This document shows, piece by piece, positions 1 through 64,000 of a stretch of DNA of 64,000 bases. The first letter of the stretch is position 1. Each line of letters begins with the position of its first letter. The DNA is from Eledone cirrhosa (lineage: Eukaryota): contig OZ024756.1 of NCBI GenBank assembly GCA_964016885.1, positions 12,586,001 to 12,650,000 on the forward strand, in the 5' to 3' direction. Under the pieces are notes generated by a model. The model did no database searches, was not told where the DNA came from, and was given only the letters and a program-made list of their open reading frames with translations. The position numbers and the translations under genes were made by a program.

Positions 1-1436
1 GAATAGGGCTCAGTCGGCATTGGTCAGTAAGGAGGCCCCAGAGTGAAAATTAAAGTACCTTCTTTTCGAGCGAGTATTGAAAAAGTTTTTTTTTTAATTT
101 CCTATTTAGCTACCAATAATCATTAAGAAGACAATTAAATTACAAGTACACTTTATTTGAAACAAACAAACAGATGTGCTGTACTGTAAACAAATAATAA
201 AGTAATAAAGTTGTATATATGTTAGTCTTTTACACAAATTGCTTTTACATGCGCAGCTTTAACAGTTGAAAAATGAGTTATAGCGTGGTCCAAGTTTACT
301 GATTTAGTAATTTTGTTTTCAATTGCCAGCAGGGCAAAACTGGATAGCCTCTCCTGGCCCATCGTTGAACGAAGATAATTTTTAATTCTTCGTAGAACAC
401 TGAAAGAGCGTTCCGCACTTGCTATGCCAATTGGTAAAGTGAGAAATAGCCTTACCAGAATTTCAAACTCGGGAAAGACATCACACAAGTCATTGTTCAG
501 TAAAAATTTCAGATATGGCATAACCCCACTTTGTTTTAAAGCTGCGTTTGGCTGTGAAAAGTAGAGGCCAATGAAAGAAAAGAGTTCATTTCTGAGTTCC
601 AGTGTGAATTCATTTGGAAAGTTATCTACCAATGTTGCTACATGTGTTTTTAGTTCATCATCTGAGCATTTAGCCAGTCGATTTGGACTCAAAAATCCAA
701 AGATTGAAGATATTTTTTTTATTCCTTCAGTTCGGGCTCTCATCTCCCCAATCATACTATCCAGTGATTGAAAATAAATTGCAGTGCGATATCTATCTGA
801 AGCAGTAGCTAGTCTTTCAACACCACAAACTTCACCATCCATAATCTTTCTTCTCCTTACTCGCGTTATTTTAAAATCAGTTTCAGATGCATCAAATCCC
901 ACGTCATTCCAGGCTTTCTTTGTCTGGTCCACAAATTGTTCAAATTTGTGATCGCATCTGAGTTCTTCCAATTTATCTGTTGAACGTTCAAAGCACTCAG
1001 TCACAAGGAATAAATCAAAAAGAAACTAAAAAAAAAAACAAGAAACTAACAAAAATATCGCCAAAAAAACAAAACAATGAAACTAACAAAAACGTTTCAA
1101 ATAAATAAATAAATCTATATTTCTTTTAACGGCTAAAAAAAAGGGAATGTAAATTTGTTGGAATAGCCTCATTTCAGCAGCCAGCAGCGAAGTTATTTAG
1201 CCTCATATCAGCAGCGAACAGCGAAGTTATTTAGCCCTAGGCATGGGGGAGGTATTTTTGGATATCGCCCAAATTACATTTTTTTTTTTTTTGCAAGCGC
1301 CCAGTCGGCAGGAGCCCAGTCGGCAGGGGCCCAGTCGGCAGGGGCCCAGTCGGCAGGGGCCCAGTCGGCAGAGGCCCAGTCGGCAGAGGCCCAGTCGGCA
1401 TTTGCCACCTTCGCCACCTGTTAAATCCGCTGCGTG
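1..1436 (-). mobile_element. internally deleted hAT DNA transposon (other end probably left of window)
   Basis: Transposase remnant, subterminal 15-bp repeats (cccagtcggcagggg, about 7 copies, 1300-1400) and a TIR-like end ttaaatccgctgcgtg near 1436. Confidence 0.7.
222..1004 (-). pseudogene. hAT transposase C-terminal fragment (ZMYM1-like, hATC dimerisation domain)
   Basis: Translation has FPEFEILVRLFLTLPIGIASAERSFSVLRRIKNYLRSTMGQERLSSFALLAIE, the hAT dimerisation motif. The N-terminal catalytic part is missing. Confidence 0.9.
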
Positions 1437-1455
1437 TAGGCTGTGTGTGTGTGTG

Positions 1456-1731
1456 TGTGTCCAAAAAATGTCACTGGTGACAAGCTGTATCGGCATTAGC
1501 TTTTCCCTTGGACAACATCGGTGGCTTGGAGAGGGGAGACTGGTATGTATGGAAGACCAACAGTCTCCCACAAACCTTACCTGGAATTGTGCCTCGGAGG
1601 GGAACCTTCTAGGTGCAAATCCTATGGTTATTCGTGGCGGAAGGGGGTCCTAACCCTTACACCAAAATATGTATACATATTTTTATTACAATGCTGTTGA
1701 AGTGTGTATACATTTTTTGGGACACCCTGTA
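1456..1731. mobile_element. Tc1/mariner-type MITE remnant with a SINE-like fragment inside (about 1472-1660)
   Basis: Right TIR reads tacagggtgtcccaaaaaatgtatacacac on the - strand; partial left TIR gtgtccaaaaaatgt. Confidence 0.5.
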
Positions 1732-2288
1732 TATATATTTATTTATGTAATCAATTTAAACGTCCGTATAGAGCTAGTAAGCCACAACAGACCTAGGAGG
1801 GGTATCCAGTACCTCTTACAATTAAGAAACAAAAACAAAAGAGAGAAAAAGAAGAACAATAGGAGGTAAAAGAAATAAAAATGTGACAAAGAAAGACAGC
1901 TAAGAAACAGCGTTTGTTGGTGGAAGAGACTATGTAGCCGGTCCAGGTAAAATAGACTCCCAGGCTACGTAGACGGTAAGAGTGTCAGACATCATGAGTT
2001 GCGGGGTTAAGACAAGTTGAAGTCATTTAGTCGTCCATTGGTAACGTAGGTTAGGCTTTAGTTACACATCTAGACGGAAATATGTAAACAGATACAGACA
2101 ACAGAAGGAAGGGGCTGGTGAAACGCCGTAGCAATGTGTGTTGCGTCCCTTTAGGGTTTACCGGCTACATAGCCTATTTATTTGTTGTTGAAATGTTTCT
2201 TAACCTCCATGTACTGGAAGATCTTGTTCAGAGTTGGTAGATCTTTAACCAATCTTGGTAGTTTTTTTAAAGACAAGCTTCTCTCATT

Positions 2289-2292
<4 letters not shown>

Positions 2293-2368
<76 letters not shown>
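2293..2368. repeat. (GA)n microsatellite
   Basis: Direct. Confidence 0.99.
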
Positions 2369-2371
<3 letters not shown>

Positions 2372-2778
2372 TTGACCCCTTTTTCTGGTAATAATTGTAT
2401 CAATTCATATATATACCGCTTTCTCAATTCCACTCCCTTTCTCTCTCTTTTTATTATCAGTAGTAGTATCATATTAACACTACTACCACCACTACTATTA
2501 CCAAGGTCACAGGGGTCAACAACCACTCCTGAATAGATTAAGGTATTTTCCGTTATTGTTGTTGCTGAAAACAACCCCAACTGAATGACCTGATATTCAA
2601 TAGACTTGTTGTTGGAATGGTGAAACTAATAGGAAGAGGTTACTTCTACTGATGTTGTGAATTCATTCATTCTGAATCGTATGCTACCGGTGCTTTGAGA
2701 AAGCAACACCAAAATACAAGGAATTGAAATAACAGAAAAAAGCTGTCTTCCATCTTTATGTTTTTCTGGGGGTTTTTT

Positions 2779-2850
2779 CTGTTCAAATTCTAACCACCTG
2801 ATGAGGTCATAGCTGTTGCATAATAGTTATTACCGAAATATATACAACAG
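2779..2850 (+). ncRNA. hammerhead ribozyme-like motif in a Penelope-like repeat (downstream part repeated at 7030-7285)
   Basis: CTGATGA 2798-2804, stem II GGTCATAGCT/AGTTATTACC, GAAA-TATA-TA. Stem I is weak. Confidence 0.55.
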
Positions 2851-3005
2851 CAACTATGAATAAACGAAGTTAATTTCAACCTGTTGACTTACAATTCATG
2901 TTTATAAATATACTCCGGAGTAAGCAGACCCACCTGCATACTTCGTCAAGTGCTCTACCCTACATACTGAAGTGTCGGTGATTAACCAACACATACTCGA
3001 ATTAA

Positions 3006-4215
3006 TCTCTCTATATAAAATGCTTTGTCTCTCTGTCTTTTCCTATGCATTCCCAATGGCTCGACCAAATCAAATCAAATTTTATTAGACCCCGGCAGTG
3101 TCAACATGTAATTTTCATTTTCATTTGGACTAAAACAATATAACATTTTATCTAAAATAATATTTCTATAGTCAACTATAGTAAACCACCACGACGTCAC
3201 ATTTTGTATATGAGTGTGTATGTGTCTATGAGTGTGTGTATGTTTGTGAGTTTGTTACGTACGTTAAGCTTCCAAGAATTAAACACATCTACACATATTT
3301 ATAGCCTTAGTAAGTTGGATACTCATTTTCTTCACACACACATACACATCTACTCATACATATACATATATGCTGACTGACAAGTAATAGGTGTGCGTGA
3401 ATGTATGTTTGTGTGTGTCTGTCTTAGTATATGTGTGTGTGAGTGTATGTGTGATAATTTTTATTTTAACGTTAGGCCTCAGAGAATTAAACACCACACA
3501 TACATATAGCCATGGTAAGTTGCATACACATTATCTTCACACACAGACAATTAAACACACACACACGCATCTACACATACAAATACATATGTGATGACAG
3601 ACAGGTGTGCGTGAATGTATGTCTGTGTGTGTCTGTCTTAGTATCTATATGTGAGAGTGTATGTGTGTGTGAGAGTGTATATGTGATAATTTTTTTATTT
3701 TCATTTGCATTAAAACAATAGAAAACAACATTACGATGTCACATTTTGTATATGAATATGTATGTGCCTGTGAGAGTGTATGTGTCTGTGAGTGTGTGTG
3801 TGCGCGTTCATTAGGTACGTTATTAAACCTACACACGCATCTACACATATATATACATATGTGGCGACTGACAACAAAATGAGGTAAAAGCTATGCGTGT
3901 GACTGCATGAATGTATGTCTGTGTGTGTCTGTCTTAGTATATGTATGTGAAAGTGTATGTGTGTAAGTGTGTAGCAACAATTCATTCATTTGGACGCCAA
4001 TAAAAAATTACACAATGAATATTGTTTACCCTGAGGTACTTCAAGATTGACAGATTTTCATTTCTACATTCTATTATCACAATTTTGATATTTTTTAAAT
4101 AAAATATAAATATTTTGACATAGTTATGAGAAAAAATAACATATCTTCACATTTATTGTTTACTAATCTGAATAAGAGCAACAGTAACCCGGGAAACGCC
4201 GGCTAATGCAGCTAG
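3006..4215 (+). mobile_element. non-autonomous Helitron
   Basis: Starts A|TCTCTCTATATAAAA, ends with a GC hairpin (ccgggaaacgccgg) then CTAG|T; contains degenerate internal tandem duplications. Confidence 0.8.
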
Positions 4216-4220
4216 TAATA

Positions 4221-4294
<74 letters not shown>

Positions 4295-4297
<3 letters not shown>

Positions 4298-4693
4298 GGT
4301 CTCTACGAAGGTCCGACTTCCACACCGATCTCAAGCTGTGGCACGCCACCCAGGCCTTGCTCTTCTTCTCAACCACATCATCTTCCGTATTCCCAATCTT
4401 TGCTCCCAAATACAGGAAGCCCTCAACCAATTCTAGCGGCTTCCCGCCTACATTAGTGATCCCCTCTGGCTTCTCAACATTCTCACCGACATCCAGAGTT
4501 GACATTGCACTCAGTGCTCCTTTGGGAGCCCCTACACGGACACACTAGAAGAGGAAGACCAAGGTTAACGTATGTTGATGCCCTAAGGACAGACACTGGT
4601 CTGTTGGAGACGCAGGACATGGCAGCGATGATGAGGGACAGAGACCGCTGGAGAGAACTCGTCCATGGATCTCGGGAATTTTACCCGCCTTAG
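4295..4693. mobile_element. RTE-type LINE 3' fragment with inverted 5' part
   Basis: - strand 4295-4505: VEGFLYLG...KAWVACHSLRSVWKSDL. + strand 4500-4693: LLWEPLHGHTRRGRPRLTYVD...DRDRWRELV. Confidence 0.8.
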
Positions 4694-4894
4694 AATATAT
4701 ATATACATATTATAATTAATCTTGGAAGAGGAAATTTAACTCTCTACCCACCCGAAATAGTCCTTCTCACTATTTAACGTACATATGCGGTGGATTGGCA
4801 GTGTCAGGTCAGTAAAGGGTCGGACGCCATGCTTTCCACCATAGAGTTACGTCCCTTTAAGTTCTGATATATCGACATATATATTCATATATCG

Positions 4895-5560
4895 ACACCA
4901 CCTTAAACATTTGGAGCGTTTCCATTAGATGTGTCTCAGACGGATCCATGGCGTTCACTGGAGGGATCATATCAGTGATGTCGAGATTTTGGAAAGCTGT
5001 GTGACAGTATAGAAGCTCTTGTGCTTAAGCAAAGACTCCGATGGAGTGGTCACCTTGCCAGGATAAAGGATTCTAGAATACCGAAACAACTCTTTTATGG
5101 AGAGTTAGTTAAAGGAAAATGACCCCCACATAAACGAAAAAAGAGGTATAAGGATTCGTTGAAAGCCTCTTTGAAAGACGCTAACATCTCTGCTGATACA
5201 TGGGTAAGCATAGCTGCTGATCGTAATGAATGGAGAAAGACTGTACATGAGGGGAAAGTTGCTTTTGAAGTATCTTGAATTGCATACGAGAAAGTAAAAA
5301 GGGATGTGAGGAAGGGCATTGCTGTTGCATTTCCAGACAGCGAAGGTTCTCCTATGGTGCTGACATGCAGCATCTGTGCAAGACTCTGCTTCAGCAAAGC
5401 TGGACTCGAAAGTCATCTTCGCAGTCATAAAGTGAGACCAGTGGTTGACTACCAGGCTGCTGTCGAAGATGCTGCCCATCATACCTGTCAAGCATGTGGA
5501 AAAGATCAACAGGAGGGCTCATACGACATGCAAAAGTGCATAAAGACCAACCACAACCAT
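4895..5560 (+). pseudogene. RTE LINE ORF 3' end (stops/frameshifts) with C-terminal C2H2 finger
   Basis: RLRWSGHLARIKDSRIPKQLFYGEL...KRYKDSLK...DRNEWR; CSICARLCFSKAGLESHLRSH. Confidence 0.85.
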
Positions 5561-5857
5561 CTATTGCCAGTGAATCTTTTGGTTGCCAACTCTGAGCAAG
5601 ACATTTTAGAGGAATGGCTTTTTAGTCCAGAGTACTGTGAAATCTAATAATTTTAGAGGCAAGCCAGCACGCTTGCAACGTTACCTCAGGTGATGGCGAG
5701 GCTGATACGCTGGAACAGCCACGCGACCTCATGAGCATCACCAGTTACCTCGGTTAGACGAGCTGCCAGTGAAGACAAGAATCTCGCAGTCAGTAGCCCG
5801 ACTCCCCCAAACTTCTCGAACGCCACAGACTGGACAATGTAGTTAGCCGACAGATCA

Positions 5858-5901
<44 letters not shown>

Positions 5902-6089
5902 GATAACAAGTTATCATTATAGGTAATCCACTTACATTTTTAATATATCCTATCTTATCTTTTACTTTTTACATCTGTAACTTCTCTACCTATTTACCAT
6001 ATATATTTTATTATTGATGTTATTGTTTTGATTATACGCTACTCTTCTATATATATCTTGCCTCGGGTGAATTATTTTTATATCTATGT

Positions 6090-6258
6090 ATGTGTTGATG
6101 TGTTGATCAGAGGTAAATAATGTATTGCAGATTGAGTGACGCAACTTCAAGCGATTAGCGACCTCTAGACTCACCTGATCAATGAAACAATTGTCAGTAC
6201 TTGAAATAAAGCCCCTTGTTGTACAGCCAACCATGTTACTCTTCATTCTTTTACTATA
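6090..6258 (+). repeat. dispersed Penelope-like LTR-type repeat (second, fold-back copy at 52191-52423)
   Basis: Near-identical sequence in both places; long hairpin followed by GAAA-CAATTG-TC (degenerate hammerhead 3' half). Confidence 0.55.
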
Positions 6259-6477
6259 TATATATATGCAAAAGACAAACACGTGCACGCACACACATAT
6301 ATATTCATTGAGCTTTTCATGTTGAGTAATTTAATCAATATGCAATTTATATGTATGGATTTAACCTAACCAGTCATGTAGTATCTGCCTTCTGGGTGAC
6401 ATTAGTTTTATTCAATCGTTTTCCTTAGGCACTGGATTAGGTAATGTTTCAGAGTGAGATAAAGTAAGACCTTAAGT

Positions 6478-6603
6478 ACTTACTGATGAACGATGTTTCC
6501 TGGTCTTGATGTTGCTAAGATCGATGACGGGTGATTGAGCCCAATCATTAGTTCGATTATAGGCATCATATTCTGGAATTTATCATGAAACGGCCGTATA
6601 TGT
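6478..6603 (+). ncRNA. hammerhead ribozyme-like motif with long stem II
   Basis: ACTTA-CTGATGA-(about 95-nt stem II region)-GAAA-CGGCCG-TA-TATGT; palindromic stem III. Confidence 0.55.
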
Positions 6604-6647
6604 GAATTCTTTCTATGAGAGATTACATTTATTATTTGTCATTGTAA

Positions 6648-6842
6648 GGGCGGTGAATTGGCAGTATCGGTAGAGGGTTGGACGCCATGCTTTGCAGCAT
6701 AGAGTTACGGTCCCTTATGGTCCGAGTTCAAATCTCGTCGAGGTTAACTTTGCCTTTCATCCTTACGGGGTCGATAAAATAAAGTACCAGTAATGTATTG
6801 GGTATTTGCTGGCCTTGTGCCAAAAGTAGAAACAATTATTTG
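6648..6842 (+). mobile_element. tRNA-derived SINE, family A
   Basis: A box tggcagtatcgg, B box gagttcaaat, body ctttgcctttcatccttacggggtcgataaaataaagtacc, tail ggccttgtgccaaaagtagaaac. Many copies in the window. Confidence 0.9.
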
Positions 6843-7285
6843 TCATTATATATATGCACATGATGCTAGTTGTTTCTCAACTAGATATATGTAAGAGACC
6901 TTTTCGTATATCGTTCAAATTTGTATAAATTATGCTCTGAGTTCATTGAGATTTCTTTGTTGAGTAACTCAATATACATTATATATGTATAGATTTAACC
7001 TAATTATAGTATCTCTCTCTATATATATAATATTCAAATATAACAGCGACTATGAATAAACGAAATATATATAACAGCAACTATGATTAAACGAAGTTAA
7101 TTTTAATCTGTTGCCTTACAATTCATGTTTATAAATATGAATAATCGAAGTTAATTTTAACCTGTTGACTTACAATTCATGTTTATAAATATACTACGGA
7201 GTAAACAGACACACCTGTGCACTTCGTTGAGTGCTCTCCCCTACATACTGAGGTATCGGTAATTAACCAACATATACTCGAATTA

Positions 7286-7324
<39 letters not shown>

Positions 7325-8092
7325 CGTGCGTACGTGTATGTATGTATGTATCAATAAATATAATATATACAAACACATATATATGTTATAACCGTCAAAA
7401 CGGCTTGAGCTCTGCCGTCGGGGTCATACTTTCTCCTATTACCCACTCTACTACCCTAAGTATTGAGTACTCTGGTGCGTTAGGGCCCACCTGGTTCCTT
7501 ACAACAACTCCTTCGTTTGTTATATTGTATATATATATATGAGTTTTTAACTTATCACATCCATAGCAAAGGAGAACTGGCTAGAAAAGTTGGTAACCAA
7601 CTTTGAAAGAATGTGTAATATTTACACACAATGAAGGAAAGAGGGAGAGAGAGAGAGAGAGTGTGAGAGAGAGTGTGTGTGTGTGAATGTGGGAGTGAGA
7701 GTGTGAGAGAGAGAGTGTGTGTGTGTGTGAATGTGGGAGTGAGAGAGAGAGAGAGAGGTGAATGTGAAAGTAAGAGAAAGAGGGTAAAAGTGAGAGAGTT
7801 TACATGTGTGAATGGAAGAAAAGGAGAAAGAAGAGACGAGTCTAACTCTTTCTCCCTCCCTCTCTCTAATATATATATATATATATATTTCTATACTTTT
7901 CATTTATATATATATAATCACACATAGTCGCCCAAAGTTAGAGACTTATTTGTAAACAGGTAGAGTTTACGATTCTCGGACAGAAGAAATACATTATCAA
8001 AGAGAAGAAGAAGGATACACACCGAAATATATAAAGGAATATCTTAAAAGATGTTTTTTGTGTGTTTTGACAGTTATTTGCCTGCATGAGAC

Positions 8093-9370
8093 ATGGAAAA
8101 TATCGTGGATTTAAAGAAAAAAATCAGGTCTGTTTTATTAAGTTCAAAACACGGCGTGAGAAAAAACATTTTTTTAAAAGAATATAAACATTTAACTGGT
8201 GAAGATATCGACATGGGAGAAACGGGATTTAAAACTTTAGAAGATTTTCTCAGATCGATTCCCGATACAGTGTTTATTTATGATGGATGTTACTTTGCTG
8301 TTGCGTGTAACAGCACAGTGCACCTGGAGAAATTAATACAGCAGCAAAAGTCGAAGTCCAAAGAGAAAACGAAAGCGATTTCATCAGGTCACCCTCCCAA
8401 TGTGGGACGACATTATATTCAGAACGACCCAAAACGGCGAGTTTATCGAAGCCGGTATGATAGGTTTTCTCGGGATAATGCTGATGATAATCAAATCACA
8501 CGAAGCGTATCGATGAAAGAGGTGAGCCCTGATTTAATATCAACAACACGTCCGTGTCGAAAGCAACAAGGCGTGAGAAAGCCAATCACTTCTGATAATT
8601 CAGCTATCGATGACCTACGGACAAAACTGTTATCGATACTGTATCAAGTTCCTGGCGGATTGAATGCTAAAGATTTACAAGAGAAATACAAGTCTGAGAC
8701 GGGTGGGTACATACCCTTAAAGGAATATGGTTACAAAACTTTGGAAGAACTGTTAATCAACTTCAGCATGTATCAAACCCGATGTATCAAACAAGGGTCG
8801 TTCTTTGTAGCTGTCGCACATGATAGAATGAATAAATGGCCAGAAAATAGACAATACGTTTCAACGCCAGACCTTCACACCACAGGGTATACGGCAGCTA
8901 ATAATGGACGGAAAGTTGTAATCCACAAAAGATTCGGTGAATTAAATCGATCTAGATTGATAGACAACCGTAATTATCACGATTTTCGTGTGTCGGAAGA
9001 CGGTCTTTCAGGAAAGTCTCGTCTCTGTATTAATGATATTAATTCACAAAATAGTAAGTTTCCTAGTTCAAACGGTGGTTGCCAGTGTCACCTAAAAGAA
9101 GATCATGTGTGTACAAATTGTAATAACAACCGTGTGCATCACCCGAACGAGATTCGTTTAGCAGGGCATGGTAGGAGGAAACGTAACAAGGAAATAAATA
9201 TACATCGAACTGTAACCCTCATTGACGAGTCACAACCTGGTAGTACACTCAAAATACAACACGGAAATCTTGGTCTCCAAGATCTTCGAATTTCTTTTCA
9301 AAATACACATTTAGATGACACTAACAGCGGAAATGTTGACAAAGTGAGACTAAAAACTGCTGTCATTTAA
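8093..9370 (+). CDS. double LOTUS (OST-HTH) domain protein, TDRD5/TDRD7-like N-terminus without Tudor domain
   Basis: LOTUS1 LKKKIRSVLLSSKHGV...EYKHLTGEDI...GFKTLEDFLRSIPDTV plus extension helix STVHLEKLIQQQKS. LOTUS2 LRTKLLSIL...YKSETGGYIPLKEYGYKTLEELL. Open for 425 codons; acceptor ttttgacag at 8073; ATG context gacATGG. Confidence 0.88.
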   Translation: MENIVDLKKKIRSVLLSSKHGVRKNIFLKEYKHLTGEDIDMGETGFKTLEDFLRSIPDTVFIYDGCYFAVACNSTVHLEKLIQQQKSKSKEKTKAISSGHPPNVGRHYIQNDPKRRVYRSRYDRFSRDNADDNQITRSVSMKEVSPDLISTTRPCRKQQGVRKPITSDNSAIDDLRTKLLSILYQVPGGLNAKDLQEKYKSETGGYIPLKEYGYKTLEELLINFSMYQTRCIKQGSFFVAVAHDRMNKWPENRQYVSTPDLHTTGYTAANNGRKVVIHKRFGELNRSRLIDNRNYHDFRVSEDGLSGKSRLCINDINSQNSKFPSSNGGCQCHLKEDHVCTNCNNNRVHHPNEIRLAGHGRRKRNKEINIHRTVTLIDESQPGSTLKIQHGNLGLQDLRISFQNTHLDDTNSGNVDKVRLKTAVI

Positions 9371-10130
9371 TTACAAGGATTCGTTATCGAATTTGAAAAT
9401 CATCACAGCACCCGAAACAAAAATATGTCCCTGTAAAATTATATTCTTCTATTTCATTCATCCTTCAGCAATATATACCAACTACTTTTTCTAATTAGTA
9501 AGAGTAATAACCAATTTATGTTATATAAAACCTCTGGAAAAAGTTTCTTTCTTTTCTTTTATTTTTATATTTAATCTAATTTTATTTTTGCCTAAAACCT
9601 TTCAAATATATTATGAGTAGATTAGCAGATAATTCGCACGTTTAGAATTGTTTTGAAATTTCGTAAACAGGTTCGCAATGGATAAACGAATTCATGGTAA
9701 AGACTCGTATTTTATTCAAATATCGTAAAAAACAAAACAAGATATTCATTTAAAGCAGTAAAAAAATATATATCTATAAAGATATAAAGGGAACAAAACT
9801 TATTGAAATCACTAAATTCCCGTTTAAAACTTTTTAAAAAAATCCTAGCCAAAAGTGGGACATTTCTTTCCAGCAACGAAATTATATTTATTTACTGTAT
9901 AAAGTTGTGTAAACCTCTTATCTATTTTGTGTAAATGTGTGACGTTTGAACGAGTATCTTCAACCTGCAGCTAACCCTCCACCTCTGGGCCTCGGCAGTC
10001 GACAATTGGAGAATGCATTGCCCCGGGGTACGGCGAAGAAGACATGCCGAAACAGCCAGTACACCTCGTGGGGATCGCAGCGGGCAGCCAACTCCACTCC
10101 GATATCAGTGAGTAGGGATGTGGGCCTGGG

Positions 10131-10330
10131 ACCCTACAGTAAGATCGAACATAAAACCATGCGGTTGTGAAGCGATCACAACTATATGTATTTATATATA
10201 ATTAAAATTTTATTTCTCGATATTGCACAGCTGATACATAAATCTAAGTATGCATACGTACACATATATATATATATAGTTGTGATCGCTTCACAACCGC
10301 ATCGTTTTATGTTCGATCTTACTGTAGGGT
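10131..10330. repeat. inverted repeat (about 55-bp arms) at the end of a GC-richer dispersed element (9950-10186)
   Basis: accctacagtaagatcgaacataaaacc...cacaacta is mirrored at 10275-10330. Confidence 0.9.
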
Positions 10331-10514
10331 ATTTGTGAAAATTGCGTTGACATGTACTTCGTTGGACAAGCAGACCTATCTTATTACTTATCTGCTGAAA
10401 TCAATCGTGTATAAATTATGTGAATGTTATCCCGTTTCTAGGAAATCTCATATCATGGGTATATTTATTTTATATATTATCTTTCGCTTCTGTCTTCAAT
10501 TTATTTACCACGTG

Positions 10515-10745
10515 AATTGGCAGTGTCGGTAGAGCGTCGGACATGATTTGCGGCATATAGTTAATGGGCCTTTACCGGCTGAGTTCAAATTGGTGGCCTT
10601 GTGCCATCTGTCGAAAGGTCAACTTTGCCTTTCATTCTTATGGTGTCGATAAATAAAGTACCAGTAATGAACAGGAGTCGATTTTAATCGACTTTCCCCT
10701 TCCTTCCCAAATCGCTGGCCTTGTGCCATCTGTAGAAACAATTTG
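10515..10745 (+). mobile_element. SINE family A (rearranged)
   Basis: A/B boxes, same body and tail as 6648-6842. Confidence 0.8.
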
Positions 10746-10857
10746 GGGTTAGCTTTATCTTTTATTAACGCACTTGGGTGGATTTAATCCGTTCTAGTAT
10801 TGTAATACCTATCCCGTTGTTTAACACCTTTTACGGGATTCCAGTGTGTTGTAAATA

Positions 10858-11062
10858 TGGTTTCTGATTTAGGCACAAGGCCAGCAATTTTGGGGGAGGG
10901 GAAAATCAATTAAATCGTCTCCAGGTACTTTATTTTATCGACCCTGTAAGGATCAACGGCAAAACTAACTTCAGCAAGATTTGAACTCAGAACGTAAAGG
11001 ACCGTAACTATATGCCACAAAGCATGTCCGACGCTTCACCGACTACTGCCAATCCACTGCTC
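10858..11062 (-). mobile_element. SINE family A
   Basis: Reverse complement of the family A head, body and tail. Confidence 0.8.
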
Positions 11063-11225
11063 TCTGTTGTAAATATAAACATTTGGGGGTGGGTGTCTAC
11101 TCTCTTGGTCTTAGATAAAAACTTTTTTTCAAATAATTTTAACTCTCAAGCACTGAAAATAACCTTGACTAAGTGATGGAGTGGATGTTATTTTGGGGCT
11201 GTCATTACCAATAGGAAAAGGACAA

Positions 11226-11311
11226 TATGAGGGTCGGCTGAAAAGTTCATAGGCTGAGTAAGATACTCTCATGGAATGACCAAATGAGGTTTGTTTTTCA
11301 ACATAGTCCCT
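11226..11311 (+). mobile_element. mariner TIR fragment
   Basis: TA|TGAGGGTCGGCTGAAAAGTTC...tttttcaacatagtccc. Confidence 0.6.
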
Positions 11312-11922
11312 GGAAAGAAACAATGCAGTTATTAATAAGAATTGAAATTAATGTATCATAATCTATAAAGCTCAGTGTGTGGTCATGCTCCTTTCTTATA
11401 GAAATCTACGATATAGAATTTCTTCAATTGAAATTTACAATTCAGTATTCGAAATAGCATCGATTGCGTCTTGGCACATCTAATTTTTTCAATTTCACCC
11501 ACAATTACGCAAAAAAATAGATAACACTCAATATTTTACGATTTTCCTCTGTCATTTAAAATGCTAAACTCTTTCCACGACCATTCAAAATCTATACGAC
11601 TTCATACTTTCTGCTACTTTCTCTCTCATATCATCTGACAACGTGCGTGATTGCCGAAGAGAGAGAAGAGACTGAGAGGGAGAGAGATAGAGAACGTTTA
11701 TTATTACATAAAGTACCAGTAATGTACTGGGTAATTGCTGGCCTTGTGCCAAAAAAGTAGAAACAATTATTACATTTCATACGAAACGACAATTATTCAA
11801 AAGCAACAGATACATTTATTCAACAAGCGATAAATCTTTTTTAAAACCTCTTTTCCAAACGCATACAAACACACTCACTTCAACAACAACAATCTGCCTT
11901 TTATAGATAATGATAAACAATA

Positions 11923-12195
11923 ATATCCTCTATGAGGTCACTAAACCTGCTAGAAACAGCAGCTAACTCTCCCCCATTCACACCCCTCCCTACTGTCTTA
12001 AATTTAGAAAACATATCTTCTATGAGGTCACTAAACCTGCTAGAAACAGCAGCTAACTCTCGCCCATATCACACCACTCCCTACTGTATTAAATTTAGAA
12101 AACATATCCTCTATGAGGTCACTAAACCTGCTAGAAACAACAGCTAACTCTCCCTCATATCACAACCCTCCCTACTGTCTTAAATTTAAAAAACA
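11923..12195 (+). repeat. tandem repeat, about 90 bp x3
   Basis: atatcctctatgaggtcactaaacctgctagaaacagcagctaactct recurs three times. Confidence 0.9.
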
Positions 12196-12199
12196 CACA

Positions 12200-12483
12200 G
12201 ACAACCATGCAGAACAACTCCATCGCAGCTCTGTTGTTCGGCTGGCATCGTCTACGCGCGTGTTGCGCAAGTACTGTGAATCAATAAATTTCAACACTTT
12301 TTTGCACAGAGATAATATCCATAGGCGAAACTACAATTGTCACTGCTGGCGCAGCTCATGCTTCCAGGTCTGCAATTCATTCACCCAGTGCCTGGCAGAC
12401 AAAAAAGTGCTGCCATAAAATGGGTGGTGCAACCTAACTTTGGTAACTTAATGACCCCGAGCAACGCCGGGCTTTAATGCTAG
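12200..12483 (+). mobile_element. Helitron 3' end
   Basis: Hairpin cccgagcaacgccggg followed by CTAG|T at 12480-12484. The 5' boundary is uncertain. Confidence 0.6.
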
Positions 12484-12602
12484 TGCATGATAAACGGAAA
12501 AAATGAAACAAAATTTCATTTCTCACCCTTTGTTTACAAACACACCGAGCATTATAATAAGTGTTCGGTGAATCCATACGTACATATATATATGTGTGCA
12601 TG

Positions 12603-12662
<60 letters not shown>

Positions 12663-12878
12663 CTACTGTACGTCTGTATACATATGTGTATGTATGTATA
12701 CAGCCGTATGTATGTATACAGCCGTACTAAGAGTGAGAAATGAAATTTCGTTTCATTTTTTCCGTTTATCGTTTTCGGTGCACCCGGCCGATTAACTCAC
12801 TCGATATGCAAATTAGGCTGCTCAGCCGTTAATATGCATAAGGAAAGTATATACTTTCAGACGTTCAACCATCTGGCA

Positions 12879-12933
12879 GGAATGTATACGTTGCTGACGA
12901 TAGCTAATAAGCTTGAAACTAGTACAGCATTCC
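12879..12933 (+). ncRNA. type I hammerhead ribozyme
   Basis: GGAATG-tatacg-TTG / CTGACGA / T-AGCT-AATA-AGCT-T / GAAA-CTAG-TA / CAG-CATTCC. Confidence 0.75.
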
Positions 12934-13399
12934 TTTGTCAGTGTTGAACAAATGAGCAACGATGGTTGCTAGACACTGTACGGCTTAATACGGGAAGTTT
13001 GTTTACAAACACACCGAGCATTATAATAAATGTTCGGTGAATCCATACGTACATATATATATGTGTGCACGTATTTATATATATATATATACATACTACT
13101 GTACGTCTGTATACATATGTGTATGTACGTGTACATACTTATATTTAAGTAACAGCCGTACTAAGAGTGAGAAATGAAATTTTGTTTCATTTTTTCCGTT
13201 TATATATATATATATAAATGGAAAAAATGAAATTTCATTTCTCACTCTTAGTACGGCTGTCACCTTAAATAGAAGTATGTACACGTACATACATATATGT
13301 GTACAGACGTATGTATATTATCGTTTTCGGTACGCCCGGCCGACTAACTCACTCGATATGCAAATTAGACTGCTCAGCCGTTAATATGCATAAGGAAAG

Positions 13400-13853
13400 T
13401 GTAGTAAGAGTTGCCTCCCCTGCCACGACAATCGAATCGCTGTTCTCTAGACAGGAAGTAGGTGGAGTCGCTTCCCTTTGGGATTGACCAGACTCCCTAG
13501 TGGTCACTTCCGGTCAACAGATATAAAAGGAGCGGTTTACCACGAGATCTCTCTCTCGCCTCCTGATTCCTGAAGTGGTAACATCTTCGACCATAGCTTG
13601 TGATTCCTTCTGGACGACCCTTTCGTTACCAAGCACAATGCAGCTTGCAGCCTGAGATGAGAGCGCCAAGATGTTTCTACCAACTTCAGAATTGTATTAT
13701 TACCATCGGGTAACAAACCCTTATATTATATGCCTTTTGACTTCTATGAAGTAAAACTTTATTACACACACACACACCAGTATTTACTGTCTTTTATATT
13801 ATGTTGCATGTACACCGATACCTATTTCCTAAAGTGGTGACCCCCGACGTGAT
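13400..13853 (+). mobile_element. LTR of an LTR retrotransposon plus tRNA-Trp primer-binding site
   Basis: Starts TGTAGT; TATAAAA near 13522; AGTAAA near 13750; ends cctaaa-g-TGGTGACCC(C)CGACGTGAT, complementary to the 3' 18 nt of eukaryotic tRNA-Trp. Confidence 0.85.
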
Positions 13854-14160
13854 ATATACTTTCAAACATTCAATCGACTGACAGGAAGGTATACGGTGCT
13901 GATGACAGCTAGAAACTAGTTCATCGTTCCTTTGTCAGTGTTGAACAAAAGGGAAACGATGGTTGCTGAACACTGTACGGCTAATAATTTGGGCTGTTTG
14001 TTTACAAACAAACTGAGCATTATAATAAATGTTCGGTAAACCCATACGTACATATATATATGTGTGCATGTATGTATGTATATACATACTACTGTTCGTC
14101 TGTATACATATATGTATGTACGTATACATACTTATATATATATATATATATATATAGGAT

Positions 14161-14266
14161 AAAGTATGACACCAACGGCAGAGCTCAAGCCGTTTCGATG
14201 ACTATTTCTGGACTTCCAGAAATAGCTGTCGAAACGGGTGGAACTCTGCCGTCGGGGTCATACTTT
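14161..14266. repeat. fold-back palindrome (related fragments at 7392-7520 and 14267-14350)
   Basis: Imperfect 52-bp arms around a CT loop at 14213-14214. Confidence 0.85.
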
Positions 14267-14346
14267 TTATTACCCACTCTACTACCCTAAGTATTGAGTA
14301 CTCTGGTGCGTTATGGTCCATCTGGTTCCTTACCACAACTCCTTCG

Positions 14347-14379
<33 letters not shown>

Positions 14380-14382
<3 letters not shown>

Positions 14383-15090
14383 TGTTATATTTGGGGAAGG
14401 TCATATTGTTATAATATTGCCAGAAATAATAATAAAACACACTCACTACTTGGTTTGGATTGTTTTTCGCTTCTGTATATTTTATATCTCCATAGTTAAT
14501 TTAGCTGGCAATTAATGTTTATCATTGACCACCGATTAAAAATATATATATATATATAGTCTATCAAAGTTCTTTCACCACACACCCATGACATCATCAA
14601 TGGTAGTATTATGTCTACGCCATTTTTATTTTCATTTATTTATTTATTCATTCTTGTCTCTGTTTGCACACACGTTCATGTCTGAGTCTATATGTGTTTG
14701 TATTCTATCTTATTTCACTAGTGTGTGTTTATGTGTGGTTGTTGTTATTGTACCTGTGTATATTTATATTTACCTTAGGTCAGTATTGTGTGTTTGTGTA
14801 TAGTTGTTGTTATTCCATCCATTTTTTTCTGTTCAACTTTGGTTTTCTTAGTTCTATTTCAGTTGCTTCTCTGATTTGTCTACCTGTTGAGTCATTTCCA
14901 TGTTTTGATATTATTTTCATTTCTATGTTGTCCGTGGAAATGCTTTTGGAGTCTTGTCCACAGGGTGCAGCCCCATTACTGCCGTGTCCTAGGCCCAGAT
15001 CCCAATCACCCATCCCATTATTCTGTGACACTAGATTCCTTGCCTTTCCATATTTAACAGCTTGTCCTGCCGCATTAGAATCCAGCTAAC
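14380..15090 (-). mobile_element. Penelope-like element remnant: GIY-YIG C-terminus plus pLTR with degenerate hammerhead (14562-14605)
   Basis: IISKHGNDSTGRQIREATEIELRKPKLNR matches the R.I.EA..I...P.LN end of PLE endonucleases; the pLTR is repeated at 51875-52170. Confidence 0.65.
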
Positions 15091-15139
15091 AGTAAACAAG
15101 TGACTTATACGATGAATATGAACCACAAAGATGAAACAG

Positions 15140-18100
15140 ATAAAACCCAGTCTCTCACAATCAGTCATTATACCAATAAAACCCCTCACATTCAGTCATT
15201 ATACCAATAAAACAGTCTCTCACATTCAGTCATTATACCAATAAAACCCAGTCTCTCACATTCAGTCATTATACCAATAAAACCCCTCACATTCAGTCAT
15301 TATACCAATAAAACAGTCTCTCACATTCAGTCATTATACCAATAAAACCCAGTTTCTCACATTCACTCATTATACTAATAAAACAGTCTCTCACATTCAG
15401 TCATTATACCAATAAAACCCAGTCTCTCACATTCAGTCATTATACTAATAAAACCCAGTCTCTCACATTCAGTCATTATACCAATAAAACCCAGTCTCTC
15501 ACATTCAGTCATTATACCAATAAAACCCAGTCTCTCACATTCAGTCATTATACCAATAAAACCCAGTCTCTCACATTCAGTTATTATACTAATAAAACCC
15601 AGTCTCTCACATTCAGTCATTATACCAATAAAACCCAGTCTCTCACATTCAGTCATTATACCAATAAAACCTAGTCTCTCACATTCACTCATTATACTAA
15701 TAAAACAGTCTCTCACATTCAGTCATTATACCAATAAAACCCAGTCTCTCACATTCACTCATTATACCAATAAAACCCAGTCTCTCACATTCAGTCATTA
15801 TACTAATAAAACCCAGTCTCTCACATTCAGTCATTATACCAATAAAACAGTCTCTCACATTCAGTCATTATACTAATAAAACCCAGTCTCTCACATTCAG
15901 TCATTATACTAATAAAACCCAGTCTCTCACATTCAGTCATTATACTAATAAAACAGTCTCTCACATTCAGTCATTATACCAATAAAACCCAGTCTCTCAC
16001 ATTCAGTCATTATACTAATAAAACAGTCTCTCACATTCAGTCATTATACTAATAAAACCCAGTCTCTCACATTCAGTCATTATACCAATAAAACCCAGTC
16101 TCTCACATTCTGTCATTATACTAATAAAACAGTCTCTCACATTCAGTCATTATACTAATAAAACCCAGTCTCTCACATTCAGTCATTATACCAATAAAAC
16201 CCAGTCTCTCACATTCAGTCATTATACTAATAAAACAGTCTCTCACATTCAGTCATTATACCAATAAAACCCAGTCTCTCACATTCAGTCATTATACTAA
16301 TAAAACAGTCTCTCACATTCAGTCATTATACTAATAAAACCCAGTCTCTCACATTCAGTCATTATACTAAAAAAACCCAGTCTCTCACATTCAGTCATTA
16401 TACTAATAAAACAGTCTCTCACATTCAGTCATTATACTAATAAAACCCAGTCTCTCACATTCAGTCATTATACCAATAAAACCCGTCTCTCACATTCAGT
16501 CATTATACTAATAAAACCCAGTCTCTCACATTCAGTCATTATACCAATAAAACCCAGTCTCTCACATTCACTCATTATACCAATAAAACCCAGTCTCTCA
16601 CATTCAGTCATTATACTAATAAAACAGTCTCTCACATTCAGTCATTATACTAATAAAACCCAGTCTCTCACATTCAATCATTATACTAATAAAACCCAGT
16701 CTCTCACATTCAGTCATTATACTAATAAAACAGTCTCTCACATTCACTCATTATACCAATAAAACCCAGTCTCTCACATTCAGTCATTATACCAATAAAA
16801 CAGTCTCTCACATTCAGTCATTATACCAATAAAACCCAGTCTCTCACATTCAGTCATTATACCAATAAAACCCAGTCTCTCACATTCAGTCATTATACTA
16901 ATAAAACCAGTAATGTTATACTAATAAAGTACCAGTAATTCACATTCAGTCATTATACCAATAAAACAGTCTCTCACATTCACTCATTATACCAATAAAA
17001 CCCAGTCTCTCACATTCAGTCATTATACTAATAAAACAGTCTCTCACATTCAGTCATTATACTAATAAAACCCAGTCTCTCACATTCAATCATTATACTA
17101 ATAAAACCCAGTCTCTCACATTCAGTCATTATACCAATAAAACAGTCTCTCACATTCAGTCATTATACTAATAAAACCCAGTCTCTCACATTCACTCATT
17201 ATACCAATAAAACCCAGTCTCTCACATTCAGTCATTATACCAATAAAACCCAGTCTCTCACATTCACTCATTATACCAATAAAACCCAGTCTCTCACATT
17301 CAGTCATTATACTAATAAAACAGTCTCTCACATTCAGTCATTATACTAATAAAACCCAGTCTCTCACATTCAATCATTATACTAATAAAACCCAGTCTCT
17401 CACATTCAGTCATTATACTAATAAAACAGTCTCTCACATTCACTCATTATACCAATAAAACCCAGTTTCTCACATTCAGTCATTATACCAATAAAACAGT
17501 CTCTCACATTCAGTCATTATACCAATAAAACCCAGTCTCTCACATTCAGTCATTATACTAATAAAACCAGTAATGTTATACTAATAAAGTACCAGTAATT
17601 CACATTCAGTCATTATACCAATAAAACAGTCTCTCACATTCAGTCATTATACTAATAAAACCCAATCTCTCACATTCACTCATTATACCAATAAAACCCG
17701 TCTCTCACATTCAGTCATTATACTAATAAAACCCAGTCTCTCACATTCAGTCATTATACTAATAAAACCCAGTCTCTCACATTCACTCATTATACCAATA
17801 AAACCCAGTCTCTCACATTCAGTCATTATACTAATAAAACAGTCTCTCACATTCACTCATTATACCAATAAAACCCAGTCTCTCACATTCAGTCATTATA
17901 CTAATAAAACAGTCTCTCACATTCACTCATTATACCAATAAAACCCAGTCTCTCACATTCAGTCATTATACTAATAAAACAGTCTCTCACATTCACTCAT
18001 TATACTAATAAAACAGTCTCTCACATTCAGTCATTATACCAATAAAACCCAGTCTCTCACATTCAGTCATTATACTAATAAAACCCAGTCTCTCACATTC

Positions 18101-19553
18101 ACTCATTATACCAATAAAACCCAGTCTCTCACATTCACTCATTATACCAATAAAACCCAGTCTCTCACATTCAGTCATTATACCAATAAAACCCAGTCTC
18201 TCACATTCACTCATTATACCAATAAAACCCAGTCTCTCACATTCAGTCATTATACTAATAAAACAGTCTCTCACATTCAGTCATTATACCAATAAAACCC
18301 AGTCTCTCACATTCAGTCATTATACCAATAAAACAGTCTCTCACATTCAGTCATTATACCAATAAAACCCAGTCTCTCACATTCAGTCATTATACTAATA
18401 AAACCCAGTCTCTCACATTCACTCATTATACCAATAAAACCCAGTCTCTCACATTCAGTCATTATACTAATAAAACCCAGTCTCTCACATTCACTCATTA
18501 TACCAATAAAACCCAGTCTCTCACATTCAGTCATTATACCAATAAAACCCAGTCTCTCACATTCACTCATTATACTAATAAAACCCAGTCTCTCACATTC
18601 ACTCATTATACCAATAAAACCCAGTCTCTCACATTCAGTCATTATACCAATAAAACCCAGTCTCTCACATTCAGTCATTATACCAATAAAACCCAGTCTC
18701 TCACATTCACTCATTATACTAATAAAACCCAGTCTCTCACATTCAGTCATTATACCAATAAAACCCAGTCTCTCACATTCAGTCATTATACCAATAAAAC
18801 CCAGTCTCTCACATTCACTCATTATACTAATAAAACCCAGTCTCTCACATTCACTCATTATACCAATAAAACCCAGTCTCTCACATTCAGTCATTATACC
18901 AATATAACCCAGTCTCTCACATTCAGTCATTATACCAATAAAACCCAGTCTCTCACATTCACTCATTATACCAATAAAACCCAGTCTCTCACATTCAGTC
19001 ATTATACCAATAAAACCCAGTCTCTCACATTCACTCATTATACTAATAAAACCCAGTCTCTCACATTCACTCATTATACCAATAAAACCCAGTCTCTCAC
19101 ATTCACTCATTATACCAATAAAACAGTCTCTCACATTCAGTCATTATACCAATAAAACAGTCTCTCACATTCAGTCATTCGGAGGATTGGCAGTATCGGT
19201 AGAGGGTCGGACGCCATGCTTTCCAGCATAGTTACGTCCCTTTACGATCTGAGTTCAAATCCCGCCGAGGTTGACTTTGCCTTTCATCCTTACGGGGTCG
19301 ATAAAATAAAGTACCAGTAATGCACTGTGTAATTGCTGGCCTTGTGCCAAACGTAGAAACAATTATACTAATAAAAGCCAGTCTCTCACATTCAGTCATT
19401 ATACCAATAAAACAGTCACTCACATTCAGTCATTATACTAATAAAACCCAGTCTCTCACATTTACTCATTATACTAATAAAACCCAGTCTCTCACATTTA
19501 CTCATTATACCAATAAAACAGTCTCTCACATTCAGTCATTATACCAATAAAAC
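15140..19553. repeat. 36/34-bp satellite
   Basis: Unit cagtcattataccaataaaa(cc)cagtctctcacatt over about 4.4 kb. Confidence 0.99.
19180..19365 (+). mobile_element. SINE family A inserted in the satellite
   Basis: Near-full copy interrupting a monomer at catt|atac. Confidence 0.9.
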
Positions 19554-19663
19554 CACTGGTAATGAGGTAATTATATTGTATTGTTTTATTATACATTATA
19601 TATATATATATATATATATATACGATATTAAATAAATGGAAATTATATTTATAAAACCATATT

Positions 19664-19729
19664 TATTTCATTATATATATTTCAGGGATATCATATTAAC
19701 AATATGTTATGCCTTCTTCAGACAAAATA
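19664..19729 (-). ncRNA. type I hammerhead ribozyme
   Basis: - strand: TATTTTGT / CTGAAGA / AGGCATAACATATT-GTT-AATATGATATCCCT / GAAA-TATATA-TA / ATGAAATA. Confidence 0.75.
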
Positions 19730-19807
19730 CAATATAGACAGTCTTATAAATAAATAGATTCGACATACCTTTCAACATCGACTTGCATTTGAAAAGTTGA
19801 TTTGGCA

Positions 19808-19842
<35 letters not shown>

Positions 19843-20431
19843 CCCGGTGGGAGCTGTTATATACCCCCCCCCCCCACACACACACATATATATTTATATA
19901 TAAAGTGCGTTTAGTTGTATGGATTCTATTAAAAAATAAAACAGATACGGGTAAGCGATATGAAAAAAAAAGAGAGATGTAGAGTTGTCTGACAAGAGTC
20001 ATCTCCCTTATATGAGTGGCAGTCAGCAACAAGTTATTAGTTGAGTCATTAAAATAAAATGACATTTGTTGATTAGGTCAGTGAATAATAGATTGCCAAA
20101 GATGACTTTATTTTTGTATTTTTTCCATCCACTTTATTGATTTCATGACTGATAATGTTGGTGCTAGTATGGAGTTTCAAATTTCTCGTTATTGAACTAT
20201 CGATCTTTTATATAAACCAACAACGCCTTAGATTTATTTATACAACAGAAAGAAAAAGGAAATTTTGTTACAAAAAAACCCCATCGCCGTTTATGGAGGG
20301 TATCAGCCAGGCTCAATACCAGTAATCTCATCAATATTGAGGAAAATATATTTATACCGAATTCCAGAAAACACAATTCTCTATGCATTCGGTTTATTTA
20401 ATAAGCGCAAGACTATGTATGTATGTATGAG

Positions 20432-21162
20432 AGATGACCCCTTAGCCTTTGTCAAGGCAGATTTCTAGGAGATGGAAAACTCTGATATAACACCTGCAAC
20501 TCTGATGGTATCCAATGATGTTGACTTGTTCTTCTTTTTGGTAAATATCATCTTGGTTAAGAGAGTGGGACTGGCTTTGTGCAGTGCCTTTGCTCACTAT
20601 AAAAGCTTCACGGCACAGGCATTGCTTTATATCTGGAGATCTCTCTGCACTTGTCGTCATATGGTACCATGGGCCCAGCACTATGTGTCAATAATTGTCA
20701 CAAGTGTAATGTTTCTACCAGAGTTTTCAAGTCGCTGGCTGGACTAAGAAGTCACACTCGTTCAGCGCATCGGCAGGGGTTCTCCTACATGGATATAAAG
20801 TAGTGGCCGTACTCGAAAACGAGTTGGCAGCCACCATGTATGTATGTACGTATGTATGTATTTTTGGTAAATATCATCTTGGTTAAGAGAGTGGGACTGG
20901 CTTTGTGCAGTGCCTTTGCTCACTATAAAAGCTTCACAGCACAGGCATTGCTTTATATCTGGAGATCTCTCTGCACTTGTTGTCACATGGTACCATGGGC
21001 CCAGCACTATGTGTCAGTGATTGTCACAAGTGTAGTGTTTGAACCAGAGTTTTCAAGTCGCTGGCTGGACTAAGAAGTCACACTCGTTCAGCGCATCGGC
21101 AGGGGTTCTCCTACATGGATATAAAGTAGTGACCATACTCGAAAACGAGTTGGCAGCCACCA
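20432..21162 (+). mobile_element. RTE-like 5'UTR/non-autonomous element with about 300-bp tandem duplication (related - strand copies at 52725-52945 and 53300-53495)
   Basis: 20534-20836 is repeated at 20861-21162; shared gacccc(t)tagcctttgtcaaggc...taggaga motif. Confidence 0.55.
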
Positions 21163-21182
21163 TATATGTATGTATGTATGTG

Positions 21183-21229
<47 letters not shown>

Positions 21230-21235
<6 letters not shown>

Positions 21236-22380
21236 TCTGAAAGTACAGTAGCTAGAGTCAGAACTGGATGGAAAAAGTTCAGAGAGCTTATACCACTATT
21301 AGCCGCTAAAGGGTTCTCCCTAAAAATGAAAGGCAGGTTGTATGATGCCTGCATACGAACAGCAATGTTGCATGGCAGTGAGACCTGGGTATTGTGTGCA
21401 GAGGATATACGCAGACTAGAGAGGAACGAAGCTTGCATCCTCCGCTGGATGTGTAATAGTAATATACGTGAACGGCAAAGCATAAACGAACTAAGGAAAA
21501 AATTAGAAATAAGAGGGATCAGATGTTGTTTACTCGAGAGAAGGCTACGTTGGTATGGTCACGTGATGCGCATGAAAGACGATAGCTGTATAACAAAGTG
21601 CAGGGCAATAAAGATAGACGGTAGCCACGGAGTAGGCAGACCCAGAAAAACCTGGGATGAGCTGATAAATTCCGACCTCACACACACCTCTCCAAGACAA
21701 TGTCACTGGACCGAGACCTTTGGCAGTACTCAGTAATAGAGAAGACCCGCCTTACCTAAATACAAAGTAAAACCTACTACAGTCAGTAGGCATCTCTAAC
21801 AAAATACACCCCCGTCCCACCACCCCCACCCCATCCACACCGCCCCTTTCAATGTAAAGTTATGTTGGTGCCACAACATCCAGGCCGAAACAAATGAGAT
21901 CGTGTAGGTGTCACGACAAAAAACACACAGTCCACGCTGTAAAGTGGCCGTGTAGGCAACACGGTAAAAACCTCCCAGCCCCACACTGTAAATGTGGTTG
22001 GTGTTAGGAAGGGCATCCAGCTGTAGAAAACCCGCCAGACAGTCCACGCTGTAATGTGGCTGTGTAGGCAACACGGTAAAAACCTCCCAGCCCCACACTG
22101 TAAATGTGGTTGGTGTTAGGAAGGGCATCCAGCTGTAGAAAACCCGCCAGACAGTCCACGCTGTAATGTGGCTGTGTAGGCAACACGGTAAAAACCTCCC
22201 AGCCCCACACTGTAAATGTGGTTGGTGTTAGGAAGGGCATCCAGCTGTAGAAAACCCGCCAGACAGTCCTATGCGAGCAAGACAATCACTCTTGCCTCAA
22301 GTGGTAAAACCCCCGTCCAAACCCATGCAAGCGTGGAACACGGACGTTAAACGTTGATGATGATGATGATGATGATGATA
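21230..22380 (+). mobile_element. 5'-truncated RTE LINE with 3'UTR (112-bp x3 repeat at 21928-22269) and (GAT)n tail
   Basis: KGRLYDACIRTAMLHGSETW...RRLRWYGHVMRM...GRPRKTWDE; tail gttaaacgttgatgatgat. Confidence 0.92.
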
Positions 22381-22390
22381 TGTATATATA

Positions 22391-23405
22391 CTAGACGAAT
22401 TACCCGCGCTTTGCTGCGTTTCACACATTTCTTTTGTAAGAAAATGATGATTGATTTTAAATCAGTACTATAATTTATGGAGAAAAACTCTGCATTTCAA
22501 TATTACTCAATGTAAAATATAATGCATGAAAAATTGGAAAACATCTTTTGTAATATATCAAATCAAAATTACATTATTAAATCTTATTCTTATTTTGTTT
22601 CTTGTAAATCATTTTTTTCAAAATATCAATTCAAAACTTGATCATTTCATTTTTGTGTAAAACATTATTTTCAAATTCAAATTAGAAATTCAAAGTTTAA
22701 TTATTTATTTTTTTAACATAATAAATATATGAAAACATATTTCATACTTTGTCCTAATGAAGAACTTCAGGGTAAACAACATTTCTTGATTGGCTAAAAT
22801 GTAGAGGTTTTTTGAAGTTTGAGTCCTTGAAACAGCCATATAAAACATGCGATGACTGAAACATGGGTTTGTCAGATCTATACCAATAGTTTTGAAAGTT
22901 TGACCTTGACTCTTATTGATGCTCATAGCAAAGCATAGCCTCACTGGGAACTGCAGCCTCTTAAATGTAAAAGGTAACTCGCTATCACTTGGTATAAGTG
23001 AAATCCTCGGAATGAGAAGAGCTTGACCTTTTTAAGCCCCGAATATAATGGTTGCTTCAATCAAGTTCTCATGCAATCTTGTTACAACACATTTTGTTCC
23101 ATTTATTGGCCAAAATTTTCACTATAGGGGGTTTAACCCCCATTAGGGTGTTTTAATAATATTGAAATTTGCTGAAATTTTGTGAATAGGCATCATATCT
23201 TGTCATTTACCTATGGTTTAAATTTCATATAAATCAAACATAAAAAATTTTCAGGGGTTTGATTAAAATGAAATATACTTATCCAAATACCCTGGGCAAT
23301 GTAGTTTCAGAATATATATGGTTATGGGGATCTATCTCCAAAACCATAGGAGGAGTTCGTGAACAAACAAACAAAAAAACAGACAAGAACTACAACTTTA
23401 TATAT
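22391..23405 (-). mobile_element. Helitron deletion derivative with Pif1 helicase C-terminal remnant (about 22750-23100)
   Basis: IPRISLIPSDSELPFTFKRLQFPVRLCFAMSINKSQGQTF...PCFSH...AVSR; 3' hairpin plus CTAG|T at 22390-22420. Confidence 0.88.
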
Positions 23406-23479
23406 GTATATATATATATATATATGGCGATACTCGATAACAAGGGGGCAGCCATGATATATTTCATTTGGTATATATC

Positions 23480-23770
23480 ACCATCATCATCATCATCATT
23501 TAACATTCATCTTCCACGCTAGCATGGGTAGGACAGGCTGTCCCTTAGTGAGAGATCAGGTCAGGGAACTGTCATTCGTTCACACAGAACTGATTTGGGC
23601 TCAGTTTCTACGGCTGGATGCCCTTCCTAATGCCAACCATATTTACAGTGCGCTGAGTGCTTTTTTTGCTGTGACACCTGCACGACCACTTTACAGTGTG
23701 GACTGGGCGCTCGCTTTTGTCAAGAGACCTACATGACCATTACAGTGTGGACTGGGCTCTTTTGTCGTGG
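23480..23770 (-). mobile_element. RTE-tail SINE/LINE 3' fragment
   Basis: (CAT)n tail and ggctggatgcccttcctaa motif shared with the RTE 3'UTR. Confidence 0.75.
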
Positions 23771-23957
23771 TTTCAGGGGGAATCACTTTATAGGAGAGGT
23801 TGGAAACTTGGGAGGGTGGGGATGGTACTTTGGGAAACTGGGGACGTAGATATAGGGGAGGTTTATGGGAGGGAAGATGGTAAGGAATGTTGTTGCAAAC
23901 TAGGTAGATGCCTTAGCCCAAGAATAATAGCGGGCAGGTCTTCTGTTTATATATATA

Positions 23958-24352
23958 TATCATCATCATCACCGTTTTACATCCGTTCTTCCACACTAGC
24001 ATGGGTTAGATGGGTTGTCCTGTTGTGGGCAGTGTCCGGTCGGCTGACCTTGTCTTGCTCATACAGGAACTGATTCTGGCTTGATTTCTACAGCTGGATG
24101 CCCTTCCTAACACCAACCTCATTTACAGTGAGTGCTGGGTGCTTTTTTGCCATGGCACCTCCACGACCACTTTGCAGTGGAATGATATGGACCCCAGTCC
24201 CTATCATCTCATTTCTACAGCTGAGTAAACTGGAGCAATGTGAAATAAAGTGTCTTGCTCAAGGAAACAACACATCACCCGGTCTGAGAATTGAACTCAC
24301 AACCTTTTGATTGCAAGCCCAATGCTCTAACCACTAAGCCATGTACTTTCAC
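23958..24352 (-). mobile_element. tRNA-derived SINE family B with RTE-type 3' tail
   Basis: Head tggcttagtggttagagc...gagttcaattc; body ttgagcaagacacttta; near-identical copy at 34277-34767. Confidence 0.9.
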
Positions 24353-24689
24353 ATATATATATATATTAGGATTGGTGCTCTGAAATAGCGATGTATACAT
24401 GAATGTATGTATAGTATATTTGGCAATATGCCGTATGTTTAATTAAAAACATTTAGAAGACCTTACGCTATCAGTTTTAAAGTAGGGGCTATGCCACTTA
24501 CATCTTTTCGGCGAAAATAGCTTTTATATAACACATCGAACAATAATGATAAGGAAAAAAATTCAATTCACCATCAAGTGTGATAATCGGCTGCACCTCA
24601 CACCTTAGGGGTTAACTACACACTTTCAGGCAAGCCATTGTACTCACAGCATTACCACAGGTGATGGCACCGCTAAGGCGCTGAAACAA

Positions 24690-25501
24690 CCAGGTACTCT
24701 CATGGGCATCACCTGGCACCTCAATAACATTTTTTTCACGCTCAGAGTTGCTGAAGCATGGAACAAACTACCTGCATCAGTTATTAGCTGTCGAGACACT
24801 GCAGCCTTTAAAACCTCCATGGAACAAACTACCTGCATCAGTTGTTAGCTGTCGAGACACTGCATCCTTTGAAACCTCCATGGAACAAACTACCTGCATC
24901 AGTTGTTAGCTGTCGAGACACTGCAGCCTTTAAAACCTCCATGGAACAAACTACCTGCATCAGTTGTTAGCTGTAGAGACACTGCATCCTTTAAAACCTC
25001 CATGGAACAAACTACCTGCATCAGTTGTTAGCTGTAGAGACACTGCAGCCTTTAAAACCTCCATGGAACAAACTACCTGCATCAGTTGTTAGCTGTCGAG
25101 ACACTGCAGCCTTTAAAACCTCCATGGAACAAACTACCTGCATCAGTTGTTAGCTGTCGAGACACTGCAGCCTTTAAAACCTCCATGGAACAAACTACCT
25201 GCATCAGTTATTAGCTGTTGAGACACTGCATCCTTTAAAACCTCCATGGAACAAACTACCTGCATCAGTTATTAGCTGTTGAGACACTGCATCCTTTAAA
25301 ATCTCAATGCTTCCTGAGATTTGCTAACACTACACCTAATATTCCGCCTCCATACACACACACACATGTATTTCATGACTCATACACTATTCACTTCCCT
25401 GACATTTGTATATTATTCTATGTACTATACATGCACCTTTGACGAGTTGTAGTGCACCTGAGCACTGTACACAATAATTTCATTATTATTATTATTATTA
25501 T
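24690..25501 (+). mobile_element. CR1/L2-group LINE 3' end with internal 61-bp x9 tandem amplification and (ATT)n tail
   Basis: FFTLRVAEAWNKLPASVISCRDTAAFKTS; units run 24758-25306. Confidence 0.85.
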
Positions 25502-26065
25502 AGGCTAGCTAACTTGAGGAGAGGGGTGCTCTCCCTGGGTGCCCTAGAAGCGCATGGTGGTTCAGGATTGGTGGGGTACCTGAGTCACTCCTGGCTCAGC
25601 CACCCCCTAGAGGGGAATTTATTTTGTTATATTTATGCATAGTTTTATTTTATATTTTTATATCTTCATTGTTAAATTAGTCTTGCCATTGTGCGCTTTT
25701 ACTCGACCTTATTGTAAACCCCCACTGTCCCTGTCTTTGTATTGTCCCCTACATGTGAGCCCTTGTGGCCAATAAATGAAATCATTATTATTACTAGCAG
25801 AAAACCCACCCTTTGGATGGTTTTCTGCTAGCATGTGTAGTGTGTATATTGATATTATACGCAAGTATATATACATGTAGATATGATACATCAAATAAAA
25901 TCGTAATTGACAATATACACAGAAATTGAACGAAGACTGCGTTACACTGTCTTATGTAATCAGTAACGTAATCCATGATACATTAAAAAATGACGATATT
26001 ATATATAAACTGCATTAGGAGAAAATTAGTAACAGAAAATTAGTATGTTTATTTAAGTGATCGCC

Positions 26066-26153
26066 ACCGGAAGTGTTGACATCACACACTCTCTCTTTCT
26101 ATATATATGGTAGTTGAAGTGGTGGTGGTGGTGGCAACGAAATACCGGAAGTG
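26066..26153 (+). promoter_or_regulatory. paired ETS sites, possible promoter
   Basis: ACCGGAAGTG at 26066-26075 and 26144-26153. Confidence 0.4.
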
Positions 26154-26209
26154 CAACTTTGAAAATAAGTCAATTTTAAATTATTTATTTTTACGAAATT
26201 ATTTTTGTT

Positions 26210-26343
26210 TACGAAATTTAGTAGATAAATTATGTAATATTCATTAATTATTTATTCAAAGTAATCCAACTTATTTTACTAACGGGATAAAAAAAAAATA
26301 AACCGTACGCAGTCCTGCAGACCTTCCTTTATTATAGTTTAGA
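26210..26343 (-). mobile_element. Helitron-like 5' end fragment (copy at 52558-52690)
   Basis: - strand begins A|TCTAAACTATAATAAAG; two near-identical copies. Confidence 0.55.
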
Positions 26344-27139
26344 TTATTATATAAGGTAAGCTGCCAGTGATGACAAGAACTTCGCTGTCAGCGGCCCAAC
26401 TCCACCAAACGTCTTGAATGCGACAGACTGGAAAAAATAATTATTAGATAAATCAGGGTAAGTGTATCTGTTTAGTTGTTGGGCCTGAGTTCAATGTGAT
26501 TTTCTACAGCTGAATGCCCTTCCTATCACTGACATTCAGCTGTAGAAACATGCCAAAGTAAGGGTAGAAAGGGCACAACAACATTCCTAGTGTTGGTGAC
26601 ATGATAAATACATCCAGTACACTCTGTAAAGTGGTGGGTGATAAGAAGGGCTTCCAGTTGTAGAAACCATGCTAAAAAGAAAAAAGTCTTGAAGGAAGTC
26701 TTTAGTTGTGCCAAGGTCACAACAACCTCTCTAGTATTGGTGACATGATAAAGCACACCCAGTACCCTCTGTACTTGGGTGATCACCAACACTAGAGAGG
26801 TTGTCATGTCTAATATAAGTTCCGACCCTTTGTTTGGCAACAATCAAATTAAAGAAACTAGAAATAGCAGTTAAATCTCCCTCAAACCACACACTACCAT
26901 TCCTACCTTGGGTTAAACACCATCACTGCTCCCTCCACACCAAAAAGAAATCCAAAACACATATTACCATCTTGTGTGATGTACGATAGACCAGTAACTT
27001 CTGAAGGAGGGACACCATATTGAAATATGGCTTTTCTTAGGCATTTTAAAACCTGGCAGAGTACATCTCCTCTCCAGGTCTGAACACACCAAATTTCTTC
27101 CAGAGAACAATAGAAAGTGAGAAAGAGATATAGAGGGAG

Positions 27140-27280
27140 TATTGACCCCAGTACTTTTTATCGACCTTGAATGAATGAAAAAACAAAGTTAACCTCGGCG
27201 GGATTTGAACTCACAGAGCCGGAACAAATACCACAAAGCTTTCTATCTGACGTTCTAACAACTCTGCCAATTCACCACCC
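27140..27280 (-). mobile_element. SINE family A fragment
   Basis: cctcggcgggatttgaactc...ctgccaattcacc. Confidence 0.75.
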
Positions 27281-27650
27281 CTCCATCCATACAAAAAAAT
27301 AAATAAATAAATAATAAATTTTGTTACATATTTCATGTAATGATAAAATCAAATCTTTATTTTGAGATTTCAATTTATTTTTATTTATGTATGTTTTTAC
27401 ATCTTCAATAATACTTTTTTTTGTGTGTTTGTATAATTTTCTTTTTGTGGTTTCACAAAGGGTAGGGTAGGGCATATAGAACTTTTCGTTTTATACAAAA
27501 TAAACAAAAATAATTAAAAAAAAAAAAATTTTTTAAATGAACAATATAATTTCTCTTGTGAGAAAGAAATAATTCAGACTAAAGAGGAAGGTAAAGAAAT
27601 ATTGAGAAGAAAGACAGAGAAGATTTCTTGGGATTTATCCCACAAATATA

Positions 27651-27807
27651 TACAGGTAAAATACCATTATAACGAAATTTTCAATCCCCGAGGTAATAAC
27701 AAACAAATGCTTGATTTGTTTCGGTCCATCTCGTTATAAAGAATTTTTCATTACAGCAAATTTTTTTTATACCTTGTGAATTTCGTTATAAGAGAATTTC
27801 ACGGTAA
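27651..27807. mobile_element. pogo/Tigger-like MITE
   Basis: tacaggtaaaataccattataacgaaatt ... aatttcgttataagagaatttcacggta. Confidence 0.6.
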
Positions 27808-28062
27808 TTTCTTTTTTTCTTTTGCATTTATTATTGTCCAAATTGTTGTTTATGGCTGTGAAGATAGTTGCTGCTAATGCAAAATTCACTCTATCTGAAA
27901 CAGAGGGTTTATAGCTGTGAGGGTAGTTTTATTTAATACCAAGTTAGCCCACCACTATCTGAATCAGCAGTTATGATATTAATGCAACAGTCAATATGCA
28001 TATGTAAGAATTAGTTAGACTGGTCATCAGTAATGCACACACACACACACACACATATGTAC

Positions 28063-28325
28063 CAGTGGCGAAGGGTAACCTGGAAAGCAGGGCATGCAGT
28101 CCAATCGGCATGGCGGAAAATGGGGCTGTGCAGCCTTACCCCTCCCAAAATTCCCTCTAAATGACCCTCCCGGTCAAAGCCACATGTAGTGTTATCTTTT
28201 TTTGTGTCTATACGATTTAGTAAGCAGCCAAAATTCTGCTTGCTTCAACCAACGCAATTGATCAACTCAAGAGATTCTATAATGCATGCACTGCATGCGT
28301 TGCATGCACGCACCCTTCGCCCCTG
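28063..28325. mobile_element. hAT MITE with intact 8-bp TSD
   Basis: TIRs CAGTGGCGAAGGGT / ACCCTTCGCCCCTG; TSD ATATGTAC at 28055-28062 and 28326-28333. Confidence 0.92.
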
Positions 28326-28459
28326 ATATGTACATATGTGTGTGTGTGTAGTTATTTTTGGTATATGTAACAAATAATATATATCTAATCTACATCTTTT
28401 AAGTATTGAGTACTCAGGTGAATTATGCTTTTACCACTATCTTAGCCATATACATATAC

Positions 28460-28492
<33 letters not shown>

Positions 28493-28557
28493 CCAACCTT
28501 TGCTAGTAGGGAAAACTGATGTTAAATTATGATGATGTACATGTATGTATAACAGAG

Positions 28558-28772
28558 TTAACCACATTCCTAAAGCAATACACTATTTTAAATTAGTTAA
28601 TGGAAAATTTTAAGGAATTTACTATAATTATTAATTATTTCATTACTAAGATAGTTACTTAATATGAAATTATCATGGAAGATTTTAATCTAAATTGAAA
28701 ACCTTTGAAATGGGTGGTTTTCTTTCATAGAACCAGGGCTGGTTTACACTGGGTTGGTAACTAAAGGGTTAA
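28558..28772. mobile_element. piggyBac-type MITE remnant
   Basis: Right end ggtaactaaagggTTAA; degenerate left end TTAAcc. Confidence 0.45.
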
Positions 28773-28967
28773 AGGAATTGGGTGCTGACCAGAAAACTAA
28801 GAGTTGAGAGAGGGTGGAAGAAGACACAGTCAAGTACCGGAGCTGCATTGTAATAATGTTTATATACAACTGTTTGTCTTGCAATGATACATATTTGCAA
28901 TCACTAGTGCTATAATAATGCATGTACAGCTACTAGTGACTTAATGATACACACATACAGTTAATAG

Positions 28968-31900
28968 TTCTGTAATGGTACATATACAGATACTAATGCT
29001 GTAATGGTACATATACAGTCACTAATGCTGTAATGGTACATATACAGATACTAATGCTGTAATGGTACATATACAGTCACTAATGCTGTAATGGTACATA
29101 TACAGATACTAATGCTGTAATGGTACATATACAGTCACTAATGCTGTAATGGTACATATACAGATACTAATGCTGTAATGGTACATATACAGATACTAAT
29201 GCTGTAATGGTACATATACAGTCACTAATGCTGTAATGGTACATATACAGATACTAATGCTGTAATGGTACATATACAGATACTAATGCTGTAATGGTAC
29301 ATGTACAGATACTAATGCTGTAATGGTACATATACAGATACTAATGCTGTAATGGTACATGTACAGATACTAATGCTGTAATGGTACATATACAGATACT
29401 AATGCTGTAATGGTACATATACAGTCACTAATGCTGTAATGGTACATATACAGTCACTAATGCTGTAATGGTACATATACAGTCACTAATGCTGTAATGG
29501 TACATATACAGTCACTAATGCTGTAATGGTACATATACAGTCACTAATGCTGTAATGGTACATATACAGATACTAATGCTGTAATGGTACATATACAGAT
29601 ACTAATGCTGTAATGGTACATATACAGATACTAATGCTGTAATGGTACATATACAGTCACTAATGCTGTAATGGTACATATACAGATACTAATGCTGTAA
29701 TGGTACATATACAGTCACTAATGCTGTAATGGTACATATACAGTCACTAATGCTGTAATGGTACATATACAGTCACTAATGCTGTAATGGTACATGTACA
29801 GATACTAATGCTGTAATGGTACATGTACAGATACTAATGCTGTAATGGTACATATACAGTCACTAATGCTGTAATGGTACATATACAGATACTAATGCTG
29901 TAATGGTACATGTACAGATACTAATGCTGTAATGGTACATGTACAGATACTAATGCTGTAATGGTACATATACAGTCACTAATGCTGTAATGGTACATAT
30001 ACAGATACTAATGCTGTAATGGTACATATACAGTCACTAATGCTGTAATGGTACATATACAGTCACTAATGCTGTAATGGTACATATACAGATACTAATG
30101 CTGTAATGGTACATATACAGATACTAGTGCTGTAATGGTACATATACAGATACTAATGCTGTAATGGTACATATACAGATACTAATGCTGTAATGGTACA
30201 TATACAGATACTAATGCTGTAATGGTACATATACAGATACTAATGCTGTAATGGTACATATACAGATACTAATGCTGTAATGGTACATGTACAGATACTA
30301 ATGCTGTAATGGTACATATACAGATACTAATGCTGTAATGGTACATATACAGTCACTAATGCTGTAATGGTACATATACAGTCACTAATGCTGTAATGGT
30401 ACATATACAGTCACTAATGCTGTAATGGTACATATACAGATACTAATGCTGTAATGGTACATATACAGATACTAATGCTGTAATGGTACATATACAGATA
30501 CTAATGCTGTAATGGTACATATACAGATACTAATGCTGTAATGGTACATATACAGTCACTAATGCTGTAATGGTACATATACAGTCACTAATGCTGTAAT
30601 GGTACATATACAGTCACTAATGCTGTAATGGTACATATACAGTCACTAATGCTGTAATGGTACATATACAGATACTAATGCTGTAATGGTACATATACAG
30701 ATACTAATGCTGTAATGGTACATATACAGATACTAATGCTGTAATGGTACATATACAGTCACTAATGCTGTAATGGTACATATACAGTCACTAATGCTGT
30801 AATGGTACATATACAGTCACTAATGCTGTAATGGTACATATACAGTCACTAATGCTGTAATGGTACATATACAGTCACTAATGCTGTAATGGTACATATA
30901 CAGATACTAATGCTGTAATGGTACATATACAGTCACTAATGCTGTAATGGTACATATACAGTCACTAATGCTGTAATGGTACATATACAGTCACTAATGC
31001 TGTAATGGTACATATACAGTCACTAATGCTGTAATGGTACATATACAGATACTAATGCTGTAATGGTACATATACAGTCACTAATGCTGTAATGGTACAT
31101 ATACAGTCACTAATGCTGTAATGGTACATATACAGTCACTAATGCTGTAATGGTACATATACAGTCACTAATGCTGTAATGGTACATATACAGTCACTAA
31201 TGCTGTAATGGTACATATACAGATACTAATGCTGTAATGGTACATATACAGATACTAATGCTGTAATGGTACATATACAGATACTAATGCTGTAATGGTA
31301 CATATACAGTCACTAATGCTGTAATGGTACATATACAGTCACTAATGCTGTAATGGTACATATACAGTCACTAATGCTGTAATGGTACATATACAGTCAC
31401 TAATGCTGTAATGGTACATATACAGTCACTAATGCTGTAATGGTACATATACAGATACTAATGCTGTAATGGTACATATACAGTCACTAATGCTGTAATG
31501 GTACATATACAGTCACTAATGCTGTAATGGTACATATACAGTCACTAATGCTGTAATGGTACATATACAGTCACTAATGCTGTAATGGTACATATACAGT
31601 CACTAATGCTGTAATGGTACATATACAGATACTAATGCTGTAATGGTACATATACAGATACTAATGCTGTAATGGTACATATACAGATACTAATGCTGTA
31701 ATGGTACATATACAGTCACTAATGCTGTAATGGTACATATACAGATACTAATGCTGTAATGGTACATATACAGATACTAATGCTGTAATGGTACATATAC
31801 AGTCACTAATGCTGTAATGGTACATATACAGTCACTAATGCTGTAATGGTACATATACAGTCACTAATGCTGTAATGGTACATATACAGATACTAATGCT

Positions 31901-32990
31901 GTAATGGTACATATACAGTCACTAATGCTGTAATGGTACATATACAGATACTAATGCTGTAATGGTACATATACAGTCACTAATGCTGTAATGGTACATA
32001 TACAGTCACTAATGCTGTAATGGTACATATACAGTCACTAATGCTGTAATGGTACATATACAGTCACTAATGCTGTAATGGTACATATACAGTCACTAAT
32101 GCTGTAATGGTACATATACAGATACTAATGCTGTAATGGTACATGTACAGATACTAATGCTGTAATGGTACATGTACAGATACTAATGCTGTAATGGTAC
32201 ATATACAGTCACTAATGCTGTAATGGTACATATACAGTCACTAATGCTGTAATGGTACATATACAGTCACTAATGCTGTAATGGTACATATACAGATACT
32301 AATGCTGTAATGGTACATATACAGATACTAATGCTGTAATGGTACATATACAGATACTAATGCTGTAATGGTACATATACAGATACTAATGCTGTAATGG
32401 TACATATACAGTCACTAATGCTGTAATGGTACATATACAGTCACTAATGCTGTAATGGTACATATACAGATACTAATGCTGTAATGGTACATATACAGAT
32501 ACTAATGCTGTAATGGTACATATACAGATACTAATGCTGTAATGGTACATATACAGATACTAATGCTGTAATGGTACATATACAGATACTAATGCTGTAA
32601 TGGTACATATACAGTCACTAATGCTGTAATGGTACATATACAGTCACTAATGCTGTAATGGTACATATACAGTCACTAATGCTGTAATGGTACATATACA
32701 GTCACTAATGCTGCAATGGTACATATACAGTCACTAATGCTGTAATGGTACATATACAGTCACTAATGCTGTAATGGTACATATACAGTCACTAATGCTG
32801 TAATGGTACATATACAGATACTAATGCTGTAATGGTACATATACAGTCACTAATGCTGTAATGGTACATATACAGTCACTAATGCTGTAATGGTACATAT
32901 ACAGATACTAATGCTGTAATGGTACATATACAGATACTAATGCTGTAATGGTACATATACAGTCACTAATGCTGTAATGGTACATATACA
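28968..32990. repeat. 29-bp satellite with two main monomer variants
   Basis: catatacag(at/tc)actaatgctgtaatggta over about 4 kb; diverged monomers continue to about 35670. Confidence 0.99.
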
Positions 32991-33323
32991 TAGAGTCACT
33001 AGAGGTGTATTAATATATATATACAGCTACTAGTGACTTTATGATACACACATACAGTCACTAGAGGTATATTATATATACAGCTACTAGTGACTTTATG
33101 ATACACACATACAGTCACTAGAGGTATATTATATATACAGCTACTAGTGACTTTATGATACACACATACAGTCACTAGAGGTATATTATACACATACAGC
33201 CACAAGAGATATATTAATACATATACACCTATTAGTGACATAATGATACATATATACATATATATATATATAGTCACTAGGGATGTGATGATACATATAC
33301 AGCTATTAGTTACATATTGATAC

Positions 33324-33371
<48 letters not shown>

Positions 33372-33545
33372 CGTTTCTGAATTTTATATATATAAACTAC
33401 TATCTGGTTGTGGAACCAACCAACCAACCAGAAATTTATAGGTTTGTAAATTTGTAAATTTATAAATTTATAAATATATAATAAATTGAAGTGAAAGCAA
33501 CTGGTGCGTGTGTTTCTTATTGGCAACATGACCCTCCCAAAGTAT

Positions 33546-33583
<38 letters not shown>

Positions 33584-33634
33584 TCACTAGTGTTGTAATG
33601 ATACATATACAGCTATTAGTTACATAATGATACA

Positions 33635-34214
33635 TAAAAATACGTATTTAAGAAAGCCACAACAATGCAAAGGGAAATCTCGAGGTAGGAAGTGAAATAT
33701 AGATAGGAAAAACAGGTGAAAGTGAAAATTGAGAGAGACAAAGATGAAAACAAAACAAAGGTAGAAGGGTTACCGTAGTAGAGATTTAATCCCAATATTT
33801 CGGGCTCACGCCCATCAACGGGGGAAAGTTCCAAAAGGGGGGGAACAGGCCAAGCGGAGAAAGTTGTGATGTCGTTAAGACAGGAATGCCGTTAAGGGGG
33901 GGAACAGGCCAAGCGGAGAAAGTTGTGATGTCGTTAAGACAGGAATGCCGTTGATAACGGCATTCCTGTCTTAACGACATCACAACTTTCTCCGCTTGGC
34001 CTGTTCCCCCCCTTTTGGAACTTTCCCCCGTTGATGGGCGCGAGCCCGAAATATTGGGATTAAATCTCTACTACGGTAACCCTTCTACCTTTGTTTTGTT
34101 TTCATCTTTGTCTCTCTCAATTTTCACTTTCACCTGTTTTTCCTATCTATCTTTCACTTCCTACCTCGAGATTTCCCTCTGCATTGTTGTGGCTTTCTTA
34201 AATACGTATTTTTA
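33635..34214. repeat. large fold-back palindrome
   Basis: About 260-bp near-perfect arms centred on 33953-33955; the left arm has an extra duplication of about 58 bp. Confidence 0.97.
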
Positions 34215-34276
34215 CACATTTCCCAATGCTTCAAGCAAACTTTAACACCCTCTTATAATGATACATATATACATAT

Positions 34277-34767
34277 ATCATCATCACCGTTTTACGTCCG
34301 TTCTTCCACGCTAGCATGGGTTAGACGGGTTGTCCTGTTGTGGGCAGTGGTCCGGTCGGCTGACCTTGTCTTGCTCCTACAGGAACTGATTCTGGCTTGA
34401 TTTCTACAGCTGGATGCCCTTCCTAACACCAACCTCATTTACAGTGAGTGCTGAGTGCTTTCTTTCCGTGGCGTCTACACGTCCACTTTACAGTGAGTGC
34501 TGGGTGCTTTCTTTCCGTGGCGTCTACACGTCCACTTTACAGTGAGTGCTGGGTGCTTTTTTGCCTTGGCACCTCCACGACCACTTTGCGGTGGAATGAT
34601 AGGGACCCCAGTCCCTATCATCTCATTTCTACAGCTGAGTAAACTGGAGCAATGTGAAATAAAGTGTCTTGCTCAAGGAAACAACACATCACCCGGTCCA
34701 AGGATTGAACTCACAACCTTTCGATTGCAAGGCCAATGCTCTAACCACTAAGCCATGCGCCTTCACA
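34277..34767 (-). mobile_element. SINE family B
   Basis: tRNA-like head, body and RTE-type tail. Confidence 0.9.
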
Positions 34768-35152
34768 TATATATATATATATATAGTATCTAGTGTTGTG
34801 ATGGTACATATACAGCTTTTAGTTACATAATGATACATATATATATAGTTACTAGAAGTGTAATGGTACATATATGTATTAGTACTTATACAGCCACTAG
34901 TGTTGTAATGGTACATATATAGCTATTAGTTACATAATGATACATATATATATAGTTACTAGAAGTGTAATGGTACATATATGTATTAGTACTTATACAG
35001 CCACTAGTGTTGTAATGGTACATATACAGCTTTTAGTTACATAATGATACATATATATATAGTTACTAGAGGTGTAATGGTACATATATGTATTAGTACT
35101 TATACAGCCACTAGTGTTGTAATGGTACATATACAGCTTTTAGTTACATAAT

Positions 35153-35572
35153 GATTTCTACTATAAGCACAAGGCCAGCAATTTGGGGCGAGGAGAAAGT
35201 CGATTAAATCAAACCCAGTGCGTTATTGGTGCTTGATTTTATTGACCCCGTAAGGATGAAAAGCATAAACCAACCTTGGTGGGATTTGAACTCAGAACGT
35301 AAAGGGCTGTAACTCTGTGCTGCAAAGCATGGTGTCCAGCACGCCACCGATACTACCAATAATTGTTTCTACTTTTGGCACAAGGCCAGCTATTACCCCC
35401 AGTGCATTACTGGTACTTTATTTTATCGACCCTGTAAGGATGAAAGGCAAAGTTAACCTCGGCGGGATTTGAACTCAGAATGGCAAGGACCGTAACTCTA
35501 TGCGTCAAAGCATGGCGTCCGACCCTCTACCGATACTGCCAATCCACCGCCCTTTACCGATACTACCAATAA
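35153..35572 (-). mobile_element. two tandem SINE family A copies
   Basis: Reverse-complement heads and bodies at about 35153-35360 and 35361-35555. Confidence 0.85.
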
Positions 35573-36975
35573 TGCATATATATATACAGTCACTAGAGGT
35601 GTAATGGTAAATATACAGCTACTGTGATACACACACACATACAGTTACTAATGCTATAATGATACATGCCTAAATAACCATTGATAAATTTGATAGGTTT
35701 CGGACAGTATTGGCCCAGGCCATGTCTAACTTAATAGCACCACATTAAAGGCTATGTTTGTTTAAGCAGCATAAACTGTGGATGTTGCAACAGACTGAAA
35801 TATTTTAGCCAAGAGGGAAGCGTGGACAGTTTTGATAAAATGGTTGAGTAGGATGAGGTTGATGTCAACAGCTGTGCCTTCCTCAAATGACCTATTTTGG
35901 GGGGAAAATGTATTTTGATTTTTAACATTGAAATAAAAGCGCTTGGCATATGTAGCAGGGAATAGAGAGTTGTATAGTAGGGAATAGAGAGTTGTATAGT
36001 AGGGCATAGGGAGTTGTATAGTAGGTCATAGGGAGTTAACAGCAATTGTGATACTGTGGTCCTTGTAAGACTTTTTCAACATTATATAACTATAATGATC
36101 CACAGAAGACAGCCAATGAGCAGGAATTGTCCTTGTGCTTGTGTCTTACAAGTTTTCTCTTCCCTTTTTTCTGATGTGTTTCTTTATAATATTTCCTAGT
36201 AATCACACAATCACACAGCCCCATTTTGAAATCTATTTTATATATATATATATATATATGAAGATCAAAGTTGCACAAAAGCTGATTGCTTTCATAACTA
36301 TATATATCATCATGTATTTATAAATATATATATCTATATATTAATAGACGGTATTAGTTGCATGCCTTCAAAATACTTTAAGTTTCATTGACATTTTTTG
36401 TTGAGGACAGTAATTCACCCTTATCAAAGCTGAGACGAAGTCATCAGATAGGACCAAAGATCTTCAATCGTTCTCCCACTCACTCGATGTTTTAACTAAG
36501 CTAGTATCATTACGATACCAACCCAACTGAAAACAGAGTGCACAATAATACGTTAAATAGTGAGGACGATTTTGTGTGGGTAGAGAATGAGATTCCTTCT
36601 TCCTGGACAAATTATTTATATATTTATATATATATATATATATATATAAGTATTAAAGTTTCCGTTGAAATTTGTACATACACACATATGTACATTTGTA
36701 AGTGAATATACACACATTTATACACATACCCTTACTATATTTCCTTATTTTATTTTTATATATCTCTTGCATTACTTTTATTTATATTTTTTGCTTTAAA
36801 CTTTTGCCTTTCTTGAGGAGATTTTTCAAATATTTCACTATGTTTTACATTGCCTTGTCTGAGTCCTGACAAACGAATGAGGACGTTTCTTGTATTCGTC
36901 TTATTCGGGAAACCTCTGGTAATGAGGTAATTATATTGTATTGTTTATTATACATTATATATATATATATATATA

Positions 36976-37271
36976 TAAAGAAAAAGAGATGAAATTGAAA
37001 ATGCAACTGGAGTCTTATTTTTTTTTTAAATATATATATTTATTTGGTTCCTTTACCGGTTTCGCAGTTCTTCTGCTTTTCAAAAGGTGAGTTGAGATGG
37101 AGGGTCTGTGGTTTTTCTCACAGATGTGAGAAAAACCACAGACCCTCCATCTCAACTCACCTTTTGAAAAGCAGAAGAACTGCGAAACCGGTAAAGGAAC
37201 CAAATAAATATATATATTTAAAAAAAAAATAAGACTCCAGTTGCATTTTCAATTTCATCTCTTTTTCTTTA
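36976..37271. repeat. perfect fold-back palindrome (147-bp arms, 2-nt loop)
   Basis: Centre at 37123-37124. Confidence 0.98.
37160..37197 (+). ncRNA. minimal type I hammerhead ribozyme, U3-A8 core variant (mirror copy at 37050-37087, -)
   Basis: CCTT / TTGAAAA / GCAG-AAGAA-CTGC / GAAA-CCGG-TA / AAGG. Confidence 0.72.
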
Positions 37272-37333
37272 CACTTTCACTCGTGTAGGACACCTCGGTT
37301 ATTTTTCATTTTGTAAAAAAACCTCACTTTCTA

Positions 37334-37377
<44 letters not shown>

Positions 37378-38035
37378 TGTTGGTTCCACAACAAATTAGC
37401 AAACCATACTTGAGGACGCACGTTTCGCTGAACATATTTTCAACCCATGTATGGCTGTGGTGAGAAAGGAAATGTATATGAGCTGGAGCTGGCTGGATTT
37501 TGTGCAACAGATGAGGGTAGTTTAGTGACAAAGGAGACGACTTAAATTAGACTGTTGCAGGAGGTGGGGCGGTTCGTTTGAGTTATTTCATTCAGGGGTT
37601 ACATTTATGGTTATGCTGGGTCTTACTAGTTACATAAAAGATACTTCAAAGTGAAACATGGGTAAGTTTAGGAAGCTATATGATGCATGTGGGTTATAGA
37701 ATTATTAAGGTAACAAGTCAGAAGGGAATTGAAAAAAGTGAGTTTATTAGGGGCTAATAAATTACTAAGGTAGCATTCAGTCATTCTTTTCTTTTTATTT
37801 TCTTCTTTCTTCCACTTTTTGCCTTTTACCTCACTTCTTTCAATTCCCTTCTGACTTGTTACCTTAATAATTCTAAAACCCACATACATTGTATAGCTTC
37901 CTAAACATGTCCATCTTTCACTATACATATTTCACAAAGCTTCAAGAAAACTACATCTTATTTATATATATATATCCATATGCAGTTGACAGCCAAGGGA
38001 AAAGAATACTCAATACCAAAGAAGAGTTTAAATAT

Positions 38036-38187
38036 TCATTTTATTGAGGCTAAATAGTGAGTCTTGTTATTCTGGAGTCTCACCTGCTTCTCACAAGGTC
38101 ATCAGACAAGAAATTGTCTGATGACTTTGTGAGAAGCAGGTGAGACTCCAGAGTTGCAAGACTTACTATTTAGCCTCAATAAAATGA
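38036..38187. repeat. fold-back palindrome (74-bp arms, GAAA loop)
   Basis: Centre at 38110-38113; each arm carries CTGATGA on its own strand. Confidence 0.93.
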
Positions 38188-38251
<64 letters not shown>

Positions 38252-38693
38252 ATGGTTGATTTTGAAATTTCAGGGAAATAGTAATATCTAGGAGTAAAAA
38301 TAAATAAAAGAAAATAGACCAAAAAGAAAATAAATCATTTAGGGGTCATCTGTATTTTTGTTTGATGTTTTGCAGCAGATAAAATCATCTCAGAGGAGAG
38401 AGTGTTGGAAGAAGAAGACACGAGACAAAAAAATTATATAAATTGAGTGAAAATAAATATATAAATAAATAGTAAATAAATAGGGGAGGGGGAATAAGTT
38501 AAAGCATGTGTTGAGTGGTGTGGTGGGGTGGGGAAATGTGTGTTGAGTGGTGTGGGGATCTAGAGATTGTCCAAATGTGCAGTAATGGGTCAAAAGTTAG
38601 GGAGTGGAAGATAGGTAACAAAAATAGGAAGGAAAGAATATCATTCCCAAGTGAAGAGACACACAGACAACAGTTCAAAGTAGAGAAAATATT

Positions 38694-38733
<40 letters not shown>

Positions 38734-39294
38734 GTGTGTGTGGTAGGGACGTAATATAGGTTTGTGTGAGTGTCTATATATATATATTTACACACACACA
38801 CATATATATATATATTTATTTATATATTTACACAGACATATATATATATATATATATACATGCATAAAAAATGTGTGTATATATATATATAATAGAGTTG
38901 TTAATATAATATGGTGTATTTTAGCACACAATATTTTGTTTAATGCATGCAATGTTGAAAAAGAAAAATGAAAAAAGAAAAAAAAATACACCTGTATAAA
39001 AATATGAGAGTACTTAAAAAACAAAACAAAAAAACAACTTAACATTAAAATCGTTAACCAGACAGTGTCCACCTTACGCACTACACACATACGGACAACT
39101 GTTGACTCTTTAACCTTCTGGCCGCTTTACGTGCCTTATGTCGCTGATAGAGTAATCTACCCTTTTATACATGATACACTGTCAAGGGAGGCAATTCATA
39201 AAATAATTCAGTGTCCTAAAGATTAAAGGGCCACAGGGCTCTTGTAGCATGCACATAGCTCAGCCTTTTAGGGTCAATTGTTATTGTAACAGTC

Positions 39295-39935
39295 TAAAGT
39301 CTGTCTCAAGCCAGGAGTCCTGTCAGGCCAGTGCTTATCCTGGTTTTGTGGTGTCAAGTGACAGAGTACAAGACTTCCCCCTGGACAGGACACCAGTCCA
39401 TGGCAGGGTTGAAGTCTGTCTCAACACAGGAGTCCCATCAGGCCAGTGCTTATCCTGGTTTTGTGGTGTCAAGTGACAGAGTACAAGACTTCCCCCTGGA
39501 CAGGACACCAGTCCATGGCAGGGTTGAAGTCTGTCTCAACACAGAGTCCCATCAGGCCAGTGCTTATCCTGGTTTTGTGGTGTCAAGTGACAGAGTACAA
39601 GACTTCCCCCTGGACAGGACACCAGTCCATGGCAGGGTTGAAGTCTGTCTCAACACGGGAGTCCCATCAGGCCAGTGCTTATCCTGGTTTCGTGGCATGA
39701 AGCAACTGAGAGTACAAGACTCCCCTTGGACAGGACACCAGTCCACCGCAGGGTTACCCACCCACCCACCCCTAGATATTACTGGTACTCATTTTGAGCT
39801 GAGTATACTGGAGTAACGTGAAATGAAGTGTCTTGCTCAAGAACACGACACACAACCCAGCCGAGGAATCAAACCCATGACATTATGATCATAAGTTCAA
39901 TACCCTTACCACTAGGCTACATGCCTTCCACTTTA
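39295..39935 (-). mobile_element. SINE with internal 115-bp tandem amplification (about 4 copies)
   Basis: ccagtgcttatcctggttt recurs at about 39328, 39443, 39557 and 39672; tRNA-like head and ttgagcaagacactt body at 39800-39935. Confidence 0.8.
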
Positions 39936-40139
39936 TAGGGTCATGGTGTTATTGTAACGTCATGACCCTTTGCTTCATTGAAAATTATTATTAACTCTTG
40001 CCTGCCACAGACAGACACAGATAGACAGACACAGACAGACACACACACACTGACAGACACACACATAGACACACACATAGACAGACACACACACACACAC
40101 TGACAGAGTAGTTTTCTAAATGTGAGGCTGATTTCACAT

Positions 40140-44487
<4,348 letters not shown>

Positions 44488-44686
44488 CACACACTCAAAG
44501 AAAATGTCAACAGAATTCTTTTTTCAATATCAATATTTTACAGCAATAGTTTTACTTTTTCATTCTAAGCAATAAATGCTTTGTTTATTTGTTTGTTTTT
44601 TTATTCCTTATCTGTGTGATCCACCCCTTGAAGAAGGGGTGGGGTTGAGAGAGGAAGTTGGAGCAGGGAGCAGAATGTTGTTGTAT

Positions 44687-44802
44687 TTAACCTTCAGCAT
44701 GTTCTAGGTGCTTTATGTTGCCAATAGAGTAATCTCACCTTAATACATAATACTGTGTCAAGGGAAGTAATTTATAAAATAATTCAGCATGCCAAAGGTT
44801 AA
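44687..44802. mobile_element. piggyBac-type MITE in the putative ZNF 3'UTR (related copy at 39110-39230)
   Basis: TTAA|ccttcagcatg ... catgccaaagg|TTAA. Confidence 0.7.
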
Positions 44803-44819
44803 TGAAATATTTTCCTGTC

Positions 44820-47105
44820 TTAGGACAGATAGCCCAACGGCTTCATCATATCTACAGGTTTGGGCATTTTATGACAGACTGAAGAATTTGATTTAGCATT
44901 CATGTTCAATGTGGACATATTATTATTATGCTCGTGATGATGGCGGTGGTGGTGATGGTGGTGGTGGTGGTGGTGGTGGCCCATCGATGAAGGCATCCCC
45001 GTATGTATTGGCCGTGTAAAGGCAGGCATGTCAGATGTGTTAGGAAGTGCCAGATGTGTTAAGCTATTTTGCTTGCTGTGTGGGACCTCAAATTCAGCGT
45101 TATACGCAGTCTGTTGGACTTCGTTTGCTTTGTCGCAAACCTTGGCATGTTTTGGTAAAGTAAGTTGAGAGAACATCAAAGAGCAGTATGCACAGCGGAA
45201 ACATTTTAGCTTCTGGAAGTTTCTAACGTGAATATATAGAAATTTAGTTTTACTAAAAGCCATCCCACAATGGCTGCATTTAAATAACTTGGGCACTGTT
45301 GAATCTTCATTCTCCATCTCAGCGAGAGTTTCGCTATCCTCTTCATCTGAACAGGAAATGTTCCATGAGGGATCCTCGTTTGGAATTCTGTTTGAATTTT
45401 GATGATGTAACTTGTGATGGGAGGCAGAACTGCCTGAAAGTTTATTTGACTCCATTAACATCTCTATTTGTCTTTCTTCATCTATTAAAGACGAAGATCT
45501 CGATGTTTCTAGTTCTGATACTTTGCCATCTTTTTCACAACATGTTTGCTGCATTTGCTGCTTCCTACCAGATGACAGCTCTAAAAGACTCTGAGTTAGG
45601 TTGAATGATGCTCCAAGGTTCTGTTGGTGGTCATCAACATGTTTTTCCAAAGCAGAGATATCAGAGAATATTTGTTGACAGTGAGAACATTCATAGGGTT
45701 TATATCGACTCATGTCAAGCAAGTGGAGGAGGTATTTGATTTTGGTATACAACGTTTTATTACAGTGTTTACAGTAAAACGGTTTCTCTCCAAGATGAAT
45801 CTTCCAATGACGTGTGCACGTAGGTTTAGTAGCAAAGTCTTCATAACACAATTCACAATGAAATGGTTTCTTTGTATGTTTTCTTTCGTGATTAACAAGA
45901 GCCTCTGATGATAGAAATACTTTACAACAAATATTGCAACTGTAAGATTTTCCTGGGTTACGCCATGCGGCTGGCGATGAAGGAGTTATTGATAAGTTGT
46001 AATGTGCTTTGCGATGCACAGCCAAACTGCTAGATGTTGAAAACAGTTTGAAACAATGTTCACACTGGTGTCGCTTCTCCCCTGTGTGGGATCGTGTGTG
46101 CACACCAAGACTGCTGGAAGTGGTGAAACATTTCTCACAATAGGCACACTTGTAAGGTCTTTCACCTGTGTGAGATCGTAAATGCACAGTGAGGCTGCCA
46201 GATGTGATGAACATCTTGTCGCAGAATTTACACTGGAAACGCTTCTCTCCGGTGTGAGTCTTAATGTGCACAAGAAGACTTCCAGAGGTTGTGAAAAGTT
46301 TTTCACAAAACTTGCACTGGTAATTCTTCTCACCTGTATGGGAACGAAGATGTACTAAAAGACTGCCGGAAGTTGTGAAGAACTTCTCGCACAGATCACA
46401 TCGATATCTTTTCTCACCTGTGTGTGTGCGTTTGTGCACTAAAAGACTTCCTGATGTGGAGAACATCTTGTGACAGGTCTCACATTCATAGCTTTTCTCA
46501 CCTGTGTGTGTACGAAGGTGTATATTCAAACTACTAGCAGTCGACAAGAGCTTGTCGCAAACATTACACTTGAATGTCATTCCATAATGGGTCTTAAGAT
46601 GCCTTGTTAATTGAGCAGATTTTGAAAATGTTTTCTGACAATAATCACACTGGATCGATCCATAATGTACAGTGCCAAGCATAGAGTGGCATTTCATATG
46701 GCGCTGCAACAGACTTGGCTGGGAGAAGATTTTCTGGCAATATTTACACCTGATTGGGTTCTCTTTCATATCATGCTTGCTGGCCCCATGTTGGCTATTT
46801 GAAGTCGGGATGTTCTTGTACATATGTTCCGAAGCAATATTGCTACCAGAATCCATCATTCTTTTGTGAACAAACCCTTGTTCGGACAGAGGCAGTAACA
46901 TATCACTGTTTACTTCCGAGTGACTGACACCACCATCCAACCATTTCCTTCGTTGATTGTCCATCATTGGAGTTGTAGAACCGATATGTTCTCGGAAACT
47001 AATCGGACCGTCACTGTACATAGTGTGATCTGGGAAAGCGTGGTCACTTGGTACAGAATTGCTTGTATCATTTAGCGGGGGCACTGACACTTCACAATCA
47101 GCCAT
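44820..47105 (-). CDS. C2H2 zinc-finger protein, about 13 canonical plus 2 atypical fingers, C-terminal His tract; single coding exon
   Basis: Repeated CxxC-x12-HxxxH with HTGEK linkers; ATG context aaaATGG; splice acceptor (tttcag|) at 47223; AATAAA on the - strand near 44585 and 44600. Confidence 0.96.
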
Positions 47106-47264
47106 TTTGGTTAGAACAGCAGAAAACAGATCAATATTTAAACAGAGATCATCTCACATATCAAGTAAATCTCTTCAAAGTTTTCGAACAAATCACTGTT
47201 GATGTCAGCTGACAGCAAAATCCTGAAATTAGATTAAAAAAAAAATTAAACAGTGGTAGTAATA

Positions 47265-47785
47265 ATGGTTTCTAATTTAGGCCCTAACAATTACACCAGT
47301 GCATTACTGGTACTTTATTTTATTGACCCCCCGTAAGGATGAAAACAAAGTTAACCTTGGCAGGATTTGAACTCAAACCATAAAGGGACGTAACTCCATG
47401 CTGCAAAGTATGGCGTCCGACCCACTACAAATGGTTTCTGATTTAGGCACAAGAGCAACAATTTTTTTGTGGGGGAGGGTAAGTCAATTAAATTGACCCC
47501 AGAGCATTACTAGTGCTTTACTTATCAACCCCGTATGGATGAAAAGCACAGTTAACCTCGGCAGGATTTGAATTTGCCTTTCATCCTTACGGGGGTCGAT
47601 AAAATAAAGTACCAGTAATGTACTGGGTAATTGCTGGCCTTGTGCCAAAAGTAGAAACAATTATTATTATTACCACTGATAGGGCAGTAGATTGGCAGTA
47701 ATCAGAAGAGTGTTGGACACCATGCTTTATTGCACAGAGTCACGGCCCTTTGCGTTCTGATTTTAAATCCTGCCAAGGTTAGCAT
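47265..47785. mobile_element. cluster of four SINE family A fragments (two -, two +) in the ZNF intron
   Basis: Family A motifs in both orientations. Confidence 0.8.
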
Positions 47786-47799
47786 TATCATAATAATGT

Positions 47800-50180
47800 A
47801 GACAAACATTGAGAGCGTGAAAATCAAGAGAGGAATATTTCAGAGAGGCACTTTTTCACCTTTGCTGTTTGTACTGTGAATGGTTCCACTTTCATTGGTG
47901 TTGAGAAGGTCAAGGGCTGGTTATAAGTGGGGAGGATGCGAGTTCAAGATAAACCACCTGCTGTTTATGGATGACTTCATGGATGACCTAAAACTTTGTG
48001 CGAAATCCTATGAACAGATTGATTCCCTTGTACACACAGTTCATACATCCAGTATGGACATAGGAATGGAATTTGGCATAAAAAAAAGAGTGGGGTACTA
48101 CTACTACTGAAGCAAGATAGAATTAATAAGATGGAAGGAATTGAATTACCAGATGGACAAGTTATGAAGGAAATTGATGACAATGGTTATAAGTACTTAG
48201 GTATCCTAGAAACAAAGGAGAGATTGGTGGCAGGAGTTAAGAAAGATAAAGGTCCTAAACAGTGATGAAGCAAAGGAAAAGGGAAAATTTAAATAAGACA
48301 GACAGTATGACACATTTAATAGATGGAAGGGGAATAAATGGTCAATTCTTACATGAAATTCTTGAAACAGTTGACAAAGATGGGAACTGGGAATGGACTA
48401 GGAAAAGTGAATTGAAAGTTGAAACTGAAGCCCTTATTTTCACAGCCCAGGAACAGGCACTGAGAATGAACTATATCAAGTTCAATATTGACAAGTCAGT
48501 GAATTCCACACTTTCTAAGCACTTTCCGTATACTTTTCTAGTGGTCAGAGGCCTGTTTAATTTATGGTATAATTGTTTCATAAAGCCTACAGTTTGACAA
48601 ATGTGTCCGAACACGGAAGAACCGAACTCCCACTGTCATCGCCTCCATCTCTCTTGCCCTCCCCATCTCTCTGTCTTATGAGCAAATGGGGTCGCACAAC
48701 CTCGGTGGACAGAACGTAGAAGGTGTTTCCCCGGAGGATGGTAAGAGAGATGCCATTCCATCTTGCGAGGCTCACACCTGCGGCTGGCCAGCTCAGTGCC
48801 TATGGTGGTAACTAGTAAGGTAGCCCTAGGGCCAAGGATACCAGAAGTCTCCACTGCCAAGGGCATGACCACAAAGCTGTTGGAGAGTGACTGAAACTTG
48901 GAGAGTTTACCCTCCTCAGCACGAAGTGCAGCAGAACCTGGGTTAGTTGTAGACTGCACCTGGAGAAAGTGTCACTGCAAGTGGCATCTCAGACGAGGGC
49001 TTTGCCACCACAGAACGGGAAGATAGTCATACCGTCTGGCCTTTTATCATCCCCTCAGTCCAGCCCCACCGGCTCTAGCTGGGAGGGGAAGACTACAGCA
49101 TCCAAGCCATGCTTTATGACCTCGTTGAGGGCAGCATGGTGTGGAGGGCGGCCAGCACTGTAGCGACAGGAATGCAGGTGGAGGCCGAAAGAGTCCACAG
49201 TGGATCTGCAGCAACATTTGTGTGATTCGCAGATCCGGAGGCCAAGCCTCGGGGAAACCCTGATGTGCAGGCTATCGCTGTCCAGCTGCGTGCCAGTAGA
49301 GAAGGAGGGCAAGGCATGGAGCCAGGCACCACTGTGGGGTTGTGAGGTCGCGAGAAAACAGGCAAGGCGGTGGTGGTCGAGCTGGTGCGTTAGCCTGTCT
49401 GAAACCGGGCTGCACTGGATGGCATCCCAATCACAGAGGGTTCCATTGTGTTTAGGAGAATCCTGTTGATGAGGACATGGCATGAGGTTAGCGACAAAAG
49501 AAACGCCGGAAAAGCCAGCAAGATTGGGGACCGGAGGCCAAGGCCACCATATCTAACAGGTAAAGTGGCCTGTTGCCATCCAATGTCGTCAAACCTGACA
49601 TTGCATATCTCCTCAGCTGCCGCTCAGATACAAGAGTTGAGGTCAGCAAGGAATGCTGCGAAGGGTATAGAGGAGCTTTGGCATGGTAAAGAGGTTCCTC
49701 AACAGGAAGAGGGCTGGGTGGGCATCAATCATGCCCAGTTGGCTCGTGAGGGTCTTCAGCTGCTGGAGCCTGGACCTGATAGTGGAGCGGATGGCTGGCG
49801 AGTGGATTGATGACCCTAGGATGAGGACATCCTCTTTGGGAGTCACCTGTACCTGGAGGAGAATGGTCCACATGTCCGAGACGGAGGCTGAAAAGCTCTC
49901 AGCATTGTGGTTGACATTCACCACCTCCGACTTGGACAAGTTGACCTGGAGGCCGATTCCCACCAGAGCAGGAACCACCGATTGCTGTGTGGTGAGAAAA
50001 GTGAGACAATAAACCACATTATTAGTGAATGTAAGATACTTTCTCAGAAAGAGTACAAGAGAACGTATGGCAACATTGACAGATTGGTTCATTGGAAACT
50101 CTGTCATATGACATGAGCAGAAGTGAGAAATGGTGTGAACACCAACCAGAAAGGGTGGCTGAAAATGAAGAGTATAAGAA
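47800..50180 (+). pseudogene. R4/Dong-like non-LTR retrotransposon remnant, split by an insertion (48520-49983)
   Basis: IKRGIFQ..FSPLLF, INHLLFMDDLKL, IGMEFGIKK, YKYLGILE, ETEALIFTAQEQALR; after the insert, LCGEKSETINHIISEC (zinc knuckle) and KWCEHQPERV. Confidence 0.85.
48520..49983 (-). mobile_element. CRE-like RLE non-LTR retrotransposon 3' part, nested
   Basis: GLQVNLSKSE, ALFLLRN...PKLLYTLRS, SGAWLHALP, GLHLHSC...HHAALNEVI, KRPDGMT, PLAVETSGILG. Confidence 0.85.
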
Positions 50181-50565
50181 AGACAGACCCTCCCTCTCTA
50201 CCCTCACTTTCCTCTTCAAGCGCTACTTGAAGAGGTTAATGAGAACTTCACCAGAGACGTTTCTCTCCTCAAGCCTCACTTGTAGGGACTTCCTTATCTG
50301 TAGACTTGTCCCAAACAGGTAATAGCACTCCCAGGCCAAGAACCGCTCTGACCTAGGTGTACAGTCTGTCACCCTCTCTTTCTCCCATTGCCTAATAGTC
50401 CTTGCTCTTTCCCTCCTTTTCCTCTCATTTATAGCATTTATAGTCCTTTCCAATACTACTTTCGTTTCCTCTATGTTTGACTAAATATTAAATTCTTTAT
50501 TATTTTTATGTAATTTTATCCGAGAAATATATTTGAGTATTTTGAAATAAAATTTATTTGATTAT

Positions 50566-50783
50566 TTAACCCTTTAGCATTTAAATCGGCCGTATCTGGC
50601 CAGAATTCTCTCACCTCTTTCTATTCAAACCAGCCACTCATACTGATGTTAAGGTATTGTTCTCAAAATAAATATCAAAATTTCATAGATTCGATATTGT
50701 GTGAGATAATCATGTGAGGTAAAGCCTTTACCACGAAAATATAATAGTATATATATAGAGTAATGTAAACGTTAAAGGGTTAA
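50566..50783. mobile_element. piggyBac-type MITE
   Basis: TTAA|ccctttagcattta ... taaacgttaaaggg|TTAA. Confidence 0.85.
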
Positions 50784-51423
50784 AAAATTATTTGGAGATT
50801 GTGTATGACAGGACCCACTGGTGGAAGTGTTTGCAGACTCTGCTCCGATGATTGTCTTGTCTAACCGACAGAGAGCCATGAATGTTTGGCAGCATTGTAG
50901 ATGCCAAACAGTCATCCTTGGTCTGACCCAGGACAGCAACAGGTACCTATACCAACAGGTACCTGTAACAGTGGTACCCACACCCATTGCCAAGGGAACT
51001 CAGGTATTTCTGCAGGTGCGTAAACACACACATTAGCCTCAGCAGGTGTCTGTACACCATCAGAAAGAGTAAACCGAGAATTTCCTGAGACTAATGGTTG
51101 TCTGTGGATCTCCTGGTCAGCTGGAGCTGTCCACCAGTCAGTTATACCGTTGAACCTCACTTCATCACAACTGACCCGGAGTTAAACAACAACAACAACA
51201 ACAACAACAACACATTTCACTTCAGATCAGGAAGCTTCTGTTACTGATAGCTTGCACACACACACACACACATATATATATATGGACACATACGCACACA
51301 TAAATACACTCACACACACACAAAAACACATATATAATATATATATATATGTTAAGTATTTCCGTAGAAAAGGTAAAGGAAGTAGAGAGTTATTTAATTA
51401 CATAATAAACAACACAATATAAT

Positions 51424-51497
51424 TATTCCATTACCAAAGGTTTCAGGAAACTAGACAATCCTAACAGAATCCCCCAGCCTGTTCATCAGATGAAATA
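51424..51497 (-). ncRNA. type I hammerhead ribozyme
   Basis: - strand: TATTTCAT / CTGATGA / stem II / GAAA-CC-TTT-GG-TA / ATGGAATA. Confidence 0.72.
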
Positions 51498-51769
51498 TTT
51501 ATGTTTTGGATATAAGTTTTGAAATTGATATCTATTAAAAATGAAAATGAAGCTGAGTTAAAATAACATCTTATAACAGAATATAAACACATATACAAAT
51601 GATGATGATGATGACACACACACATACATAAATATACATGCACGCATCTATACGTACATCCATATACACTCTTACATAGATATATAAGCGCATCAACCAC
51701 ACATATACACTCATTCACAGATATATAAGCGCATCAACCACACATATACACTCATACACATATACATCC

Positions 51770-51802
<33 letters not shown>

Positions 51803-51803
51803 C

Positions 51804-51880
<77 letters not shown>

Positions 51881-52076
51881 ATACTTGGGGAGGGTCATAT
51901 TTGTGTAATAATATTGCCAGAATTAATAACAGAACACACTCACTGTTTGGTTGGTTTTTGCTTCTGTGTCTTTTATATCGGTTAATTTAATTTATTTGGT
52001 CCTCAATGTTACCATTGACTGACCAACGGTCAAAAATACAGATACAATATAGACACAAACACATATATATATAGTC

Positions 52077-52120
52077 TATCAAAGTTCTTTCGTTGCACAT
52101 CTGCAACATCGTCAGTGGTG
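52077..52120 (-). ncRNA. type I hammerhead ribozyme in a PLE pLTR
   Basis: - strand: CACCA / CTGACGA-T / GTTGCA-GATG-TGCAAC / GAAA-GAAC-TT / TGATA. Confidence 0.65.
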
Positions 52121-53870
52121 CTATTATGTTTCCTCCCGTTTGTATGCCTATGCCATCTTTATTTAGTCTGTTTATTTATTTATATATATATAGTAAAAGA
52201 AGGAAGAGTAACATGGTCGGCTGTACAACAAGGGGCTTTATTTCAGGTATTAACAATTGTTTCATTGATCAGGTGAGTCTAGAGGCCGCTAATCGTTTGA
52301 AGTTGCATCACTCGATCTCCATTACATTATTTACCTCTGATCAAATCCTCAATAAAACAATTGTCAATACCTGAAATAAAGCCCCTTGTACAGCCGACTA
52401 TGTTACTCTTCATTCTTTCACTATTATTACTCCAAGTATAACCTACATAGGAATTACCGCAAAGTCGCTGCCTAACTATGGAAACATCTTGTTGAGACAT
52501 TTGAAAATTTTAAAGTGAATCTTTAAATAAGAAATAAAATATATTTAATGAAGAGCCACGAAATTTAGTAGATAAATTATGTAATATTCATTCATTATTT
52601 ATTCAAAGTAATCCAACTTATTTTACTAAGGGGATAAAAAATTATAAACCGTACGCAGTCCCGCGCTTCTTACTTTATTATAGTTTAGATTATCAATTAA
52701 TGCTATTGTGTAATGCCTGTGCGTGAACATTTTTTTTAAAGTGAGGAAAGACTGTGCATTGAGCCAATCCTACTCTCTGAGTGACAGTAGCTATAACCCG
52801 AAAAGAAGAAAAGATCAACATCATCGATAACTACTGAGTCGCAGGTTTTATGTTAGAGTTATCCCAGTTTCCTGAGTTGCCTTCTCCTAGAAAAATGCCT
52901 TGACAAAGGCTAGGGGTCCTTCACTCCCAGTGGTTTAACCGCATGATCGGGTATCCAGCCCGATTATTTCTATGCCCCTGCGCATATATATACATATGTA
53001 TATATGTATACATGTATATACATATATACATATATACATATGTATATACATATTTACACATTTTGGGAAGGTCGTTGCTTCTTATGAGTTCTTCTGCCCT
53101 TTGTCAGGTTTTGTTTTTTGTCCTGCAGGGTGTCAAAAATCACCCTCCTCACCAAGTAAACTTGGTGGGGTTGCCGGTTTAGTCGCCGATGACCCGTCTG
53201 CTAAGAGTATTGCAATTGCTTGTCAGATTAGAGTTTGGTGCACTTTTAGGCTACGGCCAGCCACACGAACCTGTAACATATCCTGAACAAACAACGTTTA
53301 TGCTTTGAAGGTTTTTTTTAAGTGGGGAAAGGCCTTGCACTCAACCAATCCCACTCTCTGAGCATCGAAAACACCACCCGAAAAGGAGAACTGGTCAACA
53401 TCATTGGATGCTTCCGAAGCCGCAGGTTTTCTTTCAGAGTTTCCCTCTCCTAGAAAGGTGTTGTGACAACAACTGGGGGCCTTTCACTCCCAGGTGAAAA
53501 AAAAAAAGTACTATTTGGATGGCTATTGACTCTGCTGAGGTCCCTCCGCCCTTTGCCAGGTGTTGTATTTCATCTTGCAGGGTGTCCAAATATCACCAAG
53601 CAATCTTGTGGGGTGGCTGGTTTAGTCGCCGAAGACCCAACAATGAGAATGCATACATACATATATATGTACATATATACACAAATATATACATATACAT
53701 ATACACACACACACATATATATATATATGTATGTACATATATATATATATATATATATGTACATATATACACACATATATACATATACATATACACACAC
53801 ACACATATATATATATATATATGTACATATATATATATATATATGTACATATATACACACATATATACAT

Positions 53871-53904
<34 letters not shown>

Positions 53905-54049
53905 GCACATATATAGACACACACCCATACATACACACCTGCACATACATATATATATATTGGTGTAAAGATATATACAAAAATACAATGTAGACATACA
54001 TATATTAGGCAGAGAGGCATGCATAAAATACATTTATAAAGCCGTCGCC

Positions 54050-54835
54050 ACCACCACCGCTACCATCATACGTCCGCTTTTCCCTGTTTGCAAGGGTGAG
54101 ATGGGTCCTTTTCAGCACAGCCTCTCTCCACTTGTCACGGTCCTTCGTCATTTCCCATGAGCTTCAGCGATCTGAGGTCTGCTCCCCCCACCTCCGCTCA
54201 CAATTTTCGTGGTCTTCCTCTACTGCGTCTTCCTTGCACTGCTTCTCATCTACTTTGACCTTTTCTCTAATTAGTTGCGCTAATATTCTCTCTACCACTT
54301 ACTTAACCTGATCCATCTGTTTTATGCCTATGCCCCTATAATTGCTCCTCTCCAGAGCATCCCTTTACCTTTGTAGCAATTTATGAGAATACTGCTGCAC
54401 CAGTCTTTGGGTATGACACCGCCATATGTAACTTTATTGACTATGCGTGCAACCAGTTTAGTGCCTACTTCTCCTGATGCCTTCAGCATCTCAGCAACTA
54501 TCCCCGATGGTCCAGCAGCCTTACCATTTTTCATTTCCTTAATTGCCTCTTGGACCCTATAGTCGTCAATCTCAATAGCTGGTCCCTCTGTCGGGTCTAC
54601 TGGGGGTAATTTCTCTCTCTCCCATTCATCAGTCTCTCATAATGTCATTTCCAGGCCTCCTTTTTCTGAGCATCAGTGACACTAAGTGCACCAGCATCAT
54701 TTCGGACACACTTATCTCCAATTGGCAAACCTCCCTGCGTGCTAAGTATACCTGACATCTAGCCTCTCTTCTAGTGGCTGAGTATCGGTCTGTACTGCCA
54801 CCATTTTTCAAAGCCTTTATTGCTTGTCTTTTGTC
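54050..54835 (-). mobile_element. internally deleted RTE LINE
   Basis: MKNGKAAGPSGIVAEMLKASGEVG...IPKDWCSSILINCYKGKG; 3' end and tail at 54050-54300. Confidence 0.85.
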
Positions 54836-54916
54836 TTTCATACAATTCTAATTCATCTTCCTTTTCGTCATACACATCTTGAAGGGCTTTCCTAAATTCA
54901 TATTTTATATATATAT

Positions 54917-54999
<83 letters not shown>

Positions 55000-55004
55000 T
55001 ATAG

Positions 55005-56362
55005 ATGAGTAGTGGCATGTGAAGGCTGTACAAGCCATGTATAGAGGAGCAATCAGCAAAGTCAGGATTAACAAGGACTATAGCGAGGAATTTAGTGTAC
55101 AAGTCGGTGTCCTCCAGGACTCTGTCCTTAGCCCGCTCCTGTTTATTATCATATTGCAGGCTATAACAGAGGAGTTTAAGACCGGCTGCCCATGGGAACT
55201 TCTGTACGCAGATGATCTTCCGCTCATAGCTGAATCCATGGTGGAACTAGAGAAGAAATTCCAAACGTAGAAGCAGGGCCTAGAAAGAGAGGTCTTAAAT
55301 TCAACCTGACAAAGACTAAGGTCCTAGTAAGTAGAAGAGAAAACAGAACCCTCATCCCCTCGGGGAAATGGCCTTGTTCACTATGTAGGAAAGGTGTTGG
55401 TAGAAATTCCATCCTCTGCTCCATATGCAAAATGTGGGTACACAAGAGATGTAGTGGGATCTCAGGAAGTTTAGCTAAGAATGTAGGCTTTACATGTAGC
55501 TGTTGCACCGAGACAGTAAGCAGCAAATGACCGCAGGAAACAAGTGCTACTATATTCTCGGAGAGCCCTGTAGAAACAGTAGACAGCTTCTGCTACTTAG
55601 GTGACCAAATTAGCAGCGGTGGTGGGTGCTCTGAAAGTACAGCAACCTGAGTTAAAACGGGATGGAGGAGGTTCAGGATGCTACTACCACTGCTAGCTAC
55701 AAAAGGCTTCTCTCACAAAATGAAAGGCAGACTGTATCATTCGTGCGTACATACAGCTATGTTGCATGGTAGTGAGACTTGGGCGTGCTCCGATGGATGT
55801 GTAATAGTAGTTTACGTGAACAGTGAAGTATAAATGAACTGAGAGAGAAACTAGGCATAAGAGGAATCACATGCTGTGTGCAGGAGAGGAGATTGCGCTG
55901 GTATGGACATGTGTTGCGTATAAAGGATGACAGCTGCATTAAAAAGTGCAGAGCGCTCACAGTCATCGGTAGCCTTGGGTGGAGGACCCAGGAAGACCTG
56001 GGATGAGGTGATAAAAGCCGACCTTGCCCAATTGCACCTCTCAAAGGCGATGACACATGACCAGGTTCTCTGGCAATGTGCCAGAAGACCTGACTTCCCA
56101 TGAGCACAAGCTGAAACATATCTACAGTATGACCCCCCCCCCCCGCCCAGCCCACACTGTAAAAGGGACGTGTAAAAGACACGGCAAAAGCACCCAGCCC
56201 ACACTGTCAATGTGGTTGGCTTTAGGAAGGGCATCCAGTCGTAGAAAACTAGCCAGAAACACCACTATATCAGTGAGACACGGTCACCCGACCCAACTGG
56301 CCTCTAAATGGGAGCCATCTAACCCATGCTAGCGTGGAAGATGGACATTAATCGATGATGAT
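55005..56362 (+). mobile_element. RTE LINE remnant (RT, Cys-rich insertion, 3'UTR, tail)
   Basis: VGVLQDSVLSPLLF, ELLYADD, NLTKTKVLV, WPCSLCRKGVGRNSILCSICKMWVHKRCSG, FCYLGD, RRLRWYGHV. Confidence 0.92.
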
Positions 56363-56427
56363 ATACACACATATATATATATATAAACATACATACACAT
56401 TATATATAAATACACACACACATATAT

Positions 56428-56467
<40 letters not shown>

Positions 56468-56926
56468 ACACACATACATATATATATATAGACACACATA
56501 CATATGTATATATACACATACATATATATACACACATACACATATATATATATACACACACATACATATATACACACATACACAGACACACACACACAAA
56601 TAAATATATATACATACATATATATACACACACATATATATACACACATACACACAAATACACACACACACATATATATATACAAACAAACATATATTCA
56701 CACACACACAAACATATATATATACATACACACACACTAATATATACACATATATATATATATATATACACACATACATATATACACACCCACTTAGATA
56801 CATACATATATATACATACACACACATATACAACCCATGCTAGCATGGAAGATAGACGTTAAACGAAGATGATGATGATGATGATGATATACACACACTT
56901 AGATATATACATACATATATATACAT

Positions 56927-56957
<31 letters not shown>

Positions 56958-57302
56958 CACACATACACTAGCTATACATCTCTATGTGATATGAGGAAGA
57001 AGTATCAGTTTACAGGTAAAAGTCAGGAGAGAACTAAATTCATATAATGTTCACAATCTGAATACAGTCACTCCTAGAAGCAGTTAACTTGGTTGGTTGG
57101 TGGAGCTAAACAGCATCTGTCGCTACCAGCTCCAGCACCACCACCACCACTAACATCACCAATAACAACACCAACATTAATATTATCACCACCACTAACA
57201 CCACCACCAACACCATCATCACCACCACTAACACCACAACCACCACTACTACTACCATCAACATCACTAACATCACCACCAACAACTCCACTAATAACAC
57301 CA

Positions 57303-60300
57303 CCAGTTATCCCAGCAATGGCTGGACATGTCCTTACAGTCACAGACTGGTCACTACTCTGCCAGTTATACCAGCAATGGTTGGACATGTCCTTACAATC
57401 ACAGACTGGTCACTACTCTGCCAGTTATCCCAGCAATGGTTGGACATGTCCTTACAATCACAGACTGGTCACTACTCTGCCAGTTATCCCTGCAATGGTT
57501 GGACATGTCCTTACAGTCACTGACTGGTCACTACTCTGCCACTAATCTCAGCAATGGTTAGACATGTCCTTACAGTCACAGACTGGTCACTACTCTGCCA
57601 GTTATCCCAGCAATGGTTGGACATGTCCTTACAGTCACAGACTGGTCACTACTCTGCCAGTTATCCCAGCAATGGTTAGACATGTCCTTACAATCACAGA
57701 CTGGTCATTATTCTGCCAGTTATCCCTGCAGTGGCTAGACATGACCTTACAATCACAGACTGGTCATTATTCTGCCAGTTATCCCAGCAATGGTTGGACA
57801 TGTCTTTACAGTCACAGATTGGTCACTTCTCTGCCACTAATCTCAGCAATGGTTGGACATGTCCTTACAGTCACAGACTGGTCACTACTCTGCCACTAAT
57901 CTCAGCAATGGTTGGACATGTCCTTACAGTCACAGACTGGTCACTACTCTGCCACTAATCTCAGCAATGGTTGGACATGTCCTTACAGTCACAGACTGGT
58001 CACTACTCTGCCACTAATCTCAGCAATGGTTGGACATGTCCTTACAGTCATAGACTGGTCACTACTCTGCCACTAATCTCAGCAATGGTTGGACATGTCC
58101 TTACAGTCACAGACTGGTCACTACTCTGCCAGTTATCCTAGCAATGGTTGGACATGTCTTTACAGTCACAGATTGGTCACTACTCTGCCACTAATCTCAG
58201 CAATGGTTGGACATGTCCTTACAGTCACAGACTGGTCACTACTCTGCCAGTTATCCCAGCAATGGTTGGACATGTCCTTACAGTCACAGACTGGTCACTA
58301 CTCTGCCAGTTATCCCAGCAATGGTTGGACATGTCCTTACAGTCACAAACTGGTCACTACTCTGCCAGTTATCCCAGCAATGGTTGGACATGTCCTTACA
58401 GTCACATACTGGTCACTACTTTGCCAGTTATCCCAGCAATGGTTGGACATGTCATTACAGTCACTGACTGGTCACTACTCTGCCAGTTATCCCAGCAATG
58501 GTTAGACATGTCCTTACAGTCACAGACTGGTCACTACTCTGCCAGTTATCCCTGCAGTGGCTAGACATGACCTTACAATCACAGACTGGTCATTATTCTG
58601 CCAGTTATACCAGCAATGGTTGGACATGTCCTTACAGTCACAGACTGGTCACTACTCTGCCACTAATCTCAGCAATGGTTGGACATGTCCTTACAATCAC
58701 AGACTGGTCACTACTCTGCCAGTTATCCCAGCAATGGTTGGACATGTCCTTACAATCACAGACTGGTCACTACTCTGCCAGTTATCCCTGCAATGGTTGG
58801 ACATGTCCTTACAGTCACTGACTGGTCACTACTCTGCCACTAATCTCAGCAATGGTTAGACATGTCCTTACAGTCACAGACTGGTCACTACTCTGCCAGT
58901 TATCCCAGCAATGGTTGGACATGTCCTTACAGTCACAGACTGGTCACTACTCTGCCAGTTATCCCAGCAATGGTTAGACATGTCCTTACAATCACAGACT
59001 GGTCATTATTCTGCCAGTTATCCCTGCAGTGGCTAGACATGACCTTACAATCACAGACTGGTCATTATTCTGCCAGTTATCCCAGCAATGGTTGGACATG
59101 TCTTTACAGTCACAGATTGGTCACTTCTCTGCCACTAATCTCAGCAATGGTTGGACATGTCCTTACAGTCACAGACTGGTCACTACTCTGCCACTAATCT
59201 CAGCAATGGTTGGACATGTCCTTACAGTCACAGACTGGTCACTACTCTGCCACTAATCTCAGCAATGGTTGGACATGTCCTTACAGTCACAGACTGGTCA
59301 CTACTCTGCCACTAATCTCAGCAATGGTTGGACATGTCCTTACAGTCATAGACTGGTCACTACTCTGCCACTAATCTCAGCAATGGTTGGACATGTCCTT
59401 ACAGTCACAGACTGGTCACTACTCTGCCAGTTATCCTAGCAATGGTTGGACATGTCTTTACAGTCACAGATTGGTCACTACTCTGCCACTAATCTCAGCA
59501 ATGGTTGGACATGTCCTTACAGTCACAGACTGGTCACTACTCTGCCAGTTATCCCAGCAATGGTTGGACATGTCCTTACAGTCACAGACTGGTCACTACT
59601 CTGCCAGTTATCCCAGCAATGGTTGGACATGTCCTTACAGTCACAAACTGGTCACTACTCTGCCAGTTATCCCAGCAATGGTTGGACATGTCCTTACAGT
59701 CACATACTGGTCACTACTTTGCCAGTTATCCCAGCAATGGTTGGACATGTCATTACAGTCACTGACTGGTCACTACTCTGCCAGTTATCCCAGCAATGGT
59801 TAGACATGTCCTTACAGTCACAGACTGGTCACTACTCTGCCAGTTATCCCTGCAGTGGCTAGACATGACCTTACAATCACAGACTGGTCATTATTCTGCC
59901 AGTTATACCAGCAATGGTTGGACATGTCCTTACAGTCACAGACTGGTCACTACTCTGCCACTAATCTCAGCAATGGTTGGACATGTCCTTACAGTCACAG
60001 ACTGGTCACTACTCTGCCAGTTATCCCAGCAATGGTTAGACATGTCCTTACAGTCACAGACTGGTCACTACTCTGCCAGTTATCCCAGCAATGGTTAGAC
60101 ATGTCCTTACAGTCACAGACTGGTCACTACTCTGCCACTAATCTCAGCAATGGTTGGACATGTCCTTACAGTCACATACTGGTCACTACTCTGCCAGTTA
60201 TCCCAGCAATGGTTGGACATGTCATTACAGTCACAGACTGGTCACTACTCTGCCAGTTATCCCAGCAATGGTTAGACATGTCCTTACAGTCACAGACTGG

Positions 60301-62637
60301 TCACTACTCTGCCAGTTATCCCAGCAATGGTTAGACATGTCCTTACAGTCACAGACTGGTCACTACTCTGCCACTAATCTCAGCAATGGTTGGATATGTC
60401 CTTACAGTCACATACTGGTCACTACTCTGCCAGTTATCCCAGCAATGGTTGGACATGTCATTACAGTCACAGACTGGTCACTACTCTGCCAGTTATCCCA
60501 GCAATGGTTAGACATGTCCTTACAATCACAGACTGGTCATTATTCTGCCAGTTATACCAGCAATGGTTGGACATGTCCTTACAGTCACTACTCTGCCAGT
60601 TATCCTAGCAATGGTTGGACATGTCATTACAATCACAGACTGGTCACTACTCTGCCACTAATCTCAGCAATGGTTGGACATGTCCTTACAGTCACAGACT
60701 GGTCACTACTCTGCCAGTTATCCCAGCAATGGTTGGACATGTCCTTACAGTCATAGACTGGTCACTACTCTGCCAGTTATCCCAGCAATGGTTGGACATG
60801 TCCTTACAGCCATAGACTGGTCACTACTCTGCCAGTTATCCCAGCAATGGTTGGACATGTCCTTACAGCCATAGACTGGTCACTACTCTGCCAGTTATCC
60901 CAGCAATGGTTGGACATGTCCTTACAATCACAGACTGGTCACTACTCTGCCAGTTATCCCAGCAATGGTTGGACATGTCCTTACAGCCATAGACTGGTCA
61001 CTACTCTGCCAGTTATCCCAGCAATGGTTGGACATGTCCTTACAGCCATAGACTGGTCACTACTCTGCCAGTTATCCCAGCAATGGTTGGACATGTCCTT
61101 ACAGCCATAGACTGGTCACTACTCTGCCACTAATCTCAGCAATGGTTGGACATGTCCTTACAATCATAGACTGGTCACTACTCTGCCAGTTATCTCTGCA
61201 ATGGTTGGACATGTCCTTACAGTCACAGACTGGTCACTACTCTGCCAGTTATCCCAGCAATGGTTGGACATGTCCTTACAGCCATAGACTGGTCACTACT
61301 CTGCCACTAATCTCAGCAATGGTTGGACATGTCCTTACAGCCATAGACTGGTCACTACTCTGCCAGTTATCCCAGCAATGGTTGGACATGTCCTTACAAT
61401 CACAGACTGGTCACTACTCTGCCAGTTATCCCAGCAATGGTTGGACATGTCCTTACAGCCATAGACTGGTCACTACTCTGCCAGTTATCCCAGCAATGGT
61501 TGGACATGTCCTTACAGCCATAGACTGGTCACTACTCTGCCAGTTATCCCAGCAATGGTTGGACATGTTTTTACAGTCACAGACTGGTCACTACTCTGCC
61601 ACTAATCTCAGCAATGGTTGGACATGTCATTACAATCACAGACTGGTCACTACTCTGCCAGTTATCCCAGCAATGGTTGGACATGTCCTTACAGCCATAG
61701 ACTGGTCACTACTCTGCCAGTTATCCCAGCAATGGTTGGACATGTCCTTACAGCCATAGACTGGTCACTACTCTGCCAGTTATCCCAGCAATGGTTGGAC
61801 ATGTCCTTACAGCCATAGACTGGTCACTACTCTGCCACTAATCTCAGCAATGGTTGGACATGTCCTTACAGTCACAGACTGGTCACTACTCTGCCACTAA
61901 TCTCAGCAATGGTTGGACATGTCCTTACAGTCACAGACTGGTCACTACTCTGCCACTAATCTCAGCAATGGTTGGACATGTCATTACAATCACAGACTGG
62001 TCACTACTCTGCCACTAATCTCAGCAATGGTTGGACATGTCATTACAATCACAGACTGGTCACTACTCTGCCAGTTATCCCAGCAATGGTTGGACATGTC
62101 CTTACAGCCATAGACTGGTCACTACTCTGCCAGTTATCCCTGCAATGGTTGGACATGTCCTTACAATCACAGACTGGTCACTACTCTGCCAGTTATCCCA
62201 GCAATGGTTGGACATGTCCTTACAGCCATAGACTGGTCACTACTCTGCCAGTTATCCCAGCAATGGTTGGACATGTCCTTACAGCCATAGACTGGTCACT
62301 ACTCTGCCAGTTATCCCTGCAATGGTTGGACATGTCCTTACAATCACAGACTGGTCACTACTCTGCCAGTAATCCCAGCAATGGTTGGACATGTCCTTAC
62401 AGCCATAGACTGGTCACTACTCTGCCAGTTATCCCAGCAATGGTTGGACATGTCCTTACAGCCATAGACTGGTCACTACTCTGCCAGTTATCCCTGCAAT
62501 GGTTGGACATGTCCTTACAATCACAGACTGGTCACTACTCTGCCAGTAATCCCAGCAATGGTTGGACATGTCCTTACAATCACAGACTGGTCACTACTCT
62601 GCCAGTTATCCCAGCAATGGCTGGACATGTCCTTACA
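57303..62637. repeat. 59-bp satellite with a 1298-bp (22-monomer) higher-order duplication
   Basis: Unit ccagttatcccagcaatggttggacatgtccttacagtcacagactggtcactactctg; identical ORF translations are offset by exactly 1298 bp. Confidence 0.99.
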
Positions 62638-62938
62638 GACACATTTTATTGTGGTGCCTACGCTAGGGAAGTTGTCATCTCTTTGGTATAGTTCTCCCTG
62701 GTCCTTTGTTTGGCAGGTTTTCTACGACAGGATGACCTTCCTATCATCAACCTCTTTACAGAGTGTACTGGGTGTGGTTATCAACTGGATCACCATACAT
62801 ACTGTTTTAGCTGTTCCAGCCATCCAGCTGAGGCCATGCTGGGCCATGGGCAAGACTAAATCAAAACGGGTTTTTGTGAAATATCAGTACGTAGAGTTGT
62901 TGTGTGAAGAAGAATTCACCCATCCAATGAACTGTACA

Positions 62939-63165
62939 CATCATCATCATCATCATCATCATCATCACTATCATCACCACCACCACAACCATCATCACCA
63001 TCACCGCCATCATTACCACCACCACCATCATCATCATTACCACCACCATCACAATCATCACCACCACCACCGCCATCAGAATCACCACCACCACCGCCAC
63101 CACCACCACCACCACCACCACCACCACCACCACAACCATCATCATCATCATCATCAATATCAACC
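62939..63165. repeat. (CAY)n trinucleotide repeat
   Basis: Direct. Confidence 0.95.
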
Positions 63166-63216
63166 ACTATCCCCATCACAATAGCAGCAGAGGTCAGTTG
63201 ATAGCATCCTCTCAAA

Positions 63217-64000
63217 CCCTTTAGCATTTAAACCGGCCATATCCAGCCAGAATTCTCTCACCTCTTTCTGTTCAAACTGGCTGTAACTGGCCACTCATAC
63301 TGATCTTAAGGTATTGTTCTCAAAATAAATAATATCAAAATATCGTAGATTCGATAATATTGTGAGATATTATGTGAGGTAAAGCCTTTACTGTGAAAAT
63401 ACAATAGTAAATATAGAGTAATGTAAATGTTATGTGAGATATTATGTGAGGTAAAGCCTTTACTGTGAAAATACAATAGTAAATATAGAGTAATGTAAAT
63501 GTTATGTGAGATATTATGTGAGGTAAAGCCTTTACTGTGAAAATACAATAGTATATATAGAGTAATGTAAATGTTATGTGAGGTAAAGCCTTTACTGTGA
63601 AAATACAATAGTATATATAGAGTAATGTAAATGTTATGTGAGATATTATGTGAGGTAAAGTCTTTACTGTGAAAATACAATAGTATATATAGAGTAATGT
63701 AAATGTTATGTGAGGTAATTATGTGAGGTAAAGCCTTTACCATGAAAATACAATAGTATATATAGAGTAATGTAAATGTTATGTGAGGTAATTATGTGAG
63801 GTAAAGCCTTTACCATGAAAATACAATAGTATATATAGAGTAATGTAAATGTTATGTGAGGTAATTATGTGAGGTAAAGCCTTTACCATGAAAATACAAT
63901 AGTATATATAGAGTAATGTAAATGTTATGTGAGGTAATTATGTGAGGTAAAGCCTTTACCATGAAAATACAATAGTATATATAGAGTAATGTAAATGTTA
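63217..64000. repeat. piggyBac-type MITE whose internal segment is amplified as a 60/73-bp tandem array
   Basis: 63217-63345 matches 50570-50690; the array unit matches 50700-50772. Confidence 0.9.

What the first reader, a model, noticed from the sequence alone, without database searches (positions are those of the whole stretch)
13400..13853. LTR+PBS insertion without TSD: possible captured plus-strand strong-stop cDNA
Seen: the intact repeat unit reads ggaaagtatatactttca (12842-12859). In this unit it is split ggaaag|...|atatactttca by 454 bp that begin TGTAGT and end exactly at the last base of TGGTGACCC(C)CGACGTGAT. There is no target duplication, only a shared T, and the site lies within a 16-bp palindrome. 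Established: plus-strand strong-stop DNA is U3-R-U5 plus the 18 tRNA bases copied up to m1A58, whereas solo LTRs have a TSD and lack a PBS. Inference: a reverse-transcription intermediate was inserted independently of integrase, for example during break repair.
Basis: partly seen in the sequence, partly recalled or inferred. Interest (0 to 1): 0.7.

Follow-up and report, generated by a model that had tools for sequence, protein, structure and literature searches.

The report
Half-inserted retrotransposon end, no target duplication
One end repeat of a jumping gene plus its primer site sits in a common genomic repeat without the usual target duplication, and because the primer site has the element's own spelling rather than the host tRNA's, it is likely a botched insertion (one end joined by the element's enzyme, the other by host repair), a known kind of accident.

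Summary
Observation confirmed: 13400-13833 is a complete 434-bp LTR of a CsRn1-like Ty3/Gypsy family that normally makes 4-bp TSDs (17 of 20 two-LTR copies), followed by G and a tRNA-Trp PBS, in a high-copy repeat with no target base gained or lost. The proposed origin (free plus-strand strong-stop DNA, no integrase) is mostly not supported. The PBS is 19 nt with five C's; 57 of 57 tRNA-Trp-like matches lack the extra base; 0 of 12 family copies rearranged at the PBS have it, against 42 of 57 intact element junctions, and so does the nearest relative. The PBS is therefore likely element-encoded, not tRNA-copied. The nearest relative matches two bases further, giving a 3-nt microhomology (TAT), so the end is not fixed at base 18. 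The left end starts exactly at TG without the two cDNA-end bases. True tRNA-copied ends do exist elsewhere in this genome, and the scan has noted related joins on other pieces before. Interest 0.3.

The parts
12766..13203 (+). Intact unit of a dispersed high-copy non-coding repeat (class not determined); shows the empty target site
   Evidence: Self-BLAST; 1290 candidates genome-wide, the 39 best besides the window 97-99% identical; extents approximate
12843..12858 (.). Perfect 16-bp palindrome in the intact unit; a fixed feature of the repeat family
   Evidence: same site in 44 of 54 copies
13318..13399 (+). Left part of the interrupted host-repeat unit
   Evidence: 94% to 12766-12851; collinear with right part in L210, L211, L213
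13396..13399 (+). AAAG: the 4 bp that a normal insertion would have duplicated; present on the left only
   Evidence: Family TSD is 4 bp in 17 of 20 two-LTR copies; no copy after the PBS
13400..13833 (+). Complete 434-bp LTR of a CsRn1-like Ty3/Gypsy family, termini TG...AA (non-canonical AA end shared by the family)
   Evidence: 97.9% to the 3' LTR of L074, 97.7% to L075; end branch 0.012
13522..13528 (+). TATAAAA, likely the LTR TATA box (inferred from motif only)
13834..13835 (+). GT: spacer G plus first PBS base, the dinucleotide that integrase would trim from a right cDNA end (inferred by analogy with HIV)
   Evidence: Same G in 30 of 30 loci; PMC2797772 passages
13835..13853 (+). tRNA-Trp primer binding site, 19 nt, five-C (element-type) form
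   Evidence: Complement of tRNA-Trp genes L114/L115 plus CCA except one extra C; 57 of 57 tRNA-like matches lack the extra base
13853..13855 (+). TAT microhomology shared by element (last PBS base + 2 internal bases of the nearest relative) and target
   Evidence: L074 and L062 match the window through 13855
13853..14140 (+). Right part of the interrupted host-repeat unit, resuming with no base lost
   Evidence: 84% to 12848-13147; 2497 candidates, best 92-96%

Best explanation
The insert is the left end (LTR plus element-type PBS) of a CsRn1-like Gypsy retrotransposon, likely left by a one-ended integration in which integrase joined the U3 end and host end-joining sealed the PBS end at the integrase nick. 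Shown: complete LTR starting exactly at TG, five-C PBS, no TSD, no target loss, 3-nt overlap TAT. Inferred: joining the U3 end nicks the bottom target strand between AAAG and TATATA, leaving a host 3' end exactly where host sequence resumes; the cDNA was incomplete or broken at the PBS, most simply because plus-strand synthesis had not gone on after second-strand transfer, so the plus strand ended in the PBS while paired to a minus strand with the element's own five-base run; the two 3' ends paired over 1-3 bases (T or TAT), were filled in, and the minus-strand spelling was fixed. The piece has no coding capacity and likely no function beyond a possible stray promoter.
For: Left end precise, without the 2 nt that precede 3' LTRs (AA 9, AC 7, AT 3, AG 1 of 20; AA in the four nearest relatives); in yeast 40 of 56 NHEJ-captured 3' LTR pieces keep such extra bases (PMC11372161, passages). 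Host resumes exactly at the predicted nick. Five-C PBS matches element genomes (42 of 57 intact junctions have 5 or more; nearest relative L074 has 5) and not the tRNA (0 of 57) or PBS-rearranged copies (0 of 12; Fisher p 2e-6, or 1e-4 after collapsing five copies with a shared junction). Both PBS lengths occur in short-read contigs of another data set, so the difference is not a long-read homopolymer error. No other piece of the element lies in the 64-kb window. L081, a young two-LTR copy with identical LTRs, has a normal left end, no TSD and GTG after its right LTR, as expected of one-ended integration. Precedent: HIV proviruses with intact 5' junction and GT+PBS, microhomology and absent or short repeats at the 3' junction (PMC2797772, passages); one-ended integration with truncated viral end and short homology (PMC5041404, passages).
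Against: It is a single case: the only one of 31 exact junctions in its lineage with a full LTR and PBS joined straight to host DNA. Within the window's own lineage the marker is weaker: 11 of 25 intact copies have 5 or more, against 0 of 9 rearranged (p 0.017) or 0 of 5 independent ones (p 0.13). One-base slips in the run do occur (three intact copies have six positions), so a tRNA copy could have gained a C. One of 20 3' LTRs is preceded by AG, as the window is, and the target GGAAAG matches the PPT end of L074 at 4 of 6 bases. In Ty1/Ty3 the tRNA-copied strong-stop DNA is a dead end and is not transferred (PMC5371799, section 2.2), which would remove the reason for a stop at the PBS. The final sequence cannot by itself separate repair during integration from a later deletion. 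No read evidence bridges the junction.
Confidence: 0.5

Rival explanations
1. A full element integrated normally with an AAAG duplication; a later microhomology-mediated deletion (TAT) removed the internal region, the 3' LTR and the right TSD copy.
For: Explains the precise TG, the element-type five-C PBS and the 3-nt microhomology; truncated copies exist in the family (L080, L075, L088, L089).
Against: Needs two coincidences: the deletion starts at the one TAT at the PBS end out of 76 in the nearest relative's internal region and ends exactly behind the TSD with no flank lost.
Confidence: 0.2
2. A full-length cDNA whose right end kept a tRNA-copied PBS integrated one-ended; recombination between 5' LTR+PBS and 3' LTR+PBS then left one LTR+PBS, the heteroduplex being resolved to the five-C form.
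For: Matches the HIV precedent (PMC2797772); solo LTRs with TSD occur in the family (L011, L012, L025); explains precise left end, no TSD and end at the PBS.
Against: No unrecombined precursor seen: of the two PPT-preceded LTRs followed by a PBS, L133 is a tandem element and L054/L076 runs into the partner family; L277, which looked like such a case by position, belongs to another family. Needs the minor outcome at the C run.
Confidence: 0.1
3. One reading: a free plus-strand strong-stop DNA (U3-R-U5 plus 18 tRNA-copied bases) was captured at a break without integrase.
For: Anatomy fits roughly; dead-end strong-stop DNA accumulates in Ty particles (PMC5371799); cDNA capture by NHEJ is known in yeast (PMC11372161); LTR ends running 32-49 nt into antisense tRNA-Trp are fixed in this genome in several families (10 of the 12 loci picked).
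Against: All 12 comparators and all 12 PBS-rearranged family copies have the four-position run; the window has five. Needs a one-base slip, removal of exactly the two terminal bases on the left, and a break repaired with no loss.
Confidence: 0.1
4. Templated insertion during break repair, copied from a 1-LTR circle or tandem element (PPT-LTR-PBS-internal) using short homologies at both ends.
For: Target GGAAAG matches the PPT end at 4 of 6 bases plus the shared T; right microhomology TAT; gives an element-type PBS and no TSD.
Against: The base next to TG is mismatched; nothing explains why copying should start at the LTR's first base and stop at the PBS among many equally good short matches.
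Confidence: 0.07
5. Assembly artefact joining two repeats.
For: Both partners are repeats; no listed contig or read bridges the junction.
Against: The host unit is collinear on both sides to the base, and the LTR has private differences from every other scored copy (at most 97.9%).
Confidence: 0.03

Closest known systems
Aberrant (one-ended) retroviral integration: HIV proviruses with GT+PBS at the 3' junction (PMC2797772, passages read) and HIV/ASLV one-bad-end integrations (PMC5041404, passages read; the ASLV primary paper PMC1317513 was not held)
   Same: Normal integrase-type left junction, PBS sequence and 1-4-nt microhomology at the right junction, TSD absent
   Different: Those are whole or long proviruses from experiments in cultured cells; here only one LTR is left, it is a fixed genomic copy of a Gypsy retrotransposon, and the PBS is element-type rather than tRNA-copied; host duplications or deletions usual there are absent here
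CsRn1 lineage of Ty3/Gypsy elements (features as listed in PMC3630058, passages read)
   Same: tRNA-Trp PBS, CHCC gag motif, GPY motif, 4-bp TSD, RT-RNase H-integrase order in full copies of the family
   Different: LTR ends in AA rather than CA; many copies carry a PBS one base longer than the tRNA complement
NHEJ capture of Ty1 cDNA fragments at double-strand breaks in yeast (PMC11372161, passages read)
   Same: LTR-region DNA inserted without TSD, with microhomology
   Different: Captured pieces mostly keep cDNA-only terminal bases (40 of 56) and come from all regions; here the left end is exactly the processed terminus
Dead-end plus-strand strong-stop DNA and non-inherited PBS of Ty1/Ty3 (PMC5371799, section 2.2 read; Lauermann and Boeke 1994/1997 not held, known from that review and recall)
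   Same: A PBS that mismatches the primer tRNA persists in element copies (31 of 32 intact junctions in the sister lineage)
   Different: In the window's lineage four- and five-C forms are interleaved on the LTR tree (11 of 25 long), which looks like partial inheritance or repeated slipping; the window insert carries the element form, so it is unlikely to be the dead-end product
Truncated LTR elements and TSD-less solo LTRs from illegitimate recombination (plant genomes; search listing only, and recall)
   Same: One LTR plus PBS, no TSD, short homology at the break
   Different: Here host sequence resumes with zero loss at the predicted integrase nick

Membership tests
Ty3/Gypsy LTR retrotransposon | Paired LTRs around pol in the order RT, RNase H, integrase | tested here: met
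   L062 ORF: RVT_1, RT_RNaseH, Integrase_H2C2, rve; paired LTRs 5.4-5.7 kb apart in unexpanded copies. Tested on relatives; the window piece is non-coding
CsRn1 lineage | PBS complementary to tRNA-Trp | tested here: met
   (one extra C in the window form)
CsRn1 lineage | CHCC gag motif (Cx2Hx9Cx3C; spacing recalled) | tested here: met
   6 of 6 copies scanned
CsRn1 lineage | GPY motif after integrase core | tested here: met
   6 of 6 copies scanned
CsRn1 lineage | 4-bp TSD | tested here: met
   17 of 20 two-LTR copies exact; L063 shifted, L065 one mismatch, L081 none
CsRn1 lineage | RT phylogeny groups with CsRn1 | not tested
   No reference RT set fetched
Ordinary solo LTR | Single LTR flanked by TSD, no PBS | tested here: not met
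   PBS present, AAAG not repeated
Captured free plus-strand strong-stop DNA | U3-R-U5 followed by PBS sequence | tested here: met
Captured free plus-strand strong-stop DNA | PBS is an exact copy of the primer tRNA 3' end | tested here: not met
   Five C's against four in 57 of 57 tRNA-like matches; the 3 five-G matches are not tRNA genes
Captured free plus-strand strong-stop DNA | 3' end fixed at tRNA base 18 | tested here: inconclusive
   Breakpoint lies anywhere in 13852/3-13855/6 because of the TAT overlap
Captured free plus-strand strong-stop DNA | Unprocessed 5' end (2 nt before TG) or ragged end | tested here: not met
   TG follows target GGAAAG directly; nearest relatives have AA before TG; 1 of 20 copies has AG
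One-ended (aberrant) integration | One precise integrase-type junction | tested here: met
   Left junction at TG
One-ended (aberrant) integration | Other end truncated or unprocessed, joined by short homology, TSD absent or abnormal | tested here: met
   TAT overlap, no TSD
One-ended (aberrant) integration | Both junctions formed in the same event (no earlier complete allele) | not testable with these tools
   No relatives of G000 are held; laid runs did not resolve the locus

The most novel reading that the evidence does not exclude
The insert is a germ-line fossil of a stalled second-strand-transfer intermediate: a double-stranded left LTR with a mismatched (tRNA-copy/element) PBS duplex whose plus strand had not been extended, caught by integrase at one end and sealed at the integrase nick. 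The four-C/five-C difference would then be a natural tracer that shows, from an assembly alone, which PBS copies came from the tRNA and which from the element, and that sister lineages of one family differ in whether they inherit the primer sequence (31 of 32 long in one, 11 of 25 in the other).
Probability: 0.25. Interest if true: 0.5.

Novelty: new member of a known kind. Interest (0 to 1): 0.3.

Why it matters
As a single locus it is an ordinary damaged retrotransposon copy. Its use is methodological: the one-base PBS difference separates tRNA-copied from element-encoded primer sites, which lets reverse-transcription and integration accidents known from yeast and retroviral experiments be counted in a natural animal genome, and it warns that 'LTR+PBS without TSD' is not by itself proof of strong-stop capture. 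If the stalled-transfer reading holds, it would bear on whether metazoan Gypsy elements inherit their PBS as retroviruses do or as Ty1/Ty3 do.

Tried and rejected
Repeat finder on the whole window was swamped by satellites and gave nothing on the locus. Sequencing runs: best holders had at most 0.49 of the words; joints that skip the insert can come from any of the many host-repeat paralogues and show no empty allele; no listed piece bridged the right junction (24 of 160 shown); X1 lacks depth over nearly all of the LTR; none of this says the junction is absent. L054/L076 first looked like a 3' LTR+PBS joined to host DNA but runs into the partner family. L277 lies 5.7 kb behind a five-C 5' LTR and looked like a tRNA-copied PBS behind the same element's 3' LTR, but it belongs to another family. 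A hidden TATA-type TSD was rejected: the left flank ends in AAAG. A rebuilt inverted U3 tip after the PBS, as in L299, is absent from the window. Cruciform breakage at the palindrome was not favoured: it is 16 bp, AT-rich, family-wide and not centred on the left junction, although the right junction can be read as lying at its centre with 3 host bases lost. A five-G tRNA-Trp was looked for and not found. Rows left out of the C-run tally: a third lineage with a T spacer (L127, L136, L137, L144, L146), degenerate or partner-type sites (L131, L166, L167), other families (L121, L124, L132, L135, L140, L141, L142, L145, L148, L152, L160, L169, L170), the duplicate L076, L040 (inverted partner of L041), nine sister-lineage junctions seen only as text (all five-position, followed by the usual internal start), and 88 of 188 two-mismatch matches that one search did not list. 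Literature searches gave no listing that describes this structure for an animal Gypsy element; only titles, abstract starts and the cited passages were seen, no supplements, so this is not proof of absence.

Full report
1. The observation. The window comes from a 3.0-Gb animal assembly (G000). At 12842-12859 an intact repeat unit reads GGAAAGTATATACTTTCA, with a perfect 16-bp palindrome at 12843-12858; a second unit is split after GGAAAG (13399) by 13400-13853. The repeat is dispersed and high-copy (1290 and 2497 candidates). In 54 of 58 other copies both anchors were found; all 54 have the same length across the site and 44 have the exact sequence. So, counting T13853 as target, nothing of the target was duplicated or lost.

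2. What the insert is. A search with the 454 bases gave 716 candidates; the 40 scored end at about position 434 or 454. Flank inspection puts the LTR at 13400-13833, TG...AA, followed in 5' LTRs by one G and the PBS. Full copies carry RT, RNase H and integrase in Gypsy order, a CHCC motif and a GPY motif in 6 of 6 copies scanned and an exact 4-bp TSD in 17 of 20 two-LTR copies. With the tRNA-Trp PBS these are the CsRn1 features listed in PMC3630058 (passages); an RT tree was not made. The nearest LTRs are the 3' LTRs of L074 (97.9%) and L075 (97.7%). No other part of the element lies in the window.

3. The PBS is the element's, not the tRNA's. Two tRNA-Trp genes were confirmed; with CCA their 3' end gives an 18-nt PBS with four C's, the window has 19 nt with five. 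All 57 matches to an anticodon-to-acceptor pattern have the same length, and the three five-G matches of a second pattern are not tRNA genes. Among intact 5' LTR-PBS-internal junctions, 31 of 32 in the sister lineage and 11 of 25 in the window's lineage have five or more positions in this run; among 12 family copies rearranged at the PBS none has (Fisher p 2e-6; 1e-4 with five shared-junction copies counted once; within the window's lineage alone 0.017, or 0.13 after collapsing). The nearest relative L074 has five C's. Ten of 12 picked loci of this and other families run 32-49 nt into antisense tRNA, and all 12 have four positions. Short-read contigs of another data set hold both lengths. A free strong-stop DNA takes its PBS from the tRNA (PMC5371799 section 2.2), so it should have four C's. 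Against this argument: one-base slips occur (three intact copies with six positions), and four- and five-C forms are interleaved on the tree of the window's lineage. Rows left out of the tally are listed under Tried and rejected.

4. The right end is not fixed at base 18. L074 and L062 continue after the PBS with AT and match the window to 13855. The target begins TAT at 13853. The junction therefore has a 3-nt microhomology, and the breakpoint lies anywhere from one base inside the PBS to two bases past it. The PBS end is still a hot spot: of 31 exact LTR-end/PBS junctions, 20 are intact, 10 are rearranged (8 at base 18, 2 inside the PBS) and join other retroelement sequence, and the window is the only one joined straight to host DNA.

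5. The left end looks processed by integrase. 3' LTRs are preceded by AA (9), AC (7), AT (3) or AG (1) of 20, AA in the nearest relatives; by analogy with retroviruses these are the bases of the unprocessed cDNA end (inference). The window has target GGAAAG directly before TG. In yeast, 40 of 56 NHEJ-captured 3' LTR pieces kept cDNA-only bases (PMC11372161, passages). The evidence is moderate: trimming can remove two bases, and GGAAAG resembles the PPT end at 4 of 6 bases.

6. Mechanism. Joining a U3 end attacks the bottom target strand, here between AAAG and TATATA, and leaves a host 3' end exactly where host sequence resumes in the window (inference from integrase chemistry). If the second end is not joined by integrase, host repair uses short homology, often with a truncated element end (PMC5041404, passages); HIV proviruses with a normal 5' junction and GT+PBS, microhomology and no proper TSD at the 3' junction are on record (PMC2797772, passages). 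L081 looks like such an event in this family. One-ended integration of a cDNA incomplete at the PBS explains the precise TG, zero target loss, the microhomology and, if second-strand transfer had happened, the five-C form. I give it 0.5. Normal integration with later deletion explains the same bases but needs two coincidences (0.2). A full cDNA with a retained PBS later reduced by LTR-LTR recombination lacks observed precursors (0.1). Templated copying from a 1-LTR circle (0.07) and misassembly (0.03) remain. These weights are judgement, not computed. Laid runs could not show the junction or an empty allele.

7. Novelty and score. Every part of the best explanation has precedent; seven literature searches (listings and cited passages only) gave no description of this exact case in an animal Gypsy element, which does not prove absence. 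The boldest reading left open is a fossil of a stalled strand-transfer intermediate, with the four/five-C difference as a tracer of primer inheritance (probability 0.25, interest 0.5). Overall: new member of a known kind, interest 0.3.

Noticed in passing
L139/L296, L124/L295, L300-L307, L103, L104, L108, L110, L111, L113: LTR ends of several tRNA-Trp-primed families continue 32-49 nt into the antisense of tRNA-Trp, past base 18, before other DNA; all have the four-position run. Likely copying past the usual methyl-A58 stop (position recalled). The scan has noted this before.
   Followed up: partly
L096, L098-L102, L105, L106, L109, L112: One family carries an inherited PBS extended by about 8-10 nt of tRNA complement followed by a shared internal sequence.
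   Followed up: no
L031, L032, L039-L041, L077: Family LTR + four-C PBS joined head-on to an inverted partner-family LTR through a 3-nt overlap; L077 has a regular 4-bp TSD. May share descent.
   Followed up: partly
L068, L078, L079: Internal deletions that start at or inside the PBS (four-C form) and land in pol; L068 and L078 have regular TSDs. Likely misdirected second-strand transfer.
   Followed up: partly
L081/L298: Young two-LTR copy with identical LTRs, no TSD and GTG after the right LTR: a likely one-ended integration of a full element.
   Followed up: partly
L074 1400-7793: Chimera: partner-family LTR, extended PBS, a second five-C PBS, then this family's internal region and the 3' LTR closest to the window's.
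   Followed up: partly
L121/L299, L132: Another family's LTR+PBS followed by an inverted 8-nt copy of its own LTR start, which would rebuild an end that integrase can use.
   Followed up: partly
G000:C4:353394881-353486314 and C4:277407639-277440858: Clusters of tRNA-Trp gene-like copies, about 40 in the first; two genes of the second confirmed by ARAGORN.
   Followed up: partly
window 12489-14156: The host repeat occurs as tandem and inverted partial units here and at other loci; its class was not determined.
   Followed up: no
window 33635-34214 and 36976-37271: Near-perfect long inverted repeats (260-nt arms with 60-nt spacer; 147-nt arms with 2-nt spacer).
   Followed up: no
window 15140-19179, 28951-32990, 40141-44487, 57303-62643: Large satellite arrays (36, 29, 2 and 59 bp units).
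   Followed up: no

What the first reader, a model, noticed from the sequence alone, without database searches (positions are those of the whole stretch)
37050..37197. Mirror pair of minimal hammerhead ribozymes with a compensatory U3-A8 core inside a perfect palindrome
Seen: 37160-37197 folds as stem I CCUU/AAGG, core UUGAAAA, stem II GCAG/CUGC, GAAA, palindromic CCGG and a GUA cleavage triplet (predicted cut after 37193). An exact copy lies on the - strand. Established: the core is normally CUGAnGA with a C3-G8 tertiary pair that tolerates U3-A8, and Penelope-type minimal hammerheads have palindromic stem III and act as dimers. Inference: the double change is compensatory, so the family kept an active variant that a CTGAnGA search would miss. 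A read-through transcript would form a 147-bp dsRNA hairpin that masks the ribozyme.
Basis: partly seen in the sequence, partly recalled or inferred. Interest (0 to 1): 0.75.

Follow-up and report, generated by a model that had tools for sequence, protein, structure and literature searches.

The report
Penelope insertion with U3-A8 minimal hammerhead
This palindrome is a short, two-armed copy of the end of a very abundant Penelope-type jumping gene, and each arm carries a predicted self-cutting RNA motif whose swapped core base pair is normal for this family and already published for such elements, so it is a new example of a known thing.

Summary
In detail: a 147-bp perfect palindrome (36976-37271) carries a type I minimal hammerhead motif with a U3-A8 core on each strand. 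It is one 5'-truncated insertion of a Penelope-like retroelement (RT, CX4CxxC linker, GIY-YIG) into (TA)n. The core pattern has 12,652 exact genomic matches. U3-A8 is fixed in the family (84 of 84 sampled arms; no C3-G8 copy with this stem II). A sister family at about 55% RT identity keeps it, with compensatory changes in stems I and II, and an unrelated family has it too, so it is not decay. The mirror layout is an insertion by-product: 23 of 24 head-to-head pairs have one tailed and one tail-less arm. U3-A8 and opposite-strand pairs are published for Penelope elements (PMC4209133), and this scan noted similar cases on other DNA. Cleavage is untested and probably weak: a U3-A17 pair is predicted to trap the cut site, and 46 of 100 arms begin upstream at the predicted transcription start, so their templates were uncut. 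Extras: a small excess of 5' ends at the cut site, and a predicted splice donor overlapping it.

The parts
36956..36977 (.). (TA)n target microsatellite, left flank; overlaps the arm end by a TA microhomology
36976..37122 (-). Inverted, tail-less arm: pLTR copy from the predicted transcription start to the family's short 3' terminus
   Evidence: 38 of 100 sampled arms end at or within a few bases of this terminus
37050..37087 (-). Mirror copy of the U3-A8 minimal hammerhead motif
37121..37124 (.). Head-to-head junction (2-nt CA overlap of the arms), at the predicted transcription start, about 30 nt downstream of a TATA-like box that full-length copies have and this copy lacks
   Evidence: 46 of 100 arms begin at 37119-37127; start site inferred, no RNA data
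37121..37336 (+). Forward arm: 3' part of the pLTR plus tail; in full-length copies this is the 5' UTR, followed about 25 nt later by the ORF1 ATG
37160..37197 (+). Type I minimal hammerhead motif, U3 (37164)-A8 (37169) core, palindromic helix III, A17 at 37193; predicted cut after 37193
   Evidence: cleavage not tested
37191..37288 (+). Predicted 5' UTR intron: donor GTAAAG overlapping G16.2-U16.1-A17, pyrimidine tract, acceptor TAG
   Evidence: sequence only; no precisely spliced genomic copy found; unproven
37272..37336 (+). Tail present on one arm only (about 65 nt), between the two fixed 3' termini; both termini lie at internal TA tracts
37335..37354 (.). (TA)n target microsatellite, right flank

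Best explanation
The palindrome is a promoterless, two-armed insertion of the end repeat (pLTR) of an abundant Penelope-like retroelement, likely made when the element's enzyme cut a (TA)n repeat on both strands and copied uncut element RNA from each broken end; each arm carries the family's inherited U3-A8 minimal hammerhead motif, which is predicted to cut only weakly. Shown: family identity, architecture, fixed U3-A8, conservation in a sister family, one tailed plus one tail-less arm, 5' ends clustered 30 nt behind a TATA-like box. Inferred: (1) both DNA ends primed reverse transcription, at the two internal start sites that define the tail, each at a TA tract able to pair with the target; (2) both cDNAs ran to the 5' end of a pLTR-initiated transcript and were joined head to head; (3) in the active element the ribozyme needs a second copy (tandem pLTR or another RNA) to build helix III, probably with protein help, and cuts rarely because U3 can pair with A17; (4) this genomic copy is a neutral relic.
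For: Full-length relatives: pLTR-ORF1 (400 aa)-minus-1 overlap at T TTT TTA-ORF2 (775 codons; RVT_1 E 1.3e-6, just under Pfam's cut-off; GIY-YIG E 2.1e-6, above it)-3' UTR-pLTR, unit about 4.7 kb. First 100 of 14,873 anchor matches: 60 end at the tail end, 38 at or near the short end, 2 elsewhere; 23 of 24 opposed neighbours within 5 kb are one short plus one tailed; 46 begin at 37119-37127. 16 of 17 informative pairs share the subfamily allele (shuffled mean 0.48, max 0.80 in 500). U3-A8 in 84 of 84 arms with both positions called; 0 C3-G8 copies with this stem II. Sister family (RT 55% identical): core identical at 17-18 of 17-18 positions in 5 of 6 copies and 17 of 18 in the sixth, flanks 34-66%, two pairs changed on both sides. 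Other families: 16,677 matches (control 193); first 100 counted by eye: 83 C3-G8, 13 U3-A8, 1 C3-A8, 3 U3-G8. Both-strand cleavage and extension, two internal RT starts, a protein-assisted ribozyme and uncut RNA as the main substrate are reported for the Anolis element (PMC11167929). U3-A17 pair probability 0.56, -6.4 vs -4.7 kcal/mol, analogous to the proposed C3-G17 trap (PMC3884650).
Against: No cleavage or RNA data for this family. The outer stem I pair (C37160-G37197) is broken without compensation in about half of the family and in 7 of 9 aligned rows, leaving 3 bp. In a fold of the predicted 215-nt transcript stem I has only about 4% probability. An older related family shows mixed states in 8 listed copies, by eye 3 U3-A8, 4 U3-G8, 1 C3-A8. 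Conservation could partly reflect a splice donor or protein site. The covariation rests on a handful of families; the Fisher p of 1e-12 counts copies, not events. The RT tree separates the C3-G8 pair (100/100) but does not resolve or securely root the U3-A8 families, and two of those motifs were read by eye from single or few copies.
Confidence: 0.8

Rival explanations
1. The motif has a hammerhead ancestry but no longer cuts; the sequence is kept as a splice donor, protein-binding or RT-pausing structure in the 5' UTR.
For: U3-A17 trap and weak stem I; GTAAAG or GTAGGT donor-like sequence at the same position in two unrelated U3-A8 families; 46 of 100 arms derive from uncut RNA against 3 of 100 ending near the cut site; ribozyme mutants did not impair insertion in vitro (PMC11167929).
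Against: All catalytic-core positions, not only the GT, are kept in the sister family while flanks diverge, with compensatory stem changes; 7 of 13 unambiguous TA-flanked 5' ends in 37192-37196 fall exactly at 37194 (counted by eye; p 0.007); no precisely spliced copy.
Confidence: 0.25
2. The mirror arrangement is functional: read-through RNA forms a long hairpin that masks the ribozyme or feeds editing and silencing.
For: Read-through fold has 146 pairs, -248.7 kcal/mol. In one run of unrecorded kind (X5), 33 of 54 listed changes on the pLTR are A>G or T>C against 5 of 29 in X1 (p 1.7e-4), a hint of dsRNA editing somewhere in the family.
Against: This copy lacks the TATA-like box. Arms of 23 pairs differ at 86 of 3,741 compared positions and share a rare variant at only 2 sites, so symmetry decays. 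Core positions in inserted arms mutate like flanks (18 of 1,109, against 2.5% and 1.5%). X5 is another sample than X1 and not on record as RNA.
Confidence: 0.08
3. The inverted arm arose by fold-back or template switching of one cDNA, or by later DNA rearrangement, rather than priming from both ends.
For: Both window arms share the rare A at 37251 (2 of 100 arms; about 98% of laid depth reads G); short overlaps and small duplications occur at junctions.
Against: The tail-less arm stops at one fixed site, and either arm can be the longer one; tail-less single copies also occur; a fixed second terminus matches the two RT starts reported in vitro.
Confidence: 0.15
4. U3 and A8 are two chance decay mutations, or the palindrome is an assembly artefact.
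For: C>T and G>A are the two commonest rare changes in dead copies (56 and 38 of 328); one double mutant appears among C3-G8-family matches. The window's own junction was not checked with reads.
Against: 12,652 matches of the core pattern, 0 C3-G8 with this stem II; same asymmetric architecture at 23 other loci.
Confidence: 0.02

Closest known systems
Minimal hammerheads (min-HHR) in pLTRs of metazoan Penelope-like elements, including the U3-A8 variant of Schistosoma mansoni Cercyon elements (Cervera and de la Pena 2014, PMC4209133; parts 1-2 of 4 read, 2 supplementary files term-searched, 1 not searchable)
   Same: Type I, short helix I, G10.1-C11.1, palindromic helix III implying a dimer, place in the pLTR, thousands of truncated copies, opposite-strand pairs 100-700 bp apart, U3-A8 covariation (about 1,300 hits there).
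   Different: Here stem II is 4 bp, the usual extra nucleotide between A9 and G10.1 is absent, and N17 is A, which allows a U3-A17 pair. A predicted intron starts at the 3' side of the motif; in Drosophila virilis the intron ends at its 5' side.
Neptune/Nematis-type EN+ Penelope-like elements (Craig et al. 2021, PMC8557442; passages only)
   Same: RT then CX2-5CxxC linker then GIY-YIG; pLTRs; inverted 5'-truncated copy; tail at one end; (TA)n targets; optional ORF1 separated by a frameshift; start site and 5' UTR intron in the pLTR are described for other PLEs.
   Different: Tail about 65 nt rather than 30-40; clade (Neptune or Nematis) not resolved here.
PAc (Poseidon) of Anolis carolinensis (Frangieh et al. 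2024, PMC11167929; parts 1-2 of 4 read)
   Same: Two fixed 3' termini flanking a tail, AT-rich targets, uncut RNA as main template.
   Different: PAc has C3-G8, one ORF starting inside the ribozyme, and RT starts reported as not homologous to the target; here both termini lie at TA tracts matching the (TA)n target and the ribozyme is in the 5' UTR.
Natural U3-A8 hammerheads (Perreault et al. 2011, PMC3088659; passages only)
   Same: Same 3/8 covariation, stated there to be active in vitro.
   Different: The passages seen do not concern Penelope elements; this motif cannot close helix III as a monomer.

Membership tests
EN+ Penelope-like element | RT followed by C-terminal GIY-YIG endonuclease | tested here: met
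   In full-length relatives, not in the window copy: RVT_1 E 1.3e-6 (28.7 bits, cut-off 29.6), GIY-YIG E 2.1e-6
EN+ Penelope-like element | Partial-tandem pLTRs, inverted 5'-truncated copy, one-sided tail | tested here: met
   Two direct copies of the motif 4.6-5.1 kb apart in 6 of 8 long loci; 23 of 24 opposed pairs one tailed, one short
Neptune/Nematis type | CX2-5CxxC linker before the endonuclease and (TA)n targeting | tested here: met
   CX4CxxC in ORF2; TA flanks
Neptune/Nematis type | RT phylogeny with reference elements | not tested
   No named reference PLE proteins were fetched; trees hold only this genome's elements
Minimal type I hammerhead | Core N3 U G A N N8 A ... G A A A ... 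U H with a Watson-Crick 3/8 pair | tested here: met
   U3-A8; 9 of 9 rows
Minimal type I hammerhead | Helices I and II supported by covariation | tested here: met
   Two pairs changed on both sides between families; outer helix I pair broken in 7 of 9 rows; 9 related rows only
Minimal type I hammerhead | Palindromic helix III for dimer formation | tested here: met
   ACCGGU self-duplex -8.3 kcal/mol; monomer loop of 2 nt not foldable. Actual dimer not shown
Minimal type I hammerhead | Extra nucleotide between A9 and G10.1 (usual in PLE min-HHRs) | tested here: not met
   Absent here and in the second U3-A8 family, present in the main C3-G8 families; a common trait, not a catalytic requirement
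Hammerhead ribozyme | Site-specific self-cleavage after N17 | not testable with these tools
   Only an indirect excess of genomic 5' ends at 37194
Rfam hammerhead families | Covariance-model match | tested here: not met
   None among the 150 listed of 170 hits at E<=5
Non-LTR retrozyme | Non-coding tandem monomers with one hammerhead each | tested here: not met
   No tandem array at the locus; the motif belongs to a coding 4.7-kb unit

The most novel reading that the evidence does not exclude
U3-A8/A17 hammerheads of Penelope elements are a built-in switch: the cut site sits on the 5' splice donor of the 5' UTR intron and is trapped by a U3-A17 pair, so splicing (mRNA), cleavage and staying whole (template for reverse transcription) are exclusive fates; the genome keeps a record of rare in vivo cleavage as insertions that begin exactly at the cut, about one for every sixteen that begin at the transcription start.
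Probability: 0.15. Interest if true: 0.55.

Novelty: new member of a known kind. Interest (0 to 1): 0.27.

Why it matters
As found, it matters modestly. It adds family-level comparative support that the U3-A8 core is selected in Penelope elements, and it shows that a CTGAnGA search would miss more than twelve thousand motifs in this genome. The large copy set gives countable footprints of a poorly understood insertion mechanism: two fixed 3' termini at TA tracts, one per arm, and 5' ends at the predicted start site. If the excess of ends at the cut site and the overlap with a splice donor are real, the family offers a direct test of the open question of what Penelope hammerheads do.

Tried and rejected
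Rfam: no hammerhead among the 150 listed of 170 hits. C3-G8 relative with the same stem II: 0; C3-G8 with the CCGG helix III and any stem II: 3 matches, control 144. Precisely spliced genomic copy: none; the single match keeps the donor and looks like a microhomology deletion; no joint across the predicted intron in laid contigs. Cap-derived extra G at 5' junctions: no clear signal in the 100 listed of 1,322 matches, not claimed. Selection on inserted copies: none seen. Expression: no RNA holder listed; this is no evidence either way. Runs X4 and X6 (other organism codes) gave 10 and 6 contigs, near-identical or low-complexity, useless for covariation. Endonuclease-domain tree had no strongly supported branch. 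The primary kinetic paper on 3/8 exchanges (recalled: Przybilski and Hammann 2007) is not held, so the size of the U3-A8 rate penalty is unread. Literature searches: 'hammerhead' + 'U3-A8' gave only PMC4209133; C3U/G8A/compensatory gave 0; Penelope-like/hammerhead/intron/splice site/Neptune gave 8 papers, 7 listed, of which I read parts or passages of three and saw no donor overlapping the cut site in those parts; that is not proof of absence from print. One supplementary file of PMC4209133 and its figures could not be seen and may show similar motifs. Bio-preprint 10.64898/2026.07.22.740005: two passages only, no U3-A8. No protein-database or structure searches were run.

Full report
OBSERVATION. 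Two 147-nt arms, 36976-37122 and 37125-37271, are fully complementary and lie between (TA)n runs at 36956-36977 and 37335-37354. 37160-37197 holds helix I (4 bp), the core U3 U4 G5 A6 A7 A8 A9, helix II (4 bp, G10.1-C11.1), GAAA, a palindromic ACCGGU and A17 at 37193; the mirror copy is 37087-37050. A scan of the window for hammerhead-like motifs with any Watson-Crick 3/8 pair gave these two and one poor match. The 38-mer is not unusually stable (z -0.94) and Rfam lists no hammerhead among 150 shown of 170 hits, as expected for a minimal motif.

WHAT IT BELONGS TO. The window lies in a 3.0-Gb genome (G000; the repeats look animal-like, not tested further). The forward arm matches a large young family (62 matches from 40 scored of 498 candidates); the 25-nt core pattern has 12,652 exact matches, control 0. 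Longer copies lead upstream through a 1.2-kb 3' UTR to a GIY-YIG endonuclease and RT. Full-length copies read pLTR, ORF1 (400 aa), a minus-1 overlap with the slippery-site-like T TTT TTA, ORF2 (775 codons: RT, CX4CxxC linker, GIY-YIG), 3' UTR, pLTR; both ORFs are open in 3 of 8 long loci. This is a Penelope-like element of Neptune/Nematis type as described in PMC8557442 (passages); the clade was not resolved. In the 5' pLTR the motif lies about 170 nt before the ORF1 ATG, so it is non-coding.

HOW THE PALINDROME AROSE. I took the first 100 of 14,873 matches to an anchor downstream of the ribozyme (contig C1, first 27 Mb; all 100 recovered). 3' ends are bimodal: 60 at the tail end, 38 at or near a site about 65 nt earlier, 2 elsewhere. 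Both termini lie at internal TA tracts. Of 24 opposed neighbours within 5 kb, 23 have one tailed and one tail-less arm; the 24th looks like two separate insertions. Arms share the subfamily allele in 16 of 17 informative pairs (shuffled mean 0.48) but share a rare variant at only 2 sites and differ at 86 of 3,741 positions: one source, then independent decay. The window's perfect symmetry therefore most likely means youth; both its arms do carry one rare base (37251). 5' ends cluster sharply: 46 of 100 at 37119-37127, 17 beyond the reference, 11 further upstream, 26 between 37128 and 37231. The cluster lies 29-30 nt behind a TATA-like box, a spacing kept in the sister family, with a CCAAT box upstream; I infer a transcription start. 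The Anolis enzyme cuts and extends both strands, starts at two internal sites that define the tail, and uses mostly uncut RNA (PMC11167929, parts 1-2). Inference: each broken DNA end primed one cDNA, both ran to the RNA 5' end, and they were joined head to head. Opposite-strand pairs and inverted truncated copies are already described.

IS U3-A8 COMPENSATORY? Within the family it is fixed: 84 of 84 arms with both positions called (one C at position 3 among 85), 0 C3-G8 copies with this helix II. A sister family (RT 55% identical; 17 of 100 listed matches have its helix II type, by eye, all U3-A8) keeps the whole core while flanks fall to 34-66% identity, with both-sided changes in one helix I and one helix II pair. 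More distant relatives (47-49%) carry C3-G8 (read by eye; tree). An unrelated Penelope family with another endonuclease type also has U3-A8 with a different helix II. Among the first 100 of 16,677 other minimal motifs (control 193) I count 83 C3-G8, 13 U3-A8, 1 C3-A8 and 3 U3-G8; these are a few families, not independent events. Against: an older related family shows 3 U3-A8, 4 U3-G8 and 1 C3-A8 in 8 listed copies; the outer helix I pair is broken in about half of the family. Inserted copies mutate in the core as in flanks, so any selection acts on source elements only. The variant is published: about 1,300 U3-A8 motifs in Schistosoma Penelope elements (PMC4209133) and natural examples said to be active in vitro (PMC3088659, passage).

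DOES IT CUT? Untested. A monomer cannot close helix III; ACCGGU self-pairs at -8.3 kcal/mol, so a dimer is needed, and the mirror copy cannot supply it because it is antisense. The lowest-energy monomer fold pairs U3 with A17 (probability 0.56), the analogue of the C3-G17 trap proposed for slow hammerheads (PMC3884650, passages). Published minimal motifs cut poorly or need protein. Most templates were uncut: minus-strand counts of TA-flanked 5' ends are 463 at the start site and 28 at the cut site; 3 of 100 sampled arms end at 37192-37196. Yet among the 100 listed of 110 matches (61 distinct loci by eye), 13 junctions are unambiguous and 7 fall exactly at 37194, the first base after the predicted cut (p 0.007 against five equal positions). 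A second cluster at the 3' strand of helix II (9 of 34 loci) shows that structure-related stalls and TA microhomology can also make such ends, so this is a hint only.

SPLICE OVERLAP. G16.2-U16.1-A17 begin GTAAAG, followed by a pyrimidine tract and TAG at 37286-37288; the second U3-A8 family has GTAGGT at the same place and a branch-like CTAAC before TAG in one copy. Every hammerhead of this type has GT here, and no spliced copy was found, so the intron is a prediction.

READ-THROUGH HAIRPIN. It would form (146 pairs), but this copy lacks the promoter and nothing shows that it is transcribed. One run of unrecorded kind shows an A>G/T>C excess on the pLTR, including A17 at about 2%; it is another sample than the comparison run, 22 rows were not shown, and it may reflect editing of family hairpins or something else.

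VERDICT. Real, correctly read, and largely ordinary: a new member of a known kind. Earlier notes of this scan reached similar readings on other DNA; they were seen after my own tests and are not independent support. Interest 0.27.

Noticed in passing
L184:980-4419 (G000:C2), also L181, L183: Full-length copies have two overlapping ORFs joined by a predicted minus-1 frameshift at T TTT TTA; both ORFs are open in 3 of 8 long loci. ORF1 has no Pfam match under E 0.1.
   Followed up: partly
L105:620-942, run X5: 33 of 54 listed changes are A>G or T>C against 5 of 29 in run X1, including the A17 position; possible ADAR-type editing of family dsRNA, run kind not on record.
   Followed up: partly
L206, L212, L188 (motif at about 1500): A second, unrelated Penelope family with a U3-A8 minimal hammerhead, A17, no 9/10.1 bulge and a donor-like GTAGGT over the cut site.
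   Followed up: partly
L242, L253, L255: Older related family with mixed 3/8 states, including U3-G8 in 4 of 8 listed copies; could be a wobble intermediate or decay.
   Followed up: no
L221:4870-4910, L029: Related family (47% RT identity) with a C3-G8 motif, 5-bp helix I, palindromic AGTACT and a helix II lacking G10.1-C11.1 (read by eye).
   Followed up: no
window 33635-34214: Second long palindrome (260-nt arms, 99%) with a duplicated 59-nt unit at the centre and a hammerhead-like remnant near 34020-34055 that lacks part of the core.
   Followed up: no
window 38029-38194, 37650-37922, 13146-13269: Further fold-back repeats; 38029-38194 contains CTGATGA without a following GAAA, and a similar stretch lies at about 36420-36460 on the minus strand.
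   Followed up: no
window 44820-47153 (-), 8090-9370 (+), 222-1025 (-): Open frames for a multi-C2H2 zinc-finger protein, a LOTUS/OST-HTH protein and a hAT transposase C-terminus.
   Followed up: no
window 15140-19179, 28951-32990, 40141-44487, 57303-62643: Long tandem arrays with 36-, 29-, 2- and 59-nt units.
   Followed up: no
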